NCBI GenBank assembly: GCA_965231015.1 | Contig: OZ246408.1 | Span: 921,908-985,907, forward strand | Length of the DNA: 64,000 bases | Direction: 5' to 3' | DNA from: an uncultured Gammaproteobacteria bacterium | GTDB lineage: Bacteria; Patescibacteriota; Patescibacteriia; UBA9934; CAZDDW01 | In this document: positions 1 through 64,000 of the stretch, in pieces | Position numbering within the stretch: the first letter of the stretch is position 1 | Layout of the letters: the number at the start of each line of letters is the position of its first letter | The notes under the pieces: model-generated | Databases searched by the model: none | Told to the model about the DNA's origin: nothing | What the model saw: the letters and a program-made list of their open reading frames with translations, nothing else | Made by a program: the position numbers and the translations under genes

Positions 1-46
1 TGTCAACCCCGTTTAAATCAGAGCTCGCACATGATATAATTGACGC

Positions 47-751
47 ATGAAAAAAATACTGTACAATCTATTTATTGTTTTAGGAGTCTTATGGACGATA
101 GGTGTCTTATCTTTTGTCTCTTATGAAGGAATAACCAATTTTGGCAAATACCAAGACAAGATCATTTCTTTTTTGCGTCAAGAATCTTCACAATCAAATG
201 GATCTTTAAAAGTATTATCAGAAGAGACTCCTGATTTAAACATCTTAGTTGATCGAGCTAATGCGAATGGACATTTTTATAGTGCATATTTTACTTCAGA
301 AGACTATACCGCATCACCCTATTCACTCGAAGAATGGAACGCCTTAGCGGAACAAAAAAATTGTCCGAATTTCATCCCGGGTGGATCAGGCTATGTGGGA
401 GATGAACCATGTCAAACTCTATATGAAGGCCAAATATTTGAACAAACCAATTTCCAATTCCTGGCTCTGAACAATTACGTTTTATACCGACCAAGAAATT
501 CAGCTAGTATGGTTATTCGCTGGCCAGAATCAAACGGAGTCGGATATGACGTTTACGAAATCCGTTTGAGCGAACAATTCAGTGACAATGAAAATAAAAA
601 AACAGTTTATATTACCCCGTATCCAATAACCAAATATTCAGCACAAAGAAACCAAGAAATTATTGACCGTCAAAAAGAAGTATTCTCTCTACTTGATTTA
701 GACCCAAACCAGGTTGATACATTCTATCCTCTTTATGAAAACGTGGATTAA
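47..751 (+). CDS. hypothetical membrane-anchored protein
   Basis: 234-aa ORF; single hydrophobic N-terminal helix (LFIVLGVLWTIGVLSFV); no recognisable motif. Confidence 0.45.
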   Translation: MKKILYNLFIVLGVLWTIGVLSFVSYEGITNFGKYQDKIISFLRQESSQSNGSLKVLSEETPDLNILVDRANANGHFYSAYFTSEDYTASPYSLEEWNALAEQKNCPNFIPGGSGYVGDEPCQTLYEGQIFEQTNFQFLALNNYVLYRPRNSASMVIRWPESNGVGYDVYEIRLSEQFSDNENKKTVYITPYPITKYSAQRNQEIIDRQKEVFSLLDLDPNQVDTFYPLYENVD

Positions 752-1169
752 AAATATATTTTTTGTCATAGGAGTACTAGGTACTATTGCTCTGATTATT
801 TCGACTGTACTTTTTTATAACTATATAAAAAGTCGAAATGAATCAGACGGCCTGGGCGATTTCGGTACACGTATATCAGCTCACTCATCGTTTTATTCAC
901 ACAGAAAATCACCAGTAGTAAAATCTACATCTTTTTCTGAAGGAGACACGGTTTGTTTAACGAGCACAACAGATTCAATAGGATCGAAAACAAATTATTA
1001 CAGAATCATCTTCCCTGATTATTCTTTTGTTGAAGGAACCATTCCAACTCAGAATGTGTGTTATGACCAACCACTCACTAAAGGGAGTCATGAAATTGTG
1101 ATCTATTTCGCCGAATCCTCAGATAGTGCATTTATACGATCCCAAACTATCACAATCGAGGTTGAATAA
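714..1169 (+). CDS. hypothetical membrane-anchored protein
   Basis: 151-aa ORF with N-terminal TM helix (IFFVIGVLGTIALIISTVLF); overlaps end of previous ORF. Confidence 0.4.
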   Translation: MIHSILFMKTWIKNIFFVIGVLGTIALIISTVLFYNYIKSRNESDGLGDFGTRISAHSSFYSHRKSPVVKSTSFSEGDTVCLTSTTDSIGSKTNYYRIIFPDYSFVEGTIPTQNVCYDQPLTKGSHEIVIYFAESSDSAFIRSQTITIEVE

Positions 1170-1211
1170 TTTTTCGTGAACACAATCGGGCAAATGTCCG
1201 TTTTTTTAGTT

Positions 1212-1245
1212 AAAATCAAAAGGGCAGACACATCAGTCCGCCCCT
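1212..1245 (-). terminator. rho-independent terminator downstream of gyrA
   Basis: imperfect hairpin gggcagac..gtccgccc followed on minus strand by ttttgatttt. Confidence 0.45.
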
Positions 1246-1260
1246 ACTTTTTATCTCCTA

Positions 1261-3837
1261 TTAAACCAGCGTTACACTCGCCACAATATCGCCCGCTTTC
1301 TTAAAACTCATTACTTTAACTCCCTGAGTAGCACGACCAAGCTTAGATACAGTCTTAAGCGCTGTGCGAATCACCTGCCCAGCCTCACTGACCACAAATA
1401 AATCCCGTTCATCCTTATCCTCTACTACATAAGCCGAGGTTATCTCACCGGTCTTGGCAGTAATATTGGCAGTTTTAATTCCACTTCCGCCACGACCCTG
1501 AACTTTATATTCTTTTAATTCAGTTCGCTTACCATAACCATTCTTCATCACAACTAATAACTGCTTATCGTCAGCGGTCACAATATCCATGCCCACAATA
1601 TGATCCTCGCCTTTGAGTTTTATCCCTCGAACCCCGGAAGCTGTTCGACCCATGGCTCGAACGTCCGATTCTTTGAAACGAATAGCTTGGCCTTTTGCTG
1701 TAGCCAAAACAACTTGATCTTTGCCGGTTGACCGCTTCACCCAAAGAAGGTTATCGCCTTCTTTAAGTTTGATAGCGACCAAACCTGAACTACGTACGTT
1801 ATCAAAATCCTTAAGTTCGGTCTTCTTGATAGTACCTTTACTGGTCACCATCACGAGATAATTAATACCTTTCATCTCATCAAGAGCGAGCGTTGCTGTG
1901 ACAGTTTCACCAGGCGACAGTTGCAAGAAGTTTACCAGTGCCTGCCCCTTGGCGGTTCGAGTTGATTCTGGAACTTCGTAAGCTTTCAGTTTGAACACCC
2001 GACCGCGAGTGGTAAAAAAGAGCAGATCCTTGTGGGTCGTGGTACTAAACACACGCTCAACAACATCCTCTTCTTTGGTCGTTAGTCCAGCCACTCCCTT
2101 TCCACCACGAGCTTGTGTACGAAAAGTTTCCGGTGGCAATCGCTTAATGTATCCCTCCTTGGTGATCATGACCACAGTCGGATTATCCGGAATCACATCT
2201 TCCATTTTAAAATCCTTCACCCCATGAGCCACTACATCTGTCCGACGTTCATCAGCATATTTTTCACGAATCTCATTAACCTCATCCTTGATAATTTGAC
2301 GCATCTTCTTTCTTGACTTCAGGATAGACTCCAATTCTTTGATAAGCTTTAACTTTTCTTTGTACTCCTGCTCCACCTTCAAGGCCTCAAGGTTAGCCAA
2401 CTGCTGTAAGCGCATCTCCAAAATTGCCACAGACTGACGTTCAGTTAACTTGAACTTTTTCATCAGGTTGGTTTTGGCCACGTCTTTATCTTTCGACTTC
2501 TTAATCGTGGCGATGATTTTATCAATTTTGAGAATTGCCAAACGCAATCCCTCCAAAATATGAGCTCGGTCCTTGGCTTTTTCTAGATCATATTCGGTTC
2601 TACGTTTAACTACTTCTTCCCGGTGCACTACATATTCTTCCAGAATTGACTTCAAATTTAAAAGCCGAGGCTGAAGTCCGCCTTCTACCAGAGCCACCAT
2701 GTTAACGTGAAAGGTGTCCTGAAGCTGGGTTTGCTGATACAACCGATTTAAAACTTTTTTCGGGAAAGCATCTTTCTTGAGCTCAATCACAATTCGCACT
2801 CCTTCCTTAGTTGACTCATCACGCAAATCCTTAATCCCATCTATCTTTTTTTCTCGCACAAGCGTAGCAATCTTTTCTAGGAGCGTAGCCTTGTTTACAA
2901 GGTACGGAATTTCGTGAACGATAATATTAAAGCCTCCTTTACGTTCCACAATCTCAGTTTTGGCCCGAGTCACAATCGGCCCTTTCCCCGTAGCGTAAGC
3001 CTGTTTGATATCATTAACATTATAAATAATTCCTCCGGTTGGAAAATCCGGCCCTTTGATAAACTCAACCAAATCATCAATGGTAGCGTCCGGGTTTTCG
3101 ATCAAGTGAGTCACCCCGTCACAAAGCTCGCCCAGGTTATGCGGTGGAATGTTGGTAGCCATACCAACCGCGATTCCTAAAGTTCCATTTAAAAGCAAGT
3201 TTGGCAGTTTGGCTGGCAAAACGGACGGCTCTTTATGACTTCCGTCAAAGTTTGGCCGCCAATCAACCGTTGCTTTTTCAATATCGAGTAACAGTTCTTC
3301 CGAAATTGTCTCGAGTTTTGACTCTGTATAACGGTAGGCGGCAGCTGAGTCACCATCGAGCGAGCCAAAGTTACCCTGTCCACGCACGAGCGGATAGCGG
3401 AAGCTGAAGTCCTGGGCCATACGTACAAGTGAATCGTACACAGCAGAGTCACCGTGCGGGTGATACTTACCAAGCACATCTCCAACAACCGTGGCACATT
3501 TCTTATACTTGGACGTTGAACGCAATCCTGTTTGCCACATGCTATACAAAATTCGTCGGTGTACCGGCTTCAACCCATCACGCACATCAGGCAATGCACG
3601 CGAAACAATCACACTCATGGCATAATCCAAATAACTGGTTTCCATCTCGCCCACGAGCGATGCTGGCTCTACCCGACCCTCAACAACACCTGTTGCTTCT
3701 TGTTCAACCAAAACTTCCGCTTCTGGTTTTTCCAAAGCCTTCTTTGCCTTCCCGGCCTTCTGGGCGTTCTTAATTGATTTTACTGGCTTCTTCAGAGCCT
3801 TCTTGGCCTTCCCGGCCTTCTCTTTCTTCTTCGGCAT
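1261..3837 (-). CDS. gyrA: DNA gyrase subunit A, with unusual Lys/Ala-rich repeated N-terminal extension
   Basis: [31 protein letters not shown]-terminal signature; C-terminal beta-pinwheel repeats; 858 aa. Confidence 0.95.
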
Positions 3838-4165
3838 AATTGTCTTCTGCCTCGTTATTTATTTCATTTAACACTGCTTCGGTCAGCACAGCTCCGGCAG
3901 CAGCTTCTTGTTGATCTCGATATTCTTCACGCACCCGCTCCACAAACGCATCCTCTGCTTCTTCTTTGGTTTCTTCAACTTCCTCTAAAATAGGCACAAA
4001 CGGCTCACCAGCTTCCTGAACCGTGGCTTGAATTTTAATTCCATGTTTAATGACCGCAAAAGAACCTGCGTTTAAAACATACCAGCCACCAACCACTCCC
4101 ACCATGGCCACTCCAAACAAAACCCAGAATAACACCATCTTTTTTGGTTCACCACTTGGAATCAT
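3770..4165 (-). CDS. hypothetical acidic membrane protein
   Basis: 131 aa; TM helix near N-terminus then E-rich tail; stop overlaps gyrA start. Confidence 0.45.
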
Positions 4166-4167
4166 AG

Positions 4168-4836
4168 TTAAGCACGCGACAAAACAATCACTTCGGTTTC
4201 TTCTTCAGGAAGAGTTGATCGGGTGATTTTTAATTTATTTGTTTCTTCACGCTGACACACTCCAATCTCTTTGCAAAAATCCTTAATGTCAGCAAATTTT
4301 TCTTTTAAGTTTGGCACGGCATGACTCATTGGTAAAACAATCCGCGGATCAATCTGATTGATCATTTTTACTGCAGTCTTGGGACTCATCACCCGTCCAC
4401 CTCCGACCGGAATCATGAGAAGGTCCACATTCTGAAGACCGCTCAACTCTTCATCGGTTAATTCACGATTTAAGGCCCCCAAGTGAGCAATAATAATATC
4501 ATCCACCACAATACGGAAAATGGTATTTGGTTCGGCCTTACCACCCTCTTTGGCCGAAGCCAACGGGGCACTAACACCATAAACAAAAACATCCTTTACT
4601 TCATATTCACCTGGTGTGGAAACCACAAACGGTTTGCCACCCACGCTTTTTACATTGTCAGCGTCATCCGCTTTGTGTGAAGTGGTCACGATGTCCGCTT
4701 CCATGGTACGAGGAAATCTAAGTCCGGTTAAATTCTGATACGGGTCAACCACAACCCTAACCTCCCCCTTGTCCGGGCTTTTGGTTTCAATTGAAAAGCA
4801 CGATAATCCGTGCCAAGAAATGTTCATAAACATCAA
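4168..4836 (-). CDS. MBL-fold metal-dependent hydrolase (UPF0173-like)
   Basis: N-terminal ISWHGLSCFSIE and HLGALNRE motifs typical of UPF0173 beta-lactamase-fold hydrolases. Confidence 0.75.
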   Translation of the reverse strand: MMFMNISWHGLSCFSIETKSPDKGEVRVVVDPYQNLTGLRFPRTMEADIVTTSHKADDADNVKSVGGKPFVVSTPGEYEVKDVFVYGVSAPLASAKEGGKAEPNTIFRIVVDDIIIAHLGALNRELTDEELSGLQNVDLLMIPVGGGRVMSPKTAVKMINQIDPRIVLPMSHAVPNLKEKFADIKDFCKEIGVCQREETNKLKITRSTLPEEETEVIVLSRA

Positions 4837-4928
4837 AATAATTACGCATCCATTTTAGCATAAAAGCTCCTTTGAAGCAACAGAAAAACCCGTGCTATGA
4901 CGGGTCTTATTTTAGCTAAAAAATAACC

Positions 4929-5621
4929 TTATTCATCTAGTCCCAAAGTACCCTGCCAGTACTCAATTTCTTTTTTTATTGCCAGCTCATCCGGATCCTT
5001 TTCCACGATTGACCAACCTTCTTCAAAGAGACTAATTTTATCCCTGATTTCCGGAGTCCAGTGTCGGTCTTTTGGAGCCAATTGGCGCAATTCATCAATC
5101 ATTTTTTCCAGCTCAATCATATGCTTCTGCCACTTATCAAGCAATTTATCGTATTTGGTCTTATGTTCAGAAACAAAGTGTGGTAATTCGTCACGCATCT
5201 CGTGCTGGTAGTGCAGGATCCCATTCTCGATCTGATACCGCTCTTCTGCATTAAACTCAACCTCAAACATATTGCTTTTCACAATATCCTCAATCCCAAC
5301 CCCAGACTCAAACAACGGCTTAAGTTTTGCGGCAACTCCAGGCTCAACATGATTCATAATGGCCTGATTTTTCATCTCGATCCCTTCAGCTTCTAATAAA
5401 TCTTCAAGTGCGTGCCGGTGCGGATACTCTTGTTTACCAATCTTAACCAAGGCCTTATGCACATCTTGAGGTACAAGATCCTCCTTACCGGAAAGCTCGT
5501 TATATAGTTTATCGGCCTCAGTCTTTATATGGGTCAGATGTGACGGCAACCGATCTATGACCACCTTAAATTCCTTAAGCATGGCCTCTGCTTCATTGTT
5601 CATACCCCAATATTCTATCAC
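4929..5621 (-). CDS. hypothetical protein
   Basis: 230-aa ORF; helical/charged; no motif recognised. Confidence 0.45.
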   Translation of the reverse strand: MIEYWGMNNEAEAMLKEFKVVIDRLPSHLTHIKTEADKLYNELSGKEDLVPQDVHKALVKIGKQEYPHRHALEDLLEAEGIEMKNQAIMNHVEPGVAAKLKPLFESGVGIEDIVKSNMFEVEFNAEERYQIENGILHYQHEMRDELPHFVSEHKTKYDKLLDKWQKHMIELEKMIDELRQLAPKDRHWTPEIRDKISLFEEGWSIVEKDPDELAIKKEIEYWQGTLGLDE

Positions 5622-5761
5622 AAATTATGGCTCTTGACCCTTCGATAAACTCAGGATCAACCCTAAGCCAAGTCGAAGGGTTGACTAAAATAAGCCTCTT
5701 TGTTATACTCGCGTCAGCTTAAATACTTATTAATTTTTAGCCCCGCCGGCCTCAAAGTGGC

Positions 5762-6970
5762 ATGAACCCACCTAGACTGCTTGCGGAAACGTGTATGACA
5801 ACTAAAGATACCCCAACAAGTGAATTTGAAAAACTCCTGCTTGAGGGTGAATATCTAAAAAAGATCCCTAAGGTTGGCGACGTTGTAAAAGGCAACATTA
5901 TCTGTGCCAACCGACGTGAAGTTCGGATCGATATTGAAGGCGTGACCACCGGAGTAGTCCGAGGTCGCGAGCTTTTTGCTGAGTCTAGTGAATACGCCGG
6001 GTTGGAGTCCGGTGAGGAGGTCGAGGCCACAGTGATCGATCTTGAAAATGAAAACGGTGAAATGGAACTTAGTTTCCGCTTTGCCGGCCAAGCAAAGGCC
6101 TGGGAAGACCTGCGCAAGCTTTTCGTGACCGGTGAAATCGTACCGGCTCGAGTTATCGAAGCCAACAAGGGCGGACTTATCATCAAACTGAAGCACATTA
6201 CCGGCTTCATGCCCGTCTCTCAGTTGTCCCCTGACAACTATCCGCGAGTTTCCGGTGGGGATAAGCAAAAAATTCTAGAAAAACTGAAAAAGTTTGTAGG
6301 GACCGATATCGATGTTAAAGTGCTTGACGTAAACGAACAGGAAGAAAAGTTAATCGTTTCAGAAAAGGTGGTTTGGGAAGAGCGACAAAAGGGAGTTATC
6401 CAACAGTATAATGTTGGTGATCAAGTAGAAGGTGAGATCACAGCAATTGCTGACTTTGGTATCTTTGTGAAGTTTGATTCTTTGGAAGGACTGGTTCACA
6501 TTTCCGAAATTGCTTGGCAACGTATTGATCACCCAAGCGACCTTGTGAAGGTTGGTGACAAAGTCAAAGCCGAAGTGATCGGTATTGAAGGATCAAAGAT
6601 TTTTCTATCCATGAAAAAACTCATTGATGACCCTTGGAAGAACGTTGGGGACCGATACAAAGTTGGTGATGTAGTGAACGGAACCGTTCTCAAAATTAAT
6701 CCATTCGGATTCTTTGTAGAACTTGATCCGGAAATCCACGGTCTGGCTCATGTGAGCGAAATCGCTGGATCTGGAACTGAGCTAAACAGCATTGCCAAGA
6801 TCGGTGATACCTTAAAATTCAAGATTGTCTCTATTGAGCCGGAAGAACATCGCTTAGGTCTGACTCTTGATCTTAAGAAAACTGAAGAAAAAACCGATAA
6901 GCCTGTGGAAGATGAAAAGCCGGATGAGGAAAAGCCTGAAGAGGAAACCAAAAAAGAATCAACTGAATAA
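5762..6970 (+). CDS. rpsA: 30S ribosomal protein S1 (4 S1 domains); likely start at M 5798
   Basis: repeated S1-domain pattern (GDVVKG.., GDQVEGEI.., GDKVKAEV.., GDVVNGTV..) with acidic C-terminus. Confidence 0.85.
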   Translation: MNPPRLLAETCMTTKDTPTSEFEKLLLEGEYLKKIPKVGDVVKGNIICANRREVRIDIEGVTTGVVRGRELFAESSEYAGLESGEEVEATVIDLENENGEMELSFRFAGQAKAWEDLRKLFVTGEIVPARVIEANKGGLIIKLKHITGFMPVSQLSPDNYPRVSGGDKQKILEKLKKFVGTDIDVKVLDVNEQEEKLIVSEKVVWEERQKGVIQQYNVGDQVEGEITAIADFGIFVKFDSLEGLVHISEIAWQRIDHPSDLVKVGDKVKAEVIGIEGSKIFLSMKKLIDDPWKNVGDRYKVGDVVNGTVLKINPFGFFVELDPEIHGLAHVSEIAGSGTELNSIAKIGDTLKFKIVSIEPEEHRLGLTLDLKKTEEKTDKPVEDEKPDEEKPEEETKKESTE

Positions 6971-6974
6971 AACA

Positions 6975-7012
6975 CAACCGCTCGGGTCAAAACCCGGGCG
7001 GTTTTGATTTGG
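6975..7012 (+). terminator. rho-independent terminator after rpsA
   Basis: ccgctcgggtcaaaacccgggcgg hairpin followed by ttttgattt. Confidence 0.55.
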
Positions 7013-7040
7013 CCCATTTCTGGACTTAAAGCCCACCTTT

Positions 7041-7066
7041 TGTTAGAATCGCCTTATTCGGTATAA
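7041..7066 (+). promoter_or_regulatory. sigma70-like promoter for ftsH
   Basis: TTGTTA -16bp- TATAAT. Confidence 0.4.
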
Positions 7067-7163
7067 TGAAAATAAGTATCAATATTCAATTTCCAATTTT
7101 CACTGAATGATCACTTTGATAATTTTCAAACTGTAAATTCATTCGAAAATTGAGCTTTGATAC

Positions 7164-9002
7164 TTGAAAATTACTCCTATGAAACCAATTACAAAAAACA
7201 TTCTTTTATTCGTCATCACCATTGTGGTGATTGGAGCCATCCTTTCAACCTATACCCTATCCGGAGAAAAACCGGAGGAGATTGGGATTGGTACCCTTGT
7301 AGAGCGCATTCAAGACGGTGAGGTTGAACGAATCGAGGTTAAGGGAGACGAAATCAACATCACTGCCGGGGAAGATGAGCTGGTTAGCCGGAAAGAATCT
7401 GACTCATCTTTATCCGAACAACTGGTTAACTACGGTGTCACCCCTGAACAACTCGCAGGTATAACCATTGATGTTTCAAACAACGGCGGCCGCAGTTATT
7501 TTTTAGGTATTATCTTACCGAGCCTGATTCCAATTTTACTGTTGGTTATCATCTTCTGGTTCCTGATCCGACAAATGCAGGGTGCTAACGGAAAAGCCAT
7601 GCAGTTTGGACAAAGCGGAGCCAAGGAAGCTGACAAACGCGGCAAAATCACCTTTAAAGATGTTGCCGGAGTAAAAGAATCGAAAGAAGAACTCATGGAA
7701 GTGGTTGAATTTTTGCGTCATCCAAAAAAGTTTATTGAAGTCGGAGCCAAGATTCCGAAAGGCGTTTTACTTATGGGTCCTCCGGGAACCGGTAAAACCT
7801 TGCTAGGCCGAGCTGTAGCCGGTGAAGCCAAGGTTCCGTTTTATCACATTTCTGGTTCAGAATTCGTAGAAATGTTTGTAGGGGTTGGCGCTTCTCGAGT
7901 GCGAGACTTGTTCACGCAAGCCAAGAAGAACTCTCCTTGCATTGTATTCATTGATGAAATCGATGCTGTAGGACGACAGCGTGGAGCCGGACTTGGTGGA
8001 AGCCATGACGAGCGTGAACAGACACTGAACCAAATCCTGGTAGAGATGGATGGATTTGACCCACATTTGGGCGTAATTGTTATTGCTGCTACTAACCGAC
8101 CGGACGTGCTGGATCCAGCACTATTGCGACCGGGACGTTTTGACCGTCGCGTTGTGATTGACCTGCCGGACATCAACGGCCGTGAGGCAATTCTGAAAAT
8201 TCACGCCAAAAATAAACCGCTTAATAATGTCGATCTGCGTTCAGTAGCTGAAAGAACTCCTGGTTTTTCCGGAGCTGATCTTGAAAACCTATTAAATGAA
8301 GCGGCCATCTTAACGGCTCGACGCAACAAAAAGAAAATTGACCTTGATGCTGTGCTTGAATCAATCGATAAGGTATTGCTTGGACCGGAACGAAAGAGTC
8401 ACATTCTTAGCAAAAAAGAAAAAGAAATTACGGCTTACCATGAAGCGGGCCATGCTATTGTGGCTCACTTGCTTCCAAACGCCGACCCTGTACACAAAGT
8501 TTCGATCATCAGTCGAGGTCGAGCAGCCGGATACACTCTAAAGCTACCGGTAGAGGACCGTAAACTGCACAGTCGTTCAGAATTCATTGACGAACTGGCC
8601 GTGATGCTTGGCGGATACGTGATTGAAATGGATAAGTTTGGTGACGTAACCACCGGTCCGTCCAACGACCTAATGAAAGCCAGTAATCTGGCTCGGGAAA
8701 TTGTGACCCGTTATGGCATGTCTGACAAGCTTGGTCCACGCACTTATGGTGAAAATGACGAGATGGTTTTCCTTGGCAAAGAAATTCATGAAAAGATAAA
8801 TTATTCTGATGCCACGGCTCAAAAAATTGATGAAGAAGTGAATCGATTCATTGAGGAAGCTAAAGAAACAGCCCAAAAACTTTTGACGAATAATAAAGAT
8901 AAGGTAGAATTGGTAGTGAAGGAATTACTTACCAAAGAAACCTTGGAACGAGCTGATTTCGAAAAGTTGATGGAGAGTGAAAAAAATGATTCTGAGGAGT
9001 AA
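7164..9002 (+). CDS. ftsH: ATP-dependent zinc metalloprotease FtsH
   Basis: Walker [12 protein letters not shown] region, HEAGHAIV zinc-binding motif; N-terminal TM helices. Confidence 0.95.
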
Positions 9003-9020
9003 TCAAACTAAAGGAGGACT

Positions 9021-10007
9021 ATGTCAAAAAAATGGCATGAGGCTGCGTATCGGCCCATCCTAAAAAAAGCGTGGCAGACTGTTCGCACACGTCATGAGCT
9101 CTGGTTCCTGGGCATCTTTGCCGCGGTCATGGGCACCGGGGCCGTTCTTGAAGTTGTGTTCCACGTTACGAAACCGGTTAACAGTGGATTTAGCCTACAA
9201 CAAATCTTTCTGGACAATATTATTCCCGGGTTTGATGCCTGGCGTCTCTGGTTTATCCAACTGACGGTTTTGGAACCCTGGCGAGTGGCTCTAATTGTTG
9301 CCCTAATGATAGCTGTGGTAATTGCTCTTGTCGCCATTGGTGTGTGTTCTCAACACGGACTAATCAAGGGAACCTTAAGTCGATCCCGATTAACCACCAA
9401 AGATCTCTTAGTCCTGCCTAAGAGAGCTTGCTGGAAAATATTTTTGATTGATGTGGTAACTAAAATTATGGTAGCGATTATGCTTGCCGTAACAGCTGTG
9501 CCCCTTGCCCTGATCTCTAGTAATATTTTCACGGACATTGCCGCCTCGTTTGTGGTGTTAATCATATTCATGACCATCATGATCGTTATTTCCATGGTTT
9601 CAATTCTATCCATTGCCTCGGTGTCAGACCAAGGACACGGTCTGCACGACGCTCTGATTGAAGCCTGGAGCATTTTCCGCCGTCACCCGTTAGCCACCTT
9701 TGAAACTGCTCTGGTTGTTTTCTTGATTCATATTATAGGCGGATCGGTCACTTTTCTGGTAATTATGTTGCTGTGGATTCCGTACCTGCTTGCCTACTTA
9801 GCGGCTGTTTTAACAACTACCACTGCGTTAACTGCCGTGGTCAGCCTGGTGACCGCAGGGATTATGTTGGGAGTCATTATTTTGGCCGGTGGTGTTTTAA
9901 CCGCATATCAATACGCGGTCTGGGCTCTGGTATATAAAAAATTGCGCACCAAAAAAGGTTTTATTCCCAAACTGCACCGCTTTAGAAAAACCTTTAAATT
10001 TTTCTAG
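9021..10007 (+). CDS. hypothetical polytopic membrane protein
   Basis: 328 aa with at least 6 hydrophobic segments. Confidence 0.55.
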   Translation: MSKKWHEAAYRPILKKAWQTVRTRHELWFLGIFAAVMGTGAVLEVVFHVTKPVNSGFSLQQIFLDNIIPGFDAWRLWFIQLTVLEPWRVALIVALMIAVVIALVAIGVCSQHGLIKGTLSRSRLTTKDLLVLPKRACWKIFLIDVVTKIMVAIMLAVTAVPLALISSNIFTDIAASFVVLIIFMTIMIVISMVSILSIASVSDQGHGLHDALIEAWSIFRRHPLATFETALVVFLIHIIGGSVTFLVIMLLWIPYLLAYLAAVLTTTTALTAVVSLVTAGIMLGVIILAGGVLTAYQYAVWALVYKKLRTKKGFIPKLHRFRKTFKFF

Positions 10008-10079
10008 CCACCAAGATCACAAAGCAGCTCTTAAAGAGCTGCTTTTTGGTTTTATTATTTCATGCTAGAATAAGCTCAT

Positions 10080-11843
10080 ATGGGTAATGAATTGCCATCA
10101 ATCAGCGATCTACTTAAGAACACGGGAGCCAGTGATCCAACCACTGGCAATGTTCCTGATGAAGAAGAAGCTCCCAAGCCGGCCGCGGATATGGGGACCG
10201 AGGAAAAATTCTCTGAAAAAATGCATGATATCCGTTTGGCTGAAAAGGAGCGAGAAACTAAAAAAGCGGCTGACACAGCCGGTCTTCCCTATGTTAACCT
10301 AAAGGGCTTTGCTATCAGTCCGGAAGCTTTACAGTTGCTGCCTCGCGAGCAATCTGAACAGCATCAGGCTGTTGTTTTTTTACATCTGGGTGAAGAGATT
10401 CGTTTGGGTGCTGTTGATCCAGGCTCGGAGGGGGTCAAAGATTTGGCCTTTCAGTTGGGAGAACGGAATCATGCCAATACAGCCATCTACCAAATTTCCG
10501 AGGAAAGCTATCGACTGGCCAACAAACTATACGATGCTCTTCCTAAGATAAAAAAAATAGTAAAGGGCGTACAAATTACTCCGGAAGAGTTAAAACGCTA
10601 CCGAGCCGAGATCAATAATTTCCAGGACGTGCAAAAGTTGATCACAGAAACTTCAGTCACCGACATTATGTCCGTTTTGACCGCGGCCGCATTGGAACTT
10701 GGCACCTCTGATATTCACATTGAAGCTGAAGAAAAAGGAATCATGGTGCGTTTCAGGATCGATGGTGAGTTGCAAGAGATAACTGAATTACCTAAAGACC
10801 TTTGGAAAAAATTTGTAGCCCGCATCAAACTCCTGAGCGGTTTAAAAATCAACATCACAGACAAACCACAGGATGGACGCATGACAATTTTCTTGGAAGA
10901 AGGAAAAACCGAGGTACGTGTTTCAACCCTGCCAACTACTTGGGGTGAATCCGTTGTAATGCGTATCTTAAATCCAGCTGCCACAAAAGTCGGCTTCAAT
11001 GATCTTGGTTTCCGACCTTTGGCCTATGAACGCTTGGAACGTGAAGTAGAAAAACCACATGGCATGGTCATAACTACGGGTCCAACTGGATCTGGTAAAA
11101 CCACCACGCTTTATTCGATTTTACGAAAACTAAACAAACCGGGCGTGAAGATTATCACCTTGGAAGATCCGGTTGAATATAAACTGCAAGGAATTAATCA
11201 ATCACAAATCGATCACACCAAGCATTATTCTTTTGCTGACGGATTACGCTCCATTCTTCGTCAGGATCCAGACATTGTGATGGTGGGTGAAATTCGAGAT
11301 TTAGAAACCGGTGAAACCGCTATTAATGCCGCACTGACCGGTCATTTGATGCTCTCCACGATTCACACCAATGATGCTGCCGGAGCTATTCCCCGTTTTA
11401 TTTCCATGGGAGTAAAACCGTTTTTACTTGCCCCGGCGTTAAATGCCATTATTGGTCAACGGCTGGTTAGAAAACTGTGCCCTAACTGTAAAAAACAAGC
11501 GGAATTAGATGAAGACACCAAAGAACGAGTACACAAAATTCTTTCTGAAATTCCAGAAAAGTCACAAGAAAAAATCCCTGAACTTGATAACGTTAAAATT
11601 TTCCAAGCCGCTGGTTGCGAGCAGTGCAATAACACCGGCTATAAGGGTCGGGTTGGAATTTTCGAAGTATTAGTAATGGATGATGAGCTCGAACAAGCCA
11701 CTCGAGAAGGTTCGGTGTCTGAATACCAAATGCGCGAAATTGCAAAAAATCAGGGCATGGTTACCATGGTTCAAGATGGAGTTCTGAAAGCCTTGGATGG
11801 CGTAACAAGCATTGAAGAAGTGTTCCGCGTGGCTGCTGAATAA
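10080..11843 (+). CDS. pilB: type IV pilus / type II secretion assembly ATPase (PilB/GspE family)
   Basis: Walker A GPTGSGKTTT, Asp/His boxes, tetracysteine CPNC...CEQC motif. Confidence 0.85.
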   Translation: MGNELPSISDLLKNTGASDPTTGNVPDEEEAPKPAADMGTEEKFSEKMHDIRLAEKERETKKAADTAGLPYVNLKGFAISPEALQLLPREQSEQHQAVVFLHLGEEIRLGAVDPGSEGVKDLAFQLGERNHANTAIYQISEESYRLANKLYDALPKIKKIVKGVQITPEELKRYRAEINNFQDVQKLITETSVTDIMSVLTAAALELGTSDIHIEAEEKGIMVRFRIDGELQEITELPKDLWKKFVARIKLLSGLKINITDKPQDGRMTIFLEEGKTEVRVSTLPTTWGESVVMRILNPAATKVGFNDLGFRPLAYERLEREVEKPHGMVITTGPTGSGKTTTLYSILRKLNKPGVKIITLEDPVEYKLQGINQSQIDHTKHYSFADGLRSILRQDPDIVMVGEIRDLETGETAINAALTGHLMLSTIHTNDAAGAIPRFISMGVKPFLLAPALNAIIGQRLVRKLCPNCKKQAELDEDTKERVHKILSEIPEKSQEKIPELDNVKIFQAAGCEQCNNTGYKGRVGIFEVLVMDDELEQATREGSVSEYQMREIAKNQGMVTMVQDGVLKALDGVTSIEEVFRVAAE

Positions 11844-11887
11844 AACTAGAGATCTTAATTTTTTAAAATCAGACTTAAAACCGGAGT

Positions 11888-12397
11888 TTATTCCCCGGTT
11901 TTTTTGTACCTGTATGAGTGTTCACCCGGTGGACCGAACGGATGATCAATTATGTAATCCTGGTCTGTTTTAATAGTGATTTTTCTTCTGTCTCCATCTA
12001 CGTGGTCAATCCGAATCCGATGCGTCACCTTACAACCCGGCAGATCAAACTTAAGATTTTGCGGCCACTCAATCGCAAACACTGTTTCTTTATCACAAGA
12101 AACATCAAGTCCAAGCTCGCTCGTTGTTTCATCTTCGAGTCGATAAGCATCAACGTGGATCAATTTTTTAACTTCTTTTGTGTTGGCCTGATGTTCGTTA
12201 ACAAGCGTATAACTCGGGCTCTTGATTGATCCGCGAACCCCAAGGGTAATTCCCAACCCCTGGACAAAAGACGTTTTACCCGCACCAAGTTCTCCCACCA
12301 GCAATAAAGCTTCTCCACCATGAAAGCTTTTTGCGAGTTGTTCAGCTAATAATTTTGTCTCTTCAACGTTTTCGGTTTGGTACTGTTTTTGTTTCAT
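11888..12397 (-). CDS. tsaE: tRNA threonylcarbamoyladenosine biosynthesis protein TsaE
   Basis: GELGAGKTSFVQG P-loop; about 160 aa; directly downstream of tsaD. Confidence 0.85.
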   Translation of the reverse strand: MKQKQYQTENVEETKLLAEQLAKSFHGGEALLLVGELGAGKTSFVQGLGITLGVRGSIKSPSYTLVNEHQANTKEVKKLIHVDAYRLEDETTSELGLDVSCDKETVFAIEWPQNLKFDLPGCKVTHRIRIDHVDGDRRKITIKTDQDYIIDHPFGPPGEHSYRYKKTGE

Positions 12398-13395
12398 AAA
12401 TTCAGATTAGCATTAATTGTTAGGATCAGGGGGTCAGAATAATCTTGACGTGAAGCTTGCCAATATCCGGCCACGGCTATCATGGCCGCATTGTCTCCTG
12501 TGTATTGTAATGGAGCTAAGAGTAGTGAAAGACCAAACTCTTCCGCAGTCATTTGTTGCATTCGTTCGCGCAGATATTTGTTGGCCGAGACACCACCCAC
12601 AAGCAGAACTAACTTTGGATTATACTTATCAATAGCTTTTTTCGTTTTGGTTACGAGTACCTCAACTACCGCCTCTTCAAATGATGCGCAAAGATCTATT
12701 TTGTCAGTTTCAGGATTATCTTTCAGGTGATACAACACTGCGGTTTTCAGTCCAGAAAAACTAAAATCAAAGCCAGGACTGTCGAGCATGGGTCGAGGCA
12801 ATGAAATAGCGGACCGATCGCCCTGAGTGGCGAGACGACTCACTTCTGGCCCGCCCGGGTATGGCAACCCAATAAGTTTTGCCACCTTATCAAAAGCCTC
12901 CCCAGCCGCATCGTCCCGGGTTTCACCAATGAGCTCATACTCCCCCTGACCTTTAACAATAACCAACTCGGTGTGTCCCCCTGAGACAACAAGAACAAGA
13001 GCGGGAAACTGCAGACGAGCTCGATTGTCGAGCAGCACCGAGCAAATATGTCCTTCCAAATGGTTTACACCCACTAACGGCTTATTCCAAAACGTAGACA
13101 ATGTTTTAGCCGCTTCCACACCCACTCGAAGAGCAGGAGCGAGCCCTGGGCCACGAGTCACCGCAATTAAATCTATTTCCTTACCCGTTCGATCAACTCC
13201 CGTAGCATCAAACAAACCAAATAGCACGTCAACATGCTTACGAGCAGCAACTTCCGGTACTACCCCACCATACTTGGCATGATCTTTGATTTGTGAAGCT
13301 ACAAGTTCTGATTCAATAACAAAATTTTCTCCGTTGGCTTCTAACAACGCCACCGCAGTTTCATCACAACTAGTTTCAATTCCCAGAATTTTCAT
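12394..13395 (-). CDS. tsaD: tRNA N6-adenosine threonylcarbamoyltransferase TsaD (ORF opens at 13554 but conserved start is MKILGIETSCD at 13395)
   Basis: MKILGIETSCDETAVALL start, HxEGH motif (VNHLEGH), Kae1/Gcp fold. Confidence 0.9.
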   Translation of the reverse strand: MKILGIETSCDETAVALLEANGENFVIESELVASQIKDHAKYGGVVPEVAARKHVDVLFGLFDATGVDRTGKEIDLIAVTRGPGLAPALRVGVEAAKTLSTFWNKPLVGVNHLEGHICSVLLDNRARLQFPALVLVVSGGHTELVIVKGQGEYELIGETRDDAAGEAFDKVAKLIGLPYPGGPEVSRLATQGDRSAISLPRPMLDSPGFDFSFSGLKTAVLYHLKDNPETDKIDLCASFEEAVVEVLVTKTKKAIDKYNPKLVLLVGGVSANKYLRERMQQMTAEEFGLSLLLAPLQYTGDNAAMIAVAGYWQASRQDYSDPLILTINANLNL

Positions 13396-13550
13396 AATGA
13401 CATCATGGTACCCAATATATATGTTTTTGAATAGGTTCTGCCACTTCGAACACGATGGAGGTCCAAAGAAAACCGAGTGAATACTAAAAACAACAGGCGA
13501 CCCCGAGTAGGAATCGCCTGCGTGAAGAAAAAGAGAAAGGACACACCTGT

Positions 13551-14059
13551 TCACCGAACGTAACGACGGCGACGGGCATCCTTGAAGAAATCTGCCGACC
13601 GCAATCGCTCGCGGTGCAAGGGCAAGTCAAACGACTGCAGCAGCTCCCGAATGTCCGGGAATTCGTCACAGCCGCCGTGGCGCCACATGCACACGATCTT
13701 ACGGACATCCGGATGGACAGCTGAAAGCTTGTTGCCAAGCGAACGCAAGAACAGATTTCGCTCCGTGTCCTCGAACTCGAGCAATAGCTGAAGACCGACA
13801 CGCATCGCTTCCAGGATCTCGGTGTCGCTCATGGCGGAAAGCTCGGCCACGCGCCTGCGCAACGCGGCACGGTCTTCGTTGCTTACCCGGATCGGGCTGA
13901 AGTCCTCGATCCAAGAACGGTCTCCGAAGACACCCTTCTTGGAAAAATCGATTTCCGAGGCCTCTGTCACAGCCCCGTCTTCGGTGGCCACCATCTCGGG
14001 CAGCTCATCACCACGGGAAGTATCGACCCCCGTGCTATCCGTCTTCATGTGCCGCATGA
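13551..14059 (-). CDS. hypothetical protein in about 62% GC islet (start taken at MRHMK with AAAGGAA RBS)
   Basis: ORF 13551..14123 minus strand; sharp GC rise from about 40% to above 60% between 13490 and 14130. Confidence 0.5.
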
Positions 14060-14232
14060 TCGGGTTCCTTTCTATCCTCCCGACCCCCTCTCGGGGGCCA
14101 GGTATGACAATGTATATAACCATAGATAAGCTTAGCTGTCAAGTCTATGGCTTATCAAACAAAAGGATGCTAATCACACTTGACGAAAGATAAAATAATT
14201 GCTAATATTGGCCGCACAAACATAAATCCCTG

Positions 14233-14307
14233 GGCCCCATCGTCTAGTGGTTAGGACGCCAGGTTTTCATCCTGGTAACGGGGGTTCGATTCCCCCTGGG
14301 GTCACCA
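14233..14307 (+). tRNA. tRNA-Glu (anticodon TTC)
   Basis: cloverleaf: acceptor GGCCCCA/TGGGGTC, anticodon stem CCAGG-TTTTCAT-CCTGG, T-arm GGGGG TTCGATT CCCCC, CCA encoded. Confidence 0.85.
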
Positions 14308-14365
14308 TAAAACCGGCAGGACTTGATCCTGACGGTTTTATGATTCTCAGGGCGGATGAGAACGT

Positions 14366-14620
14366 TTATCGTTTCTTTATATGCCTTTTACTTTCCTTAA
14401 AACACGAGTTAAAAATTTCTCGCAGATGCCCCTCTGATAAAAGGCTTGTTTGTTTTATTGCTCGACTAATTATTTCACTCTCTCTTTGACCATCTACAAC
14501 TGATTGTTTATGTGGCAAAGCCTTAAGAACAAGTTTGATTCTCGTCTCAAGCAGTTCGACTAATTGATCGTCGACTTTGTCGATTTGTTTTCTGATCGTT
14601 TTTAAATCCATAGATATCAC
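14366..14620 (-). CDS. chorismate mutase (AroQ class, monofunctional)
   Basis: MDLKTIRKQIDKVDDQLVELLETR matches AroQ N-terminal helix signature; 84 aa. Confidence 0.8.
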   Translation of the reverse strand: MISMDLKTIRKQIDKVDDQLVELLETRIKLVLKALPHKQSVVDGQRESEIISRAIKQTSLLSEGHLREIFNSCFKESKRHIKKR

Positions 14621-14654
14621 AACCTAACATATTCAATTATTTTTTTAAAGACAC

Positions 14655-14683
14655 GCGGTCCGTTCGGAGATTGAACGGACCGC
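14655..14683. other. perfect hairpin gcggtccgttcggagattgaacggaccgc between convergent-like genes
   Basis: 11-bp stem; no U-tract on either side so terminator role uncertain. Confidence 0.3.
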
Positions 14684-14807
14684 TCAGGTAAAGATTCTCA
14701 TAGCTGGCCTCTCCTTTCCAAGAAAAGTTCAACCTAATACAATCGACCAGCCTTGTCAATCCGAAACAAAAAGATAGGACCTCAACCCTATCTTATTCCG
14801 ATTCGTA

Positions 14808-15347
14808 TCAACAAGCATCTTGCTCCGGATTATACACGTTCGGACAATTATCGCTTTCGTCCGTCACTCCATCAGCATCGGTATCCAAATTTCCCTCTCC
14901 GTATGGAGTCGTATCACACTCGTTTCCAAACCCATCACCGTCGGAATCAACCTGGGTCGGGTTATGACGACCCATACAATTATCAAGGCCATCGGCTATT
15001 CCATCTTTGTCTTGATCGACTATTTGAGGTTCATCAAATCCCCCTCCGTCTCCCCCTTGGGAAGGTGGAGGGTTCACTGGCTTAGTGTAACTTACAGGCA
15101 CGACATAGCTTGAGGTTGACTCTGACTCTTCGACGGGCTCTTCCGACGGCTCTTCAGAATACGTTATGAGTTCAGCCTCAGCCAAGGAATCTAAATCCAT
15201 CTCAATCGGTTCGTCTGACACAGCATAAAAACCACCTGACTCAGCCTCGGTTTCCAGTTGCCGTATCTCCTGCAAATTGTAACCAATGATTCCTCCGGCT
15301 ACAAGCAATAGTATTCCCCCTAAAGCAATAAAATAGCGATCATGCAT
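14808..15347 (-). CDS. membrane-anchored protein with thrombospondin type-3 (calcium-binding DxDxDG) repeats
   Basis: N-terminal TM helix; C-terminal DQDKDGIADGLDNC, DSDGDGFGNECD, DTDADGVTDESDNC repeats. Confidence 0.7.
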   Translation of the reverse strand: MHDRYFIALGGILLLVAGGIIGYNLQEIRQLETEAESGGFYAVSDEPIEMDLDSLAEAELITYSEEPSEEPVEESESTSSYVVPVSYTKPVNPPPSQGGDGGGFDEPQIVDQDKDGIADGLDNCMGRHNPTQVDSDGDGFGNECDTTPYGEGNLDTDADGVTDESDNCPNVYNPEQDAC

Positions 15348-15436
15348 AAATTTGTTTTATTATCCCTTCTTTGTCTTACCAGATATTGTGCTATAATTCA
15401 AACATACTTCATCCACAAGTATTTAAATGGCTCAAC

Positions 15437-15826
15437 ATGGAAGAAAAAGCAACCCAAGAGGAATCCTGGTTCACAGATGAGTGGACCGATACCAACGAGG
15501 GCCAGCTGGCGGTTGATGTTTTAGAAACGAACGACAAAATAATTATTCGTTCCGCTATTGCCGGGGTTAAACAAGAGGACTTAGACATTTTTGTGACCAC
15601 TGACACAGTCACAATTCGTGGTAAACGCGAAGAATGTAATGAAACCAAGCAGGCCACTGTGCATATTGAGGAGTGCCACTTTGGTAGTTTTTCTCGTTCA
15701 GTGGTTTTACCGGCACATGTCAGAGCTGATGCGGCCGAGGCGGTTCTAAAAAATGGGATCCTGACTTTAACCTTGCCAAAAACTGAACTCTCGTCTAATG
15801 TACCCGTGATTAAAATTGATGATTGA
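15437..15826 (+). CDS. Hsp20/alpha-crystallin family small heat-shock protein (ORF opens 15371)
   Basis: alpha-crystallin domain pattern LAVDVLETNDKIIIRSAIAGV...LKNGILTLTLPK. Confidence 0.85.
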   Translation: MEEKATQEESWFTDEWTDTNEGQLAVDVLETNDKIIIRSAIAGVKQEDLDIFVTTDTVTIRGKREECNETKQATVHIEECHFGSFSRSVVLPAHVRADAAEAVLKNGILTLTLPKTELSSNVPVIKIDD

Positions 15827-16052
15827 TATGACCCTTCCCTATACTATTCCCGCCACGATAAAAGATTTTACCAATGGTAGTGTTATTGTAGTCACTGATG
15901 ACGGACAGCAACTAACTGTGCCAAAAAATATGATCAGCCAAAACGCCACCGTGGGTGGAACCGTTCATGTGGCTGTTTTTTCCGAACAAGACGTAGCCGC
16001 GGAACGGGAACGCTTTGCTGAAAACATATTGAGCGAACTGCTTGGAGAATAA
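15816..16052 (+). CDS. small hypothetical protein overlapping Hsp20 stop (likely co-transcribed)
   Basis: 78-aa ORF; 11-nt overlap with Hsp20. Confidence 0.45.
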   Translation: MMIDMTLPYTIPATIKDFTNGSVIVVTDDGQQLTVPKNMISQNATVGGTVHVAVFSEQDVAAERERFAENILSELLGE

Positions 16053-16054
16053 TT

Positions 16055-17959
16055 ATGGACTTAACAAAAATCACTCTTCCTCCAATTGTTAAGATAGTCA
16101 TCCTTGCCGGACTGGCTATTCTTTTAATTGGTTTTGGCACACTTTATGTCCTGACCGGAACATATACTGGGAAAATCGGGCCAGGAGTTAAAATTGGTCC
16201 GTTTGTCGTTGGTGGTATGGATGAAGAACAGGCTCGAACCTCACTCTACAAAGAAGTCGACCTTATTTTAAGTCAGGGTTTAAGTGTTAATCATGAAGGA
16301 AAAACAGCTAACATTTCTTTGGAGCCATTCGCAGTCAGTGCAGATGTTTACCAAGAGTACGTTGATTTTTATATCGAAACCGCTGTTCAATCAGCCTATG
16401 AGCGCTCGCATCATGAAAACGCTTTCTTAGACATGATTCGCCTGGCAGGAACAGCCATTACCCGACCGACCATAAATATCCCGCTTGAACTACAAACAGA
16501 TGAATTGCTCTTGGCTATTGAAAACGAATTTCCTAGTCTAGCTGAATCACCAATCAATGCCGGATTTGATATCACTCCTTCCGGAAATGATTGGACAATA
16601 AAAATTACAGGATCAAAACCCGGCACTATTTTAGAACAAAACAATTTATTCGCCTCTGTGCGCAGCCAATTATCAAATTTTGTAATCTCAACCATTCAAC
16701 TTAACGCTATTTACACTGACCCGGCTATTAGCGAAGAAATAGCAGTCAAGTACACTGACCCAGCATATGACATCTTAATAAACGCACCGTATACACTTAC
16801 TTATGAAGAAGATGAATTTGAACTCCCAGCCGAAACTATTGCCAACGCCCTGACTCTCACAATAAATGACGGTGAAATAGAGATAGTTTTAGACGAACCA
16901 GAAACACAAATCTTTTTCGATGCTATAGCTCAGGAAATCGAGGTTGAAGCTGAAGACGCTCGCTTTAATATGGAGGACGGTAAGGTGACTGAGTTTGTGG
17001 GCAGCCAACAGGGAATCGCTATTGACCGAACGGCTACCATTGAAGCTGTGGCGGAAATGTGGGAGGAAGAAGAGACTAAAGCTGAAATCGTTGTTGAAAT
17101 TACCGAGCCACGAGTGACTACTGAGGAAGTCAATAATCTTGGTATCAATGAAATACTGGGTGTGGGAACCAGTGATTTCTCCGGCAGTCCCTGGAACCGA
17201 ATTCAAAACATTAAACATGGGGCCTCCAAATTAAACGGCGTTCTGATTGCTCCGGATGAAGAAGTTTCCTTGCTTGAGCTTCTCCGTCCGTTCACAATCG
17301 CCGATGGATACAAATCAGAACTCGTGATCGTGGGTGATGAAATCAAACCAGAAGTTGGCGGAGGTCTTTGCCAAATCGGTACCACCACCTTCCGAGCTGT
17401 TTTAAACGCTGGACTTGAAGTCTTGGAACGCCGCAACCACTCGCTCGTGGTTAGTTATTATGACGATGCCACCAATGGAAACCCTGGAACAGACGCTACA
17501 ATCTATGACCCTTCCCCGGATTTCCGCTTTAAAAATGATACCGACAACTATATTTTACTAACTACCGAGGTCAACGAAGATAATTACGAGCTTGAGTTTA
17601 CTTTTTGGGGCACAAGTGATGGACGAAGCGGCTGGTATGACCCACCAATTGTGACGAGTTGGTCTAATCCGGGTGAAACCAAGTATGTTGAGACAACGGA
17701 TTTGGCTCCAGGGGAAGAAAGTTGTCAAGGAGCTCACTGGGGAGCTAATGCCGGATTCACATCTTATATTGAATGGTCGGACGGAACAATTGATGAAACC
17801 GTTTACAGTTCACACTATCGAGCCCTACCACGGACCTGTTTGGTCGGGGTTGATCCAGACGCGATTGAAGAAACTTGTGAGGACGAAGAAGAGTGTGAAG
17901 AAGTTGAAGAGGTTGAAACCGAAACCGACCCTGAGTTATCCACTGGCATAGAAGAATAA
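16055..17959 (+). CDS. VanW-domain protein with N-terminal TM helix and acidic C-terminus
   Basis: VanW core GGGLCQIGTTTFRAVLNAGLEVLERRNHS; 634 aa. Confidence 0.8.
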   Translation: MDLTKITLPPIVKIVILAGLAILLIGFGTLYVLTGTYTGKIGPGVKIGPFVVGGMDEEQARTSLYKEVDLILSQGLSVNHEGKTANISLEPFAVSADVYQEYVDFYIETAVQSAYERSHHENAFLDMIRLAGTAITRPTINIPLELQTDELLLAIENEFPSLAESPINAGFDITPSGNDWTIKITGSKPGTILEQNNLFASVRSQLSNFVISTIQLNAIYTDPAISEEIAVKYTDPAYDILINAPYTLTYEEDEFELPAETIANALTLTINDGEIEIVLDEPETQIFFDAIAQEIEVEAEDARFNMEDGKVTEFVGSQQGIAIDRTATIEAVAEMWEEEETKAEIVVEITEPRVTTEEVNNLGINEILGVGTSDFSGSPWNRIQNIKHGASKLNGVLIAPDEEVSLLELLRPFTIADGYKSELVIVGDEIKPEVGGGLCQIGTTTFRAVLNAGLEVLERRNHSLVVSYYDDATNGNPGTDATIYDPSPDFRFKNDTDNYILLTTEVNEDNYELEFTFWGTSDGRSGWYDPPIVTSWSNPGETKYVETTDLAPGEESCQGAHWGANAGFTSYIEWSDGTIDETVYSSHYRALPRTCLVGVDPDAIEETCEDEEECEEVEEVETETDPELSTGIEE

Positions 17960-17997
17960 GTTCAAGTAAGATCAAGTCAGACAAAAATAAAATAAAA

Positions 17998-18140
17998 ACA
18001 GCCCGTCATAGACGGTAAGCTGCAGGCAAGAAGTTTCAACAATGGAGAGATCGAGTCCGAAGACCTGATACTTCCACTTATGAAACCCCATGCTTGTCGT
18101 GCCTGCAGGTTACTATCTACGATTGGGCTTTTTATTTTCT
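17998..18140 (+). ncRNA. candidate structured RNA / elaborate terminator downstream of VanW gene
   Basis: nested helices agccc...gggct and ctgcaggca...tgcctgcag followed by ttttt. Confidence 0.25.
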
Positions 18141-18223
18141 CTTGCGCGAGAAATTTAGTCAACCCTTTTTAATGATTGACAAGTCAGTTTAACACTAAGC
18201 TTGATTCTTGTCAAGGCTTAGCC

Positions 18224-18277
18224 TAAAAATCGTGCCGATCCCAGTTAACAAAAACGGTCGCGAGCACGATTTTTGTC
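18224..18277. terminator. bidirectional terminator downstream of clpP
   Basis: aaaaatcgtgc...gcacgatttttg hairpin with A-run before and T-run after. Confidence 0.5.
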
Positions 18278-18328
18278 TTATTTTAGCTGACTTGTTTGTT
18301 AAAAATCTATAACAAACCCGATTTAGCC

Positions 18329-18943
18329 TTATTTTGACTCGATTACCTTATCAATTAGACCATATTTCAGGGCATCTTCAGGGTCCATGAAATTATCTCG
18401 ATCAGCATCCTTTTCCACCTTCTTTTTATCCTGTCCGGTATGCTTGGCCAGAATCTCATTCAAGCGATCCTTAATCTTAAGAATACGTTCAGCATGAATC
18501 TTAATGTCCGTGGCCTGACCCTCTACCCCACCAAGCACCTGGTGAATCATGATTTCCGAGTTAGGCAAAGCAAGCCTTTTTTTATCCGCCCCACCAGCGA
18601 GCAAGACTGCTCCCATAGAAGCTGCAAGTCCAACACAAATTGTAGAAACGTGCGGTTTTACGTACTGCATGGCGTCGTAAATGGCAAGTCCTGCTGAAAC
18701 CGATCCGCCCGGCGAATTAATATAGAGCTTAATATCCTTGGTTTTGTCCTGGCTTTCCAAAAAAAGCAGCTGAGCAATCACGGTGTTGGCCACCATGTCA
18801 TCAATCGCTGTACCAAGAAAAATAATACGGTCCTTTAAAAGTCGAGAGTAAATATCATACGCTCGTTCACCCATGTGGGTTTTTTCAATCACAGTTGGAA
18901 CCAAAACCTGTGATCGAATTTCGTAGTCATTTTTATTGTTCAT
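18329..18943 (-). CDS. clpP: ATP-dependent Clp protease proteolytic subunit
   Basis: [11 protein letters not shown] active-site Ser region and IHQVLGG His region; 204 aa. Confidence 0.95.
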
Positions 18944-18958
18944 AGTAAAGTTAGGTTA

Positions 18959-19918
18959 TCACATTTTAGCTAACGTAGCCAAGCCATTCTTCTCTTCAAT
19001 CTTAAAGCCTGGAAGTGAGAATCCGGCCGCCTTGTCATGCCCACCGCCACCCAACATCTTGGCAATCTCCCCAACGTTTCCTTTTAAAGTACGCATACTG
19101 GCTTTAACTCCACCTTTTTCTTCCCTTAAAAAGATAATCGTATCGGCTTCAATCACTCCGTGCAAAAAGTTGGCAAAACCATCCATACTTTTGACGTCAA
19201 TTCCATACTCAATCATATCCTGTTCACGAATCCATGTTACAACAACGTCAAGCTTAGGGTGTTTATGCAGCCGCTCAAGGGCCAGACCCCAAACACGCAG
19301 AATGGCAAGTGTCCGATTAAACTGAAGCTTCTGCACCACAGTTTTAATATCCGCACCAAGTAAATAAAGTTCTGCTGCTAAATACATTGAGTGATCTCGA
19401 GTTGCTTTGTTTGAAAGAACCGTAGTGTCAAAATACAGCCCGGCCAGCAGTGCCGTAGCCATGGCGTGGTCAATAAAAATTTTGTTCTCAATAAAAAATC
19501 GATACATAATCTCGGTCGTTGAGGTGGCATGTGTGACTACTTGATCAATGTCCCCAAAGTTTGAGTTCGTATCATGGTGGTCAATATTAATTAGTTTGGT
19601 GGGCTTGGAAAGAGCTCGAACCAAAGATCCAACATATTGCTCATCCGAACAATCAAGCGAGATTACAAGATCAATTGATCGGTCCTGGGCCCAATTATGG
19701 TCTTCTCGACAAACTTCCACGTGCTCTAAAAATTGATATTTTTCCGGAACCGGTTCACCAACATAAATCGTGACCTGTTTTCCAAGAGTCAAGAAATAGC
19801 GGTATAGAGCCAAGGCTGAACCTAAACTATCGCCATCGATCCGCTCATCCGGAAGCAACAACACGTGATGTGCCGATTGAATCTCTTGATTGATTTGTTT
19901 ATGCTTTAATGTTTCCAT
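18959..19918 (-). CDS. nrnA: DHH/DHHA1 phosphoesterase (NrnA-like oligoribonuclease/pAp phosphatase)
   Basis: DHH motif (NIDHHDTN), C-terminal GGGGH DHHA1 motif. Confidence 0.8.
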   Translation of the reverse strand: METLKHKQINQEIQSAHHVLLLPDERIDGDSLGSALALYRYFLTLGKQVTIYVGEPVPEKYQFLEHVEVCREDHNWAQDRSIDLVISLDCSDEQYVGSLVRALSKPTKLINIDHHDTNSNFGDIDQVVTHATSTTEIMYRFFIENKIFIDHAMATALLAGLYFDTTVLSNKATRDHSMYLAAELYLLGADIKTVVQKLQFNRTLAILRVWGLALERLHKHPKLDVVVTWIREQDMIEYGIDVKSMDGFANFLHGVIEADTIIFLREEKGGVKASMRTLKGNVGEIAKMLGGGGHDKAAGFSLPGFKIEEKNGLATLAKM

Positions 19919-20104
19919 AGGAAGAAACGATCTTACCGCAGAGTCGAACCCGGGTCAAGAGTTTAGTGGCCAAATCCTTCCGATCGGACCTCTTTGTTTA
20001 CAAATGCAAACTTAAACCGGTTTTAAAAATGGTGCGATCGCCCACTTTTTGAAACTGTTTATTCCTTTTTTTCTTTCTCTTTTTCCTGTATAATTAAGCC
20101 TGTT

Positions 20105-22420
20105 ATGTACTTAGAAAGACTGGAAGTTCAGGGATTTAAGACGTTTGCGCAGAAAACCGTCCTCAAATTCCCCAAACCCGGGAAAAACCGCCATTCAGTT
20201 ACCTCTATTGTAGGACCGAACGGCAGTGGAAAATCAAACCTGTCTGATGCCATCCGTTGGGCTCTGGGAGAACAGAGTCTAAAAATTTTACGTGGAAAAA
20301 AGAGTGAGGACGTGATTTTCTCGGGCTCGATCGGTCGAACGCGGGCAGGCTTTGCTGAGGTTAGTCTTACCTTTAATAACGAGGACGGGGCCATGCCAAT
20401 TGACTTTAAAGAAGTCACCATCACCCGCAAATTACATCGAGACGGAACCTCGGCCTACCTCCTCAACGGTCAAGGTACCCGACTTTCTGATATTCATTTG
20501 CTTTTAGCTCAAGCTAACGTGGGACAACGTTCTTATTCCGTGGTCGGTCAAGGAATGGTGGACCACATTTTGGTGGCTACCCCAGAAGAACGTAAGGCCT
20601 TTTTTGATGATGCTACTGGAGTTCGCCAATTCCAGCTAAAGCGCCACGAAGCCATGCTGAAACTCAAACGCACGTATGAGAACCTAACCGAGGTCGAACT
20701 GGTCTTAAACGAGATTTCTCCGCGGTTGCGATCCCTGAAACGTCAAGTTAAACGCCTGGAAAAACGTGAGCAGATTGAAGCTGAACTGACCGCTCTCCAA
20801 CACAACTACTACTCCACTCTTTGGTCTGATCTGCAGACCCAGCTCAAAACAACGCGAGAAAAATTTAACCAAATTGATGCCAAATATCGAGCCGCGGAAA
20901 ACAAGCTCAAGTCCTATGAACGTAAGAGTGCAGAAATGGAAGAACAAGAAGGCTTAGAAGGCACAGAGGACCAAGAAGGCTCGGAAGGTTTGGCAAGACT
21001 GCAAAACGAATACCGACGATTACAGGCCGAGCGATCCAAAATACGGGATCAGGAATTTGAAATCCAAAAGAAGATCGAGCTCAAAAAAGTTCAAGCCGAA
21101 GCCAGATGGACACCACTTCCTCTCCCGGACATCATCAAAGAACTGGAATCAATCACTACCAAACTTGAGTCCCTGAAATCCCTGAAATCCCTTGATTCCC
21201 TTGAATCTTCAGCATCCTCTTTACATGATCGATCTAAAAAACTTCTTGGTCGCTTAAAAAAACCAGCTCCGGAAACTATTAAGCCGGACCCTGGCTTGAT
21301 GTTGAGCCTGAAAGAAGCAGAGCAAAAACGCAATGACCTGGAAAGCGAGTTAAAACGACTCGACAAGGCGATTGAATCATACGCTGAAACCGAAAAGAAA
21401 CAGCGTTCAGAGTTATTCGAGCTCGGTCGGCAAATGCGAACTAAGCAAAACGAACTTAATACACTTGGCAATGAACGAAATACTCTACAGATTGAGCTGG
21501 CCCGACTTGAAGAACGCGAAGCAAACTTAAACCGTGAAATGCAGATTGAGATGAGGGAACGAGCCAGCAAAGTCAAGGCCGGGGAAAAATATGAGAAAGT
21601 TGATACTAATAATGTCTTTAGTGAACTGACCAAGCTCAAACAAAAACTTGATCTCATTGGTGGGATTGATCCGGAAACCATTCAAGAATACGAGGAGATC
21701 AAAGACAGGCATGATTTTCTGGATACACAGGTAAAAGATTTAAAAGATGCTATCAAGGCAACTGAAAAAATTATTGATGAGCTGGATGAGAAAATCAAAA
21801 AGCAATCTGAGCAAGCTTTCAAAAACATCAACCGTGAATTTCAACGTTATTTCAAACTGCTCTTTGGTGGCGGATCTTGTTCGCTCGTCAAGCTAACCCG
21901 AGATGATTTAGAAGTTGAGAAAACCAAGGAAGCAGTGGAAGCCACCGAAGGAGTTAGCATGGATCGAGCGGCTCATGAAACCGCTGAAGAAGCTCGCAAA
22001 GAAGAGGAAGATGATATTGAGCGAGTTAAAGATAGACTCAAAGGAAAGCGAGATGCCATTATTGGTGTTGATATTCACGCCACTCCACCTGGAAAAAAGA
22101 TAAAAGCACTTAACCTACTTTCCGGTGGTGAACGCTCGCTTACTTCAATCGCTCTCCTGGCCTCAATCATGGCCATTAATCCTTCCCCGTTTATTGTTTT
22201 GGACGAGGTTGATGCCGCTTTGGATGAATCCAACACGTTACGCTTTGCTACGATCCTCGAAGACTTGGCTCAGCACACACAATTTATTGTTATCACTCAT
22301 AATCGCGCGACCATGGAAAAGTCAGATGTCTTGTACGGTGTGACCATGGGAGACGGTGGAGTCAGTCACTTGTTGAGTGTTAGTCTAGAAGAACTCCCCG
22401 AAACCACAGCACGACACTAA
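20105..22420 (+). CDS. smc: SMC-family chromosome segregation ATPase, short form (771 aa)
   Basis: N-terminal Walker A GPNGSGKSN, long coiled coil, C-terminal ABC signature LSGGERSLTSIAL and Walker B IVLDEVDAALD. Confidence 0.8.
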   Translation: MYLERLEVQGFKTFAQKTVLKFPKPGKNRHSVTSIVGPNGSGKSNLSDAIRWALGEQSLKILRGKKSEDVIFSGSIGRTRAGFAEVSLTFNNEDGAMPIDFKEVTITRKLHRDGTSAYLLNGQGTRLSDIHLLLAQANVGQRSYSVVGQGMVDHILVATPEERKAFFDDATGVRQFQLKRHEAMLKLKRTYENLTEVELVLNEISPRLRSLKRQVKRLEKREQIEAELTALQHNYYSTLWSDLQTQLKTTREKFNQIDAKYRAAENKLKSYERKSAEMEEQEGLEGTEDQEGSEGLARLQNEYRRLQAERSKIRDQEFEIQKKIELKKVQAEARWTPLPLPDIIKELESITTKLESLKSLKSLDSLESSASSLHDRSKKLLGRLKKPAPETIKPDPGLMLSLKEAEQKRNDLESELKRLDKAIESYAETEKKQRSELFELGRQMRTKQNELNTLGNERNTLQIELARLEEREANLNREMQIEMRERASKVKAGEKYEKVDTNNVFSELTKLKQKLDLIGGIDPETIQEYEEIKDRHDFLDTQVKDLKDAIKATEKIIDELDEKIKKQSEQAFKNINREFQRYFKLLFGGGSCSLVKLTRDDLEVEKTKEAVEATEGVSMDRAAHETAEEARKEEEDDIERVKDRLKGKRDAIIGVDIHATPPGKKIKALNLLSGGERSLTSIALLASIMAINPSPFIVLDEVDAALDESNTLRFATILEDLAQHTQFIVITHNRATMEKSDVLYGVTMGDGGVSHLLSVSLEELPETTARH

Positions 22421-22425
22421 ACACA

Positions 22426-22460
22426 AAACAGCCCCGAAATAAATCGGGGCTGTTTTAAAT
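22426..22460. terminator. bidirectional rho-independent terminator
   Basis: acagccccgaaataaatcggggctgt hairpin flanked by A-run and T-run. Confidence 0.6.
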
Positions 22461-22466
22461 TTCTAT

Positions 22467-22658
22467 TTAGGCAGCGGGAGCCTCCATTTTTTCGGTTGGC
22501 TCTTCATCAGCTTCTGAAGCTTCCTCTTGAGAATCTTCAGTTGAAGCCTCCATTTTTTCGGTTGGCTCTTCGGTTTCGTCATCCTTAACGTAACCGGCTT
22601 CTTTGATTTCTTGATCCATTTCGGTCATAGCCCCTGGACCAAATTCATCAAATGACAT
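22467..22658 (-). CDS. small acidic repeat protein (EEPTEKMEA x2)
   Basis: 63-aa ORF with internal direct repeat; low complexity, may be non-coding. Confidence 0.3.
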   Translation of the reverse strand: MSFDEFGPGAMTEMDQEIKEAGYVKDDETEEPTEKMEASTEDSQEEASEADEEPTEKMEAPAA

Positions 22659-22818
22659 AATGTAATTTTTAATTAATTACGAGGCTTATCATAGCATAAA
22701 ATTAACCTTTTGTCAAGGCATAGACGCCAATATTACTCTAAAATAAGCCTACTCTTGACTTAATCGAATATTTGATTTATACTGCCGCCACATGCTCAAG
22801 TCAACTATTATTTAAATT

Positions 22819-23313
22819 ATGTTATCAATTCGATTAAGCCGTACTGGCAAAAAGAAGCAACCGCATTATCGAATCATTGTGATCGATAAGAAGCGAGATC
22901 CATGGGGTAAGTCCCTGGAAATCCTTGGCTCACGAAACCCTCGAAGCAAAGAAATGACTTTGAAAGAGGATCGAGTCAAGTATTGGCTCGAAAAAGGTGC
23001 CCAGCCATCCAAAAGTGTTTGGAACCTATTAGTAGAAGCTAAGATCGTTAAAGGAGATAAGCGCGGTGTAACCCACATCTCGAAGAAACGACAAGCTAAG
23101 ACTGCTGAGGCTGAAGCCGAGAAGGCTGAGAAGGTCAAGGAAGCTGAGGCTGCAGCTGCTCCTACCGAAGAAGCTCCAGATGCCCCACCAACAGAAGACG
23201 TGGCGGGGTCCCGCCAAGCTGACGATGGCGGGAAAGACAAGCCAGCTGAGGAAGAAAAAAAAGAAGAGGCTCTTACAGAGGAACCTAAGGAAGAAGAAGC
23301 CAAGGCAGAGTAA
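22819..23313 (+). CDS. rpsP: 30S ribosomal protein S16 with A/E/K-rich C-terminal extension
   Basis: MLSIRLSRTGKKKQPHYRIIVIDKKRDPWGK canonical S16 N-terminus. Confidence 0.9.
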   Translation: MLSIRLSRTGKKKQPHYRIIVIDKKRDPWGKSLEILGSRNPRSKEMTLKEDRVKYWLEKGAQPSKSVWNLLVEAKIVKGDKRGVTHISKKRQAKTAEAEAEKAEKVKEAEAAAAPTEEAPDAPPTEDVAGSRQADDGGKDKPAEEEKKEEALTEEPKEEEAKAE

Positions 23314-23325
23314 GATAAAAAATAC

Positions 23326-23362
23326 GGACGAGGTCTCGAACAGACCTCGTCCTTTGTTTTTG
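23326..23362 (+). terminator. rho-independent terminator after rpsP
   Basis: cggacgaggtctcgaacagacctcgtcc then tttgtttttg. Confidence 0.6.
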
Positions 23363-23372
23363 ATTCTTATGT

Positions 23373-24437
23373 TCAGAGCTGAGTCTCCTCGCTCGTTAAT
23401 GCCCGAATCACGAGCGTACTTCCTTCAGTCCAGAACTCGTAAGCGTACGAGCCGACCGGAAGCGCTACCGAAACCCGAGCTTCATTCATAGAACTGGTTG
23501 ATCCCAGACTTACCTGGCGGATCAAAGTGATATCCCGAGTAGAGTAATCCTGTTTCAGACTACCCGAGAGCGAAGCTCCTCGGGTGAATACCACTGTGAG
23601 CTTGGGAATGGATTTTGTAAGCGAAACTTCGCTTTCCGACATCACCGGCCGCATCCGCCCAGCGTCGTCTTTCATGATTGCCTTTAAGACCGTGCCACCG
23701 CTTCCGGAGTGCCGCAATTCGAACTGCCCGCCCCAGAAACTGGTGCCGTCTTGCTGGTGATGGATCTCGAGCTCCTCGAGCGTAGTGACGATCCGCAATT
23801 CGTTACCGATTGCGGTCACGGAGGTGATTTCGTAAGGGTCGAAGGTGTTGAAACGAGTGTTGTCACTCTCTCGCTTCACACTCATACTTCCGCTTTCACA
23901 CACCCAACCATCCATAGGAGCCTGGTTCCGCCGGGGATCAAAACCAAGATCGGTCTTGATGGTGACCACGTCTGCATCCTCACCCCAGGGAAAACTGACT
24001 CGCAACATCGGGGAACGGTATGGCTCAGCAAAGTACCACTTGTAGAGCGCTCCGCCAAAATCACTGATTCGCTCCACGGTGATTCTGGAAAATTGGTCAG
24101 TATCCGGTTCGATCATCTTCTTCGGACCATCCGGTCCTTTGACAAACGGGAGTTTGACTTCAACGTAATTGCCGACCCAGGTGCCACGAGCACAAACTTC
24201 ATCCGGATAGGCCACAGGTCCAGAAAACTTCATCTCAACCTGGAAACCATCATCCCGAGTCAGTGAGTACCTCAGCTCCTGAACGCTAGGACGACTGTTC
24301 GTCCACTCACTTTCCTTGTCCCCAGCCCATTCCCAGGCCGGGTCGTAACCGGGCTCGTTCGGATCCTCCTGCGCTGTGGCAGTAAGGCTCACAAAATACA
24401 CGAGAATGAGTATCAATATACGCATCTTGCCCTCCAA
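23373..24437 (-). CDS. secreted hypothetical protein (signal peptide), GC about 52%
   Basis: MRILILILVYFVSLTATAQE signal; inserted on opposite strand inside rpsP-KH-trmD cluster. Confidence 0.6.
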   Translation of the reverse strand: MEGKMRILILILVYFVSLTATAQEDPNEPGYDPAWEWAGDKESEWTNSRPSVQELRYSLTRDDGFQVEMKFSGPVAYPDEVCARGTWVGNYVEVKLPFVKGPDGPKKMIEPDTDQFSRITVERISDFGGALYKWYFAEPYRSPMLRVSFPWGEDADVVTIKTDLGFDPRRNQAPMDGWVCESGSMSVKRESDNTRFNTFDPYEITSVTAIGNELRIVTTLEELEIHHQQDGTSFWGGQFELRHSGSGGTVLKAIMKDDAGRMRPVMSESEVSLTKSIPKLTVVFTRGASLSGSLKQDYSTRDITLIRQVSLGSTSSMNEARVSVALPVGSYAYEFWTEGSTLVIRALTSEETQL

Positions 24438-24614
24438 TGCAAGTCTTGTTTATAGCGTGAAATATCGTTTTTGTCAAAACAAGACCAACACATTGACAAA
24501 GCCAAAAAAAACTGATAGCATTACACCAACGTCACTTGTCAGCTTGACTCGGTCGACTTGCCTACCATGTGACGAAAGTAATGACTGTTAATTCTAGTGC
24601 GACAGACTGACTGT

Positions 24615-24932
24615 ATGGAAAAAGACCAAGAGTTTGTCGAGTATATCGTCCGAGGGATCGTTAACAATCCTGACGACGTCCGCACAGAGCGAACGGTTGA
24701 TGAACGTGGAGTACTCATTACTCTTCACATCAACCCGGATGACATGGGATATGTGATTGGCCGTCAAGGTCAAACCGCCCGAGCCGTCCGAACACTGCTC
24801 AAGATCGTTGGGGCCAAGAATGACGCTCGCGTCAACCTCAAGATCCATGAGCCGGAAGGTTCCAACCGGGGCCGACGCTCTGAAACAACGGAAGAAGTTG
24901 ACACATCTGCTGTCGACGAACTCGGCATTTAA
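24615..24932 (+). CDS. KH-domain RNA-binding protein (YlqC/KhpA-like); ORF opens 24597
   Basis: GYVIGRQGQTARAVRTLL KH GXXG motif; conserved position after rpsP. Confidence 0.8.
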   Translation: MEKDQEFVEYIVRGIVNNPDDVRTERTVDERGVLITLHINPDDMGYVIGRQGQTARAVRTLLKIVGAKNDARVNLKIHEPEGSNRGRRSETTEEVDTSAVDELGI

Positions 24933-24968
24933 TCCCGTTCGACGGGACTAACAATAGTTCAAAAAAAA

Positions 24969-25008
24969 CGAAAACCGTGGTAAAGTATAACCACGGTTTT
25001 CGTAATTT
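24969..25008 (+). terminator. rho-independent terminator
   Basis: cgaaaaccgtggtaaagtataaccacggttttcg then taatttt. Confidence 0.6.
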
Positions 25009-25018
25009 TAAACTTATA

Positions 25019-25189
25019 TGACTGACAACAACGAAAAAAAAATCCAAGCCATTGATGCCGCTTACAAAGAATTCAGTGCCACTTTAAACGAAATTCAACG
25101 TGAACGTTGGAATGATTTTTTGGAGCTCATGAAAAATATAGACGAAGCCGAGGCGGAAATGGTTCGAAAGCAAATCTTAAACAGTTAAA
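25019..25189 (+). CDS. possible small protein (56 aa, below ORF-track cutoff)
   Basis: atg at 25019, in-frame to taa at 25187; helical charged peptide. Confidence 0.3.
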
Positions 25190-25192
25190 CAT

Positions 25193-27574
25193 ATGGCTAA
25201 AAAACAATCATGGTCAAAACTTGCTGATAGTTTTGAATTTGATCCAGAGCAAGACACAACAGAAGAAGAACAAAAGCAATTTGTGGAAACTTCCCGGCAG
25301 GAAGAACTGGCCAAGGCGGCCAAGTCTCCTTCTCTCGACAAATACATGAACGTGAGGTTCACCACGAAAATATTGGCTCGACTTGGTTTTAAAGGAGCTG
25401 TTGAAAAGGTTCAATTGTATCACGAATCCAAAAACGAACGCATTGAAAAAGAAAAAGCTACCCGTGAAGCGGCCAAGGCAACCAAGGGGGCTGCGGAAAG
25501 CCAAACTCGCGAAGCTGTTTCGAATGAACAAGGATTAAATTCGTACGCCGAATCCACCTTAAAAAACCGAGGGGTGGTCAACGCCTCGGAAGGACAGGCT
25601 TGGATGGCAAAATACATTAAAGCCGGACAAGAAGCAGTGAAAAAACTTGAAGCCAATGAAGCGGAATTTAAAGCACAAATTGAAGCCCAAGGTTTAGCTA
25701 TGGAACGAATGGTTAGCATGAAAAAACAGGCTGAACAAGAACAAGCTCGCCAGGCTGAAGTGGCTGAGCACAAAGCCGAAGAAGAAGAGGTTGCACAAAT
25801 TGAGCCACGCTTTTTACAAAGCATGGAAGGGCCAATTGAAGAAACAAATAACGTGCTCCAACAAAGCATGGTTGAAGGTGATCAGGGATACGACCCTGAG
25901 CTTGAAAGTACCACAAAAAGTGATATCACTGAATTAACTGACGGTATTGAAGATTTTGTTGATAGCAAGGCCGGATCAAAACTCGAATCTGAAAATCCTG
26001 AATTGGTTGCCGCCATGGAACTGGCCAACAAAGAAACTATTGGGTTATTAAAAGATATTGATGAAGTGGTTGATCAAAGCTCTGATCTACAGGCTCAACT
26101 TGATACTAAAGAGGTGACCAAGGAAACCATAACTGAAATGAGTGCCGCGATTTCAACCGTTAGTAGCCTTGAAGGACGTATTGCAAAAATAAGTCGTCTG
26201 CTTGATGCCCCGGAAGGGATCATTGACCAACTAAACTCTATCAAGCGGCCGGGAAAAGATATCAAAAATCTAAAGGCAAGTCTTGAAAACGCTTCAGCCA
26301 GACTGGTAAAATTAGAAGAGGTAAAAAATCTGAAAGACGAATTGAAAAAGAAGCTCCCTGAAGCAGTGACCATGGTTGCCAGCAAAATCGATGTAGCCAA
26401 GTTACCTGAACAAAAACCAGAACAACGCTTAGCCTATCAAGTTAGAGAAACCTTAAATGAGGCTGAACAAAAACTTGGTAAGAACCGAGAAATAATGAAT
26501 GACCTCTCAAAACAAGGCGGTGATCTTCTTGAAAGCGAAGAGAAAGGTCGTATAATTTCCGTTGTTCCAATTGCCATGAATCGCATCCGTGAACTCTCGT
26601 CATCCGGAACACGGGTCAGTTTCATGATCGAATCAGCTAACGAGCAAATCGGTAACCTGGAAAAAAAACTACAAGCCAATAAACTTGATAAAACTACCGT
26701 GGTTGAAATGGGTAATATTATCAGTTCTATTGAAATTGTAGAGCAATCAATTAAAAACTTAAAAGAAGAACTTAACCGCGAACTCAGTGCCTCAGATTTA
26801 CTAAGCCATATCATAAAACCGGACGAGCTAACCGCACAATATCAAGAAACTTTAAAGCAAGCCAAGGAAGCTAACGGCCAAACCAATGAATTCGATGAAC
26901 TAAAGGCCAAACTAACGGAACAGCTTGGACAAACCGTGGGCCTGCTAGCTGAACAGGCCGGGCAGGATAAAGAAAAAATGATTTGGGATAACAAGGTGCT
27001 TAATTGGGAAGCAGAAGCGGCTAAGCCAGCAAAGACTGAGGTTTACATTGATGAAGACGAGTTTGAAGGAGAAAAATTTGACGAAGCCTTAATGAAAGAA
27101 ATTGACGCTGAACTGAAAAGAGAGATAGCTATTGAACAATTGCTAGCTGAACGTCGTGGAACCGAATACGGAGAGCAACCTGAAATTGATGAGACTGAAC
27201 TTGAAGCTATGGAAAAATTATCTGAACAAAAGTATGAATTCGGTGACCGGGTTTTCATAGAAACATTTGGTTTAAAGCTGGGAGGAGAAGTAAAAGCTTA
27301 CACTAATAACGGGAAGGTCGAAGTTCGTTTTGATGATGGCCAGCGCCAGGTTTTCAACGAAGATCAGCTCCAAAAAGAACCGGTCAGTGAAAAACAAAAG
27401 GCTGAAGAAAAACCGATTCGTTTATTAAGCAAAGAAGAGCAAGACGCCGGGGTCGAAGGAACCGATCTGGACGAACCATATCACGCTGCCGAGGACTCTG
27501 GAGACGTCCCTACCACTATCAAACGCCGAAAAAAAATTAAGCCAGAAGACATTGATAAACAGCTGACCGCTTAG
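25193..27574 (+). CDS. large coiled-coil protein (E/K/Q-rich, 793 aa) occupying the usual rimM position
   Basis: long heptad-like low-complexity sequence; small beta-rich C-terminal module GDRVFIETFGLKLGGEVKAYTNNGKVEVRFDDG. Confidence 0.6.
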   Translation: MAKKQSWSKLADSFEFDPEQDTTEEEQKQFVETSRQEELAKAAKSPSLDKYMNVRFTTKILARLGFKGAVEKVQLYHESKNERIEKEKATREAAKATKGAAESQTREAVSNEQGLNSYAESTLKNRGVVNASEGQAWMAKYIKAGQEAVKKLEANEAEFKAQIEAQGLAMERMVSMKKQAEQEQARQAEVAEHKAEEEEVAQIEPRFLQSMEGPIEETNNVLQQSMVEGDQGYDPELESTTKSDITELTDGIEDFVDSKAGSKLESENPELVAAMELANKETIGLLKDIDEVVDQSSDLQAQLDTKEVTKETITEMSAAISTVSSLEGRIAKISRLLDAPEGIIDQLNSIKRPGKDIKNLKASLENASARLVKLEEVKNLKDELKKKLPEAVTMVASKIDVAKLPEQKPEQRLAYQVRETLNEAEQKLGKNREIMNDLSKQGGDLLESEEKGRIISVVPIAMNRIRELSSSGTRVSFMIESANEQIGNLEKKLQANKLDKTTVVEMGNIISSIEIVEQSIKNLKEELNRELSASDLLSHIIKPDELTAQYQETLKQAKEANGQTNEFDELKAKLTEQLGQTVGLLAEQAGQDKEKMIWDNKVLNWEAEAAKPAKTEVYIDEDEFEGEKFDEALMKEIDAELKREIAIEQLLAERRGTEYGEQPEIDETELEAMEKLSEQKYEFGDRVFIETFGLKLGGEVKAYTNNGKVEVRFDDGQRQVFNEDQLQKEPVSEKQKAEEKPIRLLSKEEQDAGVEGTDLDEPYHAAEDSGDVPTTIKRRKKIKPEDIDKQLTA

Positions 27575-27577
27575 TTT

Positions 27578-28231
27578 ATGACCAAACGATTTGATATCAT
27601 CACCATCTTCCCTGAAGTTTGTGAGCCATACTTGCAAGCGAGTATTCTTGGTCGGGCCCAAAAAAACAAGCTGATCGATTTACGAGCTCACAATTTGCGA
27701 GACTTCACGAACGACAAACACAAAACTGTAGACGATACTCCGTATGGTGGTGGTCCTGGTATGGTTATGAAGGTAGAGCCGTTTGATAAGGCGCTAAAGA
27801 AGATAAAGACTAGCCGAAAAAAGATTCGGATTGTCATGACTTCGGCAGCGGGAAAACGATTTAGCCAAAAAGACGCCAAGCGTTTGACCAAGTACGATCA
27901 GGTCATCTTTTTGTGCGGACGTTACGAAGGAGTGGATCAGCGTGTAGAAAAGAAACTGGCTGATGAAGCGCTTTCGATTGGAGATTATGTTTTAACTGGC
28001 GGCGAGTTACCTGCTCTTGTTATGACCGACGCTATTGCACGCCAAATCCCGGGGGTACTTGGCAAGAGTGCCTCACTTGAGGTAGAATCGCACGAACAAG
28101 AAGGATTGCTCGAATACCCACAATACACAAAACCAGAAGAGTATAACGGCTGGAAAGTCCCGCCAGTACTTTTAGGAGGAGATCATAAAGAAATAAATGA
28201 ATGGAGGAAGAAACAGCAGAAAAAAATATGA
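27578..28231 (+). CDS. trmD: tRNA (guanine37-N1)-methyltransferase
   Basis: MTKRFDIITIFPE start, SPOUT knot motifs GRYEGVDQR and LTGGELPALVM. Confidence 0.9.
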   Translation: MTKRFDIITIFPEVCEPYLQASILGRAQKNKLIDLRAHNLRDFTNDKHKTVDDTPYGGGPGMVMKVEPFDKALKKIKTSRKKIRIVMTSAAGKRFSQKDAKRLTKYDQVIFLCGRYEGVDQRVEKKLADEALSIGDYVLTGGELPALVMTDAIARQIPGVLGKSASLEVESHEQEGLLEYPQYTKPEEYNGWKVPPVLLGGDHKEINEWRKKQQKKI

Positions 28232-29337
28232 TCGCAACCGGTTTTTTCAGAAAGTCTTACGCTCACATCTTAAAACCAATTCTCTTCAAATTTGATCCGG
28301 AAAAGATCCATGACCTTTTTGTGATGATGGGAGAATGGTTTGGGCGTCATAGATTTAGCCGAAACATGACGGCTAAATTTTTTAAGTATTCCCACCCCAT
28401 GCTCAACCAGAACATTTACGGCATCAACTTCCCTAATCCGGTTGGCCTGGCAGGAGGTTTCGACAAAGATGCCCGATTAACTCAGATTCTACCATCAGTA
28501 GGTTTTGGTTATGAAGAAGTTGGTTCGATTACCGGTGAACCATGTGCTGGGAACAGTGGCAAAAGATTGTGGCGCTTGCAAGAATCAAAATCGATTCGAG
28601 TTCATTACGGACTCAAAAACGAGGGCTGCGAAAAGATTGCTCTTCGACTTTCTACACAGCGTTTTCAATTCCCCATCGGCATTAATATTGCTAAAACAAA
28701 TTGCGCTGAAACATCCGATGATGAAGCCGGGATTAAAGACTACGCCAAGGCCTTTGAGGTGTGTACCAACCTGGGTGACTATTTCACGGTCAACATCAGT
28801 TGCCCTAACGCCTTTGGTGGTCAACCGTTTACTGATCCGGACAAGCTCGACGCATTAATGACCCGACTCGACAAGATTAACACTGAAAAACCTGTCTTTC
28901 TAAAACTCTCGGCTGACCTAACCCATGAACAGATTGATGAAATCGTGAAAATCTGTGAGAAACATCGAATTCATGGTTTCGTGGTTTCTAATTTAACGAA
29001 ATTAGAAGGTAATGATTCAATCAAACAAGATGAAATCGAGGAAGGTTCGCAAGGTGGATTTAGTGGTAAACCAACAGCTGAATTATCAAATCGAATAATC
29101 GCTCACATTTATAAAAACTGGGGTGATAAATACGTCATCATTGGTTGCGGCGGTATCTTTTCGGCCATTGACGCGTACGAAAAAATCCGTCAGGGCGCCA
29201 CGCTTGTTCAACTCATCACCAGTATGATCTTCGAAGGTCCTCAACTGATTGGCGAGATCAACCAGGACCTGGTCGAGCTATTAAAACGCGACGGCTACAG
29301 CTCGATTTCCGAGGCGATCGGCGCGGCGCATCGATAA
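28201..29337 (+). CDS. pyrD: dihydroorotate dehydrogenase (class 2-like, quinone)
   Basis: NPVGLAGGFDKD, catalytic region GSITGEPCAGNS..., C-terminal IIGCGGIFSAIDAYEKIRQGATLVQLIT. Confidence 0.85.
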   Translation: MEEETAEKNMIATGFFRKSYAHILKPILFKFDPEKIHDLFVMMGEWFGRHRFSRNMTAKFFKYSHPMLNQNIYGINFPNPVGLAGGFDKDARLTQILPSVGFGYEEVGSITGEPCAGNSGKRLWRLQESKSIRVHYGLKNEGCEKIALRLSTQRFQFPIGINIAKTNCAETSDDEAGIKDYAKAFEVCTNLGDYFTVNISCPNAFGGQPFTDPDKLDALMTRLDKINTEKPVFLKLSADLTHEQIDEIVKICEKHRIHGFVVSNLTKLEGNDSIKQDEIEEGSQGGFSGKPTAELSNRIIAHIYKNWGDKYVIIGCGGIFSAIDAYEKIRQGATLVQLITSMIFEGPQLIGEINQDLVELLKRDGYSSISEAIGAAHR

Positions 29338-29392
29338 CGCAATTATTCAAAGCCAATTTATTGGCGTGCGCTCTTATGAGCATGCGCGATAT

Positions 29393-30214
29393 CTACAACG
29401 GACTCGCGATATTGCGGACCGCCGGATTGGTCACATGCGTGTAAACTTGCGTCGTCCTGATATTCTGATGCCCGAGCAAAGCCTGCACATACCGCACATC
29501 AACGCCGTTCTCAAGCAGATGAGTAGCGAAAGAATGCCGGAGCGAATGAAACGTGGCCGGTTTTTTTATATCCGCGTGATTAAGCGCGTGCTCAAATATT
29601 TTCTGGGCCGTTCTTTTGGTAAGCTTGCCGCCGCGCTGGCTTTCGAACACCAGCGCGTCGCTGTCCCTGCCAAGACAAAGCACTCGGAGCGGTTCAACGA
29701 GCGAATCCGGCAACACACTGATCCGGTCCTTTTTGCCTTTGCCCTGCCTCACGAATACGGTTTTGCCCTCAAGATCGAGATCTTGAACGCGCACAGCCAC
29801 CGCTTCGCTGACGCGCAGACCGGCGGCGTAAGCGAGGCCAATTAAAGTCCGGTGCTTGAGGTTACGGATCGTCCCGAGCAGGCGCAAAATCTCATCGCGA
29901 GTGAGCGTACTCGGCAAACGCTTAGGCCGTTTAGCGTACGGCAATTTCAGGTCAAACGACCTCCCGAGCAAGTTACGCGCGTAAAACATAATCGCCTGCA
30001 AATGCAGATTAATGGTCGAAGCCGCCGCATCGCCATCATGCTTGGCCAGTAAAAACGACCCGAGCTCGTCATGGTCAACGCGATTCGGATCCGGATATTC
30101 CAAAAAAAATGCTTTTAGCGATCCCAGGTACGACTTTCTGGTCGCCGGACTGTAGTTTTTGAGCTTCAGAAAACGATCAGTCGCCTCCAGAGCCTCGGAG
30201 GTTGAAACAAACAT
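29393..30214 (-). CDS. tyrosine site-specific recombinase (Xer-like; candidate integrase of adjacent cassette array). ORF opens at 30349 but MFVSTSE start at 30214 is more plausible
   Basis: R-H-R-Y catalytic set: GLRVSEA (box I), HSLRHSFATHLL (box II), LGHQNIRTTQVYTHV; only about 90 aa between boxes so no IntI-specific insert. Confidence 0.8.
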   Translation of the reverse strand: MFVSTSEALEATDRFLKLKNYSPATRKSYLGSLKAFFLEYPDPNRVDHDELGSFLLAKHDGDAAASTINLHLQAIMFYARNLLGRSFDLKLPYAKRPKRLPSTLTRDEILRLLGTIRNLKHRTLIGLAYAAGLRVSEAVAVRVQDLDLEGKTVFVRQGKGKKDRISVLPDSLVEPLRVLCLGRDSDALVFESQRGGKLTKRTAQKIFEHALNHADIKKPATFHSLRHSFATHLLENGVDVRYVQALLGHQNIRTTQVYTHVTNPAVRNIASPL

Positions 30215-30240
30215 AAGATTATGCTTAAATAAACAAAAAT

Positions 30241-30260
30241 CTCCCCTCGATTGTGGGGAG
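30241..30260. promoter_or_regulatory. hairpin ctcccctcgattgtggggag immediately upstream of recombinase start; candidate operator/attI-proximal element
   Basis: perfect 6-bp stem 27 nt upstream of the ATG on minus strand. Confidence 0.25.
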
Positions 30261-30382
30261 TCTAAATTTAAGGTAACATAAGTTTGTGCTTTTGTAAAGG
30301 GGTTGTACCTCACAAATATCCCCAAGCCGCATAATCTACAGCATCCCATCCTTTATCCGAACTTTACTTCACATATAAACGA

Positions 30383-30421
30383 GTTGTGGCGAAATCGCTT
30401 CGCTCCTTCGCCACAACGGCC
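30383..30421 (+). repeat. 37-nt hairpin module gttgtggcgaaatcgcttcgctccttcgccacaac (copy 1)
   Basis: identical copy at 33059..33097; starts with GTTGTGG core. Confidence 0.7.
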
Positions 30422-30546
30422 GGCGGCTACGCCTTTTGTTGCGCTCGTCGCTACGCGACATCGCACAACAGTCAGCTATGCGGACATGGCCCGTCGACGA
30501 GCAAGCTCGTCTCCGGACCACGTCGCATAGCCGCCGGCCGTTATAT
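30411..30546 (+). repeat. attC-like site A (R'' CCACAAC, 15-bp arms ggccggcggctacgc/gcatagccgccggcc, R' GTTATAT then GAAAT)
   Basis: imperfect inverted repeat with AAC...GTT boundary cores seen directly. Confidence 0.6.
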
Positions 30547-30580
30547 GAAATAAATTTTTAAAAATTAACTCCGTAAAATT

Positions 30581-30937
30581 ATGAAACCACAAATTAAAGC
30601 GATATACATGTCCGTTAAGGATATGCAAAGAGCAGTAAAATTCTATGAGGAAATTTTTGATGTTAAAGTCTCTTCTTCTGATGAGAGGATGAGCTCTTTC
30701 GACTTTGAAAATATTTCCTTCCTTTTGTTTGATCCAAGTGCTGATGGTGAAGAGGCTTCAATTGGCAATAACGTTGTCCCAAATATTGAGGTGGAAGATG
30801 TTAATAAAATGTTAGATTTGATAAAACAGAAAGGTTGTGAGATTGTTATGCCATTGGAAGAAATCGATAAGTATTTGATTTTTCAAACAAAAGATACGGA
30901 AGGAAATATCATAGAATTTTACCAGATAGGCCGTTAA
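30581..30937 (+). CDS. VOC family protein (glyoxalase/bleomycin-resistance/dioxygenase fold), cassette 1
   Basis: 118 aa, betaalphabetabetabeta module pattern; MKPQIKAIYMSVKDMQRAVKFYEEIFDV. Confidence 0.7.
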   Translation: MKPQIKAIYMSVKDMQRAVKFYEEIFDVKVSSSDERMSSFDFENISFLLFDPSADGEEASIGNNVVPNIEVEDVNKMLDLIKQKGCEIVMPLEEIDKYLIFQTKDTEGNIIEFYQIGR

Positions 30938-30955
30938 TTTTTAAAAATTTACATC

Positions 30956-31100
30956 ACATAACAGCGTGTATCTGGTTCGGCAGATTTGACGCAATTAGAT
31001 TCAAAAGGAATGTCAAATCAGCCTCTCCCAAATTTCGCAAAAAACTATTAGATTTTCAAAGGAGTTTTTGCGAAACTTCAGATACACGCGGACGTTGTGG
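30956..31100 (+). repeat. attC-like site B (R'' ACATAAC, arms agcgtgtatctg/cagatacacgcg, R' GTTGTGG then CGAAAT)
   Basis: 12-bp near-perfect inverted arms immediately inside AAC/GTT cores. Confidence 0.65.
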
Positions 31101-31134
31101 CGAAATAATGAAAAATTCTTTTGCCCTATTGGGC

Positions 31135-31164
31135 AAATTTAATCGGGGCAATTTTTATTCATTT
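31135..31164. repeat. left copy of perfect 30-bp inverted repeat atttaatcggggcaatttttattcattttt
   Basis: reverse complement present at 32338..32367; brackets the ANT-like gene. Confidence 0.85.
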
Positions 31165-31173
31165 TTAACGCAT

Positions 31174-32349
31174 ATGAAGGGCATTAAAAAATACACACAC
31201 GAAGAAAGAGAAGCGGTTCTTTATGAAATGGTTCCGCTTATTAAGCGCAAGTTTGGAAAAAATCTTTTGGCTATTGCCGCGCGCGGATCATTTGCACGAA
31301 ACACAGATTTGCCATATTCCGATTTAGAGCTTTTTGCTTTCTTGAAAGAAATGCCACGCGGCCAGAAAAAACTTCCTTACGCAAAAATGCATAAAATCAG
31401 AAATGGCCTTTCTGTAGAGCTTATCTGGATTACTGAAAAAACATACATTAACGAAGTTAAAGAAGTTAACGGATCTTGGTTTGGTGTTGGCTCGGAAAAG
31501 CTCTTGCCTGTCTACGGTAAAAAATTCATTGACAAATTGAACCGACACAAGCCAAAGAATGTAAAACAAAAAGCTCTGGAACAAGCGGCGGCATTATGGC
31601 CGGGCATTTTCTTTTCAAGCTCTGCTGTTATAAAGATCGCGGAACAAAAAGATCATGAAAAGGTCGCCCTTGCCATGTATCACATGTTTGAAAACATTTT
31701 GAATTTTTTAGCATTTATCAACCAATCGCCATATTCAAGTAGCTCGCAAAAGATTATTGAATCCAAAAAATTCAAAATTAAGCCAAAAGATTTTTCAAAA
31801 CTACAACAACTGATACTTCATGGGGATTTTCGAAAATATACCGAGATTCAAAAATTAACAGCAAGCGTTGTTAAGGATCTAAAGGCATATCTCCAAAATG
31901 CAGGCTTTGAACCAAGCGAAGATCTTGTTAGTAAAAAACGACCCGACCAATTTGGTATGAAAGATAAAACGACTCGTTACGAGCAGGCCGTGGAGATATG
32001 GGAAAAGGTCCAAGAATCCACGACCAAAACCCTTAATGCCGCTGAAACAAAAAACAAAGAAGGTATGGCGACCGTTATTAATGACATGTTTTTTCAGTAT
32101 CTAAAAATTCTGTCCTGCCTGAATACAAAAACCTTAAGATTTTCACAAATCATCACCGACGCGAAAAAATTGAAATACAAACCGGCAGGATTCTCCAAGC
32201 TGATTAGAATTATCGAGAATGGAGAATACGGCCAATTTGTTGAGATCAAAAAAGTTGTCATGAGCGTTTTTGCTGGACTCGAGAGCAAACTTGAAAAGTT
32301 AGGATATGAATTCTATCAAGATAATGTAGATCCGAATAAAAATGAATAA
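31174..32349 (+). CDS. aminoglycoside 4'-nucleotidyltransferase-like (ANT(4')/KNTase family) with tandemly duplicated C-terminal helical domain, cassette 2 (ORF opens 31108)
   Basis: EEREAVLYEMVPLIKRKFGKNLLAIAARGSFARNTDLPYSDLELFAFL closely parallels KNTase REERMKIVHEIKERILDKYGDDVKAIGVYGSLGRQTDGPYSDIEMMCVM; residues about 185-300 and 305-413 are paralogous. Confidence 0.75.
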   Translation: MKGIKKYTHEEREAVLYEMVPLIKRKFGKNLLAIAARGSFARNTDLPYSDLELFAFLKEMPRGQKKLPYAKMHKIRNGLSVELIWITEKTYINEVKEVNGSWFGVGSEKLLPVYGKKFIDKLNRHKPKNVKQKALEQAAALWPGIFFSSSAVIKIAEQKDHEKVALAMYHMFENILNFLAFINQSPYSSSSQKIIESKKFKIKPKDFSKLQQLILHGDFRKYTEIQKLTASVVKDLKAYLQNAGFEPSEDLVSKKRPDQFGMKDKTTRYEQAVEIWEKVQESTTKTLNAAETKNKEGMATVINDMFFQYLKILSCLNTKTLRFSQIITDAKKLKYKPAGFSKLIRIIENGEYGQFVEIKKVVMSVFAGLESKLEKLGYEFYQDNVDPNKNE

Positions 32350-32367
32350 AAATTGCCCCGATTAAAT
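32338..32367. repeat. right copy of perfect 30-bp inverted repeat (overlaps ANT-like stop codon)
   Basis: aaaaatgaataaaaattgccccgattaaat = reverse complement of 31135..31164. Confidence 0.85.
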
Positions 32368-32403
32368 AATTCGCTATCGCGAATTAAGAATTTTCATTAC
32401 ATC

Positions 32404-32490
32404 GTACAACAGCGTGTATGAGACTACGGCTTTTTACAAAAGCCTCCGCCCAAATTGCTACGCAACTTCGCATACACGCGAACGTTAACT
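32404..32490 (+). repeat. attC-like site C (R'' GTACAAC, arms agcgtgtatg/catacacgcg, R' GTTAACT then GAAAT)
   Basis: seen directly; 87 bp. Confidence 0.65.
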
Positions 32491-32720
32491 GAAATTTGCC
32501 TTAATTACTTTCATAAATAACGTATGCATTTACTCAAAAAAATAATATCACCCATACTGTACGTAGCTTTTCTCGCCCCTGTCTTCATAGGCACTATTGC
32601 CGTTATTGCATTTTAGAATTTACTATTGGTCTGTCGAGTTTTATTCTAACAGGACTCCCAGAAGTATTTATCTCATTTATTGCAATAGGCGGTTTATTAT
32701 TTTGGTTAGCCAACAAACTA

Positions 32721-32945
32721 ATGACGGGACTCGAAAATCTACTCAAACCAAATATACTCGATCACCTTCGTCAATCATCTTTGTACTATTATACAGTAGT
32801 TTACGCATTAATTGCGCTAATACGGTCTGGCTATCACGGCGGTCTCGGAGAAGCATACATGCTAATTGGATTGGCAACTTCAGTATGGGCGATTATTGTT
32901 AATGCAATTTTTTTGTATAAACGACGTAAGGCAAACATCAGCTAA
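32721..32945 (+). CDS. small 2-TM membrane protein, cassette 3 (possible frameshifted longer form from 32524)
   Basis: 74-aa ORF; upstream frames encode MHLLKKIISPILYVAFLAPVFIGTIAVIAF and ...EFTIGLSSFILTGLPEVFISFIAIGGLLFWLANKL which join with a 1-nt shift near a tttt run at 32611. Confidence 0.4.
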   Translation: MTGLENLLKPNILDHLRQSSLYYYTVVYALIALIRSGYHGGLGEAYMLIGLATSVWAIIVNAIFLYKRRKANIS

Positions 32946-33065
32946 CACTGCGTATGCGGTTACGGCTTGCTCCGTGCCTCCGCAAGCCTCCACCCATATT
33001 TGCCACTGCTACCGCTTCGCGATATTATAGCAGTGGCAAACATCGCCTATTCACGGACGTTGTGG
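32940..33065 (+). repeat. attC-like site D (R'' AGCTAAC overlapping stop codon, internal stems ccactgcta/tagcagtgg and ggcttgc/gcaagcc, R' GTTGTGG then CGAAAT) followed by hairpin module copy 2 (33059..33097)
   Basis: seen directly. Confidence 0.55.
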
Positions 33066-33152
33066 CGAAATCGCTTCGCTCCTTCGCCACAACGGCCAAT
33101 AAATTCTTTTTATTTATAATTTGGGGGAGTTTTATTCTCGCTTCGTAAAAAT

Positions 33153-33674
33153 ATGTCAAAATCACTGAATATAAAATTTGAAAAAGCTGTGCGAATTTTG
33201 TCGGAATATATGCCACCGTCTGATGAAAATAGCAAAAAGCCTGTGATGTTTCACGACATACGCGTTGGCGTGTATTTATATGAAAATGGTTATTCAGAAG
33301 ATGTTGTTTTGGCTGGCATTTTGCACGATACGATTGAATGGTCTGGTGCTAACGAACAATTATTGAGAGATGAATTCGGCGACAATGTTGTCCGCTTGAT
33401 TTTTGCAAGCACCAAAGATGATACGATTGTAGACAAGGTGGAAAAAACAAACGAACTGATCCAAAGGTGTGTGCAAAACGGGCAAGAAGCTCTTATTGTA
33501 AAAACCGCTGATATTATTGATAGCTTCAAGTGGTATGCCAGCCAAAACAACGAGGACGAACTGAAAAACCATTGTGTAAAGAACGCCAACGCTATTTTCA
33601 AATTTAAACCGGAAGATTTTGACGATAAAATATTTGATGAGCTTAAAATCTGGCAAGAAAGATTTGCGGTATAA
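33153..33674 (+). CDS. HD-domain metal-dependent phosphohydrolase, cassette 4
   Basis: H...HD...D motif: FHDIRVG and GILHDTIEW; 173 aa. Confidence 0.7.
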   Translation: MSKSLNIKFEKAVRILSEYMPPSDENSKKPVMFHDIRVGVYLYENGYSEDVVLAGILHDTIEWSGANEQLLRDEFGDNVVRLIFASTKDDTIVDKVEKTNELIQRCVQNGQEALIVKTADIIDSFKWYASQNNEDELKNHCVKNANAIFKFKPEDFDDKIFDELKIWQERFAV

Positions 33675-33729
33675 AACCGAATAAAACTTCCCCAAATACA
33701 TTAAGGAAGGAAGAATTTATTGGCACATC

Positions 33730-33819
33730 GGACAACACGGCATATCCGGTTCAAGAATTTTTGTTCCTCCGCCAGCCAGCGGATACACAAAAACTTCGGA
33801 TGATGCCGATACGTTAGGC
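33730..33819 (+). repeat. attC-like site E (R'' GGACAAC, arms acggcatatccg/cggatgatgccg, R' GTTAGGC)
   Basis: seen directly; 90 bp. Confidence 0.6.
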
Positions 33820-33846
33820 GCAATATCATTTTAATCAATTTTCCTT

Positions 33847-34443
33847 ATGGCAGACACAATTCTACTAAACAACGAAGCTTATCATATTAGCGAGGACGAC
33901 CTTCCTTGCCTCATTCATTATGCACCGAAAGCTGGCGGGTCTCATTTCTCAGTAGCAATGGTCGCTGATTTGTTTTTGCGTGGCTCAAAAATTTTGTTTC
34001 TTACAGCATATCCAATGGCCAAGGATAATTTTTTACAACAGATTAAAGGAGAAGAATCAAAAACTGCTTTTATCACTAATGCGAGTCAGCTTAACACTGA
34101 TGCACAAGCAATTATTCTGGAAAGTGGCAACGAAAAGCTATTTCTGCAAGCGGTTGAAAAGCTGGATGATCTAAACGAGCGTGTCGTGCTTGTAAAAAAT
34201 ATAGAAGTGTTCAGCGACGCAGTTTTTGAATCTTGTTTGAAACTGCAAAAAATTATCCTTTCCGGCAACTTAGACGAGTGCTCAATGAAAAAACAAATCA
34301 GCGAGAAGCAATATAAAACGACTGTAGTTTTCAGCAAGTCAGAAACTCCATTAAAAGTCGAGCCACCAGAGCTGGAAAAATACAAAGGTTATCTTTGGAG
34401 CGACGGCAAGGAAGGTCTAGTATCAGTTCAAATGGAAAATTGA
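33847..34443 (+). CDS. hypothetical protein, cassette 5
   Basis: 198-aa ORF beginning 28 nt after R' core. Confidence 0.5.
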   Translation: MADTILLNNEAYHISEDDLPCLIHYAPKAGGSHFSVAMVADLFLRGSKILFLTAYPMAKDNFLQQIKGEESKTAFITNASQLNTDAQAIILESGNEKLFLQAVEKLDDLNERVVLVKNIEVFSDAVFESCLKLQKIILSGNLDECSMKKQISEKQYKTTVVFSKSETPLKVEPPELEKYKGYLWSDGKEGLVSVQMEN

Positions 34444-34503
34444 TTAAAATGATACTCTTCGCCCGCCCTTCGGGACGTTGCACTCGGGCTCGACCTGCGG
34501 CGC

Positions 34504-34620
34504 GCCTAACACAGAATATGCGGTTTCACTCCCGTTGGTCGCTACACCCATATTTGCCAGAGGTCGCCCTTCGGGCATATTATACCGCTGTCAAACATCG
34601 CATACTGCGGAACGTTAGGC
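34504..34620 (+). repeat. attC-like site F (R'' GCCTAAC and R' GTTAGGC perfectly complementary; arms cagaatatgcg/cgcatactgcgg; then GAAAT); possible extra degenerate core GTTGCAC at 34477
   Basis: seen directly; 117 bp. Confidence 0.7.
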
Positions 34621-34671
34621 GAAATAATTTTCGGGGGCTACGTAAGATAACTTTTATTTACTTTAAACAAT

Positions 34672-35319
34672 ATGTCCAAAGTAATGAATCCAAAAATCAA
34701 AATCAAAGAAACTGCACTTCTTGTTATTGATGTCACTAACGCATGGGCTCATCCAACTTGCGAGATTAAAAAGTGGGATGTTACATTTGGGAAAATCCGC
34801 AAAATGGTCCCAAAACTCCAGAAATTCATTAAAGATTATCAATCAGTAGGTGGTAATGTTATTTACATAAAAAGCACACCTTGGGATAAGAAACATTTAG
34901 CCAAAAATCTTATTGAGTTTTACAAAGATCCTGCGGTTTGTTTTTATTCAAGAAATATTTATTCAGACAAAGTCAGAAAGTTTTCAGATGAATTTTACAA
35001 AATAAGTCCTGAAAAAAATGATGTTGTTCTTGAAAAAAACAGTTATGATGCTTTTGTTAATCCACAACTCAATAAGATTTTGAAAAAGAAGAAAATTAAG
35101 TATCTTATCCCGACCGGAGTTTTGGGAGATGGTTGTGTACACGCAACAATTCAGGGCGGATTTTCCCAAGGATATAATTATCTCATTCTAAAAGATTTAG
35201 TTGAAACAACAGATTTACCAATCAGACAAAGATTGATAAAAATGATGAGAGAATTCTATTGGCCCATGCTTTATGGAAAAACTATCAATGCTAAAAGTTT
35301 CTTTGATTTTGTGGAGTAG
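34672..35319 (+). CDS. isochorismatase-family cysteine hydrolase, cassette 6
   Basis: ALLVIDVTNAW (catalytic Asp region) and LIPTGVLGDGCVHATIQGG (catalytic Cys). Confidence 0.75.
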   Translation: MSKVMNPKIKIKETALLVIDVTNAWAHPTCEIKKWDVTFGKIRKMVPKLQKFIKDYQSVGGNVIYIKSTPWDKKHLAKNLIEFYKDPAVCFYSRNIYSDKVRKFSDEFYKISPEKNDVVLEKNSYDAFVNPQLNKILKKKKIKYLIPTGVLGDGCVHATIQGGFSQGYNYLILKDLVETTDLPIRQRLIKMMREFYWPMLYGKTINAKSFFDFVE

Positions 35320-35390
35320 AACGCCCCCGAAAATTACTTGCTCACTTCGTTCGCACCCCGCTGCGCTCTCCTCCCGTTGGTCGTCGGATC

Positions 35391-35455
35391 ACTTAACAAG
35401 GATTATGAGGAAAATGGCTCGGCTCGGCATTTTCCTCATAATCCTGACGTTAGGA
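35391..35455 (+). repeat. attC-like site G1 (R'' ACTTAAC, perfect 18-19-bp arms aaggattatgaggaaaatg/cattttcctcataatcct, R' GTTAGGA)
   Basis: seen directly; 65 bp. Confidence 0.7.
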
Positions 35456-35529
35456 CGCCATCGCGAGCTACGCTCGCTCTCGTCGTCCGCCGGTGGCGGC
35501 CACTTCGCATCAGTCGCAGCCCGTTATGT
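35456..35529 (+). repeat. GC-rich palindromic repeat G2 ending GTTATGT GAAATAA (same end-class as site A)
   Basis: last 30 nt align with 30517..30553 (tcgcatNagNcgcNgcc GTTATRTGAAATAA). Confidence 0.55.
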
Positions 35530-35866
35530 GAAATAACTAAAAATATATTACTTATAATTAAACATAACGATATGCCAAATCTAATGGACATATGTGAGTC
35601 TTTAGCTCAAGAAGGAAGACTTGCACAAAACTACGTATAATTTCAAAAAACCGTAAAGGATAAAGGAGGTAAGGCCAAGTTTGGAGAATTATCAAAGCTA
35701 TCTGAAAAACAAATGGAAATTTTACTCGATCTTATTAAAGAAGGAAATTGGCCCAACCAGAAAGGTTAGGTCAGCTGTTTACCAGCCGACAATTGCGACC
35801 ACAACTTGGGAATCTAATCACAAAGATTCCCTTTTTTTATTTCTAAAAAAATTGTATAATGGCCTT

Positions 35867-36403
35867 ATGAAATGGAAAAAACTAAGCTCTAAAATAGTTT
35901 ATAAAAACCCTTGGTTACAGCTAAGGGAAGATACAGTAATTCGCCCTGACGGCAAAAAAGGGAAATATGGTATTGTTGAACGGCCGCCTGTAAATTTTAT
36001 CATCGCTTTAGACAAGGGGGGATCAATTTTTTTTATTAAAGAATACAGATATCCAATAAAAAAAACTATCTTACAGCTACCAGCTGGCACCACGGATAAA
36101 AATAAAAGTGCTCTAACTTCCGCCAAACAAGAACTTTTTGAAGAATCAGGATTAAAGGCTAAAAATTGGAAAAAGATTGGTAAGTTTTATATCGGCCCGG
36201 GACACGAAAGTATTTACGCCAATGTATTTCTAGCAACGGAACTAATTTTAGTAAAAAATAAATTGGATCGGCCGGGAGATGAGTTAATATTTAAAGTCAT
36301 AAAGTTGCCTATTGTAAAAATCAAACAATTAATAAAGTCTGATAAAATTGAATGTGGTATAACGCTGGCCGCTTTAAATTTATATTTTTCAAAAAATAAA
36401 TAA
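35867..36403 (+). CDS. NUDIX hydrolase (ADP-ribose pyrophosphatase-like); ORF opens at TTG 35681 preceded by strong SD aaaggaggt
   Basis: Nudix box TSAKQELFEESGL; typical N-terminus MKWKKLSSKIVYKNPWLQLREDTV; TTGTATAAT extended -10 at 35854. Confidence 0.7.
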   Translation: MKWKKLSSKIVYKNPWLQLREDTVIRPDGKKGKYGIVERPPVNFIIALDKGGSIFFIKEYRYPIKKTILQLPAGTTDKNKSALTSAKQELFEESGLKAKNWKKIGKFYIGPGHESIYANVFLATELILVKNKLDRPGDELIFKVIKLPIVKIKQLIKSDKIECGITLAALNLYFSKNK

Positions 36404-36423
36404 TAAATATAAGTAAATAAAAA

Positions 36424-36465
36424 AGAGGGATCAAAATTATCATATTCTGGTCCCTCGTATTTTTT
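36424..36465. terminator. bidirectional terminator between NUDIX and radical SAM genes
   Basis: agagggatca...tggtccctc hairpin with aaaaa before and gtatttttt after. Confidence 0.6.
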
Positions 36466-37939
36466 AACCAGCCTCGAAACAAAATGGCTGGTCAGATGGC
36501 TCAATACCAATCTGATAGTCGTCAGCCAACTTCTCCAATAATGCATTCAAGGAAATCTGACCGGGCATACAGAATTTACAGTGGATGCCTAGCTCTTTAC
36601 CGGCAGCACTCCGCATAATGTCGGAAAAATTACAACCATCGCTGATTTGGCCAAGAACGTATTCTCGTGGTGACTTAGAGCGAGTATACGGCTCTCCAAT
36701 GGAATCGCAGGCTCCCACAATACCGAAAGGATCAATTGCCGGTCTTATTACTGGAATTAAGCAACGCTTTGGTTGCGTCAATTCCATCTCTCCCCATTTG
36801 TCCATCGCAATCAGGAGATCATCGGCAAATGACACACTGAAACCCAGCTGACCATTTTCGATTTGAGAACGCAATTCACGCAAACTTTCAAGCATTTCCT
36901 CATATTGATAACTTGAAAGTTCTCTGGTTACACCGATACAGTCCACCCTCACATCAAGGAAATCAATTTCAAGATCGGAACAAAGTTTCGCCACACCGGC
37001 TACTTCTGCATAGTTTAACTCCTGTAAAACTATACCTATCCCAACCTTCAACCTTTCACCTCGTTGCTTTTTGAGAGCCACGATTTTTCTTATCCCGTTC
37101 AGCACGGCTTCCAAATCATTGGCTCCCAAGGAGCGATTGATAAGTCTTGAATAAATCTCTGGTGTCGCCGCATGTATACTGATTCTCAACCAAGTAGAAC
37201 TTAAGACGGAATCTAGTAACTCTTGATTTAAGCCACAAAGCGTCCGGCCATTGGTGTAAATCATGGTTTCAAGACCAATGGAGTTAGCCTTGTCTAGAAC
37301 CGGCTTGATCTTGGCTTGCGACAGCAAGGTTTCACCACCACCAGAGAATATAATCTGCCTGGTGCCTAAACCTTTTACCTCCTCCAAAATCTTGCACCAT
37401 TGATCTGGCGTGAGCAAGCGCTCTGCCCCATAAAAGTCAGCGACAGGATTTCTTTGCTTTTGGCCACCACACCAAATGCACATCTGACACCTATAAATGC
37501 AAATGGCGTCAGTGGGATGAATTTCCAGCATCATGGGTCCTACTATTTCTCCCCGCAGGATTTTAGGCAAATATTGAGAATTTTGCCGCATGAAACCCAG
37601 TAGGTTCGTGGCAGATTTGATTAGCAAAGATCTTGGATACTGATTGCTCAGAAATACCGCCTTTGCTAGTTTTGACTCCCGCATAAAACGATGTGTAGAC
37701 AACAACTCGTCTCTCGAAATTTCCTTGTGACGCAAGATTGATTTTGCTTTACGCGCTGGGTCAAAGAAATATTCAACCAAGACAGAAAAAGTCAAGCCAA
37801 ACGATTTGTCATTTAAAACAGTCTCTACACCCATAAATAACTCATAGGCTTGACCTTCGGCTTCGTCAAGGTTGATAAGACCATCGTGAAAACGATGCAT
37901 TATATCAACCAACTTTGCAACAGCACTGTTCTCTAACAT
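36464..37939 (-). CDS. radical SAM protein with about 130-aa N-terminal extension; function unknown
   Basis: Cx3Cx2C (CIYRCQMC), GGE-type motif FSGGGETLL, C-terminal Cys pairs (HCKFC). Confidence 0.8.
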   Translation of the reverse strand: MLENSAVAKLVDIMHRFHDGLINLDEAEGQAYELFMGVETVLNDKSFGLTFSVLVEYFFDPARKAKSILRHKEISRDELLSTHRFMRESKLAKAVFLSNQYPRSLLIKSATNLLGFMRQNSQYLPKILRGEIVGPMMLEIHPTDAICIYRCQMCIWCGGQKQRNPVADFYGAERLLTPDQWCKILEEVKGLGTRQIIFSGGGETLLSQAKIKPVLDKANSIGLETMIYTNGRTLCGLNQELLDSVLSSTWLRISIHAATPEIYSRLINRSLGANDLEAVLNGIRKIVALKKQRGERLKVGIGIVLQELNYAEVAGVAKLCSDLEIDFLDVRVDCIGVTRELSSYQYEEMLESLRELRSQIENGQLGFSVSFADDLLIAMDKWGEMELTQPKRCLIPVIRPAIDPFGIVGACDSIGEPYTRSKSPREYVLGQISDGCNFSDIMRSAAGKELGIHCKFCMPGQISLNALLEKLADDYQIGIEPSDQPFCFEAG

Positions 37940-38192
37940 GATCTCATCTCCTTTATCGAGGTTAGTTGTTTTTTAAGGAACATAAGACTAATTTAGTCGT
38001 TAAAACAACATATCATAGCACGAATGATCAATCAAGGATTTAAATAATAATTTGTACTAATTTTGTAATTATTACAAAAAATATAATACTATTAAATACA
38101 AGGAGTCTTGGCTTTTGCGCATTCACCCCCACCCCTCTGCCCCTACGCCAAGACGAAAAAAAATTTGTTAATTTAGGACGCCATCGCGAGCT

Positions 38193-38221
38193 TCCTCCTT
38201 CGCTAAAGCTTCGGAGGACAG
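38193..38221. repeat. 29-nt hairpin repeat tcctccttcgctaaagcttcggaggacag (copy 1, inserted into a G2-like repeat)
   Basis: identical copy at 44972..45000; flanking sequence taggacgccatcgcgagc identical to 35452..35469. Confidence 0.75.
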
Positions 38222-38258
38222 TCCGCTCGCTCTCGGCGCGATGCATCGAGAAACAAAA

Positions 38259-38315
38259 AAAGCGGAGCCCCCCTCAGCCGTAGCCCTACAGGCGAGGCCT
38301 GACTCCGCCCCAGTA
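38259..38315 (-). terminator. probable terminator of permease operon
   Basis: minus-strand stem gcggag...ctccgc followed by ttttttt. Confidence 0.4.
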
Positions 38316-38334
38316 AAATGACACCAAAGTAATT

Positions 38335-40020
38335 TTAAAACAGCCAGTTCAGCAAATAGCCGATAATTATTATTCCTACAGTCACTAAACCGAAAAAGGT
38401 GACAAGTAACTGCCATTTAAGCACTTTTTTTAAAATCAACCCCGCGGGAAAAGAAAGCCCGATCACCCCCATCATAAAAGCGATTGCCGTTCCCAAAGGC
38501 AAACCTTTGGCCACTAAGGACTGAATCACGGGAATAATGCCGGCCGCGTCAGCATACATGGGAACCGCCAAAACCGCCGCCACAGGAACCCCTAAATACC
38601 CCGCCTTTTCCAAGTACACCTCAAAAAAACCTTCCGGTACATATCCGTGAATGACAGATCCCAAACCAACACCAACCAAAATATACAAACCGATTTTTTT
38701 AATGATCCCAAAAGCTTCTTGAGAAATTTTAGGAAAAATTTTTGCGAGCGGCTCTGTTTTTGTTTCCGATTGATTTTGCGTTGGCGCGTGAACTTTCCAC
38801 ACAAAATCTTCCACATACTTTTCCATTTTCAATTTTCCTAAAATAAAACCACCCAGCATGCCAATCGTAATGCCGGCCAACACGTAAGCCACGGTCACTT
38901 GCCAACCAAAAATACCAAGAAACAGGGCAATAGAGACCTCATTAACCAGCGGAGAAGTGATAATAAAAGCAAAAGTCACCCCCAGAGGGATGCGAGCTTC
39001 TAAAAAGCCAATAAACAGCGGGATGCTGGAACAAGAACAAAACGGGGTCAAGGCTCCAAAAATACTGGCGAAAAAATAATCCAATCCGAATAGTTTTTTT
39101 TCGGTTAAGAAATTCCTTAATTTTTCAACCGGCAGATAATATCGTAGCGCGCTTACCAAATGCATAATGACCAACATCAACGCGAAAATTTTCAAAATAT
39201 CGTAAATGAAGAATTGTACACTGTGCCCAAGGCGTGATCCCGCTTCAATATTGAAAATGGAAAAGGTCACCCAGTCAGCAAAAACCTCAAACGGATAAAA
39301 AATATCCAACTTTTCCACGCCAAAAGTATACTTGAGGTAATACAAGCCGGTGCCGATAAAAAGAAAAGCAACCATATATCTGAGCCATTTTTCTATTTTT
39401 CTGGTAATCTGATACGCCTGACTCATTTTTTGCAGACTGAAAACCATAAGGCCGGCAAAAATCGCCACCGGCAGACCGGTGCCAATGGCAAAAACCGGGG
39501 CCAGTAAAATTCCAGCGGTTGATTTTAAAATCAGCGGTACGAGCATGCCAAAAAACAGTACTCCGCTATAAGGACAAAAAGCCAAAGCGAAAATCATCCC
39601 CAAGCCCAGTGAACCCAAGTAGCCTTTACCCGAAAGCCACTGTTTGAATTTTTCCCATTTTTCACTTTTGACATTAAAATTTATTTTGAAAACTCCCAGC
39701 ATAAAAAGCCCCATGACAAGCAACACTGGAGCGAGTAGTTTTTCGCCCCAGCCCTGAAAAATCCCTGAAACAGTAAAAGAAGAAAGTCCGAGAAAAATCA
39801 AACCGGCAACCAAGGTATATGAGACTCCCCGACCGATGATATAAAACAGCGCGTTCAGGAGTGTATTTTTGGCGGTTTTTATGTCTTTAGACAAAAAACC
39901 AACCGCGGCGATATTGGTCGCCAACGGACAAGGACTGATGGAAGTCAAAATGCCCAAGAGAAATGCCGTCAAGAGCGGAATGTTATATGAATCGATCAGT
40001 AAATTAATCAGGTTTTCCAT
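38335..40020 (-). CDS. fusion membrane protein: N-terminal CcdA/DsbD-like domain + C-terminal DUF318/ArsP-like permease
   Basis: ISPCPLATNIAAVGF (CcdA-type Cys) and TPFCSCSSIPLF (ArsP-type TPFCSCS motif); 561 aa, more than 12 TM segments. Confidence 0.7.
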   Translation of the reverse strand: MENLINLLIDSYNIPLLTAFLLGILTSISPCPLATNIAAVGFLSKDIKTAKNTLLNALFYIIGRGVSYTLVAGLIFLGLSSFTVSGIFQGWGEKLLAPVLLVMGLFMLGVFKINFNVKSEKWEKFKQWLSGKGYLGSLGLGMIFALAFCPYSGVLFFGMLVPLILKSTAGILLAPVFAIGTGLPVAIFAGLMVFSLQKMSQAYQITRKIEKWLRYMVAFLFIGTGLYYLKYTFGVEKLDIFYPFEVFADWVTFSIFNIEAGSRLGHSVQFFIYDILKIFALMLVIMHLVSALRYYLPVEKLRNFLTEKKLFGLDYFFASIFGALTPFCSCSSIPLFIGFLEARIPLGVTFAFIITSPLVNEVSIALFLGIFGWQVTVAYVLAGITIGMLGGFILGKLKMEKYVEDFVWKVHAPTQNQSETKTEPLAKIFPKISQEAFGIIKKIGLYILVGVGLGSVIHGYVPEGFFEVYLEKAGYLGVPVAAVLAVPMYADAAGIIPVIQSLVAKGLPLGTAIAFMMGVIGLSFPAGLILKKVLKWQLLVTFFGLVTVGIIIIGYLLNWLF

Positions 40021-40023
40021 AAA

Positions 40024-40650
40024 TTAGAAGATTAGATTACTTGGCTCCGTAAGCGCGTACAAGAACGCGCTTCTGTATTTGCGAACTTTTTTCCCTTGTT
40101 CATTAATCGGTACCATAAGTTGAAAGCCGTCCGTGCATTCCTCCCATGGCGCAAGCCAGATATTACCGTCTTCATAATCGCAGTCTTTAAATGTCAGGCT
40201 CAATTCGGGATAAGCTTGCTCAATTTCGGTGGGAGCGCAGGTGTTAACGGTAAAATCACGCAAATCGTTAACTGAAACGATTTTTTTGCGCGGCGCGATC
40301 AAGGTATAAATTTCAGCACCGATTTTTTTCTCATATGTCTCCGGGACAATTTCATCAGGGTCGGCTTTTCTGCCAACAAGAGCCAGATCAATATTTTCCG
40401 CTTTCAATTCGTTTAAAGTCATTTCCGCGCTTCCGAATTCCATCATTACCAATTCCGGATTTTGGTTTTGTAAATTCAAAGCTTCCGGTGCCATGGTCGG
40501 ACAATAACCCAGTCTGATTATTTCAGGCGTCTCTACTTCATAACTATTTGCGTCAGCGGTTACGGCGGATTGTTGACCGCAGCCACTCAATAAAAGAACC
40601 GAGAATAGTAAACAAAATAATTTTTTCATAATTAGCCGAACATTAACCAT
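40024..40650 (-). CDS. lipoprotein of unknown function
   Basis: signal peptide plus lipobox LLSGCGQQ. Confidence 0.55.
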   Translation of the reverse strand: MVNVRLIMKKLFCLLFSVLLLSGCGQQSAVTADANSYEVETPEIIRLGYCPTMAPEALNLQNQNPELVMMEFGSAEMTLNELKAENIDLALVGRKADPDEIVPETYEKKIGAEIYTLIAPRKKIVSVNDLRDFTVNTCAPTEIEQAYPELSLTFKDCDYEDGNIWLAPWEECTDGFQLMVPINEQGKKVRKYRSAFLYALTEPSNLIF

Positions 40651-41873
40651 TCCGGTTTGAACAATAACAACAAGCCGATGATCACCATGGCGATTCCTCC
40701 GATCAGATGAGAAAGACGGCTGTATCTGTCTGAAAAGCCGGTAATTTTCAGAGTTATCATAGCGGTGAAAAAAATCAATAGATCATCCAACATGAAGATA
40801 AAAATATAGAACAACAAGTAGCCATAATATTGCCAGAGGGGTAATTGGCTTAGCGTTAGAATTTGCGTATACACGGCGGGCAATCCGGCCGAACAAATCA
40901 GCTCGACAAGGTTTACCGCGACAGCCAGTAAAATAATACCTAAAAGAGCGATGAAAAAATTCTTTTCATGAGTCAGCTGTTTCAGCTTTTCAAAGACGCG
41001 CTGACGCTTCTTGCCTCCGGTGACCGCGCATCCGGCGTGGGGATTAAAGAAATATTCTTTAAGATAATAGCCGCCTCCGCCAAGCGCTACCAAACCGATA
41101 ATAATTCTCACAATAAGAATGAACCCGATAAACAGAAGCAAATTCAACCATGCGGAAAGGAATAAAAAGTAAACCGCGGCCGAGGTGACGATAAAAGCGA
41201 TCCCGAGCATCCACATTCTGCGTCGGTTTTTCATGCCGATAAGCAGACTGATCAGGAAAAGCAGAGTCCACATGGCACACGGATTAAATCCGTCCAAAGC
41301 GGCGATGATAAAGGTAAGTACGGGTAAAGAAATATTTTTGGTCTTAATTTCTCCCACCAGCGGCAAGGTCAGAGTCTCGGGAATTTTTGAGGAAGTGAAG
41401 GTATCCTCGTCCGATTCCGATGTTGTTCCGTTGATCTCTACACCGACATCGCGGCACGAATTGCCGATCGCACAATTGATTGCTTCCTCGATTTGCGCAC
41501 CCGTGTTTTTCTCGTCCATCCAGCCGATAACATAACGCTCACCGACCACAGTAAACGGCACACCGCTCACATTAGCGTTTAGCTTTTTGCCAAATTCAAT
41601 CATTAAATCTCGATTTTCAGCATTGCCCCATATTTCGTAATCATGCACCAAAAGCTCGGGATATTTTTCTTCCATGCGCTCCAAAAAAGGTTTTTCCTTC
41701 GCACAGTGCGGACAGCCTTCGCCCCAGAAGAAATACAAATTAACCGTCTCTTCAATAACAGTCCCGTTGTCATGAACAGTCCCAACGTCTTGCGCCTGCG
41801 TGGGTATGGCCACCAACAAACACAAAACAGCCAAAAGTGAAATGATAATTTTTTTCATAAAACAGAAAATCAA
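40632..41873 (-). CDS. thioredoxin-domain / CcdA (DsbD-like) fusion membrane protein
   Basis: signal peptide, WGEGCPHCAKEKPFL CxxC thioredoxin motif, then TM domain with DGFNPCAMWTL. Confidence 0.75.
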   Translation of the reverse strand: MIFCFMKKIIISLLAVLCLLVAIPTQAQDVGTVHDNGTVIEETVNLYFFWGEGCPHCAKEKPFLERMEEKYPELLVHDYEIWGNAENRDLMIEFGKKLNANVSGVPFTVVGERYVIGWMDEKNTGAQIEEAINCAIGNSCRDVGVEINGTTSESDEDTFTSSKIPETLTLPLVGEIKTKNISLPVLTFIIAALDGFNPCAMWTLLFLISLLIGMKNRRRMWMLGIAFIVTSAAVYFLFLSAWLNLLLFIGFILIVRIIIGLVALGGGGYYLKEYFFNPHAGCAVTGGKKRQRVFEKLKQLTHEKNFFIALLGIILLAVAVNLVELICSAGLPAVYTQILTLSQLPLWQYYGYLLFYIFIFMLDDLLIFFTAMITLKITGFSDRYSRLSHLIGGIAMVIIGLLLLFKPEWLMFG

Positions 41874-42328
41874 TTTAACAGATTATCAAGTTTGTCTTTA
41901 AAATACGTTTTGAACTTTTGCTCATCTCCGACTAAGCGCCAGACGGTTGTGTCTTCCGTGATATTGTCCTGACCATCCGTAATCGCGTTGATAAAGAGCG
42001 AGCTTCCGCGAGCCTGATATTGAATCACTGTTTCCCGATTCTCGGACAATTCACCGTTGACCGAAAGAAAGGTTATTTTTCCCGCGGCCATTTCTTCTAT
42101 GAAAAATTCTTCAATGGTTTCGCGCGCGTATTGTTCCACCATTTGGCACGAAGGGCAACGGCGAGTACCATGAAAATCCACCACCTCAATTCTGTCCGCT
42201 TTGACCTCTGCCAAATCTGACGACGCAGAGGCTTGAGAGCCGTTCCCGTTTGATTGTATTGTATTTCCGCAACCCGCCAAAAGTGAAGAAAAAACAAAAA
42301 GTGTAAAAATTATAAAAGTTTTTTTCAT
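41870..42328 (-). CDS. thioredoxin-like lipoprotein
   Basis: lipobox LLAGCGN; CPSC motif (RRCPSCQMVEQ). Confidence 0.6.
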   Translation of the reverse strand: MKKTFIIFTLFVFSSLLAGCGNTIQSNGNGSQASASSDLAEVKADRIEVVDFHGTRRCPSCQMVEQYARETIEEFFIEEMAAGKITFLSVNGELSENRETVIQYQARGSSLFINAITDGQDNITEDTTVWRLVGDEQKFKTYFKDKLDNLLN

Positions 42329-42342
42329 AGTTTATGTTTGAA

Positions 42343-42633
42343 TTAACAATTACCTCCGCAAGAACAGCCGCCTGAGGTTTTTTCATTTTCGGAAGCACAA
42401 CCTTCCTTGATCATTTTTTCAATCTCATCGTTTGACGGCACTTTTCCCGCGGCCATGATCTTGCCGTCGATGGCAAAAACCGGACTACCCATTGCGCCGA
42501 GCTTGACTATTTCTGCGATATCGGTGGAATATTCCACCTCCGTGTCCATGCCGAGTTTGTTGACCACTTCTCTTACATTTTTATGGAGAGTCTTGCAAGT
42601 GGGGCAACCCGAACCCAAAACTTGAATTTTCAT
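42343..42633 (-). CDS. small thioredoxin-family protein (redox-active disulfide protein, CPTC) with Cys-rich C-terminal tail
   Basis: MKIQVLGSGCPTCKTL; tail GGCSCGGNC. Confidence 0.7.
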   Translation of the reverse strand: MKIQVLGSGCPTCKTLHKNVREVVNKLGMDTEVEYSTDIAEIVKLGAMGSPVFAIDGKIMAAGKVPSNDEIEKMIKEGCASENEKTSGGCSCGGNC

Positions 42634-42959
42634 AATTTGGAAATTAAAAAATTATTTAATAACGAAGCGTATTGTTTGATGACATTTTTATTGGATGAGT
42701 AAATGATTTTTCTACCTTCTTGGTCGTCTTGTTTCGAATCGATCAAGCCAAAACCTTTAAGGACTTTCAAGTGATGCGAGGCCAGATTCTGGGGGATTTC
42801 GAGCGTCTTCCAGATATCGCAAACACACCGTTCATCCTCTCGAAGCGAGCAAAGTATTTTGAGACGATTCGGCTCGTTGATGATTTTAATAAATTCCGCT
42901 ACCTTTTCAAGGTCGGTTTTTAATTTCGAGCCATTTTTACAGCATGGAACATTTTTCAT
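42630..42959 (-). CDS. arsR: ArsR/SmtB-family metalloregulator
   Basis: wHTH plus CVCDI metal(loid)-binding motif (cf. ArsR ELCVCDL). Confidence 0.8.
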   Translation of the reverse strand: MKNVPCCKNGSKLKTDLEKVAEFIKIINEPNRLKILCSLREDERCVCDIWKTLEIPQNLASHHLKVLKGFGLIDSKQDDQEGRKIIYSSNKNVIKQYASLLNNFLISKL

Positions 42960-43153
42960 GATGCAAAGTCAATTATATCAATGGTTGTTGATATACTATC
43001 AAGGGCAATACTTTCAGTCAAGCATGACAATTGCATGGATTGACTACACAAATCAATATAACATAGGCGGAAGAAATCCCCCGCCCATGTTGACCTAATT
43101 ATAGCCTTGAAAAAGGTTTAATTCCTGTTTTTCCCCACCTTAAATAAGGCTCT

Positions 43154-43182
43154 TGACACAATTTACCCTTTAAGCTAAAATA
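43154..43182 (+). promoter_or_regulatory. consensus sigma70 promoter upstream of 16S rRNA
   Basis: TTGACA -17 bp- TAAAAT. Confidence 0.5.
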
Positions 43183-43392
43183 CTGCCACGATCGTTACAA
43201 CTGAATATAGCCCATTTTTGGGCTAACATTGTACAAGAAATCCAATCTATTTCTGACAAGTCCAGGAAAGCTGCAAAAAGAGCAACATCCCCGCCTTCGG
43301 ACGGGATAAATTGTCTGCTCAGCGATTGCAACGTCAAATCTCGTAGATATAAATCTACAAACAGGACAGATACCACCGGTTTTACCGTGGTG

Positions 43393-44878
<1,486 letters not shown>

Positions 44879-44971
44879 CTAAAGGAAAAATCTCGCCATC
44901 GGCGAGACATCCTAGGTCGAGATCTGACGCTGTCAGATCTTCGACGTTGCAATCGCTGAGCAAAGACAAAA

Positions 44972-45000
44972 TCCTCCTTCGCTAAAGCTTCGGAGGACAG
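44972..45000. repeat. 29-nt hairpin repeat copy 2 in 16S downstream spacer
   Basis: identical to 38193..38221. Confidence 0.75.
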
Positions 45001-45325
45001 GCAAAGACCGCCATTTGACGGTCTTTTTGATTTAACTTTTCGAATTTTTATGTATTGTCGGTAATGTTCGAGCTCTGATTCATTGCGAATATTACGGTCG
45101 TGGAAATTTCGTTGCCAAATTTTGATACCTGGTATCTCGAACCTGACAATACGCGTCACAGAAGATTTGAATGATTGAATAATTTGGCCAAGTGATGGTT
45201 GTTTCTGAACCGAATTGATGTTGTTTCGATATTTATTATTTCTAAACACAAAACTCCGCCAAAGGCAGGGCTATCAAATTTTCTTTGCCGGCCCAAAGAA
45301 AACCGGACCATATTTAAAACGAAAA

Positions 45326-45354
45326 GCGGGGGCAGATGGTGTGTCTGCCCCCGC
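45326..45354 (-). terminator. rho-independent terminator of 815-aa ORF
   Basis: gcgggggcaga...tctgcccccgc; on minus strand followed by ttttcgtttt. Confidence 0.5.
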
Positions 45355-45372
45355 ACGTTGCGTAGATAGGTC

Positions 45373-47820
45373 TCAGGTTTTCGCCGGACCTGAGTTACTG
45401 GAAGGATCATTGTCGTCGTCGGCCGAGTTGCCGCGACGCTTGGACGTGGACTCCGAACCGAGTGAACTCGACTCCTCGATCGAGCCGGAGTCGCCGTAGA
45501 CCGGCAACTCTTGAGCTTCAGTACCGTACTCGGGCATCCCCTCAGTCGTAGCCGCGGCCATGCTGGCCGAGTCATCAGGCTCGTCTTCGTCCGGATCAAC
45601 CAAGGATTGTTCCGAGGTATCCGGCTCGCCTTCGAGCTCGATGCTGCCGTCCGGATCGTGATACGACTCCTCGTCCGAGGGAACAAGCGCGATGCGTTGT
45701 TCCTGACTCGGCGTGCCAAGCGTAGTGTCCTCCCTCACACTGCCCTCGTCGATCTCCTCGGCCACGTCCGTGATGGGCGGTGGCGTGGGATCGACCATGA
45801 CCGGTGCCTCGACCTCTCGGTGCGAAAGCCCGGAGATGTCACGGGTTGGTGGAGGGGTGTCGACCGCTTCGTCCACAGTATCGAGATGAATCGGTGGAGC
45901 CGAATCTCCGACACTCGACTCGTCGTCTTCGTCCTCCGGACACCGACTCGGTCGCTCCTCGGTGGTATCACCCTCGAGTTCCGACTCCGGTTCAATTCCC
46001 GGTTCCGGAATTGGAATGCCGTCCTCGATCGCCTGCAGGCTGGCCGAAAGCGGTATCTCGGGCAGCTTTCCCCTGAAGCGAGGATGCTGCGGCGGCTTGG
46101 CCTCCGGGTCAGACGCATCAACGGTCTGCTCGGAAGGGAGATCCGAAGTGGTGAGCATCTTGAACTCATCAGACTCCGCCTCGTCTCCCTCACCTCCGGA
46201 CGGATCCGAGCTACTGCTCGAATCCGACTCATCAAACGACGAGGGCATGCTCATCATGGCAATCTCCTCGTCGGAGTTGGGCGGACCGTCATCCCGGAAG
46301 GCCTCTCCCTCTTCGTACTCGTCCAGTTCCCCAGCCGGAATGGCCGGTGGTGGAGCGGGTAGTTGCACGAGGGTGAAGTTGATCTTGGTAAGATCAAACT
46401 CTCGGGAGGTGATCTCGGCCTCGATCCTCATCATGGCTTCAACCATAGCCTCGCACAAGTCGATACTGCGGTTGATCGCGATCTTCTGAGCATCTGTGAA
46501 GAAGTCAAACACCTCACTGGCTTCGCCCTGCGGCAGAGCCAGATACACGGCCATGGCCGCGTTATCGAGGCATGCCAACTCTTCGAACTGACGCCGCGAG
46601 GTCGCGGTCGTGGTGCGACCCACGTGCTCGATGATGTCTGCGTGAGGCTGACGTACCGTAGCATGGTACAGGTGGAAGGCATAACGCGCGAACTCGTCGA
46701 GCTCGGAGCATTGACTGTCGGTGAGGGTCTGCTCCGGACTCTGCCGGCCAAGGATGCGCACGATGTCCGCCGGACGGATCATACGCAGATCCATCTGCCG
46801 GGCCACCCGAGCAAACACGTCCGGGTTGTGCTGGTACACGCGGCGCAGGAACTCCACGAGCTCCGGCGCCGAGTAGAACTCGAACGTCCAGACGAGCAGG
46901 CGTACCCACGTATTCAGGAGACGTGGTGGCAGCTCCTGGGGAGACCAGAACGGTTCACCCTGGGAGATGTACATGGCCGTACGGATAGTATCCGACCAAG
47001 GCACGTGCACAGCTGTCACAGCCGGCCGGATTCCGAGAGCCGGATCGATCCCGATCTCGGCCATCACCTGACGGTAGGCGTGATCGACCCCCATGAGGTC
47101 GTACCCCTGGGTAGCAAACACGAAACCGTTTAGATCCCCTTCCTGGTGCAAGAACGGGCTCACCGCCTTGAAGGGCTGGTGTAACTCTGCGGCCTGCAGG
47201 AACGAGACCCGCGTTTCTTCACTCGGTGCAGCGAGCGCCGTGAAATGGCGGGTCATCTCCGGGGATTGGATCCGGGCGAGCGTCAGCACAGCGTCGTCTT
47301 CCGTGTACACCCCAGTGCCGAACCGTCCCGTTGCAGCGTACCCGGGCAATTCCCGCTCGGTCATGATCTCCCGAATCCAGCCGGTCATTTGCCGGTTGAA
47401 CTCCTCGGGCTTCAGCGCCCCGGTCGACTGATCGATCGACATCATGGCGATGTACTCCAGCAGCTGACCAATGGCCGCCTCCTGAAGCTGCATGATGCTA
47501 GCGATCTCGCGGGCCTCGCGCCGGCGGTTCGTATCACGAATCAGCTGGGCTCGCAGGAAGCGCATGCGCTTGGCCTGCTCACCAATGAGGTTGCGATAGA
47601 AGTCCGGGAGTTCGATTCCCTGCTGCTCGGCCAGTCGGTACACCAGATCCGAGAACTCGTGATCCGGATCCCCGGCCGGGCGGTGCGCGATGATGCGCGG
47701 GTCGATAAGCGGTCGGGCACCGTTGATGACCCCGAGCTCCTTGAGGGCCTCGACGAGGTCATCGCCGAGGTAGTGCCGATATACGGCTTCCACTTCTTCG
47801 TTTCTGTCCTGCTCCAACAT
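45373..47820 (-). CDS. hypothetical 815-aa protein in about 63% GC island; folded N-terminal about 500 aa plus about 320-aa acidic S/D/E/P-rich disordered C-terminus
   Basis: single long minus-strand ORF spanning the island with its own terminator; plus-strand ORFs are Arg/Leu-rich antisense artefacts. Confidence 0.6.
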   Translation of the reverse strand: MLEQDRNEEVEAVYRHYLGDDLVEALKELGVINGARPLIDPRIIAHRPAGDPDHEFSDLVYRLAEQQGIELPDFYRNLIGEQAKRMRFLRAQLIRDTNRRREAREIASIMQLQEAAIGQLLEYIAMMSIDQSTGALKPEEFNRQMTGWIREIMTERELPGYAATGRFGTGVYTEDDAVLTLARIQSPEMTRHFTALAAPSEETRVSFLQAAELHQPFKAVSPFLHQEGDLNGFVFATQGYDLMGVDHAYRQVMAEIGIDPALGIRPAVTAVHVPWSDTIRTAMYISQGEPFWSPQELPPRLLNTWVRLLVWTFEFYSAPELVEFLRRVYQHNPDVFARVARQMDLRMIRPADIVRILGRQSPEQTLTDSQCSELDEFARYAFHLYHATVRQPHADIIEHVGRTTTATSRRQFEELACLDNAAMAVYLALPQGEASEVFDFFTDAQKIAINRSIDLCEAMVEAMMRIEAEITSREFDLTKINFTLVQLPAPPPAIPAGELDEYEEGEAFRDDGPPNSDEEIAMMSMPSSFDESDSSSSSDPSGGEGDEAESDEFKMLTTSDLPSEQTVDASDPEAKPPQHPRFRGKLPEIPLSASLQAIEDGIPIPEPGIEPESELEGDTTEERPSRCPEDEDDESSVGDSAPPIHLDTVDEAVDTPPPTRDISGLSHREVEAPVMVDPTPPPITDVAEEIDEGSVREDTTLGTPSQEQRIALVPSDEESYHDPDGSIELEGEPDTSEQSLVDPDEDEPDDSASMAAATTEGMPEYGTEAQELPVYGDSGSIEESSSLGSESTSKRRGNSADDDNDPSSNSGPAKT

Positions 47821-47924
47821 TGTGCCTTTCCCCCTGGCTGTTGCATGGTTGAAAATTCAGTTTTAAAAGAAGTTCGACCGCTCTCCGAGGAGGGCGGTCG
47901 TTGAGAGTTGTTGTGGCCGGCTAG

Positions 47925-48158
47925 TTAGCTGGCCAAGGCGACGACCTGCTCGGCCTCGCGACACAGCGCGGCGGGGAGCATGCCCCTGATGCGCCGAGCG
48001 CTAGACGTGAGCGTTGTCGCTCGGGTGTGCGTTCCAGAGAACGCGGCCCGTCCGATGTCACCACCGGCCGGGATCACCGTCACGACAGTTCCGTCGCTCT
48101 GGCGGATCTGCTTGGGGGCATACTTGCCCACACGCGGCTTGATGGTGGCGTCCATCGG
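47925..48158 (-). CDS. small hypothetical protein in high-GC island (start at MDATIKPR with GGAGAGGAGAG RBS)
   Basis: ORF 47925..48206; RBS upstream of internal Met. Confidence 0.4.
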   Translation of the reverse strand, partial: PMDATIKPRVGKYAPKQIRQSDGTVVTVIPAGGDIGRAAFSGTHTRATTLTSSARRIRGMLPAALCREAEQVVALAS

Positions 48159-48318
48159 TCTCTCCTCTCCTCGAGAAGCGTTTCGCAGGCGTATTCCTAC
48201 TGACACTTCTACATATATATTTCATCATATTCTAGGCAAAAAGTCAATCATTTTATGCTCAATTTAAGCAAATTTGGCTAAAATAAAGAAAAAACTAGCC
48301 GTTAGGCTGATTCTTCAA

Positions 48319-48373
48319 TGGTGCCGAGGGTGAGAATTGAACTCACGACACGAGAATTTTCAGTCCTCTGCTC
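48319..48373 (-). pseudogene. partial duplicate (3' about 55 nt) of tRNA-Phe
   Basis: ggggagcagaggactgaaaattctcgtgtcgtgagttcaattctcaccctcggcacca matches 3' two-thirds of adjacent tRNA-Phe with 2 mismatches; 5' part absent. Confidence 0.65.
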
Positions 48374-48427
48374 CCCCGCCATCTTCATGCTTGGCGGGAT
48401 ACCACTCGCAATAAAAAATGACTCCAC

Positions 48428-48502
48428 TGGTGCCGAGGGTGAGAATTGAACTCACGACACGAGGATTTTCAGTCCTCTGCTCTACCACTGAGCTACCTCG
48501 GC
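48428..48502 (-). tRNA. tRNA-Phe (anticodon GAA)
   Basis: GCCGAGGTAGCTCAGTGGTAGAGCAGAGGACTGAAAATCCTCGTGTCGTGAGTTCAATTCTCACCCTCGGCACCA cloverleaf. Confidence 0.9.
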
Positions 48503-48552
48503 TCCAAAGGAGTCATTTTTTAGTTGTAATCTTTTACAGCCACTTCGACTAA

Positions 48553-49050
48553 TTAATTATCATCTTCGTCTTCAATGTGTAGGCCTCGTAATACAACCAA
48601 AATTATCATGGACAAAACTGCAGCGATAATCGCTGGCCCATAGAGCCCCATTCCAATCACCATACCGATTGCCGCCACAATCCAGATTGACGCTGCCGTA
48701 GTCAAACCCTTCACGATTCCACGAGACTGAATAATTGTTCCAGCACCAATAAAACCAATACCGGCCAAAACATATGAAGCAACTCGAGAAATATCAACCG
48801 ATCCATCAGTAGCCATAGCCCCAAAAGAAATAGAGGCAATGGTGAATAAAGCTGTTCCCATTCCAACCAAGGCGTATGTCCTCACTCCGGCTGGCCGATG
48901 ACGATATTCCCTTTCTATTCCAATCATCCCGCACAACACCGCGGCCATGACGAGGCGGGCTAATATTTCTAAATCTCCGATGTGAAATAATTCTGGCATA
49001 TGGGTCTCTGTTATTGATTGGTGGCTCACCATCCGAAGCTTCATGATCAA
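48553..49050 (-). CDS. mgtC: MgtC/SapB family membrane protein
   Basis: GIEREYRHRPAGVRTYALV signature; 4-5 TM helices. Confidence 0.8.
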   Translation of the reverse strand: MIMKLRMVSHQSITETHMPELFHIGDLEILARLVMAAVLCGMIGIEREYRHRPAGVRTYALVGMGTALFTIASISFGAMATDGSVDISRVASYVLAGIGFIGAGTIIQSRGIVKGLTTAASIWIVAAIGMVIGMGLYGPAIIAAVLSMIILVVLRGLHIEDEDDN

Positions 49051-49131
49051 TATTCAGAGTCCCCCTTCGCTCCTTCGCTCCTTCGGAGGACATCCTCCGC
49101 TTTATAATAAATATCTTAATGAAGCGTAGGG

Positions 49132-49210
49132 TGGTGGGCGTGCCTGGATTCGAACCAGGGACCCCAGTCTTATCAGGACTGTGCTCTAACCAACTGAGCT
49201 ACACGCCCAC
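49132..49210 (-). tRNA. tRNA-Ile (anticodon GAT)
   Basis: GTGGGCGTGTAGCTCAGTTGGTTAGAGCACAGTCCTGATAAGACTGGGGTCCCTGGTTCGAATCCAGGCACGCCCACCA. Confidence 0.9.
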
Positions 49211-49352
49211 ATTTGATCATTGAAATTACTTCAACTGATTCTAATGGACAGGGCCTAGTATAGCTAAAAAATGTAATTTTGGCAAGTCCTGGTAAAGACT
49301 ATGTTTCTGGGATAAAATAGGGTATAATCAAGCTACAATTAACCCAATATTT

Positions 49353-50498
49353 ATGAAAAAAATAATCATTTTAATGGCCTTGGGTCTTCTTTTGACCCCA
49401 GTGACTGGTCTGCGCGCAGCTGCTGAGATAATCTATTCGGACACCTTGCTTACCACATATGGACAGATCCTTAATCCGGACAACTCACTTGGTGAACCAG
49501 ATGATGCATATGCTGATTATATGGCTCAAAATTCTTACCTCGAACTAAGCTTCGAACAAACAGACCTGACCTCTGATGTAATCCTTCACTACAATCTGCT
49601 TAATTATGGCGCCTCAGCAACAGTGACTTTTTATGACTCCGAGGGATATATTGTTTATGATCATGGTGATACCTTGCCGCTGGGAGACAGTCTAACCATT
49701 GAATATTTTGGTGAAGAGCCTTATGAGTATATCCGTGTTAATTCCAACAATGATGTGACCTGGCGACTTGATGCGGTTAGTACTTCTGTGACAATGGGAG
49801 AGGAAGAATCTGAAGAGGAAGAATCTGAAGAGGAAGAATCTGAAGAGGAAGAAGAGGGCGAAGGAGAAGAGTCCGAAGATAGTATTATCGAGCAAGGAGA
49901 CTTGATTAAACTACCTGATGATGGAGACAAAAACACTACATACGATTCAGCTGTTTACACCATCGGAGCCGATGGTAAACGCCATGCCTTCCCTAACGAA
50001 ACCGTCTTTTATTCCTGGTATAAAAGCTTTGAAGATGTTCAAGAAGTAGAACAATCAGTTATGGACGAGTACTCACTTGGTGCTAACGTTACCATGCGAC
50101 CAGGAACATACCTTGTTAAAATTCAAACAGCTAATTCAGTTTATGCAGTTGAACACAATGGCATCCTGCGCGAGATTGATTCAGAAACCATCGCTGAAGA
50201 TCTGTATGGTGAAGAATGGGCCGGGTTTGTTCGTGATGTGGCAGATGTTTTCTGGGCAAACTATGAAATCGGGGATGATCTGGCAAGTGCTGTGCATCCG
50301 GACGGAACATTATTGGTAGCCCCAAGCGGAGAAATAGTGTATCTCAATAATGGAGTTTACTACGGACTCCCAGGGGACACATATAATCAGATGCGCTTTC
50401 AATCAACTTACCAGGTCCCAGCAAGTGAAGACATTTTTGAAATGTATGTAGACGGAGGTGATTTAACACCTCTGAACTACATGCTGTTCCCGTACTAG
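49353..50498 (+). CDS. secreted protein with acidic ESEEE tandem repeats
   Basis: signal peptide MKKIIILMALGLLLTPVTGLRAAAE; three tandem gaggaagaatctgaa units at about 49797..49846. Confidence 0.6.
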   Translation: MKKIIILMALGLLLTPVTGLRAAAEIIYSDTLLTTYGQILNPDNSLGEPDDAYADYMAQNSYLELSFEQTDLTSDVILHYNLLNYGASATVTFYDSEGYIVYDHGDTLPLGDSLTIEYFGEEPYEYIRVNSNNDVTWRLDAVSTSVTMGEEESEEEESEEEESEEEEEGEGEESEDSIIEQGDLIKLPDDGDKNTTYDSAVYTIGADGKRHAFPNETVFYSWYKSFEDVQEVEQSVMDEYSLGANVTMRPGTYLVKIQTANSVYAVEHNGILREIDSETIAEDLYGEEWAGFVRDVADVFWANYEIGDDLASAVHPDGTLLVAPSGEIVYLNNGVYYGLPGDTYNQMRFQSTYQVPASEDIFEMYVDGGDLTPLNYMLFPY

Positions 50499-50520
50499 GA
50501 TCGACTGAATCAAACAACCA

Positions 50521-50550
50521 CAAAACCGGCGCCTAAACGCCGGTTTTGTC
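50521..50550. terminator. bidirectional terminator
   Basis: caaaaccggcgcctaaacgccggttttg. Confidence 0.6.
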
Positions 50551-50551
50551 T

Positions 50552-50626
50552 TGGAGCGGGTGACGGGAATCGAACCCGTATCATCTGCTTGGAAGGCAGA
50601 GATAATAGCCTTTATACGACACCCGC
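50552..50626 (-). tRNA. tRNA-Gly (anticodon TCC)
   Basis: GCGGGTGTCGTATAAAGGCTATTATCTCTGCCTTCCAAGCAGATGATACGGGTTCGATTCCCGTCACCCGCTCCA. Confidence 0.9.
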
Positions 50627-50736
50627 ATTGAAAATTTACAATGATCAGGGCTCAATTTTCATTGAAGTTTCAATTAACTAATTGTTAAATTGATTATTAA
50701 ATGAAAAATTGAAAATTTGTAAATTGATCATTTTCA

Positions 50737-50812
50737 TGGTCGGGCTGGCGGGTCTCGAACCCACGACCTCATGGTCCCAAACCATGCGCTCTACCTACTG
50801 AGCTACAGCCCG
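50737..50812 (-). tRNA. tRNA-Pro (anticodon TGG)
   Basis: CGGGCTGTAGCTCAGTAGGTAGAGCGCATGGTTTGGGACCATGAGGTCGTGGGTTCGAGACCCGCCAGCCCGACCA. Confidence 0.9.
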
Positions 50813-50886
50813 AAAAAAAATCACGTCCTTAACGGAGTGACCAAATTCTAGCAAATATCCCTAATCTTGTCAACGAAAATACTAAG

Positions 50887-51354
50887 CTAGCGGGCAACCT
50901 CAATTTCGTCTGTTCGTTCCGGATAACAGGCTCCTACCGCCAATATTCCATTAGTGTTACGGCGGATATAATACCCGGTTTTTTCCGGGGTTCCATAGAG
51001 ATAATCGTATGGAATCTTACCCAAATAACCCTCTTCCCATAAACGTGACATATCAACACAGGATTCCTGGGTTAACACATCACCACAAAACTCACCCCCT
51101 GAAAGACACGTGCCAATCTGATAATTATGTCCGGGATAAAGAGTATACAAGGCAGTGGTAGAATATCCAGCGTGATCTACCTCATCAATCCGAATGGCGT
51201 GGATAATTGACTCTACATCTGACGACCGTTGTGCGTCACGGGCCTCTGCAAACCGTCGTGGTGGATCAAGTAAAACCAAAATAATCGTTAGGATGATTGC
51301 AATTATTCCTAACACGATTAATAACTCCACCAGTGTAAAGCCTTTTTTATTCAT
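50887..51354 (-). CDS. type IV prepilin
   Basis: class III signal MNKKGFTLVELLIVLGIIAIIL (G|F cleavage, Glu+5). Confidence 0.8.
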   Translation of the reverse strand: MNKKGFTLVELLIVLGIIAIILTIILVLLDPPRRFAEARDAQRSSDVESIIHAIRIDEVDHAGYSTTALYTLYPGHNYQIGTCLSGGEFCGDVLTQESCVDMSRLWEEGYLGKIPYDYLYGTPEKTGYYIRRNTNGILAVGACYPERTDEIEVAR

Positions 51355-51415
51355 AACCTATATCAAATTATAGCATATTTGAGTCGTTTTCCTTACCAAC
51401 AGTCGTCCACAAGGC

Positions 51416-52330
51416 CTACATGACCTCTTGATAATATTTTGCTGCGTCTTCCGGGCTGACAGCGTTGATAATTAATCCTGAACCAATCTCGACCCCGGCC
51501 CAAACACTGCCTCGAGGAATAATTTTCATATATAAGTGTTGATCCGATTCAGAAACCACTTGGTGAAAATAAAAATTGTACGGTAGTTTAAGTTTATTGA
51601 TTTGTTTGAGAACTTTTTTCAGCACCTTAGCCCACGAATTTTGTTCATCAGGATTCAATTCAGCCACATTATCTAAATGACGTTTCGGCAAAATCCAAAC
51701 CTCATAATTGTGCATAGATGCATACGGGGTAAAACAAATCACATTATCATCTTCAAAGACAAAGCGCGGACTTTTTCTTTCTTTTTTAATAACATCACAA
51801 TATAAGCACCGACCCTTTTCCTTTTGATACTTCTTTACCCGCTCAGCCTTATCTTTTAAGTGTGGTGGCAAAAATTTTGTGGCAAAAATTTGTGAGTGGG
51901 CATGTTGAATTGAAGCCCCGGCCGGCCCACCACTATTTTTAAAAATCAAAATGTAATCTATCTTTCGATCTTTTTGCAATTCCAGAGTTCTTCGAGCATA
52001 AACTTCAAAAAGATTCCGGATCTGCTTGATTGATAATTGTTCTAAATGATTTTCATGATCAGGGGTCTCGATCACCACCTCTTGATATCCATAAGCCTTG
52101 GGATTTTTGGGACTGATTGCTGGGTATTTATTTTTCAATACCGCAATACTCCAGTCGTTCTTTTCCCCCTGCCAGTCAACCAAACGTTCCTTTAGGTTAG
52201 ACGGGCAAAAATGACAAGCTTTGGTTTTCTTGAGACTTGTTTTTGGCTTTTGGTGCGGTCGCTTGCCACGCTTGGGAGCAATCAACACATACTTTTCTTG
52301 AATATAATCTTTGCGTATTTCAGGCTTCAT
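51416..52330 (-). CDS. GalT-family nucleotidyltransferase (galactose-1-phosphate uridylyltransferase-like, HIT superfamily branch)
   Basis: zinc site CHFCPSN and HxHxQ active site QHAHSQ. Confidence 0.65.
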   Translation of the reverse strand: MKPEIRKDYIQEKYVLIAPKRGKRPHQKPKTSLKKTKACHFCPSNLKERLVDWQGEKNDWSIAVLKNKYPAISPKNPKAYGYQEVVIETPDHENHLEQLSIKQIRNLFEVYARRTLELQKDRKIDYILIFKNSGGPAGASIQHAHSQIFATKFLPPHLKDKAERVKKYQKEKGRCLYCDVIKKERKSPRFVFEDDNVICFTPYASMHNYEVWILPKRHLDNVAELNPDEQNSWAKVLKKVLKQINKLKLPYNFYFHQVVSESDQHLYMKIIPRGSVWAGVEIGSGLIINAVSPEDAAKYYQEVM

Positions 52331-52818
52331 AAATCAAGATTAATTGTTGAACCAGCAATAGCTACAGCTAAAGCATCAGCGGCGTCATCAGGTTTGGGTA
52401 CCGATGATAAGCTTAAAAGACGTTTAACCATTTGCTGCATCTGAGTTTTATCTGCGTTGCCATCCCCAGTAACAGCAAGTTTAATTTGATTTGGTTTTAA
52501 TTCGATTAGTGGAAGACCTGCCCTAGCCACTGCCGCAAGTACCACCCCGCGAGCCTCGGCCACCTTCATAGCCGTGGTTGAGCTCTTGCCAAAAAACAAT
52601 TCTTCCACTACCACCACCTCCGGGTTAGTTCGAGTTAAGAGTTCCATAATATCCTGTTCAATTTCAAGCAACCGATCTTGATGAGCCGTTTCGGTTTCGG
52701 TTGTGATACAACCCGTATCTATCATCTCATAATCCGACCCATCGAACATCACCACACCAAAACCACACCGGCCGAAACCAGGATCAATTCCAAAAATAAC
52801 TTTTCTTTCCTTAGGCAT
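52327..52818 (-). CDS. ruvC: Holliday junction resolvase RuvC
   Basis: IFGIDPGFGRCGFGVV N-terminus, RNase H-like fold length. Confidence 0.9.
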   Translation of the reverse strand: MPKERKVIFGIDPGFGRCGFGVVMFDGSDYEMIDTGCITTETETAHQDRLLEIEQDIMELLTRTNPEVVVVEELFFGKSSTTAMKVAEARGVVLAAVARAGLPLIELKPNQIKLAVTGDGNADKTQMQQMVKRLLSLSSVPKPDDAADALAVAIAGSTINLDL

Positions 52819-52870
52819 ACCATCAATATATCACAAAAGCAGGCTCGGCGCCTGCTTTTGTCTAATTCAA

Positions 52871-53593
52871 CTATTTTTCGTTGGTTATCACATCAGACAC
52901 ATCATCGTTATCATCCAATGCCTCGTAAAGAGTTTGCAATTTCTTTTGTGATTCTTCATCAATCTCTTGTGGGTCTTTTGGAACGTAGGTTAAGTCTGCT
53001 GAATCAGTTTCAATACCAAGTACGTTAATCGCTTCCGTAACTTTTTGTAGATCCGTTGGTGCAGTGATGATCTCAAGTCCACCTTCATCATCTTGAATAT
53101 CTTCAGCGCCTGAATCAATCACAGTTAATTCGAATTCATCCCGATCTTTCACCTTGGATGCATCCTCAAGACTGATCACACCCTTACGGTCGAACATCCA
53201 CATTACTGACCCTTGTCCAGCCATGGAAGAACCATACTTACCAAGAATATGTTTTACTTCTGCCACGGTCCGATTAGTATTGTCGGTCAGTCCGATGATC
53301 AGCATACCAATTCCTCCTGGCCCATAGGCTTCATAAACAACTTCTTCGAGCTGACCTTCTCCACCCTCTCCGGTTCCCCGAGCGATCGCTCGCTCGATTT
53401 TGTCTTTCGGCAGATTCCCGGCTTTGGCCTTATCAATCGCCATGCGCAACTGGAAATTCATGGATGGATCTCCTCCACCATCGCGTGCGGCCACAGTCAC
53501 AGCTTTGGCAAGTTTTGTGAACACTTTAGCTCGAGCTGCATCCGTGGCTCCCTTTTTCTGTCTAACTTTGTGCCATTTACTGTGTCCAGACAT
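52871..53593 (-). CDS. yebC: YebC/PmpR family transcriptional regulator
   Basis: MSGHSKWHKVRQKKGATDAARAKVFTKLAK canonical start. Confidence 0.9.
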   Translation of the reverse strand: MSGHSKWHKVRQKKGATDAARAKVFTKLAKAVTVAARDGGGDPSMNFQLRMAIDKAKAGNLPKDKIERAIARGTGEGGEGQLEEVVYEAYGPGGIGMLIIGLTDNTNRTVAEVKHILGKYGSSMAGQGSVMWMFDRKGVISLEDASKVKDRDEFELTVIDSGAEDIQDDEGGLEIITAPTDLQKVTEAINVLGIETDSADLTYVPKDPQEIDEESQKKLQTLYEALDDNDDVSDVITNEK

Positions 53594-53595
53594 AA

Positions 53596-56500
53596 CTAAA
53601 CTGTTTCAGCTTCCTCCCCCTCCTCTTCTAACTCTTCCTCGATTTCCTCTTCCAATTCAAGCAAGTTATCCGGATACCCGGTTCCCACTGGAATCAAGCG
53701 CCCAATAATCACGTTCTCTTTCAATCCCTGCAGTTTATCAATTCGTCCAGTCACGGCCGCATTAACCAATACTCGGGTTGTTTCTTGGAAGGAGGCCGCA
53801 GAAAGCCAAGAATCGGTCGAGAGTGAAACCTTGGTTATACCAAGGAACAACTGATCAGCCTCTGCCAACTTACCACCTTCCGCAGCCACGCGGTCGTTTT
53901 CATTAAGCCAAGTATTCTTTTCCACTATCTCACCCGGCAACAATTCTGTGTCTCCGGCATCAGTAACCATAACTCGACTAAACATTTGACGAATAATAAT
54001 CTCAATGTGTTTATTGTTGAGCTTCTGTCCCTGTGAGGTGTAGATAAACTGAATTTCTTTTGAGAGATAACGTTGAACAGCGTCTTGCCCTTTATGCTTG
54101 AACAAAAGTTGCAAATCCAAGTGACCTTCAGTAATAGGGTCACCGGCCACAACTTCGTCACCGTCCTTAACGTAGAGTGAGTAACCTGGCGGGATAATGT
54201 ATTCACGAACCTTTGAAGCCTCATAAACTACCGTAATGGTATTCTTTTCTACCTTGGCAGTTCCCTTTACTTCAGAAAGTACTTTTTCGCCATCTTTTTG
54301 CTCCCCAAGCACGTCACCTGGTTGCACATCTGTTCCGTCTTCAATCATGACCTTACCACCCCGCTTTACAGCATAGGAAACTTCTTCCATACCAGTGTAG
54401 TGAATTTTAACTACGCTCTGGCCCGGTCGAGTATCCACGATCTGTTTACCGGTTCCGGCCTGAACAATTTCTCGTTCTACCTTCTCAATCTCAACTTTTC
54501 CGGACACTTCAGCCATGACCGCCTTTTGTTTTGGTTGACGAGCTTCAAAAAGCTCTTCAACACGAGGCAGACCCTGGGTAATATCTTTACCACCGGCCAC
54601 ACCACCAGTGTGGAAGGTACGCATGGTCAACTGCGTTCCAGGCTCACCAATGGATTGAGCGGCCATAATTCCCACTGCAGTTCCCGGCTTGACCATTTTG
54701 TTATAGGCCAAGTCGTATCCATAACACTTCTGACACACTCCGTTGCGTAGCTTGCAGGTCATTACCGAACGCACATGCGCTTCTTGGAGTTCTTCTTTAG
54801 CGGACTCTAGTTCCCGAATGTGATCCTCTACCACTAACTCTCCGGCTTTGACAATGACCTTGCGACCACCCGGCTTCTTGATATCTGAGAGTGCCACCCG
54901 ACCGAGAATTCTCACTAAGAGTGGCTCACCAATTTCATCTGACTCTTCTTTGGTTAAAAGCACTCCATCGGCATCTCCACAATCTTCAGCACGCACTACC
55001 ACATCTTGTGACACATCCACCAGACGTCGAGTCAAATATCCGGCTGAAGCTGTTCGAAGAGCCGTATCGGTCAACCCTTTTCGCACTCCGTGACTTGAAA
55101 TAAAGAATTCCAACACGTCTAACCCTTCCTTAAACGACCGCTTTACAGGCAACTCAATAATTCCTCCTGACGGAGAAGCCTTAAGTCCAATCATGCCCAC
55201 CGCCTGGGTAAACTGCCCCTTGGAACCTCGAGCTCCAGATTCAATCATACTGAATACTGGACCGTCTTTTTCAAGCTGATCCCAAGCTAAATCTGCAACT
55301 TTATCCTTGATTTCATTCCAAATTTTGACAATGGAATTGTGGCGTTCAGATTGGGTTAAGAGTCCCTGAGAGAAATATTCTTCTACCTCTTGAATCTTTT
55401 TCTCCCCTTCCTCGATCAAGGCATCTTTACCCTGCACGTCCGGAAGGTTGGCTGCACCATAAGAGTATCCAGACAGGGTGGCATGTTTAAACCCAAGATC
55501 TTTTAGATCATCAAGTACTTTAGCAGTTGCTTCTGAACCATTAATTTCAATGGCATCCTTAACAATTGTCGCCAACTGTTTTTTACCAATAGCCTGATTC
55601 ATGAACGGAATATCTGACGGAAACTTTTCATTAACAAGCAGTCGCCCGGTAGTCGTAACAATCACTTCACCATTGTTCAAACGAACTCGAATCCAGTCAC
55701 GCAAACCAATCTGCTTAATGCTATAGGCATACTTTGCTTCAGTCAAATCAGCAAAATTTAAGAGATTCTTTTCGTCAGGTTCATCAAAGGTGGTTGTCAT
55801 GTAATAGGTAGCCCAGGCAATATCCATTCCCGGAGAAGCCACTGGAGCCCCGTGAGCAGGTTTCAATAAGTTCTTGGTGGCAAGCATCAGATTTTCCGCC
55901 TCCCAGACTGCTTCTTCAGTAAGCGGTACGTGAACTGCCATTTGGTCTCCATCGAAGTCAGCGTTATAAGCGCTACACACCAACGGATGCAACTGTATAG
56001 CCTTACCCTCAATAAGGGTTGGTCGGAAAGCCTGAATACCCAGTCGGTGTAGTGTTGGAGCACGGTTCAATAGCACGAAAGCGGTCTGAATAACCTCTTC
56101 CAAAATATCCCAAGTTTCCGGTCGGTCTGAATCAATGAAACGGTTGGCACTGCGAATATTGTGCACGTACTCACGTTCAATGAGTTTACTGATGATAAAT
56201 GGCTTGAAAAGCTCCAGAGCCATTTTCTTTGGAATACCACACTGTTCTATCTTAAGGTGCGGTCCCACTACAATCACTGAACGACCAGAGTAATCGATTC
56301 GTTTTCCAAGCAGGTTCTGTCGGAAACGTCCCTGCTTTCCTTTTAAGATATCGGCTAACGACTTCAACTGACGCTTCTTACCGGTCGCCGCAATCACGGT
56401 CTTTGAGTGCCGAGCACTGTTATCAATTAAAGCGTCTACCGCTTCTTGCAACATCCGTTTTTCATTTCGACTGATCACTTCCGGTGCGTTCAAATCCTTT

Positions 56501-57546
56501 AAGCGTTTCAAACGATTGTTGCGGTTGATTACGCGTCGATACAAATCATTCAAGTCTGAAGTTGCAAAACGCCCACCATCAAGCGGAACCATTGGCCGCA
56601 AATCAGGCGGAATGATAGGAACAGCCTTTAAGATCATCCAATGTGGTTCAATCCCGTTTAAGTGAAGTGATTTCATGAGTTTCAACCGACGGACCAATTT
56701 ATCCTTTTTAGCACCGCTGGCTTTTTCTAGCTCCTCTTCCATGAGTTTCATGGTGTCGGCCAAATTGATTCGAGAAAGCAGAGTGTTGATAGCTTCAGCT
56801 CCGATTTCAGCCTCAAAAATGTGACCATATTTGAGTGACCAATCCTGATAGGTGGTCTCGGAAATGATCTGCATCACTTTCATCTCTTTAAGCTCTTTGT
56901 CCACGATCATGAAATCTTCGTCCAATTCCTCCATTTTTTCATCTTTCAAAGTTTCCAAACGATCCGTTTCTTCTTTCAACTTTTTATTATCTTCGGCAAA
57001 CTTGCTGGCCGCCCGATCAATGTCACGTTTGTATTCACCTTCAATAATTTTCTTCTTTTGCTTGTACTCCTGTTTGACCTGTTCGCGGGTAACTTCGAGT
57101 GCCTCTTCGTCAATATCTGTAATAATGAAGTTGGCAAAGTAAATAATCTTTTCCAGTGACTGGACTGACATGTCTAGAATAGTACCAATCTTTGATGGCA
57201 CCCCTCGCAAAAACCAGATATGACTAGCCGGTGCACAAAGATCAATGTGCCCCATACGCTCACGTCGCACAATCGAGTGGGTCACTTCAACACCACACTT
57301 ATCACACACTATTCCCTTGTAGCGAATCTTTTTATACTTTCCGCAATAACACTCCCAATCTTTACTTGGACCGAAAATTTCTTCTGCAAAGAGTCCGGCC
57401 TTTTCTGGCTTTTGAGTTCGGTAGTTAATGGTTTCCGGTTTAGTGATTTCACCGTGCGACCAATCACGAATAGTATCCGGTGAGGCCAAGCGAAGACGAA
57501 TCGAGTCAAAGTCAGTGGTTTTTAAGGTTTCTTGTTTCTGTAACAT
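53596..57546 (-). CDS. rpoC: DNA-directed RNA polymerase subunit beta'
   Basis: zinc finger CYCGKYKKIRYKGIVCDKCGV, NADFDGD catalytic loop. Confidence 0.97.
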   Translation of the reverse strand: MLQKQETLKTTDFDSIRLRLASPDTIRDWSHGEITKPETINYRTQKPEKAGLFAEEIFGPSKDWECYCGKYKKIRYKGIVCDKCGVEVTHSIVRRERMGHIDLCAPASHIWFLRGVPSKIGTILDMSVQSLEKIIYFANFIITDIDEEALEVTREQVKQEYKQKKKIIEGEYKRDIDRAASKFAEDNKKLKEETDRLETLKDEKMEELDEDFMIVDKELKEMKVMQIISETTYQDWSLKYGHIFEAEIGAEAINTLLSRINLADTMKLMEEELEKASGAKKDKLVRRLKLMKSLHLNGIEPHWMILKAVPIIPPDLRPMVPLDGGRFATSDLNDLYRRVINRNNRLKRLKDLNAPEVISRNEKRMLQEAVDALIDNSARHSKTVIAATGKKRQLKSLADILKGKQGRFRQNLLGKRIDYSGRSVIVVGPHLKIEQCGIPKKMALELFKPFIISKLIEREYVHNIRSANRFIDSDRPETWDILEEVIQTAFVLLNRAPTLHRLGIQAFRPTLIEGKAIQLHPLVCSAYNADFDGDQMAVHVPLTEEAVWEAENLMLATKNLLKPAHGAPVASPGMDIAWATYYMTTTFDEPDEKNLLNFADLTEAKYAYSIKQIGLRDWIRVRLNNGEVIVTTTGRLLVNEKFPSDIPFMNQAIGKKQLATIVKDAIEINGSEATAKVLDDLKDLGFKHATLSGYSYGAANLPDVQGKDALIEEGEKKIQEVEEYFSQGLLTQSERHNSIVKIWNEIKDKVADLAWDQLEKDGPVFSMIESGARGSKGQFTQAVGMIGLKASPSGGIIELPVKRSFKEGLDVLEFFISSHGVRKGLTDTALRTASAGYLTRRLVDVSQDVVVRAEDCGDADGVLLTKEESDEIGEPLLVRILGRVALSDIKKPGGRKVIVKAGELVVEDHIRELESAKEELQEAHVRSVMTCKLRNGVCQKCYGYDLAYNKMVKPGTAVGIMAAQSIGEPGTQLTMRTFHTGGVAGGKDITQGLPRVEELFEARQPKQKAVMAEVSGKVEIEKVEREIVQAGTGKQIVDTRPGQSVVKIHYTGMEEVSYAVKRGGKVMIEDGTDVQPGDVLGEQKDGEKVLSEVKGTAKVEKNTITVVYEASKVREYIIPPGYSLYVKDGDEVVAGDPITEGHLDLQLLFKHKGQDAVQRYLSKEIQFIYTSQGQKLNNKHIEIIIRQMFSRVMVTDAGDTELLPGEIVEKNTWLNENDRVAAEGGKLAEADQLFLGITKVSLSTDSWLSAASFQETTRVLVNAAVTGRIDKLQGLKENVIIGRLIPVGTGYPDNLLELEEEIEEELEEEGEEAETV

Positions 57547-57568
57547 ATATTTATTCTCTTAATTACCT

Positions 57569-60500
57569 TTACTGTTTTTTAACAGGATCTTTCTTTTTGT
57601 CTTCGCCAAGCTCGACCTTGCTCCCTTCTTTGAGCAACTCAACGTCTAAACAGAGTCCTTTCATTTCACGTATCAGAACGTTAAAGGATTCTGGAATGTT
57701 TACCTTCCTAATCGGTTCGCCCTTAATAATCGATTCATAGGCCTTAGAGCGACCGGGTACATCATCGGATTTAATGGTCAGGATCTCCTGCAGAGTGTGA
57801 GATGCCCCATATGCTTCAAGGGCCCACACCTCCATTTCTCCAAATCTTTGTCCACCAAATTGTGCTTTACCACCAAGTGGTTGTTGGGTGATAAGTGAAT
57901 ATGGACCAATTGATCGTTGGTGCATTTTGTCTTCCACCATGTGAGAAAGTTTTAACACATACATGTAACCAACGGTTGATGGATTCTCAAACGGCTCTCC
58001 GGTACGTCCGTCATACAGATTAACTTGAGCACTTTCTGACAAATCCGCCTTTTTCAATTCTTCCTTGATAGCTTCTTCTGTGACACCATTTAACACCGGG
58101 GTCTTTACTCGGTAACCAAGCGCGTTAGCCGCTAGCCCCAAGTGAACCTCGAGGATCTGCCCCAGGTTCATACGCGAAACCACACCAAGCGGAGTTAAAA
58201 TTACATCCACCGGAGTTCCATCTTCAAGGAAAGGCATATCTTGAGCCGGCACGATTCGTGAAACCACACCCTTATTACCGTGCCGTCCGGCCACCTTGTC
58301 TCCCACCTGCATCTTTCTAAGGTCTGCCACTGACACCCGAATGGATTTGATAACACCAGGCGGCAACTTGTCTCCCGCTTCACGAGAGAAGACCATTACA
58401 TCTACCACTTTTCCATGTTCACCGTGCTCCAAATAAAGCGAGCTGTCACGCACGTCGCGGGCTTTTTCTCCAAAGATAGCCCGCAACAATTTTTCTTCAG
58501 CCGAAAGCTCAGTTTCACCCTTTGGCGTAATCTTTCCGACGAGAATATCACCAGATTTTACTTCAGCTCCAATGCGAATCACACCTTCAGCGTCTAGGTT
58601 CTTAAGTTTTTCTTCAGACACGTTTGGAATGTCTGAGGTCACCACTTCAGGTCCAAGCTTGGTATCACGCACATCAATCGTGTAGTGCTCAATATGAACC
58701 GAGGTGTAGCGGTCCTGTTGGACAACTCGATCCGAAATAATAACCGCGTCCTCATAGTTATAACCATCCCAAGCCATAAAGGCGACCAACATATTCTGAC
58801 CAAGAGCTAATTCCCCGTCAGCAACAGCAGCACCATCAGCAATCAAATCTCCCATTTTCACTTTTTGACCAAGCTCCACTGTTGGACGTTGGTTGATTCC
58901 AGTTGAAGCGTTAGAACGAGTAAACTTTTTTAATTCGTACGGATGAACAACTCCCTTACTATCTGTAATCTCGATCAAGTTACCCTGCAATTTGGTGACT
59001 GTTCCAGCTTGTTCAGCAATCACTACGTGACCTGAGTCATAGGCGGCCCGAGCCTCCACACCGGTTCCAATAATCGGTGGGTCAGGCTTGATACAAGGCA
59101 CAGACTGTCGTTGCATGTTGGTTCCCATGAGCGCTCGAGTGGCGTCATCGTGTTCCAAAAATGGAATAAGCGAAGTACCGATCGAAACAATTTGTCGGGA
59201 AGACACATCCATGTACTGCACCTCCTTTGATGGAAGCACCTGCGCTTCTTGATTTTTTCGAGCACCAACAAATTCATCAACCAAATAACCATTTTCATCT
59301 ACTTTTACAGTTGCGGGAACCACTACCGATTTCTCTTCTTTAAAGGCATTCAAATACTCAATATCATCTGTCACCTTCATCTTTCCATTTTCTTCAACTA
59401 CCTTTCTATATGGAGTCTCAATAAACCCGTACTCATTAATCACAGCGTAGGAAGCAAGGTGCCCCACCAAACCAATGTTTGGTCCTTCAGGAGTTGCGAT
59501 CGGACAAATACGACCGTAGTGAGTTGAGTGAACGTCACGCACTTCAAATCCGGCTCGTTCTCGACTAAGTCCACCCGGACCCATAGCTGACAAACGTCTC
59601 TTATGTTCAAGTTCAGCCAGCGGATTAGTCTGATCCATGAACTGTGACAACTGTGAGCTCATAAAAAACTCACGAACTGATCCAATCACCGGACGAGCAT
59701 TGATTAGTCTTCCCGGAGAAAGAGTATCAATGTCTTGTGTAGACATTCGGTCCTTAATAATTCTCTCCATTCGTGCTAGTCCCACACGGAAGCGTCCCTG
59801 AATCAACTCTCCAACCGCTCGTACGCGTCGGTTCCCCAGGTGATCCACGTCATCCGGTTCTTCCTGAGCAATGTTCAAACGGATAATCTCGCGGATGATT
59901 CGAATCAAGTCTTCCTTGGAAAGAATTCGTTTTTCTTCTGGTCCAACTGCATCCTCTGAAATATCCAATCCAAAACGAAGATTAAACTTATATCGACCTA
60001 CCTTATGTAAATCATAACGGTCAAAGTTGAAAAACATTGAATGAATCAACTGACGAGCATTATCAACAGTAGCCAAATCGCCTGGACGGATTCGCTTATA
60101 TACTTCCTTTAATCCTTCGTCCTCATTCTTGGCGGCATCTTTTAAGAGTGTTGCCTCAATGTATTTATTGGTTGGGTGTACATCAACATCCTCGAACAAC
60201 TTCATAATCTCTTCATCTTCGCTCACTCCAAAAGCACGCAAAAGTGAGGTTACTGCCACCTTTCTCTTCCGATCGATCTTAACCCAGATTACATTTTTAG
60301 GATCTGTTTCAAACTCGAGCCAGGCTCCACGGGTTGGGATAATTTTTGCACCATAGTATCGACGTCCGCGATGCACATCAGCGGTGAAGAAAGCCCCGGC
60401 AGAACGAACAAGCTGAGAAACAATTACTCGTTCAATTCCATTGATCACGAATGTTCCACGCGGTGTCATGATCGGCAAATCACCGAGATAAATTTCTTGC

Positions 60501-60826
60501 TCTTTAACCGAACCGGTACGTTTGTTATTTAAAACGGCCTTTACACGAAGCGGTGCTTCGTAGGTAACATTCTTTTCCATTGACGTTCGTTCGTCAAATT
60601 TAGGTTCATCAAGATAGTAGTCAGCCAGCGTCAATTCCAAATCACGACCAATAAAATCGCTGATTGGAGAAACCTCGCCGAATAATTCTCGAATTCCCTC
60701 CTTCAAAAACCAATCGTACGATGCGCGCTGGACTTCAATCAGGTCTGGCAAATCCATGGCATCAACTGCCGCCCCGAAAGTCTTACGCTCCATCTGACTA
60801 GGAGGAGTTTTAAGGAATTTTTTCAT
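57569..60826 (-). CDS. rpoB: DNA-directed RNA polymerase subunit beta
   Basis: canonical beta motifs (e.g. [18 protein letters not shown]). Confidence 0.97.
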
Positions 60827-61303
60827 AATGAGTTAAGAAATGATTATTAAAATTGATTATAAAAACAAAAACCCCGTTCCAAAAACGAAACAGCGTCTAA
60901 AAATGAATTGGTTTCACCTTCCATCTCTCGTGGGGGTTTATGAATAGTCAAATGATTGTTAAAAAACTTCAAATGCAAGGCGTGGGGAAACTGACGAGGA
61001 GGCGTACTGAAACGTACGTCGACGAGTCAGTGGGGACCCACAACGCAGCAATTGAAGGAGTTTTAACGATCATTGGTTACCCGGTTGACCATTCAGCCGT
61101 AGACGGGGTGAAATCATGAGGAGAATATCAAATAAACGAAGGCGTGTCAAGGAAAAGATGGGTGGATAAGGGGTGGAAGAGACGGGGAAAATTAAAACTT
61201 AGCTAAATTTAGCGTATTAATCTATATAAAACACCTTGTCAAGGGTGACTATGCCACAATTTATCCACAAAAAAACAGAATTGACGGTAAGTTTTGCTAA
61301 AGC

Positions 61304-61330
61304 AAGCAAAAAACCACCCGAAGGCGGTTT
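61304..61330 (-). terminator. minus-strand terminator in rpoB upstream region
   Basis: aaccgccttcgggtggtt stem followed (minus strand) by tttttt. Confidence 0.45.
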
Positions 61331-61555
61331 GGATACTCATCCGGAAGCTGGGGGTCCAAGATAACGTCGAAGAGATGCCGAGCCAGTACTTGCGAACGCG
61401 AGGAGAGAGATTTTCCTCACCGAAGTGAGGGGGCGCTCACGGCAATGGTTCAGCGGTGTCATCTCCTTCCCCACAGCTTTCGAATGACTATCTACTGAAA
61501 TCCAATTTTAATCTAATTTTGGTTTTATTTCAAGGACAGATGTTGATGTTTGAAA
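61331..61555 (-). ncRNA. candidate small RNA between two minus-strand terminators
   Basis: no ORF >=60 aa on either strand across 60830..61550; GC-rich stems incl. cctcacttcggtgagg tetraloop hairpin. Confidence 0.2.
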
Positions 61556-61561
61556 AAATTT

Positions 61562-61606
61562 CCCGGCAGAGCTGATCGAGGTCGACCAGATGCCGGGGTT
61601 TCCAAG
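61562..61606 (-). terminator. terminator of lipoprotein gene
   Basis: ccggcag...ctgccgg then aattttttc on minus strand. Confidence 0.45.
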
Positions 61607-62353
61607 TTATTCTTGCTCCGCCAGATAGCGGGTTTCTATCATCTGCGAGATCTCGTTACCGGCCGCGACCATGAAGTCTTGTACTTCAACTCCAGCCGCA
61701 GTGCCACCAACAAGAATCTCATCCTCTACTACATTACCTGATGGACAATCCAACATGCTAACGACCGGCACCTCACAAGTGTGGGCCATTCCAGGCAAGC
61801 TTACGTGACCACCTTCGTGAACAATGTCAGAAACCAAGTTAGCGGTTGAGGAGGTTCCACTGACCATCTGAGCGATTAACGGACAGGACCAAGTGCAGTG
61901 CATGCCCCAGTTAACCGCGTGAGTGCACCTGATGCTGTAACGCGGATAATAGGTTTCCATGAATTCACGACCACCACCCCAGTAGCACTCGTCGATATCA
62001 TCTTCAGTGATGATCGTTGGGTCAAAGAAGGGCTCGATGTTTTCAGCTACCGGCAGAACCAAACGCTTTTCCGCCTTGTAAACCTGGGCACGAGAGGGAG
62101 CGTCGTCGGCAAAATAGGCGCAAGTGATTTCGAAGTCTTCCACAGCCATGATCCTTTCGAGAACCGTGACCCGCGGAATCTGGTCCCCCATCATCTCCTC
62201 GAGCTGTTGCTGAATCTCCGACTCGAAGTGGTAGGCCTCTTCATATGCCTGATCGACCCGCTCGAGTTCGTAGTCAGAACACTCGTATTCATGCTTCCAT
62301 TCGTCAGAACATCCAGAAATCATAACAAAAATAGAAAAAAGAACTCGTCTCAT
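61607..62353 (-). CDS. Cys-rich lipoprotein, unknown function
   Basis: signal plus lipobox VMISGCSDE; about 52% GC. Confidence 0.55.
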   Translation of the reverse strand: MRRVLFSIFVMISGCSDEWKHEYECSDYELERVDQAYEEAYHFESEIQQQLEEMMGDQIPRVTVLERIMAVEDFEITCAYFADDAPSRAQVYKAEKRLVLPVAENIEPFFDPTIITEDDIDECYWGGGREFMETYYPRYSIRCTHAVNWGMHCTWSCPLIAQMVSGTSSTANLVSDIVHEGGHVSLPGMAHTCEVPVVSMLDCPSGNVVEDEILVGGTAAGVEVQDFMVAAGNEISQMIETRYLAEQE

Positions 62354-62437
62354 CTCCCCTCCAGATTTTGGTCAACCTCTAGACTCGACATCTCGAATTC
62401 AGAGGTTGGCCCTCCTGCGTTACGTCGGCAGAAGGGG

Positions 62438-62746
62438 CTAAGGTTTGAGTGCTTGCTTTTGACGATTGAAATGTTCGGTCAAGACCATAGCCTCGGCATG
62501 TTGCCACATGGTCTTTTCTACTTCTGTGGCCAACAACGAAGATATTGACCAGTGAAACCCTTCACGCATACACTCTTCGATCAACAACGAAGCGTACAGG
62601 TGAAAGTATGGGTCAAGCACTCCTCGAGCTGAGAGCTTTCGGATTTTTATCCGTCTACCCATCGTCACAAAGACTTCGATCATGTCTCCACCCCTTCGTC
62701 CGAGCTGTATTCTCGATATTATATCAAGTTCACAGGTCGGTCCCAC
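62438..62746 (-). CDS. hypothetical small protein
   Basis: ORF only. Confidence 0.3.
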   Translation of the reverse strand: MGPTCELDIISRIQLGRRGGDMIEVFVTMGRRIKIRKLSARGVLDPYFHLYASLLIEECMREGFHWSISSLLATEVEKTMWQHAEAMVLTEHFNRQKQALKP

Positions 62747-62778
62747 AGCCGAGAATTGGCTGTGGGGTCCGTCGCGAG

Positions 62779-63318
62779 TTAGGCCGCGTCATCGATGGTG
62801 ATGCGACCGTCCCTGCGGAAGGAAGCCAGCTTGAGGCGCTGACTTAGGCCTGGCCAAAACCTTCTGACCACGCCGAGACCAAAGGCCGCGACAAAGTACT
62901 TGGCCTTGACCCGATACATGTTGTCACCCTGGAAGGCGTAGAGAGCATGTCCGAATCTGGCCGCAGTAATGACCAGATTTCGCACTGACTGGTTACCAAC
63001 ATGTTTGATCAACCGAGCCTGGTTGAGTGCACTTAGTATCTCGAGCGCAATCTCGGATACGAAGGCCCCGTCCATCACGCGGTAGATCAAGTTCAGCCAA
63101 TAGATGACCTCGAGCTTCATGGGCTGTTCGATGTCTCTGATCACGTCGTTCAAACACCCGAACAACTCTTCATCAGTACAAGCCTGGCTTCCGAGCGTCT
63201 CGGCCAGGTCGCCATGCTCCCTGTTGGCGTCCAGAAAACGGTCAACCCACTCTATTCTTTCTCGTAATTCTCCTTCAGCTCGCGGGTCCATATTAACCTC
63301 CTGACCAAAGATACACAT
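62779..63318 (-). CDS. hypothetical protein immediately downstream of RT gene
   Basis: ORF; probable start MDPRAEGEL; about 52% GC unlike the RT gene. Confidence 0.45.
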   Translation of the reverse strand: MCIFGQEVNMDPRAEGELRERIEWVDRFLDANREHGDLAETLGSQACTDEELFGCLNDVIRDIEQPMKLEVIYWLNLIYRVMDGAFVSEIALEILSALNQARLIKHVGNQSVRNLVITAARFGHALYAFQGDNMYRVKAKYFVAAFGLGVVRRFWPGLSQRLKLASFRRDGRITIDDAA

Positions 63319-63380
63319 TTTGAAGGTGATTCGTCACACATTGACGAAACATCAAAGACTACTATATTTTAGCTAAATTG

Positions 63381-64000
63381 TCAAGGTAAAACCTTTAAAA
63401 AAAGTTTATTTTTTATCCTCTTCTGCAACTCGTGCATGTTGGCATGTGAACATATCCCAATATAAGAACTCTTGTTTTCTTGATTCACATTTCGAATCAT
63501 TCTCTTCACAGTTTTGTTTCGAAGTACCGTTGAATGTTCCAATAATACATAGCCAACAAAATCAATTCCTTGAGCTGGGGTTCGTATTAAAGTCTTATCT
63601 GGATGGACAGATAAGCGTAATTTTGTTTGCAAATAATCTTGTATGATTGGTATCAGTTGCTCGAGGTGACACATGTCCTGGTGTAAAATCAAGAAATCAT
63701 CACAGTAACGAAGATAATACCTTTCTTTGAGCTCGAACTTCACAAAATGGTCGAGCTCATGCATGTAAACATTAGCAAATAGCTGGCTGGTCAGATTACC
63801 CAAAGGAATACCTTTGTGTTGACCAACGGAAAAACTTGAAATGATCTTCTGCAACAATTTCAAACTACGGTTGCAGGATATTTGTTTTGTTAATAAACTC
63901 ATTAGAACACTATGGTCAACACTAGCAAAGTATTTCTTGATATCACACTTAAGTGCATAAACGGTTCTGGTGTTGTTGGACGAAGCCTTGTTTATAAAGC
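63381..64000 (-). CDS. reverse transcriptase (group II intron / retron-like), 5' end outside window
   Basis: RT motifs on minus strand: KCDIKKYFASVDHSVL (motif 2), GIPLGNLTSQLFANVYMHELD (motif 4), YLRYCDDFLIL (motif 5 YxDD), QGIDFVGYVL; frame stays open upstream of listed Met through coordinate 64000. Confidence 0.75.
   Translation of the reverse strand, partial: FINKASSNNTRTVYALKCDIKKYFASVDHSVLMSLLTKQISCNRSLKLLQKIISSFSVGQHKGIPLGNLTSQLFANVYMHELDHFVKFELKERYYLRYCDDFLILHQDMCHLEQLIPIIQDYLQTKLRLSVHPDKTLIRTPAQGIDFVGYVLLEHSTVLRNKTVKRMIRNVNQENKSSYIGICSHANMHELQKRIKNKLFLKVLP

Follow-up and report, generated by a model that had tools for sequence, protein, structure and literature searches.

Six open reading frames on the minus strand occupy positions 42959 to 38335 of the window, the 64-kb stretch of DNA that was analysed as a whole: arsR, arsE, arsF, P4, P5 and a gene encoding an ArsG::ArsP fusion. 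Gene order and cysteine motifs were as described in the original prediction. Neighbouring genes overlap by up to 4 nt or are separated by at most 14 nt, consistent with a single operon. On the same strand, 24 nt past the fusion gene's stop codon, an intrinsic-terminator-like hairpin followed by U7 (38255..38311) gives an RNA fold of -30.6 kcal/mol, with a z-score of -2.19 relative to shuffled sequences. The operon is identical in independent assemblies of three sequencing runs. A version of about 80% identity was found amid different flanking genes at another locus (L089), indicating that the six genes are a real unit; the radical SAM gene located downstream in the window is absent there and therefore lies outside this unit. 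Next to the operon, a bacterial 16S rRNA gene is located on the plus strand (43394-44878), 434 nt from the arsR start, in line with the predicted adjacency to an rRNA gene. The exact fusion protein is recorded on an NCBI contig of 1,002,985 bp, which fits the small genome that had been proposed.

Profile searches named five parts of the cluster: ArsR/SmtB, ArsE (Thioredoxin_3), ArsF, ArsG (DsbD_2) and ArsP_1, and the curated cut-offs were passed by all four named families. Judged from these matches, the cluster is a CPR (Candidate Phyla Radiation) variant of the known, named and widespread arsR-arsE-arsF-arsG-arsP arsenic-type resistance module, an identity missed by the original prediction. 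The ArsE/ArsF/ArsG plus ArsP module is distributed over Bacteroidota, CPR bacteria and plasmids. The earlier description of the cluster as "unusually elaborate" thus holds only for its lineage-specific features, the ArsG::ArsP fusion and the inserted P4 and P5.

The arsR gene and its predicted control region

The arsR gene (42630..42959, minus strand) encodes a 109-aa ArsR/SmtB metalloregulator with the motif ERCVCDIW, which matches PF01022 (55.9 bits) and NF033788 (72 bits, cut-off 55). Its cysteines are an N-terminal pair (C6, C7) and an alpha-3 CVC (C45, C47). In an alignment with E. coli ArsR the latter correspond to its CVC, as anticipated from the predicted metal site, whereas the third cysteine of the R773-type ArsR site is lacking. 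The N-terminal CC is kept in CPR/Lentisphaerae-type homologues, and the CC plus CVC arrangement appears compatible with Cd/Pb/Zn-type (alpha3N) sensors as well. The models for CmtR and for the persulfide/sulfite sensor BigR both scored far under their cut-offs, at 38 bits against 155 for BigR.

A consensus scan upstream of arsR revealed a putative sigma-70-type promoter on the minus strand (42993..43021), matched by consensus only and consisting of TTGACT (43021-43016), a 17-nt spacer and TAGTAT (42998-42993), with a TG ahead of the -10 element. A TTGAC-like -35 element is present at the equivalent position upstream of arsR at loci L089, L009, L010, L014 and L030. The end of the -10 element is overlapped by a candidate ArsR operator recognized by reading the sequence, the inverted repeat ATATCAA-N6-TTGATAT (42975..42994), whose core ends 18 nt ahead of the arsR ATG. 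The core pattern TCAA-N6-TTGA occurs just twice in the whole window, and is found upstream of the arsR frame or overlapping its start in 8 of 11 CPR-type loci, which argues for regulation by ArsR.

Cysteine motifs and domains of the other products

ArsE (42343..42633, minus strand) is a cytoplasmic thioredoxin-like protein of 96 aa with a GCPTC motif, a GGCSCGGNC tail and no hydrophobic segment. It scored 82.4 bits with PF13192 and 89.3 bits with TIGR00412, the 'MTH895/ArsE family' (cut-off 62), which agrees with its predicted thioredoxin nature. The CxxC is present in 74/74 homologues, the tail cysteines in only 5-14 of them, and the C-terminus shows a weak ArsD-like match (23 bits, under the cut-off of 27).

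ArsF (41870..42328, minus strand) is an extracytoplasmic lipoprotein of 152 aa with an LLAGC lipobox. Its motif FHxxxRCxxC, read as RCPSC in the window copy, belongs to a protein firmly identified by NF040494, 'ArsF family' (97.1 bits, cut-off 60). All 44 homologues carry the CxxC and 39 of them an N-terminal hydrophobic segment; whichever phylum was examined, ArsF had either a lipobox or a signal peptide, the latter being present on the PGAP-annotated proteins of Prevotella and Fulvitalea. Profile searches against solved structures gave consistent thioredoxin/glutaredoxin-like matches, each of them non-significant (E 0.01-0.4). Of the three thioredoxin-fold proteins originally predicted, ArsE and the CPHC domain of P4 are thus borne out, and this lipoprotein is so only weakly. 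Some ArsF proteins carry Cys-rich linkers, which, together with the Cys-rich ArsE tails, would speak more for metal(loid)s being bound directly than for electron transfer alone.

The fusion gene (40020-38335, minus strand) encodes 561 aa. Residues 11-229 (39334..39990) form the ArsG domain, a DsbD_2/CcdA-type six-helix domain that scored 266.3 bits with the NF040495 ArsG equivalog (cut-off 200) and 57.4 bits with PF13386. Its C31 (SPCP) and C149 (FCPYS) are both present in 41/41 homologues, and the two halves align with these cysteines in register (hhalign probability 35%). Residues 265-558 (38347..39228) form the ArsP_1 permease domain (PF03773, 201.4 bits), with TPFCSCS at residues 325-331 (nt 39028-39048). 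Its CxC is found in all 81 homologues and FG..TPFCSCS.PLF is 97-100% conserved, so that both the DsbD-type plus ArsP-like composition and the signature motif of the original prediction stand. The permease domain fell below the equivalog models SaoE and SO_0444, scoring 78.7 bits with the latter, a Cu/Zn exporter, far under its cut-off. One fusion homologue has an additional precomputed match to the CadD family (PF03596).

P4 (41858/41873-40632, minus strand; 408/413 aa) comprises a signal or anchor segment, an extracytoplasmic thioredoxin-fold domain with GCPHC and a six-helix membrane domain. The thioredoxin fold of the CPHC domain is indicated by AlphaFold2 (pLDDT ~90) and Foldseek (target TM-score 0.6-0.69), and its best solved-structure matches are DsbA proteins. 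Invariant cysteines of P4 (alignment A1) lie in helix 1 (NPC), in a basic loop that is probably cytoplasmic, and in helix 4 (ELICSAGLP). The membrane part has no Pfam family. It had been taken for a second CcdA/DsbD domain, an assignment that could be kept for the fusion protein only: P4 gave no DsbD or DsbD_2 match even at E = 10, only 6% hhalign probability against the ArsG alignment, no internal repeat and no match in a fold search. Topology and cysteine placement would nevertheless allow a CcdA-like role. P4 has more than 6000 homologues, nearly all in CPR bacteria.

P5 (40629/40650-40024, minus strand; 201/208 aa) is a lipoprotein with an LLSGC lipobox and the motif LGYCPTM, the cysteine of which is invariant (alignment A3) in a small family. 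Its only close homologue lies within the L089 version of the operon. An exhaustive HMMER search recovered 166 distant relatives, some of which adjoin P4 and ArsG (L088) or ArsP_1 (L093). Hints of a periplasmic-binding-protein fold were weak and non-significant.

Occurrence of the module in other genomes

Comparison of gene neighbourhoods, as suggested in the original prediction, showed that ArsE accompanies ArsP in 71 of 79 related genome loci and that the gene immediately before ArsG encodes ArsF in 38 of 39. The commonest gene orders among the 79 loci are R-E-P and R-E-P-F-G (25 each), and the module is conserved in CPR bacteria, Bacteroidota, Lentisphaerae and Dadabacteria. Fulvitalea axinellae pFA1 (NZ_AP025315.1) carries ArsR-Trx-ArsF-ArsG-permease, in the order of the window. 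In a Prevotella nigrescens F0103 plasmid (NZ_CP072340.1), regulator-ArsF-ArsG-Trx-permease-ArsC-ACR3 form one string. These two clusters share the five families with the window at about 45% protein identity; they differ in having separate ArsG and permease genes and no P4/P5, and that of Prevotella forms part of a classical ars operon. A permease-Trx pair adjoins arsRCDAB in a Klebsiella IncFII plasmid, and the arsenic island of strain NT-25 contains permease-Trx-rhodanese. Acr3 was found in 18 fetched loci, 17 of them among 80 genome loci, and ArsC of the low-molecular-weight phosphatase type (LMWP) in 12, 9 of them among the 80.

ArsEFG organoarsenical resistance genes were reportedly described in Shewanella putrefaciens 200 (Chen, Zhang & Rosen 2019, Environ Sci Technol 53:6182). 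The three families, defined by NCBIfam as TIGR00412, NF040494 and NF040495, are all above curated cut-offs in the window, co-localised under an ArsR-family regulator, with the CxxC of ArsE and ArsF and the two transmembrane cysteines of ArsG invariant. Unlike the Shewanella system, ArsG is fused here to ArsP_1, arsF and arsG are separated by P4 and P5, ArsE ends in a Cys-rich tail, and the host is a CPR bacterium with no ArsC/Acr3 nearby.

For related genes, As(III) and As(V) both induce the arsR-arsP-arsE operon of P. mercurii ND132 (bioRxiv 10.1101/2022.10.17.512643), and C. jejuni ArsP exports MAs(III) as well as Rox(III) (review PMC6205960). The window permease resembles the latter in its PF03773 match, its invariant membrane-embedded CxC and its ArsR-family regulator; in contrast, it occupies the C-terminal half of a fusion protein, reaches no equivalog model, has a predicted substrate, and is of a type consistently accompanied by a Thioredoxin_3 protein.

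Possible functions of the operon

The operon is most likely an arsenical- or soft-metalloid-inducible efflux system. With moderate confidence, we propose that the operon of this CPR bacterium is autoregulated and uses cysteines to handle either trivalent (organo)arsenicals or metalloids that are similarly thiophilic. ArsR would occupy the inverted repeat over the -10 element and leave once a thiophilic inducer binds its CC and CVC cysteines. The ArsP domain would export the toxic species via its membrane-embedded CxC pair. Cytoplasmic ArsE, with its CxxC and the Cys-rich tail of its clade, could serve both the permease and ArsG, as a thiol reductant or a substrate-carrying chaperone, and ArsG, with one cysteine per pseudo-repeat, could hand on thiol-disulfide or thiol-ligand exchange through the membrane, with the outer-face lipoprotein ArsF as the recipient. 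P4 and P5 may extend this surface thiol network.

The arsenic-type reading is supported by the presence of the module in or beside classical arsenic genes in Prevotella, Klebsiella and NT-25. Against arsenic efflux, arsC, acr3, arsB and arsM are absent from the searched window ORFs and from CPR-type genome loci: an arsenate reductase, which the original prediction had proposed to look for, did not turn up when window ORFs were searched by phmmer with the ArsC and Acr3 of Prevotella as queries, and no arsenic-resistance family was found in 30 window ORFs scanned against Pfam. The ArsP domain also lacks an equivalog-level match, and PF03773 holds Cu/Zn and selenium-linked exporters too. From the soluble nature of ArsE, the DsbD-type repeat of ArsG with its invariant cysteines and the export of ArsF as judged from its signal peptide, we infer that a thiol relay probably runs in the order ArsE, ArsG, ArsF; glutaredoxin and thioredoxin reductase genes within the cluster at L008 and L004 agree with this logic, whereas the published role of ArsG is that of an efflux permease and not of a conduit for electrons.

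A comparable arrangement is known from the reductive pathway thioredoxin -> CcdA -> ResA. The window shares with ResA, CcmG and ScsC pathways a cytoplasmic thioredoxin-fold donor, a six-helix CcdA/DsbD membrane protein with one cysteine per pseudo-repeat and an extracytoplasmic CxxC acceptor encoded adjacently; it differs by the lack of a cytochrome c or copper-stress context, by its tie to a permease and by ArsF being a distinct family, and its electron flow is hypothetical. This layout raises the rather unlikely alternative of general thiol-disulfide maintenance, with reducing power sent outward (from ArsE via ArsG to ArsF, and from a cytoplasmic donor to P4) to keep the cysteines of surface proteins reduced or correctly paired, and ArsR sensing thiol or oxidative stress. 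P4 would suit it, being CPR-wide and linked to ars genes in only 6-9 of 48 loci, with glutaredoxin and thioredoxin reductase directly upstream in four loci (L004, L008, L133, L162) and with a DsbA-type CPHC. However, the obligatory partner over the 79 loci is an ArsP_1 permease with a CxC, the module recurs within arsenic islands, the related ND132 operon responds to arsenic, and the regulator is far from BigR. A literal version of the ArsEFG model, in which ArsE and ArsF act together to reduce trivalent roxarsone or nitarsone at the nitro group, the resulting aminoaryl arsenical leaves the cell through ArsG, and ArsP contributes the efflux of methylarsenite, agrees exactly with the NCBIfam names, for which the window proteins exceed the cut-offs. 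Through the paper's title, the review PMC9144182 cites ArsEFG as a system of resistance to organoarsenicals; it counts ArsG among efflux transporters and credits ArsE and ArsF with conferring such resistance. We nevertheless hold this model improbable: ArsE is cytoplasmic and ArsF exported, which hardly suits one soluble enzyme and would be easier to reconcile with a thiol relay across the membrane than with a nitroreductase of two subunits; each has just a CxxC and no flavin or metal cofactor domain; and ArsG bears CcdA-type thiol-shuttle hallmarks. Nitroaromatic arsenicals are synthetic compounds of the twentieth century, yet the module is conserved across four groups.

The same machinery could instead handle another thiophilic metal (Cd, Zn, Cu, Hg or Sb), which we find no less improbable. 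CadC-type sensors have alpha3N metal sites, which the CC plus CVC of ArsR resembles, and the PF03773 membership of SO_0444, the CadD-family match and the Cys-rich tails and linkers point the same way; however, the SO_0444 and CmtR models remain far under their cut-offs, and the neighbours elsewhere are ArsC, Acr3 and ArsDAB, not cad, czc, cop or mer. Paired cysteines outside the cell, within the membrane and in the cytoplasm are also a feature of MerP-MerT-MerA, and a mer-like uptake route can be drawn in which a thiol-reactive substrate is bound at the surface by ArsF or P5 and passed via ArsG/ArsP cysteines to ArsE for intracellular processing. The fold hints of P5 and its distant relative beside ArsP_1 would suit such capture, although those hints are weak; characterised PF03773 members are exporters, and neither the operon nor the examined window ORFs encode a cytoplasmic reductase, lyase or methyltransferase, so that we judge uptake highly improbable. 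Compared with the Mer relay and with the ArsD metallochaperone, which ArsE recalls by its sub-threshold C-terminal match, the families are unrelated, and transport in the window is probably export rather than import.

Organization and regulation of the operon

The operon comprises six consecutive ORFs, all read in the same direction on the minus strand (42959-38335); neighbouring genes overlap by up to 4 nt or are separated by at most 14 nt. These are, in order of transcription, arsR (42959-42630, 109 aa, motifs VPCCKNG and ERCVCDIW), arsE (42633-42343, 96 aa, GCPTC and a GGCSCGGNC tail), arsF (42328-41870, 152 aa, an LLAGC lipobox and RCPSC), a gene designated P4 (41858-40632, 408 aa from its ATG, with a hydrophobic N-terminus, GCPHC and a polytopic C-terminal half), a second designated P5 (40629-40024, 201 aa, LLSGC lipobox) and a fused arsG::arsP gene (40020-38335, 561 aa, TPFCSCS). 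ORF coordinates and motif reading thus show that the six minus-strand genes and cysteine motifs of the original prediction are real, and the rRNA gene that it placed beside them is a bacterial 16S gene located at 43394-44878 on the strand opposite to the operon. Assemblies from three independent sequencing runs all contain these six genes, encoding identical proteins, and an NCBI contig of 1.00 Mb carries the exact ArsG::ArsP fusion protein. Close homologues come almost all from Candidate Phyla Radiation (CPR)/Patescibacteria assemblies. One related locus (L089) carries a copy of the operon that is about 80% identical and is flanked by entirely different neighbours, indicating that the six genes form a unit and that the radical SAM gene located downstream (36464-37939) lies outside it. 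This gene was rejected as an operon member on three grounds: a terminator-like hairpin followed by U7 (38311-38255, -30.6 kcal/mol) stands at the operon end, separating this gene from the fusion gene; the gene has a promoter-like site of its own; and it is missing from the L089 operon copy.

Upstream of arsR, a promoter-like site matching the consensus (TTGACT-17-TAGTAT, 43021-42993, minus strand) is overlapped by an inverted repeat, ATATCAA-N6-TTGATAT (42975-42994), with a core that stops 18 nt short of the arsR ATG. The core TCAA-N6-TTGA is found upstream of the arsR frame start, or overlapping it, in 8 of 11 CPR-type loci, within surrounding sequences that have diverged, and the entire 64-kb window contains just two instances of the pattern. 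Judged from sequence, this repeat is a good candidate for the operator of an autoregulated ArsR. A 14-bp GC-rich hairpin is also present upstream of the arsR promoter (43060-43091, minus strand).

A variant of the ArsEFG and ArsP module

The operon belongs to a widespread module that is already known and named, of which it is a lineage-specific variant distinguished by a fusion and two inserted genes. The original prediction, whose observation is confirmed and whose interpretation was partly right, had described an unusual redox relay; the genes are real, but the named ArsEFG and ArsP module went unrecognised. The profiles that it proposed for checking, PF03773, PF13192 and DsbD_2, match in the ArsP domain, ArsE and the ArsG domain, respectively.

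ArsR matches PF01022 (HTH_5 winged helix, 55.9 bits) and the ArsR/SmtB subfamily model NF033788 (72 bits, cut-off 55). C45 and C47 align with the alpha-3 CVC of E. coli ArsR. In this alignment the window protein has W50 where the R773-type S3 site (CVCDLC) has its third cysteine. The predicted arsenite-type sensor therefore stands as regards its HTH_5 domain and CVC motif, but not for the complete S3 site. An N-terminal CC pair, kept in CPR/Lentisphaerae-type homologues, could be the source of the third ligand; combined with CVC, it would resemble the arrangements of C. glutamicum ArsR or CadC alpha3N. Bacteroidota homologues have instead a CC in helix 3 and a C-terminal cysteine.

ArsE was assigned by the family criterion of a Thioredoxin_3 protein of about 75-100 aa with an N-terminal CxxC and a score above the cut-off: it scores 89.3 bits with TIGR00412 (MTH895/ArsE, cut-off 62) and 82.4 bits with PF13192 (Thioredoxin_3). 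Its CPTC occupies residues 10-13, and a CxxC is present in all 74 homologues out of 74. The protein has no hydrophobic segment, and its Cys-rich tail is present in CPR bacteria. ArsF matches NF040494 (97.1 bits, cut-off 60), shows the motif FHxxxRCxxC in 44/44 homologues, and bears a signal peptide or a lipobox in every phylum examined. Weak but consistent thioredoxin/glutaredoxin-like matches in searches against solved-structure profiles (E 0.01-0.4) and with Pfam Thioredoxin (E 0.2) make a thioredoxin fold likely, although not proven, for this protein. Several Bacteroidota have an ArsF joined via a Cys-rich linker to an exported rhodanese domain (active-site loop CQKGGRS) (loci L021, 2615-3526; L038, 9416-10333; L071, 1468-2424). 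A separate rhodanese gene (L179, 6283-6777) follows the permease-thioredoxin pair in the arsenic island of strain NT-25.

In the fusion protein, residues 11-229 match the ArsG equivalog NF040495 (266.3 bits, cut-off 200) and PF13386 (DsbD_2, 57.4 bits). This six-helix domain carries C31 in helix 1 and C149 in helix 4, both conserved in 41/41 homologues, and its two halves align with the cysteines in register (hhalign probability 35%), as expected for a DsbD-type pseudo-repeat. Residues 265-558 match PF03773 (ArsP_1, 201.4 bits), in agreement with the ArsP-like TPFCSCS permease originally predicted. The membrane-embedded CxC is present in 81/81 homologues in the context FG..TPFCSCS.PLF, the core TPFCSCS positions being 100% conserved, and presumably corresponds to the functional cysteine pair of C. 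jejuni ArsP. The ArsP domain fails to reach the cut-offs of two related equivalogs, SaoE (113.6 bits, 325 required) and SO_0444 (78.7 bits, 300 required). Clustering at 90% identity groups the ArsG::ArsP fusions (about 561 aa, at least 63% identical) into only some twenty clusters, and CPR bacteria very commonly have the 323-aa permease in unfused form. By the positive-inside rule, used here as a crude guide, both domains would start outside, which makes the fusion topologically consistent.

Scanning a single genome for each species gave 80 loci, whose six-frame ORFs were annotated by comparison with the window proteins; 79 were counted after a duplicate was dropped. ArsE is found alongside ArsP in 71 of them. 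ArsF is encoded in 42 loci and ArsG in 39, and in 38 cases the arsF gene immediately precedes arsG. The commonest gene orders are arsR-arsE-arsP and arsR-arsE-arsP-arsF-arsG (25 loci each), and three further loci show the arsR-arsE-arsF-arsG-arsP order of the window. Clusters annotated by PGAP in cultured organisms confirm the names of the parts: Fulvitalea axinellae pFA1 encodes ArsR, a thioredoxin, ArsF, ArsG and a permease in this order, with separate ArsG and permease genes in contrast to the window fusion, and a Prevotella nigrescens plasmid carries a regulator, ArsF, ArsG, a thioredoxin, a permease, ArsC and ACR3.

In other phyla, gene context lends good support to a link between the module and arsenic. 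The permease-thioredoxin pair adjoins arsRCDAB on a Klebsiella IncFII plasmid, permease, thioredoxin and rhodanese genes lie within the arsenic island of the arsenite oxidiser NT-25, and the fetched loci include Acr3 in 18 cases and an LMWP-type ArsC in 12, most of these in Bacteroidota. Transcription of arsR-arsP-arsE is reported to be induced by arsenic in P. mercurii ND132 (preprint, bioRxiv 10.1101/2022.10.17.512643), and C. jejuni ArsP has been shown by experiment to export MAs(III) and Rox(III) (review, PMC6205960). For the window organism, we infer the arsenic connection. Neither ArsC nor Acr3 was found in the loci from CPR-type genomes, and the window ORFs searched include no arsC, acr3, arsB or arsM, so that the search for an arsenate reductase elsewhere, raised in the original prediction, was negative among these ORFs. 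If this ordinary reading is right, the window adds one more arsenic-type resistance operon, in a CPR genome.

P4, P5 and a possible thiol relay

Two families that have yet to be characterised come into view with the operon. More than 6000 homologues of P4, sharing 60-84% identity, are known, and CPR bacteria account for nearly all of them; family loci are window 40632-41858 (minus strand), L004, L005, L007, L008 and L094-L173. Its invariant residues include C49/C52 (CPHC), C194 (NPC), C277 and C322 (ELICSAGLP). The N-terminal domain has a thioredoxin fold, modelled with a pLDDT of about 90 and matched to thioredoxins by Foldseek with target TM-scores that reach 0.69; its best sequence relatives among solved structures are DsbA proteins. 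Of the three thioredoxin-fold proteins originally predicted, ArsE (by Pfam) and the P4 N-terminal domain (by pLDDT and Foldseek) are thus supported, ArsF being likely from its weak matches.

The P4 membrane half matches no Pfam family. It has six predicted helices: C194 lies in the first, C322 in the fourth, and C277 in a basic, probably cytoplasmic, loop. The number of helices and the positions of C194 and C322 are compatible with a CcdA-like layout. However, membership of the CcdA/DsbD family was rejected as unproven: no DsbD_TM or DsbD_2 match was found at E up to 10 in a Pfam scan, NCBIfam gave no match, and hhalign gave 6% probability against the ArsG alignment. No internal repeat was detected by hhalign of the two halves (0.1% probability, against 35% in the ArsG control). 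Only thioredoxin and DsbA-like domains were matched in the solved-structure profile search; Foldseek returned thioredoxins only with the full model and no matches with the membrane domain alone, whose model is of low confidence. Of the two predicted CcdA/DsbD domains, that of ArsG is supported, a CcdA-like way of working being a possibility for P4.

P4 was also rejected as an integral, always-linked component: of 48 long metagenome loci with a P4 homologue, only 6-9 contain ars-type genes too, and most of these belong to the nearest relatives. A thioredoxin reductase gene lies directly upstream of P4 in four related loci (L008, L004, L133 and L162), preceded by a glutaredoxin gene in all but the incomplete L162 contig, which hints that P4 receives cytoplasmic reducing power. 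Longer P4 forms of 520-570 aa contain extra thioredoxin or glutaredoxin domains. An Uhrbacteria contig (L007, 6935-10126) shows the order DUF2703, thioredoxin, P4, ArsP_1, and the stop-to-stop frame holding its DUF2703 gene has a CSCGGNC end, as in the window ArsE tail.

P5 has only one close relative and 166 distant ones, which share LGYCPTM with an invariant cysteine. Distant homologues, 32-35% identical to P5, lie between ArsP_1 and a 4Fe-4S ferredoxin in one related locus (L093, 3-1698) and between P4 and ArsG in another (L088, 3-1198), so that this lipoprotein family belongs with these systems. As to its fold, a periplasmic-binding-protein type was hinted at, without significance, in searches of Pfam, NCBIfam and solved-structure profiles.

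The names ArsEFG and ArsP serve arsenic-resistance annotation in thousands of genomes, and the mechanism behind them is thin. The matched NCBIfam models are named 'nitrophenyl compound nitroreductase subunit ArsF family' and, for the ArsG equivalog, 'aromatic aminobenzylarsenical efflux permease ArsG'. ArsG would then be an aminoaryl arsenical efflux pump, and ArsE and ArsF would act together as a nitroreductase for nitrophenyl arsenicals. That the latter two form one soluble enzyme is hard to reconcile with our data, since the predicted export of ArsF, as opposed to the cytoplasmic ArsE, argues against a single soluble complex. The exported ArsF, the obligate ArsF/ArsG pair and the association of ArsE with ArsP point rather to a transmembrane thiol relay, which would run from ArsE in the cytoplasm through ArsG, the membrane component with the CcdA hallmark, to ArsF outside. 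With ArsE devoid of a hydrophobic segment, ArsF exported and ArsG between them, the architecture is that of the thioredoxin, CcdA and ResA-type relays, which are established transmembrane thiol pathways, and the thiol relay is a plausible mechanism for the module.

Since ArsE accompanies ArsP without ArsF and ArsG in the 25 arsR-arsE-arsP loci, it probably acts on the permease as well, where it would keep the CxC reduced or deliver a thiol-bound substrate. Such delivery could be likened to ArsD serving ArsA, the Pfam ArsD match of the window ArsE falling under its cut-off. The Cys-rich ArsE tail of CPR bacteria and the Cys-rich linker of the Bacteroidota rhodanese-ArsF fusions point to possible direct metal(loid) binding, so that the cargo of the relay would be either electrons or the ligand itself. 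A relay serving ArsP would explain why the two membrane parts can be fused into one polypeptide. Extending the thiol relay to the whole operon is more doubtful: we put forward only tentatively that a CcdA-type relay from ArsE through ArsG to ArsF, serving the ArsP exporter and joined by P4 and P5, constitutes an arsenical-inducible machine that protects or resets cell-surface cysteines. P4 may represent a previously undescribed CPR-wide family of membrane oxidoreductases, functional counterparts of DsbD or DsbB, and P5 would be, in the proposed machine, a cysteine-bearing lipoprotein family travelling with ArsP_1 permeases. Both may belong to surface-cysteine management in ultra-small bacteria.

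Surroundings of the operon

A near-consensus site, TTGACA-17-TAAAAT (43153-43181, plus strand), points towards the 16S gene, whose 5' end is about 210 nt away, and, from its sequence and position, may be the rRNA promoter. Directly after the 16S gene, a stretch of 53-61% GC, in a window otherwise of about 44% GC, contains an extremely acidic 815-aa ORF (45373-47820, minus strand) with no Pfam match, and several long overlapping ORFs in other frames. Further along the minus strand are a type IV pilin-like protein that carries a methylation motif at its N-terminus (50887-51354) and, at the window edge, an RVT_1 reverse-transcriptase fragment (63381-63902).

On the other side of the operon, an integron-like array covers 29393-35500, and also 38173-38192. 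It is headed by a tyrosine recombinase gene (29393-30349, minus strand), and its plus-strand cassettes encode a KNTase-like nucleotidyltransferase, an HD_4 protein, a protein without assignment, an isochorismatase and a NUDIX protein. Between cassettes are imperfect palindromes that resemble attC sites: GTTGTGGCGAAATCGCTTCGCTCCTTCGCCACAAC occurs at both 30383 and 33059, and related copies lie at 31073, 32463 and 34577. The 20-mer TTAGGACGCCATCGCGAGCT occurs at 35450 and again at 38173, just past the operon terminator.

Follow-up and report, generated by a model that had tools for sequence, protein, structure and literature searches.

How does a strongly GC-rich pair of genes come to lie beside a tRNA gene in a tiny CPR genome, and what keeps its composition so far from that of its host? 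The accessory genome of the CPR/Patescibacteria is almost uncharacterised, and gene gain and exchange in such tiny genomes is an open question. The stretch of DNA analysed here (the window; 64,000 nucleotides) offers a concrete, testable case, a hypervariable interval anchored by two conserved RNA genes. The original prediction took the segment for an island integrated into the 3' end of tRNA-Phe from a high-GC organism, perhaps an actinobacterial host of the cell. We consider it somewhat better than an even bet (roughly 0.55) that the island is instead a self-contained, exchangeable, lineage-specific accessory operon in a hot spot between RNA genes, that its high GC content is stable and not the mark of a recent distant import, and that the tRNA duplication beside it is a separate matter.

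A GC-rich segment in an Uhrbacteria-like genome

The segment covers about 2.9 kb (~45,320-48,210) with 60-64% GC, against a background of 43%. In 300-nt windows the GC fraction steps from 0.38-0.43 (44950-45399) to 0.56-0.64 (45250-48249) and down again to 0.47-0.45 (48100-48549), and the top two of the 64 1-kb windows are 46001-47000 (0.604) and 47001-48000 (0.620), followed by one that overlaps the island (0.541) and one with the 16S rRNA (0.527), the typical value being ~0.44. GC3 is 0.74 in the large ORF and 0.73 in the small one, compared with 0.28-0.60, mostly ~0.42, in 30 other long ORFs of the window; the GC1 of the large ORF, 0.66, partly reflects amino-acid content. The abrupt jump originally reported is confirmed in both kinds of window and in codon GC3, and the one huge and one small minus-strand ORF described with it are likewise there, as frames of 815 aa and 76 aa. 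The GC step, the ORFs and the tRNA repeat discussed below are all far above chance expectation.

The organism is a tiny Uhrbacteria-like (CPR) bacterium, judging from its conserved genes. An uncultured Parcubacteria-group MAG, L090, shares 78% identity with it in RpoB and 93% in 16S rRNA, and its MgtC has 86% identity to a protein named Candidatus Uhrbacteria.

Anatomy of a predicted operon

The features of the segment, all on the minus strand, together make up a complete operon, which runs from a promoter and a leader hairpin through the small ORF, an attenuator-like terminator and the large ORF to a final terminator. The AT-rich promoter module (48212-48282), conserved in the three relatives that carry the operon (L001, L007 and L089), comprises a conserved TTTAGCCAAATTTGCTT (48266-48282), a putative -35 element TTGACT (48242-48247), a 17-nt spacer and a putative -10 element TGAAAT (48219-48224). 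The motif occurs once in the window; the predicted promoter is absent from the output of a consensus promoter scan, its sigma-70-type assignment having been read from the sequence. The 5' leader (48153-48211) is predicted to fold into a two-tier hairpin with an AAUA-type loop, leading into a strong ribosome-binding site, GGAGAGGAGAGA (48159-48170; unique in the window), and the ATG. All six leaders compared, including those of the second cassette type described below, fold on their own into this same shape (z from -0.7 to -4.8, and -2.6 or lower in five of them), with stems that differ by cassette type, and within the window the leader model R1 matches this leader site only.

The small ORF begins at a conserved ATG behind this ribosome-binding site and occupies 47925-48155, the ORF-finding program having listed a 93-aa frame from GTG (47925-48206). 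An attenuator-like intrinsic terminator, GACCGCCCTCC..GGAGAGCGGTC plus a T-run (47861-47899), lies between the two ORFs; each of the four operon copies has it, the one of L089 bearing a compensatory change. The large ORF (45373-47820) is followed by a strong intrinsic terminator (45316-45354; 11-bp stem with 9 GC pairs, then a T-run), and homology to L001 and L007 stops just beyond it, at 45313 by blastn end points.

The stretch of the small ORF doubles as strongly structured RNA (folding z = -5.8; -3.6 to -4.3 in sliding windows), so that the first ~350 nt of the operon form a conserved structured segment that holds an ORF and closes with a terminator hairpin located 40 nt upstream of the large ORF. 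In this respect the island resembles operons controlled by a leader or attenuator, and such regulation may operate here. It departs from them in that its ORF, at 76 codons, is far longer than classic leader peptides, and in that an Rfam scan of 45200-48550 with E values up to 1 gave no match inside the operon; the scan returned two tRNA-model matches (the intact gene and a partial copy) and one sub-threshold hit to RF04354 on the strand opposite the tRNA (26.6 bits against a cutoff of 65.7). A known Rfam riboswitch or leader family was rejected for the structured segment, as no covariance model matched it. We also considered an integron gene cassette, which is a promoterless ORF with a 3' attC site in a system that has an IntI integrase and attI; this was rejected, the operon having its own promoter and a plain terminator and the window holding neither a repeated attC-like site nor an IntI.

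Two orphan proteins

The large ORF is protein-coding, since its dN/dS is 0.13-0.21. Its product consists of an N-terminal mixed alpha/beta domain of ~485 aa, of a fold that was not recognised, and a C-terminal, very acidic, disordered low-complexity tail of ~330 aa (89 D+E against 16 K+R) with conserved short motifs. The small protein is basic (pI 10.8); its frame survives in L001 through a compensated frameshift, and its dS is 0.23-0.25, compared with 1.1-1.2 in the adjacent large gene. Neither protein matches Pfam, NCBIfam or PHROG, the large one has no match in PADLOC or PDB either, and the AlphaFold models are poor (pLDDT 41 and 50). A toxin-antitoxin pair or a known defence system is not indicated, as neither protein matches Pfam, NCBIfam or PADLOC.

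A word-index search of 5.8 billion proteins returned three clusters for each protein, to which a HMMER profile search of 1.84 billion representatives added P0007, which has the same architecture at 28% identity, and the fragment P0008, but nothing else. The GTDB species representatives, IMG/VR (2.9 million contigs), phage records and plasmid records contain no homologue of the island proteins, and all searches together gave no homologue of either in Actinobacteria or in any taxon that is not Uhrbacteria-like. Among billions of proteins, the two are orphans confined to some five Uhrbacteria-like contexts.

A hypervariable interval between tRNA-Phe and 16S rRNA

The operon lies between tRNA-Phe and the 3' end of the 16S rRNA gene (43394-44878, plus strand; Rfam RF00177, 1432 bits), a gene that forms the conserved far boundary of a variable interval. 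The frame of tRNA-Ile, MgtC and tRNA-Phe is kept in L090, L091, L092, L093, L095 and L096; three of these, L090, L093 and L095, also have a 16S rRNA gene oriented toward tRNA-Phe as it is here. Between these same flanking genes the interval measures 3.45, 1.47, 6.4 and 1.6 kb in the window, L090, L093 and L095, respectively, and is filled by unrelated content without mutual similarity. The occupants have GC3 values of 0.80-0.83 in L090 and as high as 0.73 in L093, core genes ranging from 0.30 to 0.54; RelB/ParE is found at the same site in both L095 and L096. The carriers of the operon, known from contigs of 3-5 kb, vary as well. L007, 65-70% identical, has the same operon directly after a single intact tRNA-Phe; L089, a distant relative, has 2.2 kb of other genes between the 3' part of tRNA-Phe and the operon; and L001 has a decayed tRNA-Phe copy with inserted hairpins that resemble a REP-like one of the window (described below), sharing this decayed copy and a RayT-like gene with the window. 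Among these carriers the flank distal to the tRNA differs from genome to genome.

Uhrbacteria-like Patescibacteria thus load the tRNA-Phe-16S interval with differing, often GC3-rich, orphan genes, of which the island operon is one instance. We propose that related CPR genomes swap this content with one another, the likeliest route being uptake of DNA followed by homologous recombination anchored in the conserved flanks. For such flank-anchored exchange a tRNA-targeting integrase would be unnecessary. The identities of tRNA-Phe to those of L093, L090 and L092 (98.7%, 96% and 90.7%) run opposite to those of MgtC (69%, 86% and 90%), which, on few sites, perhaps hints at exchange at this locus. 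The arrangement recalls the flexible genomic islands of marine prokaryote pangenomics, hypervariable replacement regions between conserved core flanks, which likewise hold unrelated content in each genome and do not need a dedicated recombinase. Here, in contrast, both flanks are RNA genes and the occupants are mostly orphans that are GC3-richer, not AT-richer, than the core.

A further difference from flexible islands is that at least two cargo types have one promoter-leader module in common. The second is a GC-rich GGDEF-like cassette of relatives (L090, L091 and L092), whose promoter is related to that of the island, whose leader folds into the same hairpin shape and whose ribosome-binding site is identical; its cargo is unrelated.

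The foremost alternative, which we hold to be a real but clearly lesser possibility, is that a CPR-specific mobile element (a phage, a plasmid or an integrative element), itself GC-rich, has repeatedly targeted the tRNA-Phe region, and that the operon is what remains of it or was carried by it. The mobility genes of the element would have been lost or would lie beyond the ends of the short contigs. The patchy distribution, the atypical composition, the recurrent linkage to tRNA-Phe and the RelB/ParE genes at the same site would all suit it, and the partial tRNA duplication implies that something once recombined inside tRNA-Phe. RayT-like and REP-like traces also lie alongside. Next to the operon, at 45040-45249 on the minus strand, is what appears to be the remnant of a RayT/IS200-like (REP-associated tyrosine transposase) gene whose N-terminal HUH part is missing; the 162-aa ORF matches NCBIfam NF047646 weakly and only with its C-terminal part (E = 1.4e-6; 28.3 bits, well under the family cutoff of 80) and has no Pfam match, and L001 has a RayT-like start, ...MPDHFH..., at the equivalent place. 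GC-rich hairpins occur in and around the decayed tRNA copy, and a CCGCCA..TGGCGG hairpin is present twice in the window against 0.05 expected. Unlike in established REP/RayT systems, however, the transposase match beside the island is truncated and the hairpins are few, their REP status being putative. They account at most for decay of the tRNA copy and not for the island. Against a mobile element in general stand the lack of any relative in IMG/VR, phage or plasmid records, the count of zero in five contexts for mobility, replication and structural genes, and the flank away from the tRNA, which is different in each genome. Another hairpin, of 29 nt, also occurs twice in the window.

A GC content that does not decay

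If the island were a recent import, its composition should perhaps drift toward that of the host. In four lineages the large gene has GC3 values of 0.74, 0.71, 0.75 and 0.78, at a pairwise dS of 1.1-1.2, which is saturated; the small ORF of L089 has a GC3 of 0.86, and GC4 is 0.74 in all three close lineages (262 four-fold sites). By parsimony at these saturated sites the per-site rate from AT to GC (0.19) exceeds that from GC to AT (0.10-0.12), the polarised substitution counts being small (23 versus 13 and 20 versus 13); the implied equilibrium GC is ~0.61-0.64, against a host GC3 of ~0.42. With GC3 holding at 0.71-0.78 despite saturation, and with no deficit of AT-to-GC changes, the composition shows no amelioration along the branches available. 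We read the high GC as a lasting trait of the cassette family and not as the fading mark that recent import from some distant phylum of high GC would leave; the high-GC source organism first envisaged finds no backing either here or in the taxonomic distribution.

As to the cause, the high GC might be kept by GC-favouring fixation, whether this is selection or, at a recombination hot spot, GC-biased gene conversion; alternatively, the cassettes might have resided for long in other members of the candidate phylum that are richer in GC. Lassalle et al., 2015 (PMC4450053) describe GC-biased gene conversion for bacterial genes that recombine, and such a process would account for a raised, non-decaying GC3 and for an AT-to-GC rate above the reverse one. 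The orphan cassettes of this interval combine a composition far from the host's, which is not relaxing, with one putatively regulatory leader serving at least two cargo types. The shift in GC3 at the island, from 0.42 to 0.74-0.86, appears to be much larger than is usually reported for bacteria. If the island is kept GC-rich where it now lies, this would represent an unusually strong local composition effect for a bacterium; if it reflects traffic from GC-richer members of the phylum, a route of gene flow within the CPR would have been mapped.

Going further, one may speculate, and we do so only tentatively, that these are modular CPR cassettes of a kind not yet described, in which unrelated GC3-rich orphan cargoes of Uhrbacteria-like genomes (the 815-aa acidic-tail protein and a GGDEF-like protein) ride on a common portable module (promoter, two-tier AAUA-loop hairpin, GGAGAGGAGAGA and structured small-ORF RNA). 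Such cassettes would move, with no recombinase that can be recognised, into hot spots that have tRNA and rRNA genes on their sides, and their extreme GC3 would be actively held within AT-rich genomes by biased gene conversion or selection.

The same stability of GC3 over saturated dS, together with the purifying selection on the large gene, could also be explained by an ancient native gene pair that has descended vertically and disappeared from most relatives, with GC kept by selection on codon choice, mRNA properties or a protein rich in Asp, Glu, Ala, Pro, Gly and Arg. The contribution of amino-acid content to GC1, the native-looking promoter and the flanks common to the window and L001 are in keeping with this idea. 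We regard it as rather improbable, in that the interval content is wholly different even in close relatives such as L092 (MgtC 90%) and L090 (16S 93%), the large gene is absent from all GTDB species representatives, tRNA-Phe and MgtC similarities run in opposite directions, and the RNA structure of the large ORF is mostly ordinary (z from +0.7 to -2.3, with a single peak of -5.2).

The partial tRNA-Phe copy

An exchangeable operon in a variable interval leaves the tRNA duplication to be accounted for. The intact tRNA-Phe(GAA) gene (48428-48502, minus strand; ARAGORN; Rfam 75.6 bits) is surrounded by a perfect 13-nt inverted repeat (48509-48521 and 48413-48425). On its island side lies a partial, non-functional copy of tRNA positions 21-75 plus 6 nt (48313-48373, minus strand; Rfam 30.3 bits, barely over threshold). 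The 55-nt copy of the 3' two-thirds of tRNA-Phe first noted at 48319-48373 is borne out, with 54 of 55 positions identical to tRNA positions 21-75, and the repeat reaches 61 nt at 95% identity (48313-48373 versus 48422-48482). The 26-nt 3' end of the tRNA occurs exactly twice, 0 of 100 shuffles giving a match, and the 64-kb window contains no third copy with up to three mismatches. The two copies are 109 nt apart from start to start, and both are on the tRNA side of the island; the sole DNA that they bracket is a spacer of 48-55 nt (48374-48427, minus strand) with a GC-rich REP-like hairpin, CCCGCCAAGCATGAAGATGGCGGG (48375-48398). The partial copy is followed by a hairpin and T-run (48289-48309, minus strand) that matches the terminators behind the intact tRNA-Phe of L092, L007 and L090, its position being conserved with compensatory stem changes in L001, L007, L090 and L092; this is the native tRNA-Phe terminator, and the partial copy sits at the ancestral position of the tRNA 3' end. 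The best reading is a recombination scar separate from the island, in which a crossover within the tRNA gene left the 48-55-nt remnant carrying the REP-like hairpin.

How does this bear on the model of the original prediction, in which an integrase placed DNA of a high-GC organism in the 3' end of tRNA-Phe and left the partial copy as an att scar? The form of that copy does fit a crossover inside the tRNA, the part that stands; the repeats bracket ~50 nt and not the island, and there the scar of site-specific integration fails. As in tRNA-associated integrase islands, the segment adjoins tRNA-Phe (such loci are classic integration hot spots in enterobacteria), has a strongly atypical composition and is missing from syntenic relatives: the empty site that was to be sought in relatives is found in L090, L091, L092, L093, L095 and L096, which have an intact tRNA-Phe followed by other genes and no operon. 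A tRNA-targeting element would also yield the recurrent association with tRNA-Phe, which lies right beside the operon in L007, persists in L001 as a decayed remnant and is 2.2 kb off in L089. In contrast to such islands, no tyrosine or serine integrase was found in or adjoining the segment with Pfam, NCBIfam or PHROG, the only Phage_integrase tyrosine recombinase of the window lying 15 kb away (29393-30349), and the window showing no distal att site. Nor is there an integrase on the 3-5 kb contigs of the relatives, although the enzyme or a distal att site could lie outside them. The cargo, moreover, is a single two-gene operon of non-ameliorating composition, with a lineage-typical promoter, leader and ribosome-binding site common to another cassette of the same lineage; L007 has this operon behind an unduplicated tRNA-Phe; and the homologues are confined to Uhrbacteria-like contexts. 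An actinobacterial host is not indicated, because the organism is Uhrbacteria-like and not a Saccharibacterium. We therefore give integrase-mediated import little credence, and a tRNA-adjacent GC island need not be an integrase scar from a symbiont's host.

Continuity of the GC junctions

A chimeric or contaminated assembly, with a high-GC piece of another organism mis-joined into a CPR contig, would suit GC steps this abrupt beside repeated and conserved tRNA and rRNA genes, which are typical places for mis-joins, and is very improbable given that two independent Logan assemblies from different runs (L005 and L006) match the window at 100% over 48348-44671 and 48348-44834, crossing both GC junctions. 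The GC-rich block recurs between AT-rich flanks in diverged relatives from other samples, where it is joined to the AT-rich promoter, tRNA-Phe and CPR-type surroundings, and the promoter and leader are conserved together with the GC-rich ORFs. These observations support the view that the segment is real, foreign-looking in composition and accessory.

A single GC-rich operon between tRNA-Phe and the 16S rRNA gene

In 300-nt windows the GC content from about 45,300 to 48,200 is 0.56-0.64, up from about 0.38-0.43 before this segment and returning to about 0.45 after it, and two 1-kb windows inside it (0.604 and 0.620) are the highest in the 64-kb window, where the background is near 0.44. The excess is greatest at synonymous positions, with a GC3 of 0.74 in the large ORF and 0.73 in the small ORF against 0.28-0.60, mostly about 0.42, in the other 30 long ORFs of the window. 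The abrupt compositional jump described in the original prediction is therefore real, as are the one huge (815 aa, 45373-47820) and one small minus-strand ORF it reported; the interpretation placed on these observations is supported only in part. Logan assemblies of the locus from two separate runs, L005 (SRR7048225) and L006 (SRR7048221), match the window at 100%, the former from the interior of the partial tRNA copy across the entire GC-rich block into the 16S rRNA gene and the latter over a nearly equal span, and diverged copies from other samples have the same GC-rich block with AT-rich flanks. The contigs L001 and L002 come from SRR28370465 and SRR28093593, L003, L007 and L008 from JGI 3300018065 and sister samples, and L089 from SRR20820740.

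Read along the minus strand, an intact tRNA-Phe(GAA) gene (48428-48502) is followed by a 54-nt spacer carrying a GC-rich hairpin (48375-48398), the partial tRNA-Phe copy (48319-48373) and the native tRNA terminator (48289-48309). The promoter module that comes next is AT-rich and has a conserved TTTAGCCAAATTTGCTT, a -35 box TTGACT (48242-48247), a 17-nt spacer and a -10 box TGAAAT (48219-48224). Downstream of it lie a leader folding as a two-tier hairpin, a ribosome-binding site GGAGAGGAGAGA, the small ORF of 76 codons (48155-47925), a terminator-like hairpin with a T-run (47861-47899), the large ORF of 815 codons and a strong intrinsic terminator closing the operon (45316-45354). Homology to relatives ends at 45313. 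Given this layout from promoter to terminator and the point at which homology ends, the GC-rich "island" is a single compact operon that includes an AT-rich control region of its own. Beyond it is a truncated ORF that weakly resembles REP-associated tyrosine transposases (28 bits, where the cutoff is 80), and past this transposase remnant, just outside the far end of the island, stands the plus-strand 16S rRNA gene (43394-44878).

The 16S gene is complete, with its 3' end toward the variable interval, and the 64-kb window contains neither a 23S nor a 5S gene. An ORF at 44761-45249 overlaps the 16S gene and is probably spurious over the overlapping part. An exact, hairpin-forming 29-nt repeat, CTGTCCTCCGAAGCTTTAGCGAAGGAGGA, occurs on the same strand at 44972-45000, within the transposase-remnant region adjoining the island, and at 38193-38221, with unrelated flanks.

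The two proteins and their distribution

The large gene has a dN/dS of 0.13-0.21, indicating purifying selection and hence a protein-coding gene. The N-terminal ~485 residues of its product are predicted to be mixed alpha/beta, and the last ~330 form an acidic low-complexity tail (89 D+E against 16 K+R, pI 4.05) whose short motifs persist as far out as the most distant relative. A pI of 10.8 makes the small protein basic. We consider the window-type small ORF to be probably translated too, because its frame is retained through a compensated frameshift in L001, the contig of the closest relative, and its xPAGx motif seemingly persists, by eye, in L089, the most distant contig with an operon copy; tblastn between the window and L089 small proteins detected no similarity. 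At the RNA level the window's small-ORF segment folds far better than shuffled controls (z = -5.8), and most of the large ORF does not (z +0.7 to -2.3). The sole strong excess inside the large ORF, a single peak at 46201-46500 (z = -5.2 against dinucleotide shuffles), spans the junction of the globular domain with the acidic tail.

Each island protein is represented by only three 90%-identity clusters among 5.8 billion proteins; HMMER, run with a profile on 1.84 billion representatives, contributed one further full-length homologue, distant but of the same architecture (P0007, 28% identity), and one fragment. Neither of the island proteins nor P0007 has any match in Pfam, PHROGs, NCBIfam or PADLOC, and the best match of a PDB profile search was no better than E = 0.4. 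AlphaFold2 models of the N-terminal 500 aa of the large protein (4-sequence alignment, pLDDT 41) and of the 76-aa protein (pLDDT 50) were too poor to use. No relatives appeared among GTDB species representatives, IMG/VR, or phage and plasmid records (tblastn for the latter two), JGI metagenomes yielded two further copies, both of the P0003 lineage, and a search of the literature on Uhrbacteria or CPR islands and on the SRA runs found nothing relevant.

The organism itself is a Patescibacterium. Its RpoB is 78% identical to that of an uncultured Parcubacteria-group MAG and 68% to that of Magasanikbacteria, the MgtC encoded beside tRNA-Phe shares 86% identity with a protein carrying the name Candidatus Uhrbacteria, and the 16S rRNA gene shares 93% with its counterpart in the same MAG, represented here by contig L090. 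Nothing in these matches points to Saccharibacteria or to the actinobacterial host that had been suggested as the source of the segment.

The partial tRNA-Phe duplication

The partial copy corresponds to tRNA-Phe positions 21-75 with 54/55 identity, the repeat reaching 61 nt at 95%. It had been taken for the scar of site-specific integration of the island, but the two copies are not the island's att pair: both lie on one side of the operon with nothing but the spacer between them, the window has no third tRNA-Phe copy, and in L007, a relative's contig (dN 0.21-0.23), the operon stands directly behind one intact, unduplicated tRNA-Phe. The terminator after the partial copy matches those behind the intact tRNA-Phe in L092, L007 and L090, so the partial copy shows where the gene's 3' end originally lay. 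Simple tandem duplication is ruled out as the origin of the repeat, since the sequences following the two copies are unrelated. What fits best is a crossover inside the tRNA-Phe gene with DNA bearing its own tRNA 3' part, which would then have been followed by near-total loss of that DNA. The L001 contig (dN 0.16) starts at the same repeat boundary, and its partial copy has decayed further, with two hairpin insertions; in L007 the duplication either was never present or was lost via recombination between the repeats.

A perfect 13-nt inverted repeat (AAAAAATGACTCC / GGAGTCATTTTTT, at 48509-48521 and 48413-48425) lies on either side of the intact tRNA-Phe, lengthening its acceptor stem; the tRNA-Phe flanks of relatives lack it. 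The hairpin pattern CCGCCA..TGGCGG of the tRNA spacer has a second match in the window, at 23211-23231, within the C-terminal tail of an ORF (22819-23313) that by eye is probably ribosomal protein S16; this match may be a coincidence.

A hypervariable interval

The order tRNA-Ile, MgtC, tRNA-Phe is kept in six related contigs, and the 16S gene faces tRNA-Phe in L090, L093 and L095, all syntenic relatives without the operon, as it does in the window. The content between tRNA-Phe and 16S differs, and is unrelated, in every genome compared: the operon and transposase remnant in the window (3.45 kb), two small GC-rich orphan genes in L090 and L091 (1.47 kb), six orphan genes in L093 (6.4 kb), a RelB/ParE pair in L095 and L096, and an AT-rich orphan gene in L092. 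Many of these occupants are GC3-rich (0.80-0.83 in L090, up to 0.73 in L093) next to core genes of 0.30-0.54. Relatives thus provide the empty or otherwise filled tRNA-Phe site that the original prediction had proposed to look for; the operon is accessory. The window carries a transcription-ready accessory operon in a hypervariable interval.

The L090 genes (L090:8520-9990, 77 and 170 aa) are each preceded by an 80-nt repeated promoter-palindrome module, in which a TTGACA box accompanies a perfect palindrome of 18+18 nt (GCACCAAATTATCCACGG/CCGTGGATAATTTGGTGC), and followed by a 34-nt repeated terminator, a layout that looks cassette-like. The RelB/ParE toxin-antitoxin pair lies directly after tRNA-Phe in two marine (TARA) relatives (L095:6798-7345, L096:3069-3616), which fits the idea that the site gathers mobile or addictive modules. 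The L089 contig begins with tRNA-Phe positions 19-75 (L089:1-57), 100% identical to the window's tRNA, and between its operon copy and an AT-rich MFS gene there is an extra 184-aa orphan ORF (L089:1503-2057; GC3 0.85) whose N-terminus resembles a signal peptide.

A second GC-rich cassette (L090:6066-7800, also in L091, and L092:240-1985; GC 0.58-0.64, GC3 0.80-0.82) sits between tRNA-Ile and a neighbouring 369-aa gene, and the matching site in the window, 49209-49352, is empty. It consists of an ORF of 67-69 codons and, after it, a gene for a GGDEF-like protein of 460 aa (23.5 bits in Pfam, where the cutoff is 23.8), to which the 815-aa protein is not related (hhalign probability 0.1%). Its promoter region is related to that of the operon (TTTTAGCTAATTTGCTTGAC...) and its ribosome-binding site is identical; within the window, promoter motif and ribosome-binding site occur only at the operon. 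Folded alone, all six leaders (window, L001, L007, L089, L090, L092) form the two-tier hairpin with an AAUA-type loop, the stem sequences differing between cassette types. A covariance model of the leader, run on the window and 20 loci, found its own source sequences and L091 only, and alignment for a common structure of the whole small-ORF RNA across cassette types was unconvincing past the leader hairpin and ribosome-binding site. In both types the nucleotide sequence of the small-ORF segment is far better conserved than that of the cargo (dS 0.23-0.25 against 1.1-1.2 in the window type; dS 0.19 and dN 0.17, against a cargo dS of 0.7-1.0, in the GGDEF type).

Persistence of the high GC3

GC3 of the large gene is 0.74 in the window, 0.71 in L001, 0.75 in L007 and 0.78 in L089, where the host flank has 0.39, and GC4 is 0.74 in all three closer copies (262 four-fold sites). 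Synonymous divergence among these three is saturated (pS about 0.6, dS 1.1-1.2). By a back-of-the-envelope two-state relaxation toward a host equilibrium of 0.42, each lineage, with 0.55 or more substitutions per synonymous site, would have lost about two thirds of any excess, and an ancestral GC3 above 1 would be needed to leave 0.74 today. Parsimony-polarised changes, in small counts, comprise 23 GC-to-AT and 13 AT-to-GC in the window lineage and 20 and 13 in that of L001. Scaled to the sites at risk, AT-to-GC changes (0.19) are more frequent than GC-to-AT changes (0.10-0.12), implying, from these small counts, an equilibrium near 0.61-0.64; parsimony tends to over-count common-to-rare changes, so this estimate would be conservative.

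The GC-richness of the large gene is not decaying. Stable GC3 over saturated dS, together with the polarised rates, indicates that either the composition is kept in place, through selection or else GC-biased gene conversion in a recombination hot spot (on the latter as a possible cause see, in part, Lassalle et al., 2015, PMC4450053), or the copies have resided for most of their history in GC-richer genomes. Population SNPs were useless for polarising the mutation bias, with 1-4 differences among contigs L003, L004, L007 and L008. NCBI names of Uhrbacteria MAGs carry number labels from 36 to 58, which we take to be GC%; on that reading, the GC-richer members of this candidate phylum would be a more economical donor pool than Actinobacteria.

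Working model and alternatives

The object is an accessory island at a tRNA-linked hot spot, unusual for its kind in its orphan proteins, its stable extreme GC3, its lack of a recombinase and a control module common to another cassette. In our model, transcription would begin near 48,212, and the structured leader and small ORF would end in a terminator limiting read-through to the large gene, whose product may act on partners via its acidic, motif-bearing tail. Related CPR cells would swap the interval content through homologous recombination within the tRNA-Phe and 16S flanks, which are highly conserved. Such exchange is hinted at by the opposite order of tRNA-Phe similarity (98.7% for L093, 90.7% for L092) and MgtC similarity (69% and 90%, respectively).

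The recurring linkage to tRNA-Phe, including the tRNA-Phe 3' part 2.2 kb upstream of the operon in L089, is also what makes a CPR-specific mobile element, with its mobility genes lying off the short contigs, a possible alternative. Vertical descent with losses, plus selection for GC, we consider improbable. Support is poor for an island brought in by an integrase from a distant high-GC donor: the repeats bracket the spacer only, the relatives found by search are all CPR-type, and the GC3 does not decay. An assembly chimera is very unlikely, both GC junctions being crossed in both Logan assemblies.

The only recombinase seen in the window, a minus-strand tyrosine recombinase (29393-30349; Phage_integrase, E = 5e-46), lies 15 kb from the island and is itself richer in GC than its surroundings, with GC up to 0.58 and GC3 of 0.59. 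A 354-aa orphan ORF (23373-24437, minus strand) of raised GC (0.50-0.56, GC3 0.60), without a match in Pfam, begins with an N-terminal hydrophobic segment that is signal-peptide-like.

Follow-up and report, generated by a model that had tools for sequence, protein, structure and literature searches.

The window, i.e. the 64,000-nt stretch of DNA that was analysed, ends within a reverse transcriptase (RT) gene and belongs to the roughly 1-Mb genome of a Patescibacteria member (Uhrbacteria-like). Translation of 63381..63998 on the minus strand gave 205 residues followed by a stop codon, including the stretches DIKKYFASVDH, GIPLGNLTSQLFANVYMHELDHF, YLRYCDDF and GIDFVGY, and the fragment matched Pfam RVT_1 (E = 7e-17). 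The reading frame is open up to the window edge, hence the gene is cut by it. At the other end, 54 residues remain after GIDFVGY, which shows that the short C-terminus of the RT is real. A preliminary description of this DNA had reported minus-strand RT motifs in AT-rich DNA running off position 64000, with about 60 residues after motif 7, and both observations hold: the RT fragment has a GC content of 35.8%, compared to a window mean of 44.7% (sd 5.3, 600-nt windows). In the NCBI and Logan records the full RT ORF comprises 312 aa from a TTG codon, and it would be longer with a poly-G tract in frame (see below). YLRYCDDF and LGNLTSQ are invariant across the RT clade, and the C-terminus extends six codons beyond the stop position of the closest relatives.

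Downstream of the RT gene, three ORFs (p170, p81 and p248, Table 1) follow on the same strand, as previously described, and the cysteine-rich lipoprotein named at that stage corresponds to p248. Each ORF is preceded by a Shine–Dalgarno-like sequence, as read from the DNA, and the same three genes were called in the Logan assembly. The hairpin behind p248 has a loop longer than the 8 nt allowed in the consensus scan, which therefore did not list it. The GC content of 61607..63318 is 51.4%, close to the value of about 52% first noted for the switch in composition after the RT. Still, such a rise is not unique in the window, as GC is equally high or higher at 13.3–13.9 kb, 23.1–24 kb, 29.1–29.7 kb and especially 45.1–48 kb (62%). 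A search of 5.8 billion proteins returned p170 itself and one homologue with 56% identity; on one other metagenome contig (L085), the p170 homologue is directly followed by a homologue of p81 (51% identical). p248 is absent from L085, and a search of 1.84 billion representatives at E < 1e-10 retrieved no protein other than p248 itself. Searches of all three proteins against Pfam, NCBIfam, PADLOC and PHROGs gave sub-threshold noise only. Matches of p248 to a HExxH hydroxylase (E = 0.086) and of the 102-aa version of p81 to AbrB (E = 0.04) were rejected as insignificant, and a single-sequence AF2 model of p248 was unusable (pLDDT 37). Upstream of rpoB, at 61305..61497 on the minus strand, a conserved candidate small RNA gene was observed; Rfam returned chance matches only for 60800–61650 at E ≤ 10.

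Table 1. Features of the RT locus. Positions refer to the window unless preceded by L001, the contig that continues it.
Feature	Position	Strand	Basis or remark
RT gene, very probably of DGR type, 3′ two-thirds (205 codons and stop)	63381..64000	-	RVT_1 match, translation
30-nt repeat R (GGTTTTACCTTGACAATTTAGCTAAAATAT)	63364..63393	-	identical copy at L001:1-30
ORF p170, 170 aa (179 aa from upstream ATG at 63318)	62779..63291	-	orphan; no family match
ORF p81, 81 aa (102 aa from GTG at 62746)	62438..62683	-	orphan; no Pfam match
ORF p248, 248 aa, predicted lipoprotein (MISGC lipobox, 9 Cys, HEGGH motif)	61607..62353	-	no homologue found
Hairpin CCCGGCA...TGCCGGG with T-run, probable terminator of the three-gene operon	61552..61598	-	read from sequence
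Variable repeat (VR), 127 nt, 3′ end of target	L001:810-936		
Template repeat (TR), 127 nt	L001:1357-1483		

Sequence past position 64000 was taken from Logan contig L001, and short-read contigs of the same population came from SRR7048221, SRR7048224 and SRR7048225. L001 is 100% identical to the window over an overlap of 635 nt, with no mismatch in the 627 nt compared. Moreover, a single NCBI contig (1,002,985 nt) carries the records of the 312-aa RT, a 270-aa target protein, p170, p248 and the RpoB protein. Read in the orientation of the RT, the cassette consists of promoter R, the gene of the 270-aa target with the 127-nt VR, a spacer of 420 nt, the 127-nt TR, an inverted avd gene, and the RT gene. 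The partners of the RT (avd, TR, and target with VR) are located upstream of it and outside the window. TR/VR repeats beyond position 64000 had been listed as something to seek, and L001 provided them. The two repeats differ at 21 positions, every one of which is an adenine in TR (A>T 14, A>G 5, A>C 2), and no other drift is seen in 127 nt. All 21 differences fall on codon position 1 or 2, the affected TR codons including AAC (6) and AAT (2). VR ends 4 nt before the stop codon of the target ORF; the last 20 nt of TR and VR, where DGRs carry IMH* and IMH, respectively, are the same GC-rich run (CTCGGTGCCTGCTTCCCGGG), and the flanks diverge directly past the repeats. The avd product was recognised by the Pfam bAvd model (1.1e-14, 55.3 bits against a cut-off of 40). 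The target belongs to a Patescibacteria family with at least 105 members that lacks a Pfam domain. In Foldseek, its confidently predicted model (pLDDT 92) had no significant counterpart among DGR targets of the C-type lectin or Ig type, the usual folds. Within the window, short repeats in 60000–64000 were at chance level only, without a TR/VR pair. When the whole window was scanned with the real TR, adenines masked, no segment exceeded a match of about 46%, hence these 64 kb hold no second, remote target.

DGRs are well-known systems in which error-prone copying rewrites the tip of one protein gene. Given the family similarity of the RT, the presence of Avd and of the LGNLTSQ motif, and a TR/VR pair that differs only at adenines, the RT at the window edge is very probably the reverse transcriptase of a chromosomal DGR in a Patescibacteria genome, the remaining cassette of which lies just past position 64000. 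In a structure-database comparison, the best PDB relative of the RT was 8ub7_A (328-aa chain; 3e-48 over residues 4–278), with GIPIGSLTSQLFANVY placed opposite GIPLGNLTSQLFANVY and motif 4 of the IGxxxSQ type aligned; group II intron RTs and retron-type RTs scored 6e-21 and 1e-17, respectively. The PDB names this chain only "Reverse transcriptase"; we take it to be the bRT of the Bordetella phage, and the 8ub7 series to represent the bRT–Avd complex. LGNLTSQ matches the DGR form of motif 4, [ILV]GxxxSQ. Phage relatives of the RT include VHML, VP585, ANMV-1 and Bordetella phages, which are known to bear DGRs. By homology with BPP-1, TR would be transcribed and copied into cDNA by the RT–Avd complex, with misincorporation opposite template adenines. 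The mutagenised cDNA would then replace VR, and within the last 40 residues of the target a maximum of 17 codons, with AAC and AAT among the TR codons, may be re-randomised. Mutagenic retrohoming is presumably active.

Comparison with the BPP-1 DGR reveals similarities beyond the alignment of the RT over 275 residues, which includes motif 4 as (I/L)GxLTSQLFANVY. Both systems have an accessory protein of the Avd family, adenine-only TR/VR differences, and VR at the 3′ end of the target ORF. Conversely, avd is inverted and positioned between TR and RT (mtd-avd-TR-brt in BPP-1), the catalytic box reads YCDD instead of YMDD, and the host is a cellular chromosome and not a phage, the neighbouring ORFs being without PHROG matches. 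Furthermore, the target is not Mtd-like and has no Foldseek match to solved C-type-lectin targets. Among related loci, an A-biased TR/VR pair adjoins the RT in 28 out of 40, Avd is encoded in most of 80, and the nearest relatives (L003–L020 and L088) share the TR-(avd)-RT architecture. This arrangement, which is common in Patescibacteria, has been published as architecture B3 for DGRs of the CPR set (Wu et al. 2018, Nucleic Acids Res 46:11, PMC5758913). The published B3 DGRs and the present one agree in order and orientation (target with 3′ VR, TR, reverse-strand avd, RT), in the Patescibacteria host, in being a chromosomal element, and in a target devoid of a recognisable domain. Nothing essential differs, and the poly-G tract and the bracketing direct repeats reported below are not mentioned in the passages of PMC5758913 consulted. 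[quoted passage not shown]

The 5′ end of the RT gene carries a poly-G tract of variable length (L001:1929-1938), ranging from 9 to at least 13 G in the subclade. In two of the three samples the tract is G10, which leaves a TGA just upstream in the RT frame and TTG as the first start codon. Initiation at TTG drops about 28 conserved N-terminal residues that align to about 1–20 of 8ub7_A. With G10, this N-terminal part has no in-frame start, and in those genomes the DGR may therefore be switched off or in decay. The third sample has G11, which restores an in-frame start and is the sole difference in 2043 nt. One explanation is that the DGR is a decaying, inactive relic whose RT has lost its proper start, in line with the truncated version in the G10 samples and with the NCBI record, which calls the 312-aa version only. 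We regard this as unlikely, since the TR/VR differences are confined to adenines, the catalytic motifs of the RT are intact and identical to those of its relatives, and the sister sample regains the start with nothing else changed. Additionally, the start of one contig lies a single base past the last VR position templated by an adenine, which is the pattern expected of a polymorphic VR in a k=31 graph. A different, tentative possibility is that the poly-G tract acts as a slipped-strand on/off switch of the mutagenic RT, which would make diversity generation phase-variable in this subclade of Patescibacteria DGRs. A link between a DGR and homopolymer phase variation was not found in the literature searched.

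Repeat R spans the last four RT codons, the stop codon, a -35 element (TTGACA) and the spacer. It occurs once in the window, where it precedes the three-gene operon (0 copies expected by chance). The identical copy on L001 is located upstream of the target gene, hence the cassette is bracketed by direct repeats. Such repeats on both sides of the 2.9-kb cassette, present in this genome and also in a relative, would be compatible with the cassette moving or being excised as a unit. However, flanking direct repeats are not a clade trait, as none were found in 11 out of 14 relatives; the exceptions are L018, with duplicated target genes, and L088, with a duplicated ruvB 5′ region. Flanking matches of only 13–14 nt in L003 and L012 were treated as chance. 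The L001 copy is part of a TTGACA-17-TATATT promoter with a TG element (11/12 promoter matches). The window copy gives a weaker promoter-like match with TAGTCT or TATAGT as -10 element. From this duplicated segment of the target promoter the three-gene operon would start, to end at the hairpin near 61560.

The position of R invites the question of whether the operon is functionally coupled to the DGR, either by co-regulation via R or through envelope proteins that act together with the diversified protein, as opposed to a retron-type effector. As the same 30-nt -35/spacer segment precedes the target gene and p170, some co-regulation is conceivable. Moreover, the operon directly adjoins the RT, p248 is a predicted lipoprotein, and the GC content of the operon, like that of the target gene, is above that of the genome. 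Against this, the promoter segment of 30 nt is all that the two transcription units have in common, with different -10 regions. Homologues of the three ORFs were not found in any of the 80 related DGR loci, and the proteins share no sequence similarity with the target. The lack of a DGR on L085 is uninformative in this respect, as the contig ends 70 nt upstream of the p170 homologue. The TR scan of the window detected no VR in the three ORFs either. Functional coupling is accordingly considered improbable. The three GC-richer ORFs are a separate operon of orphan genes, neighbours of the RT and not effectors, and they probably have no role in retrohoming.

In the preliminary description the RT was compared to retron or other defence-type RTs (DRT/UG, Abi), with the 170-aa ORF at 62779–63318 as candidate effector. 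Like retrons of the St85 RT family (NF038233), the locus has an RT of ~300 aa without endonuclease or maturase domains and an adjacent non-coding RNA template. Weak sub-threshold similarity to Drt3a, the retron St85 RT and several PADLOC RT_UG models was detected, and some databases name relatives "retron-type reverse transcriptase". The curated models are nevertheless far from their cut-offs for retrons (NF038233, 57.8 bits vs. 235; NF042941, 21.2 vs. 600) and for defence RTs (Drt3a, 69.7 vs. 200; Drt2, 63.3 vs. 390; Drt5, 34.6 vs. 550; AbiA, 24.3 vs. 250), the PADLOC matches reflect the generic RT core, and the DGR-type chain 8ub7_A is much closer. An msr/msd-type RNA beyond position 64000 had been suggested as a test, as had group II domains V/VI. 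The Rfam search of L001 (2.9 kb including the region upstream of the RT) returned no RNA family at E ≤ 1, and neither an msr/msd-type element nor an intron domain V/VI was seen; Avd and a TR/VR pair are present instead. As for the proposed effector, p170 has no PADLOC match, a single homologue in the protein search, and no counterpart beside any of the 80 related RTs. Behind the closest RTs, with 84%, 83% and 75% identity, lie GroES/GroEL, a 169-aa ORF with GIY-YIG and RecG, and an unrelated 368-aa ORF, respectively. No effector is conserved. A retron or defence system is very improbable, and the assignment to a DGR is retained.

The RT had also been considered as the end of an intron next to an acquired block, i.e. 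as a group II intron ORF, either a remnant or its 3′ end, beside an independently acquired GC-rich segment. Fingers and palm are homologous to those of group II intron RTs (GsI-IIC RT 6ar1, 6e-21; LtrA 5g2x, 2.4e-18), the top NCBIfam match by E-value is the group II RT/maturase model TIGR04416 (6e-28), several database names of relatives read "reverse transcriptase/maturase", and composition changes sharply at the RT stop codon. Yet the TIGR04416 score of 97.9 bits is below the cut-off (300) and the model is only partly covered, the match ending at profile position 295 of 353, and an X/maturase, DNA-binding or En domain is lacking. Rfam identified only 16S rRNA and tRNAs in the window at the gathering threshold, without an intron domain. 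In 13 out of 13 clade cassettes examined, an AT-rich RT/avd unit is found next to a GC-rich neighbour (the target), hence the GC step marks no intron boundary. The short C-terminus and the lack of intron RNA in the window and its upstream continuation bear out the earlier view, which was against an ordinary group II intron ORF, and a group II remnant has a next to negligible probability.

In summary, a DGR should be the first reading when an edge-cut RT is found beside GC-rich orphan genes in Patescibacteria, as the partners of a DGR RT sit on its other side and the step in composition is a property of the cassette. The locus adds one more apparently intact DGR, with a target whose fold is confidently predicted and has no match in the libraries searched. 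If the poly-G tract does toggle the RT, a second, stochastic switch would control targeted hypermutation in these bacteria with their small genomes.

The edge-cut reverse transcriptase (RT) gene belongs to a typical Patescibacteria diversity-generating retroelement (DGR), with the defining features template repeat (TR), variable repeat (VR), target, Avd and RT. The fragment inside the window translates into 205 residues ending in a stop, with the motifs DIKKYFASVDH, GIPLGNLTSQLFANVYMHELDHF, YLRYCDDF and GIDFVGY and a Pfam RVT_1 match at 7e-17. Its frame is open up to the window edge, only 54 residues lie C-terminal to GIDFVGY, and its GC content is 35.8% versus a window average of 44.7%. Thus, the preliminary description of the RT motifs, the short C-terminus, the GC switch and the three minus-strand genes (p170, p81 and p248) was accurate in every checkable detail. 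The continuation of the gene is found on L001, a 2957-nt Logan contig of the same population (run SRR7048225), which encodes an RT identical to that of the window and matches its DNA over the whole overlap (627 nt compared, no mismatch). One NCBI contig, 1,002,985 nt long, has the 312-aa RT, the 270-aa target, p170, p248 and rpoB all recorded on it, which places the L001 continuation in the same genome. The TR/VR repeats of a DGR, listed beforehand as something to look for past 64000, are present on L001. The two copies differ at 21 positions, all of them TR adenines (A>T 14, A>G 5, A>C 2). Each lies at the first or second position of its codon, the TR codons concerned including six AAC and two AAT, and the VR ends four bases before the target stop codon.

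Location of the cassette elements and neighbouring features. Plain numbers are window coordinates (66323 - L001 position for L001); L001 elements follow in RT orientation, and other L numbers are compared loci.
Feature	Position	Strand	Remarks
Strong promoter-like site	L001:10-38		TTGACA-17-TATATT
Target gene	L001:128-940		270-aa ORF (P0126)
VR (repeat copy 1)	L001:810-936
TR (repeat copy 2)	L001:1357-1483
avd	L001:1538-1903	opposite to RT	bAvd family, Pfam 1.1e-14
RT gene	L001:2004-2942
RT fragment in window	63381..63998	-	translated part
Repeat R, upstream of target	L001:1-30
Repeat R, after RT	63393..63364	-
p170	62779..63291	-	170 aa, GC 54.6%
p81	62438..62683	-	81 aa (102 aa from GTG), GC 45.9%
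p248	61607..62353	-	248 aa, GC 50.5%
Candidate small RNA gene	61305..61497	-	~150-nt core
Its promoter-like site	61533..61505		TTGAAA-17-TAAAAT
Its terminator	61330..61311		hairpin and T-run
rpoB start	60826
tRNAs	48.3-50.8 kb	opposite to 16S rRNA
815-aa ORF	45373..47820	-	about 62% GC
ORF at 16S rRNA 3' end	44761..45249	-
16S rRNA gene	43394..44878	+
Poly-G tract	L001:1929-1938		G10; = 64385..64394, outside window
Poly-G tract, sister samples	L091:566, L090:1014		G10, G11
Poly-G tract, relatives	L086:473, L088:4686, L002:1, L003:4483, L006:3641, L008:391, L010:4242, L013:3680, L016:9946
Flanking repeats of the L088 cassette	L088:2546-2650, L088:5768-6010		imperfect; include second ruvB 5' end, exact 18-mer
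Logan contigs of SRR7048225	L084 49824..61003, L083 60978..63393, L001 from 63366 outward

Comparison of the full-length RT with all PDB sequences identified 8ub7_A as best relative, a 328-aa chain named "Reverse transcriptase" (3e-48 over 275 residues), which from its sequence we take to be the bRT of a Bordetella phage. In the alignment, GIPLGNLTSQLFANVY sits on GIPIGSLTSQLFANVY. Relatives in phage genomes include those of the DGR-bearing phages VHML, VP585, ANMV-1 and Bordetella phages, and about 3000 homologues of about 290-350 aa come mainly from Patescibacteria. Curated models of group II intron RT/maturases, retron RTs, DRT types and AbiA gave RT-core matches only, all far under their cut-offs. 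As had been suspected, the gene is not an ordinary group II intron ORF (TIGR04416 score 97.9 versus a cut-off of 300); intron RTs reached 6e-21 in the PDB comparison. The proposed likeness to retron RTs is not borne out, the retron St85 model scoring 57.8 versus a cut-off of 235 and retron-type RTs reaching about 1e-17 versus 3e-48 for 8ub7_A.

Of the 40 top related loci in GTDB genomes, 28 have an adenine-biased TR/VR pair beside the RT, and Avd is encoded in most of 80 related loci. The nearest Patescibacteria relatives share the order VR, TR, inverted avd, RT. This arrangement, also found here, is architecture B3, "TR-(avd)-RT", of the survey by Wu et al. (PMC5758913), and the element therefore belongs to a well-described kind. 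The target family has 105 or more members, nearly all of them patescibacterial, and no Pfam domain. An AlphaFold model of the target, based on 36 members of the family, is confident (pLDDT 92.2, pTM 0.81), and a Foldseek search with it returned nothing significant in PDB or BFVD.

The conserved partners of the RT are located upstream, not downstream, of it. An effector directly downstream, suggested for 62779-63318, is contradicted by the genes that follow the closest RTs, namely GroES and GroEL (L086, RT identity 84%), a 169-aa ORF, GIY-YIG and RecG (L002, 83%) and an unrelated 368-aa ORF (L088, 75%), and by the absence of p170, as of p81 and p248, from all 80 related DGR loci. Each of the three ORFs is preceded by a Shine-Dalgarno-like sequence, and p248 contains a lipobox, nine cysteines and a HEGGH motif. 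None has a significant match in Pfam, NCBIfam, PADLOC or PHROGs or any likeness to the DGR target, and an adenine-masked scan with the TR revealed no VR across the whole window. Exactly one homologue of p170 (56% identity) was found in 5.8 billion proteins, directly followed on the same 1.5-kb metagenome contig by the one homologue of p81; for p248 there was none among 1.84 billion cluster representatives. In summary, p170-p81-p248 is an operon of orphan genes and an unrelated neighbour of the DGR.

The step from the AT-rich RT to its GC-rich neighbour is no evidence of separate acquisition, as had been considered, because a GC-rich target stands beside AT-rich RT and avd in 13 of 13 clade cassettes measured (from L001, L003-L020 and L088). 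The target exceeds RT + avd of its own cassette by 2 to 30 GC points, by >10 points in 12 of the 13, and RT + avd fall under the locus average. For the present cassette the values are 62% (target, GC3 83%) and 36% (RT + avd); the three ORFs are intermediate, and several further window stretches are as GC-rich or more so. Within the window, GC content peaks in an 815-aa ORF with a very acidic, low-complexity C-terminal half and no Pfam or PHROG match, located shortly after the 16S rRNA gene. Another ORF overlaps the 3' end of this rRNA gene, and the 19 kb after it hold no 23S rRNA gene, just tRNAs on the opposite strand.

The operon does have one real link to the cassette, a perfectly repeated 30-nt sequence, R (GGTTTTACCTTGACAATTTAGCTAAAATAT), found directly after the RT and directly upstream of the target, so that direct repeats flank the cassette on both sides. 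R comprises the -35 box plus spacer of the target promoter. Because a relative whose RT is 75% identical shows a similar promoter and almost the same 5' UTR, the native copy is the upstream one. The RT frame extends six codons (FLKVLP) beyond the stop point of its closest relatives into the downstream copy, and what precedes the three-gene operon is thus a duplicated piece of promoter, with another -10 region. We read the flanking repeats as the footprint of cassette insertion or rearrangement; co-regulation of target and operon via R is a minor possibility. Imperfect flanking repeats also surround the L088 cassette, and nothing comparable was seen in 11 of 14 relatives checked. The SRR7048225 contigs break exactly at 63364..63393, because of R, and at 60978..61003, where the window contains no repeat; the latter break may reflect differences between strains in the region upstream of rpoB.

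Between the operon and rpoB lies a candidate stand-alone small RNA gene. Its core is 87% identical to L085 over 160 nt (the neighbouring L085 protein is only 56% identical), and it is predicted to form an extended, rod-shaped hairpin (-81.8 kcal/mol, z = -5.3) in which a CU-rich stretch, AAAAUCUCUCUCCUC, is left unpaired. Rfam gave no match to this region even at E<=10, and only two distinct sequences of the gene were found.

With regard to activity, the adenine-only TR/VR differences, free of other drift, and the intact catalytic motifs of the RT would both speak for an active element. Against this would stand the G10 tract at the RT 5' end, which lacks a proper start: as assembled, a TGA lies just upstream in the RT frame and no start codon precedes a TTG, whose use removes about 28 conserved N-terminal residues. 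G9, G11 or G12 would each restore an upstream start. Three samples of the population carry G10, G10 and G11, the extra G being the only difference in 2043 nt. Nine relatives retain the tract at this position, always as a homopolymer (9 to at least 13 G), and in all eight of them that are checkable a start codon is in frame with it; G or C runs of 7 or more are, by contrast, absent from the 64-kb window. The tract could be a phase-variable switch or homopolymer noise of short-read assemblies; no paper connecting DGRs with phase variation of homopolymers turned up in the literature library searched. A further hint of element activity comes from the sister contig L090, whose first base, L001:916, follows directly on 915, the last VR position templated by an adenine; a polymorphism at 915 would make a k=31 assembly graph begin the contig exactly there.
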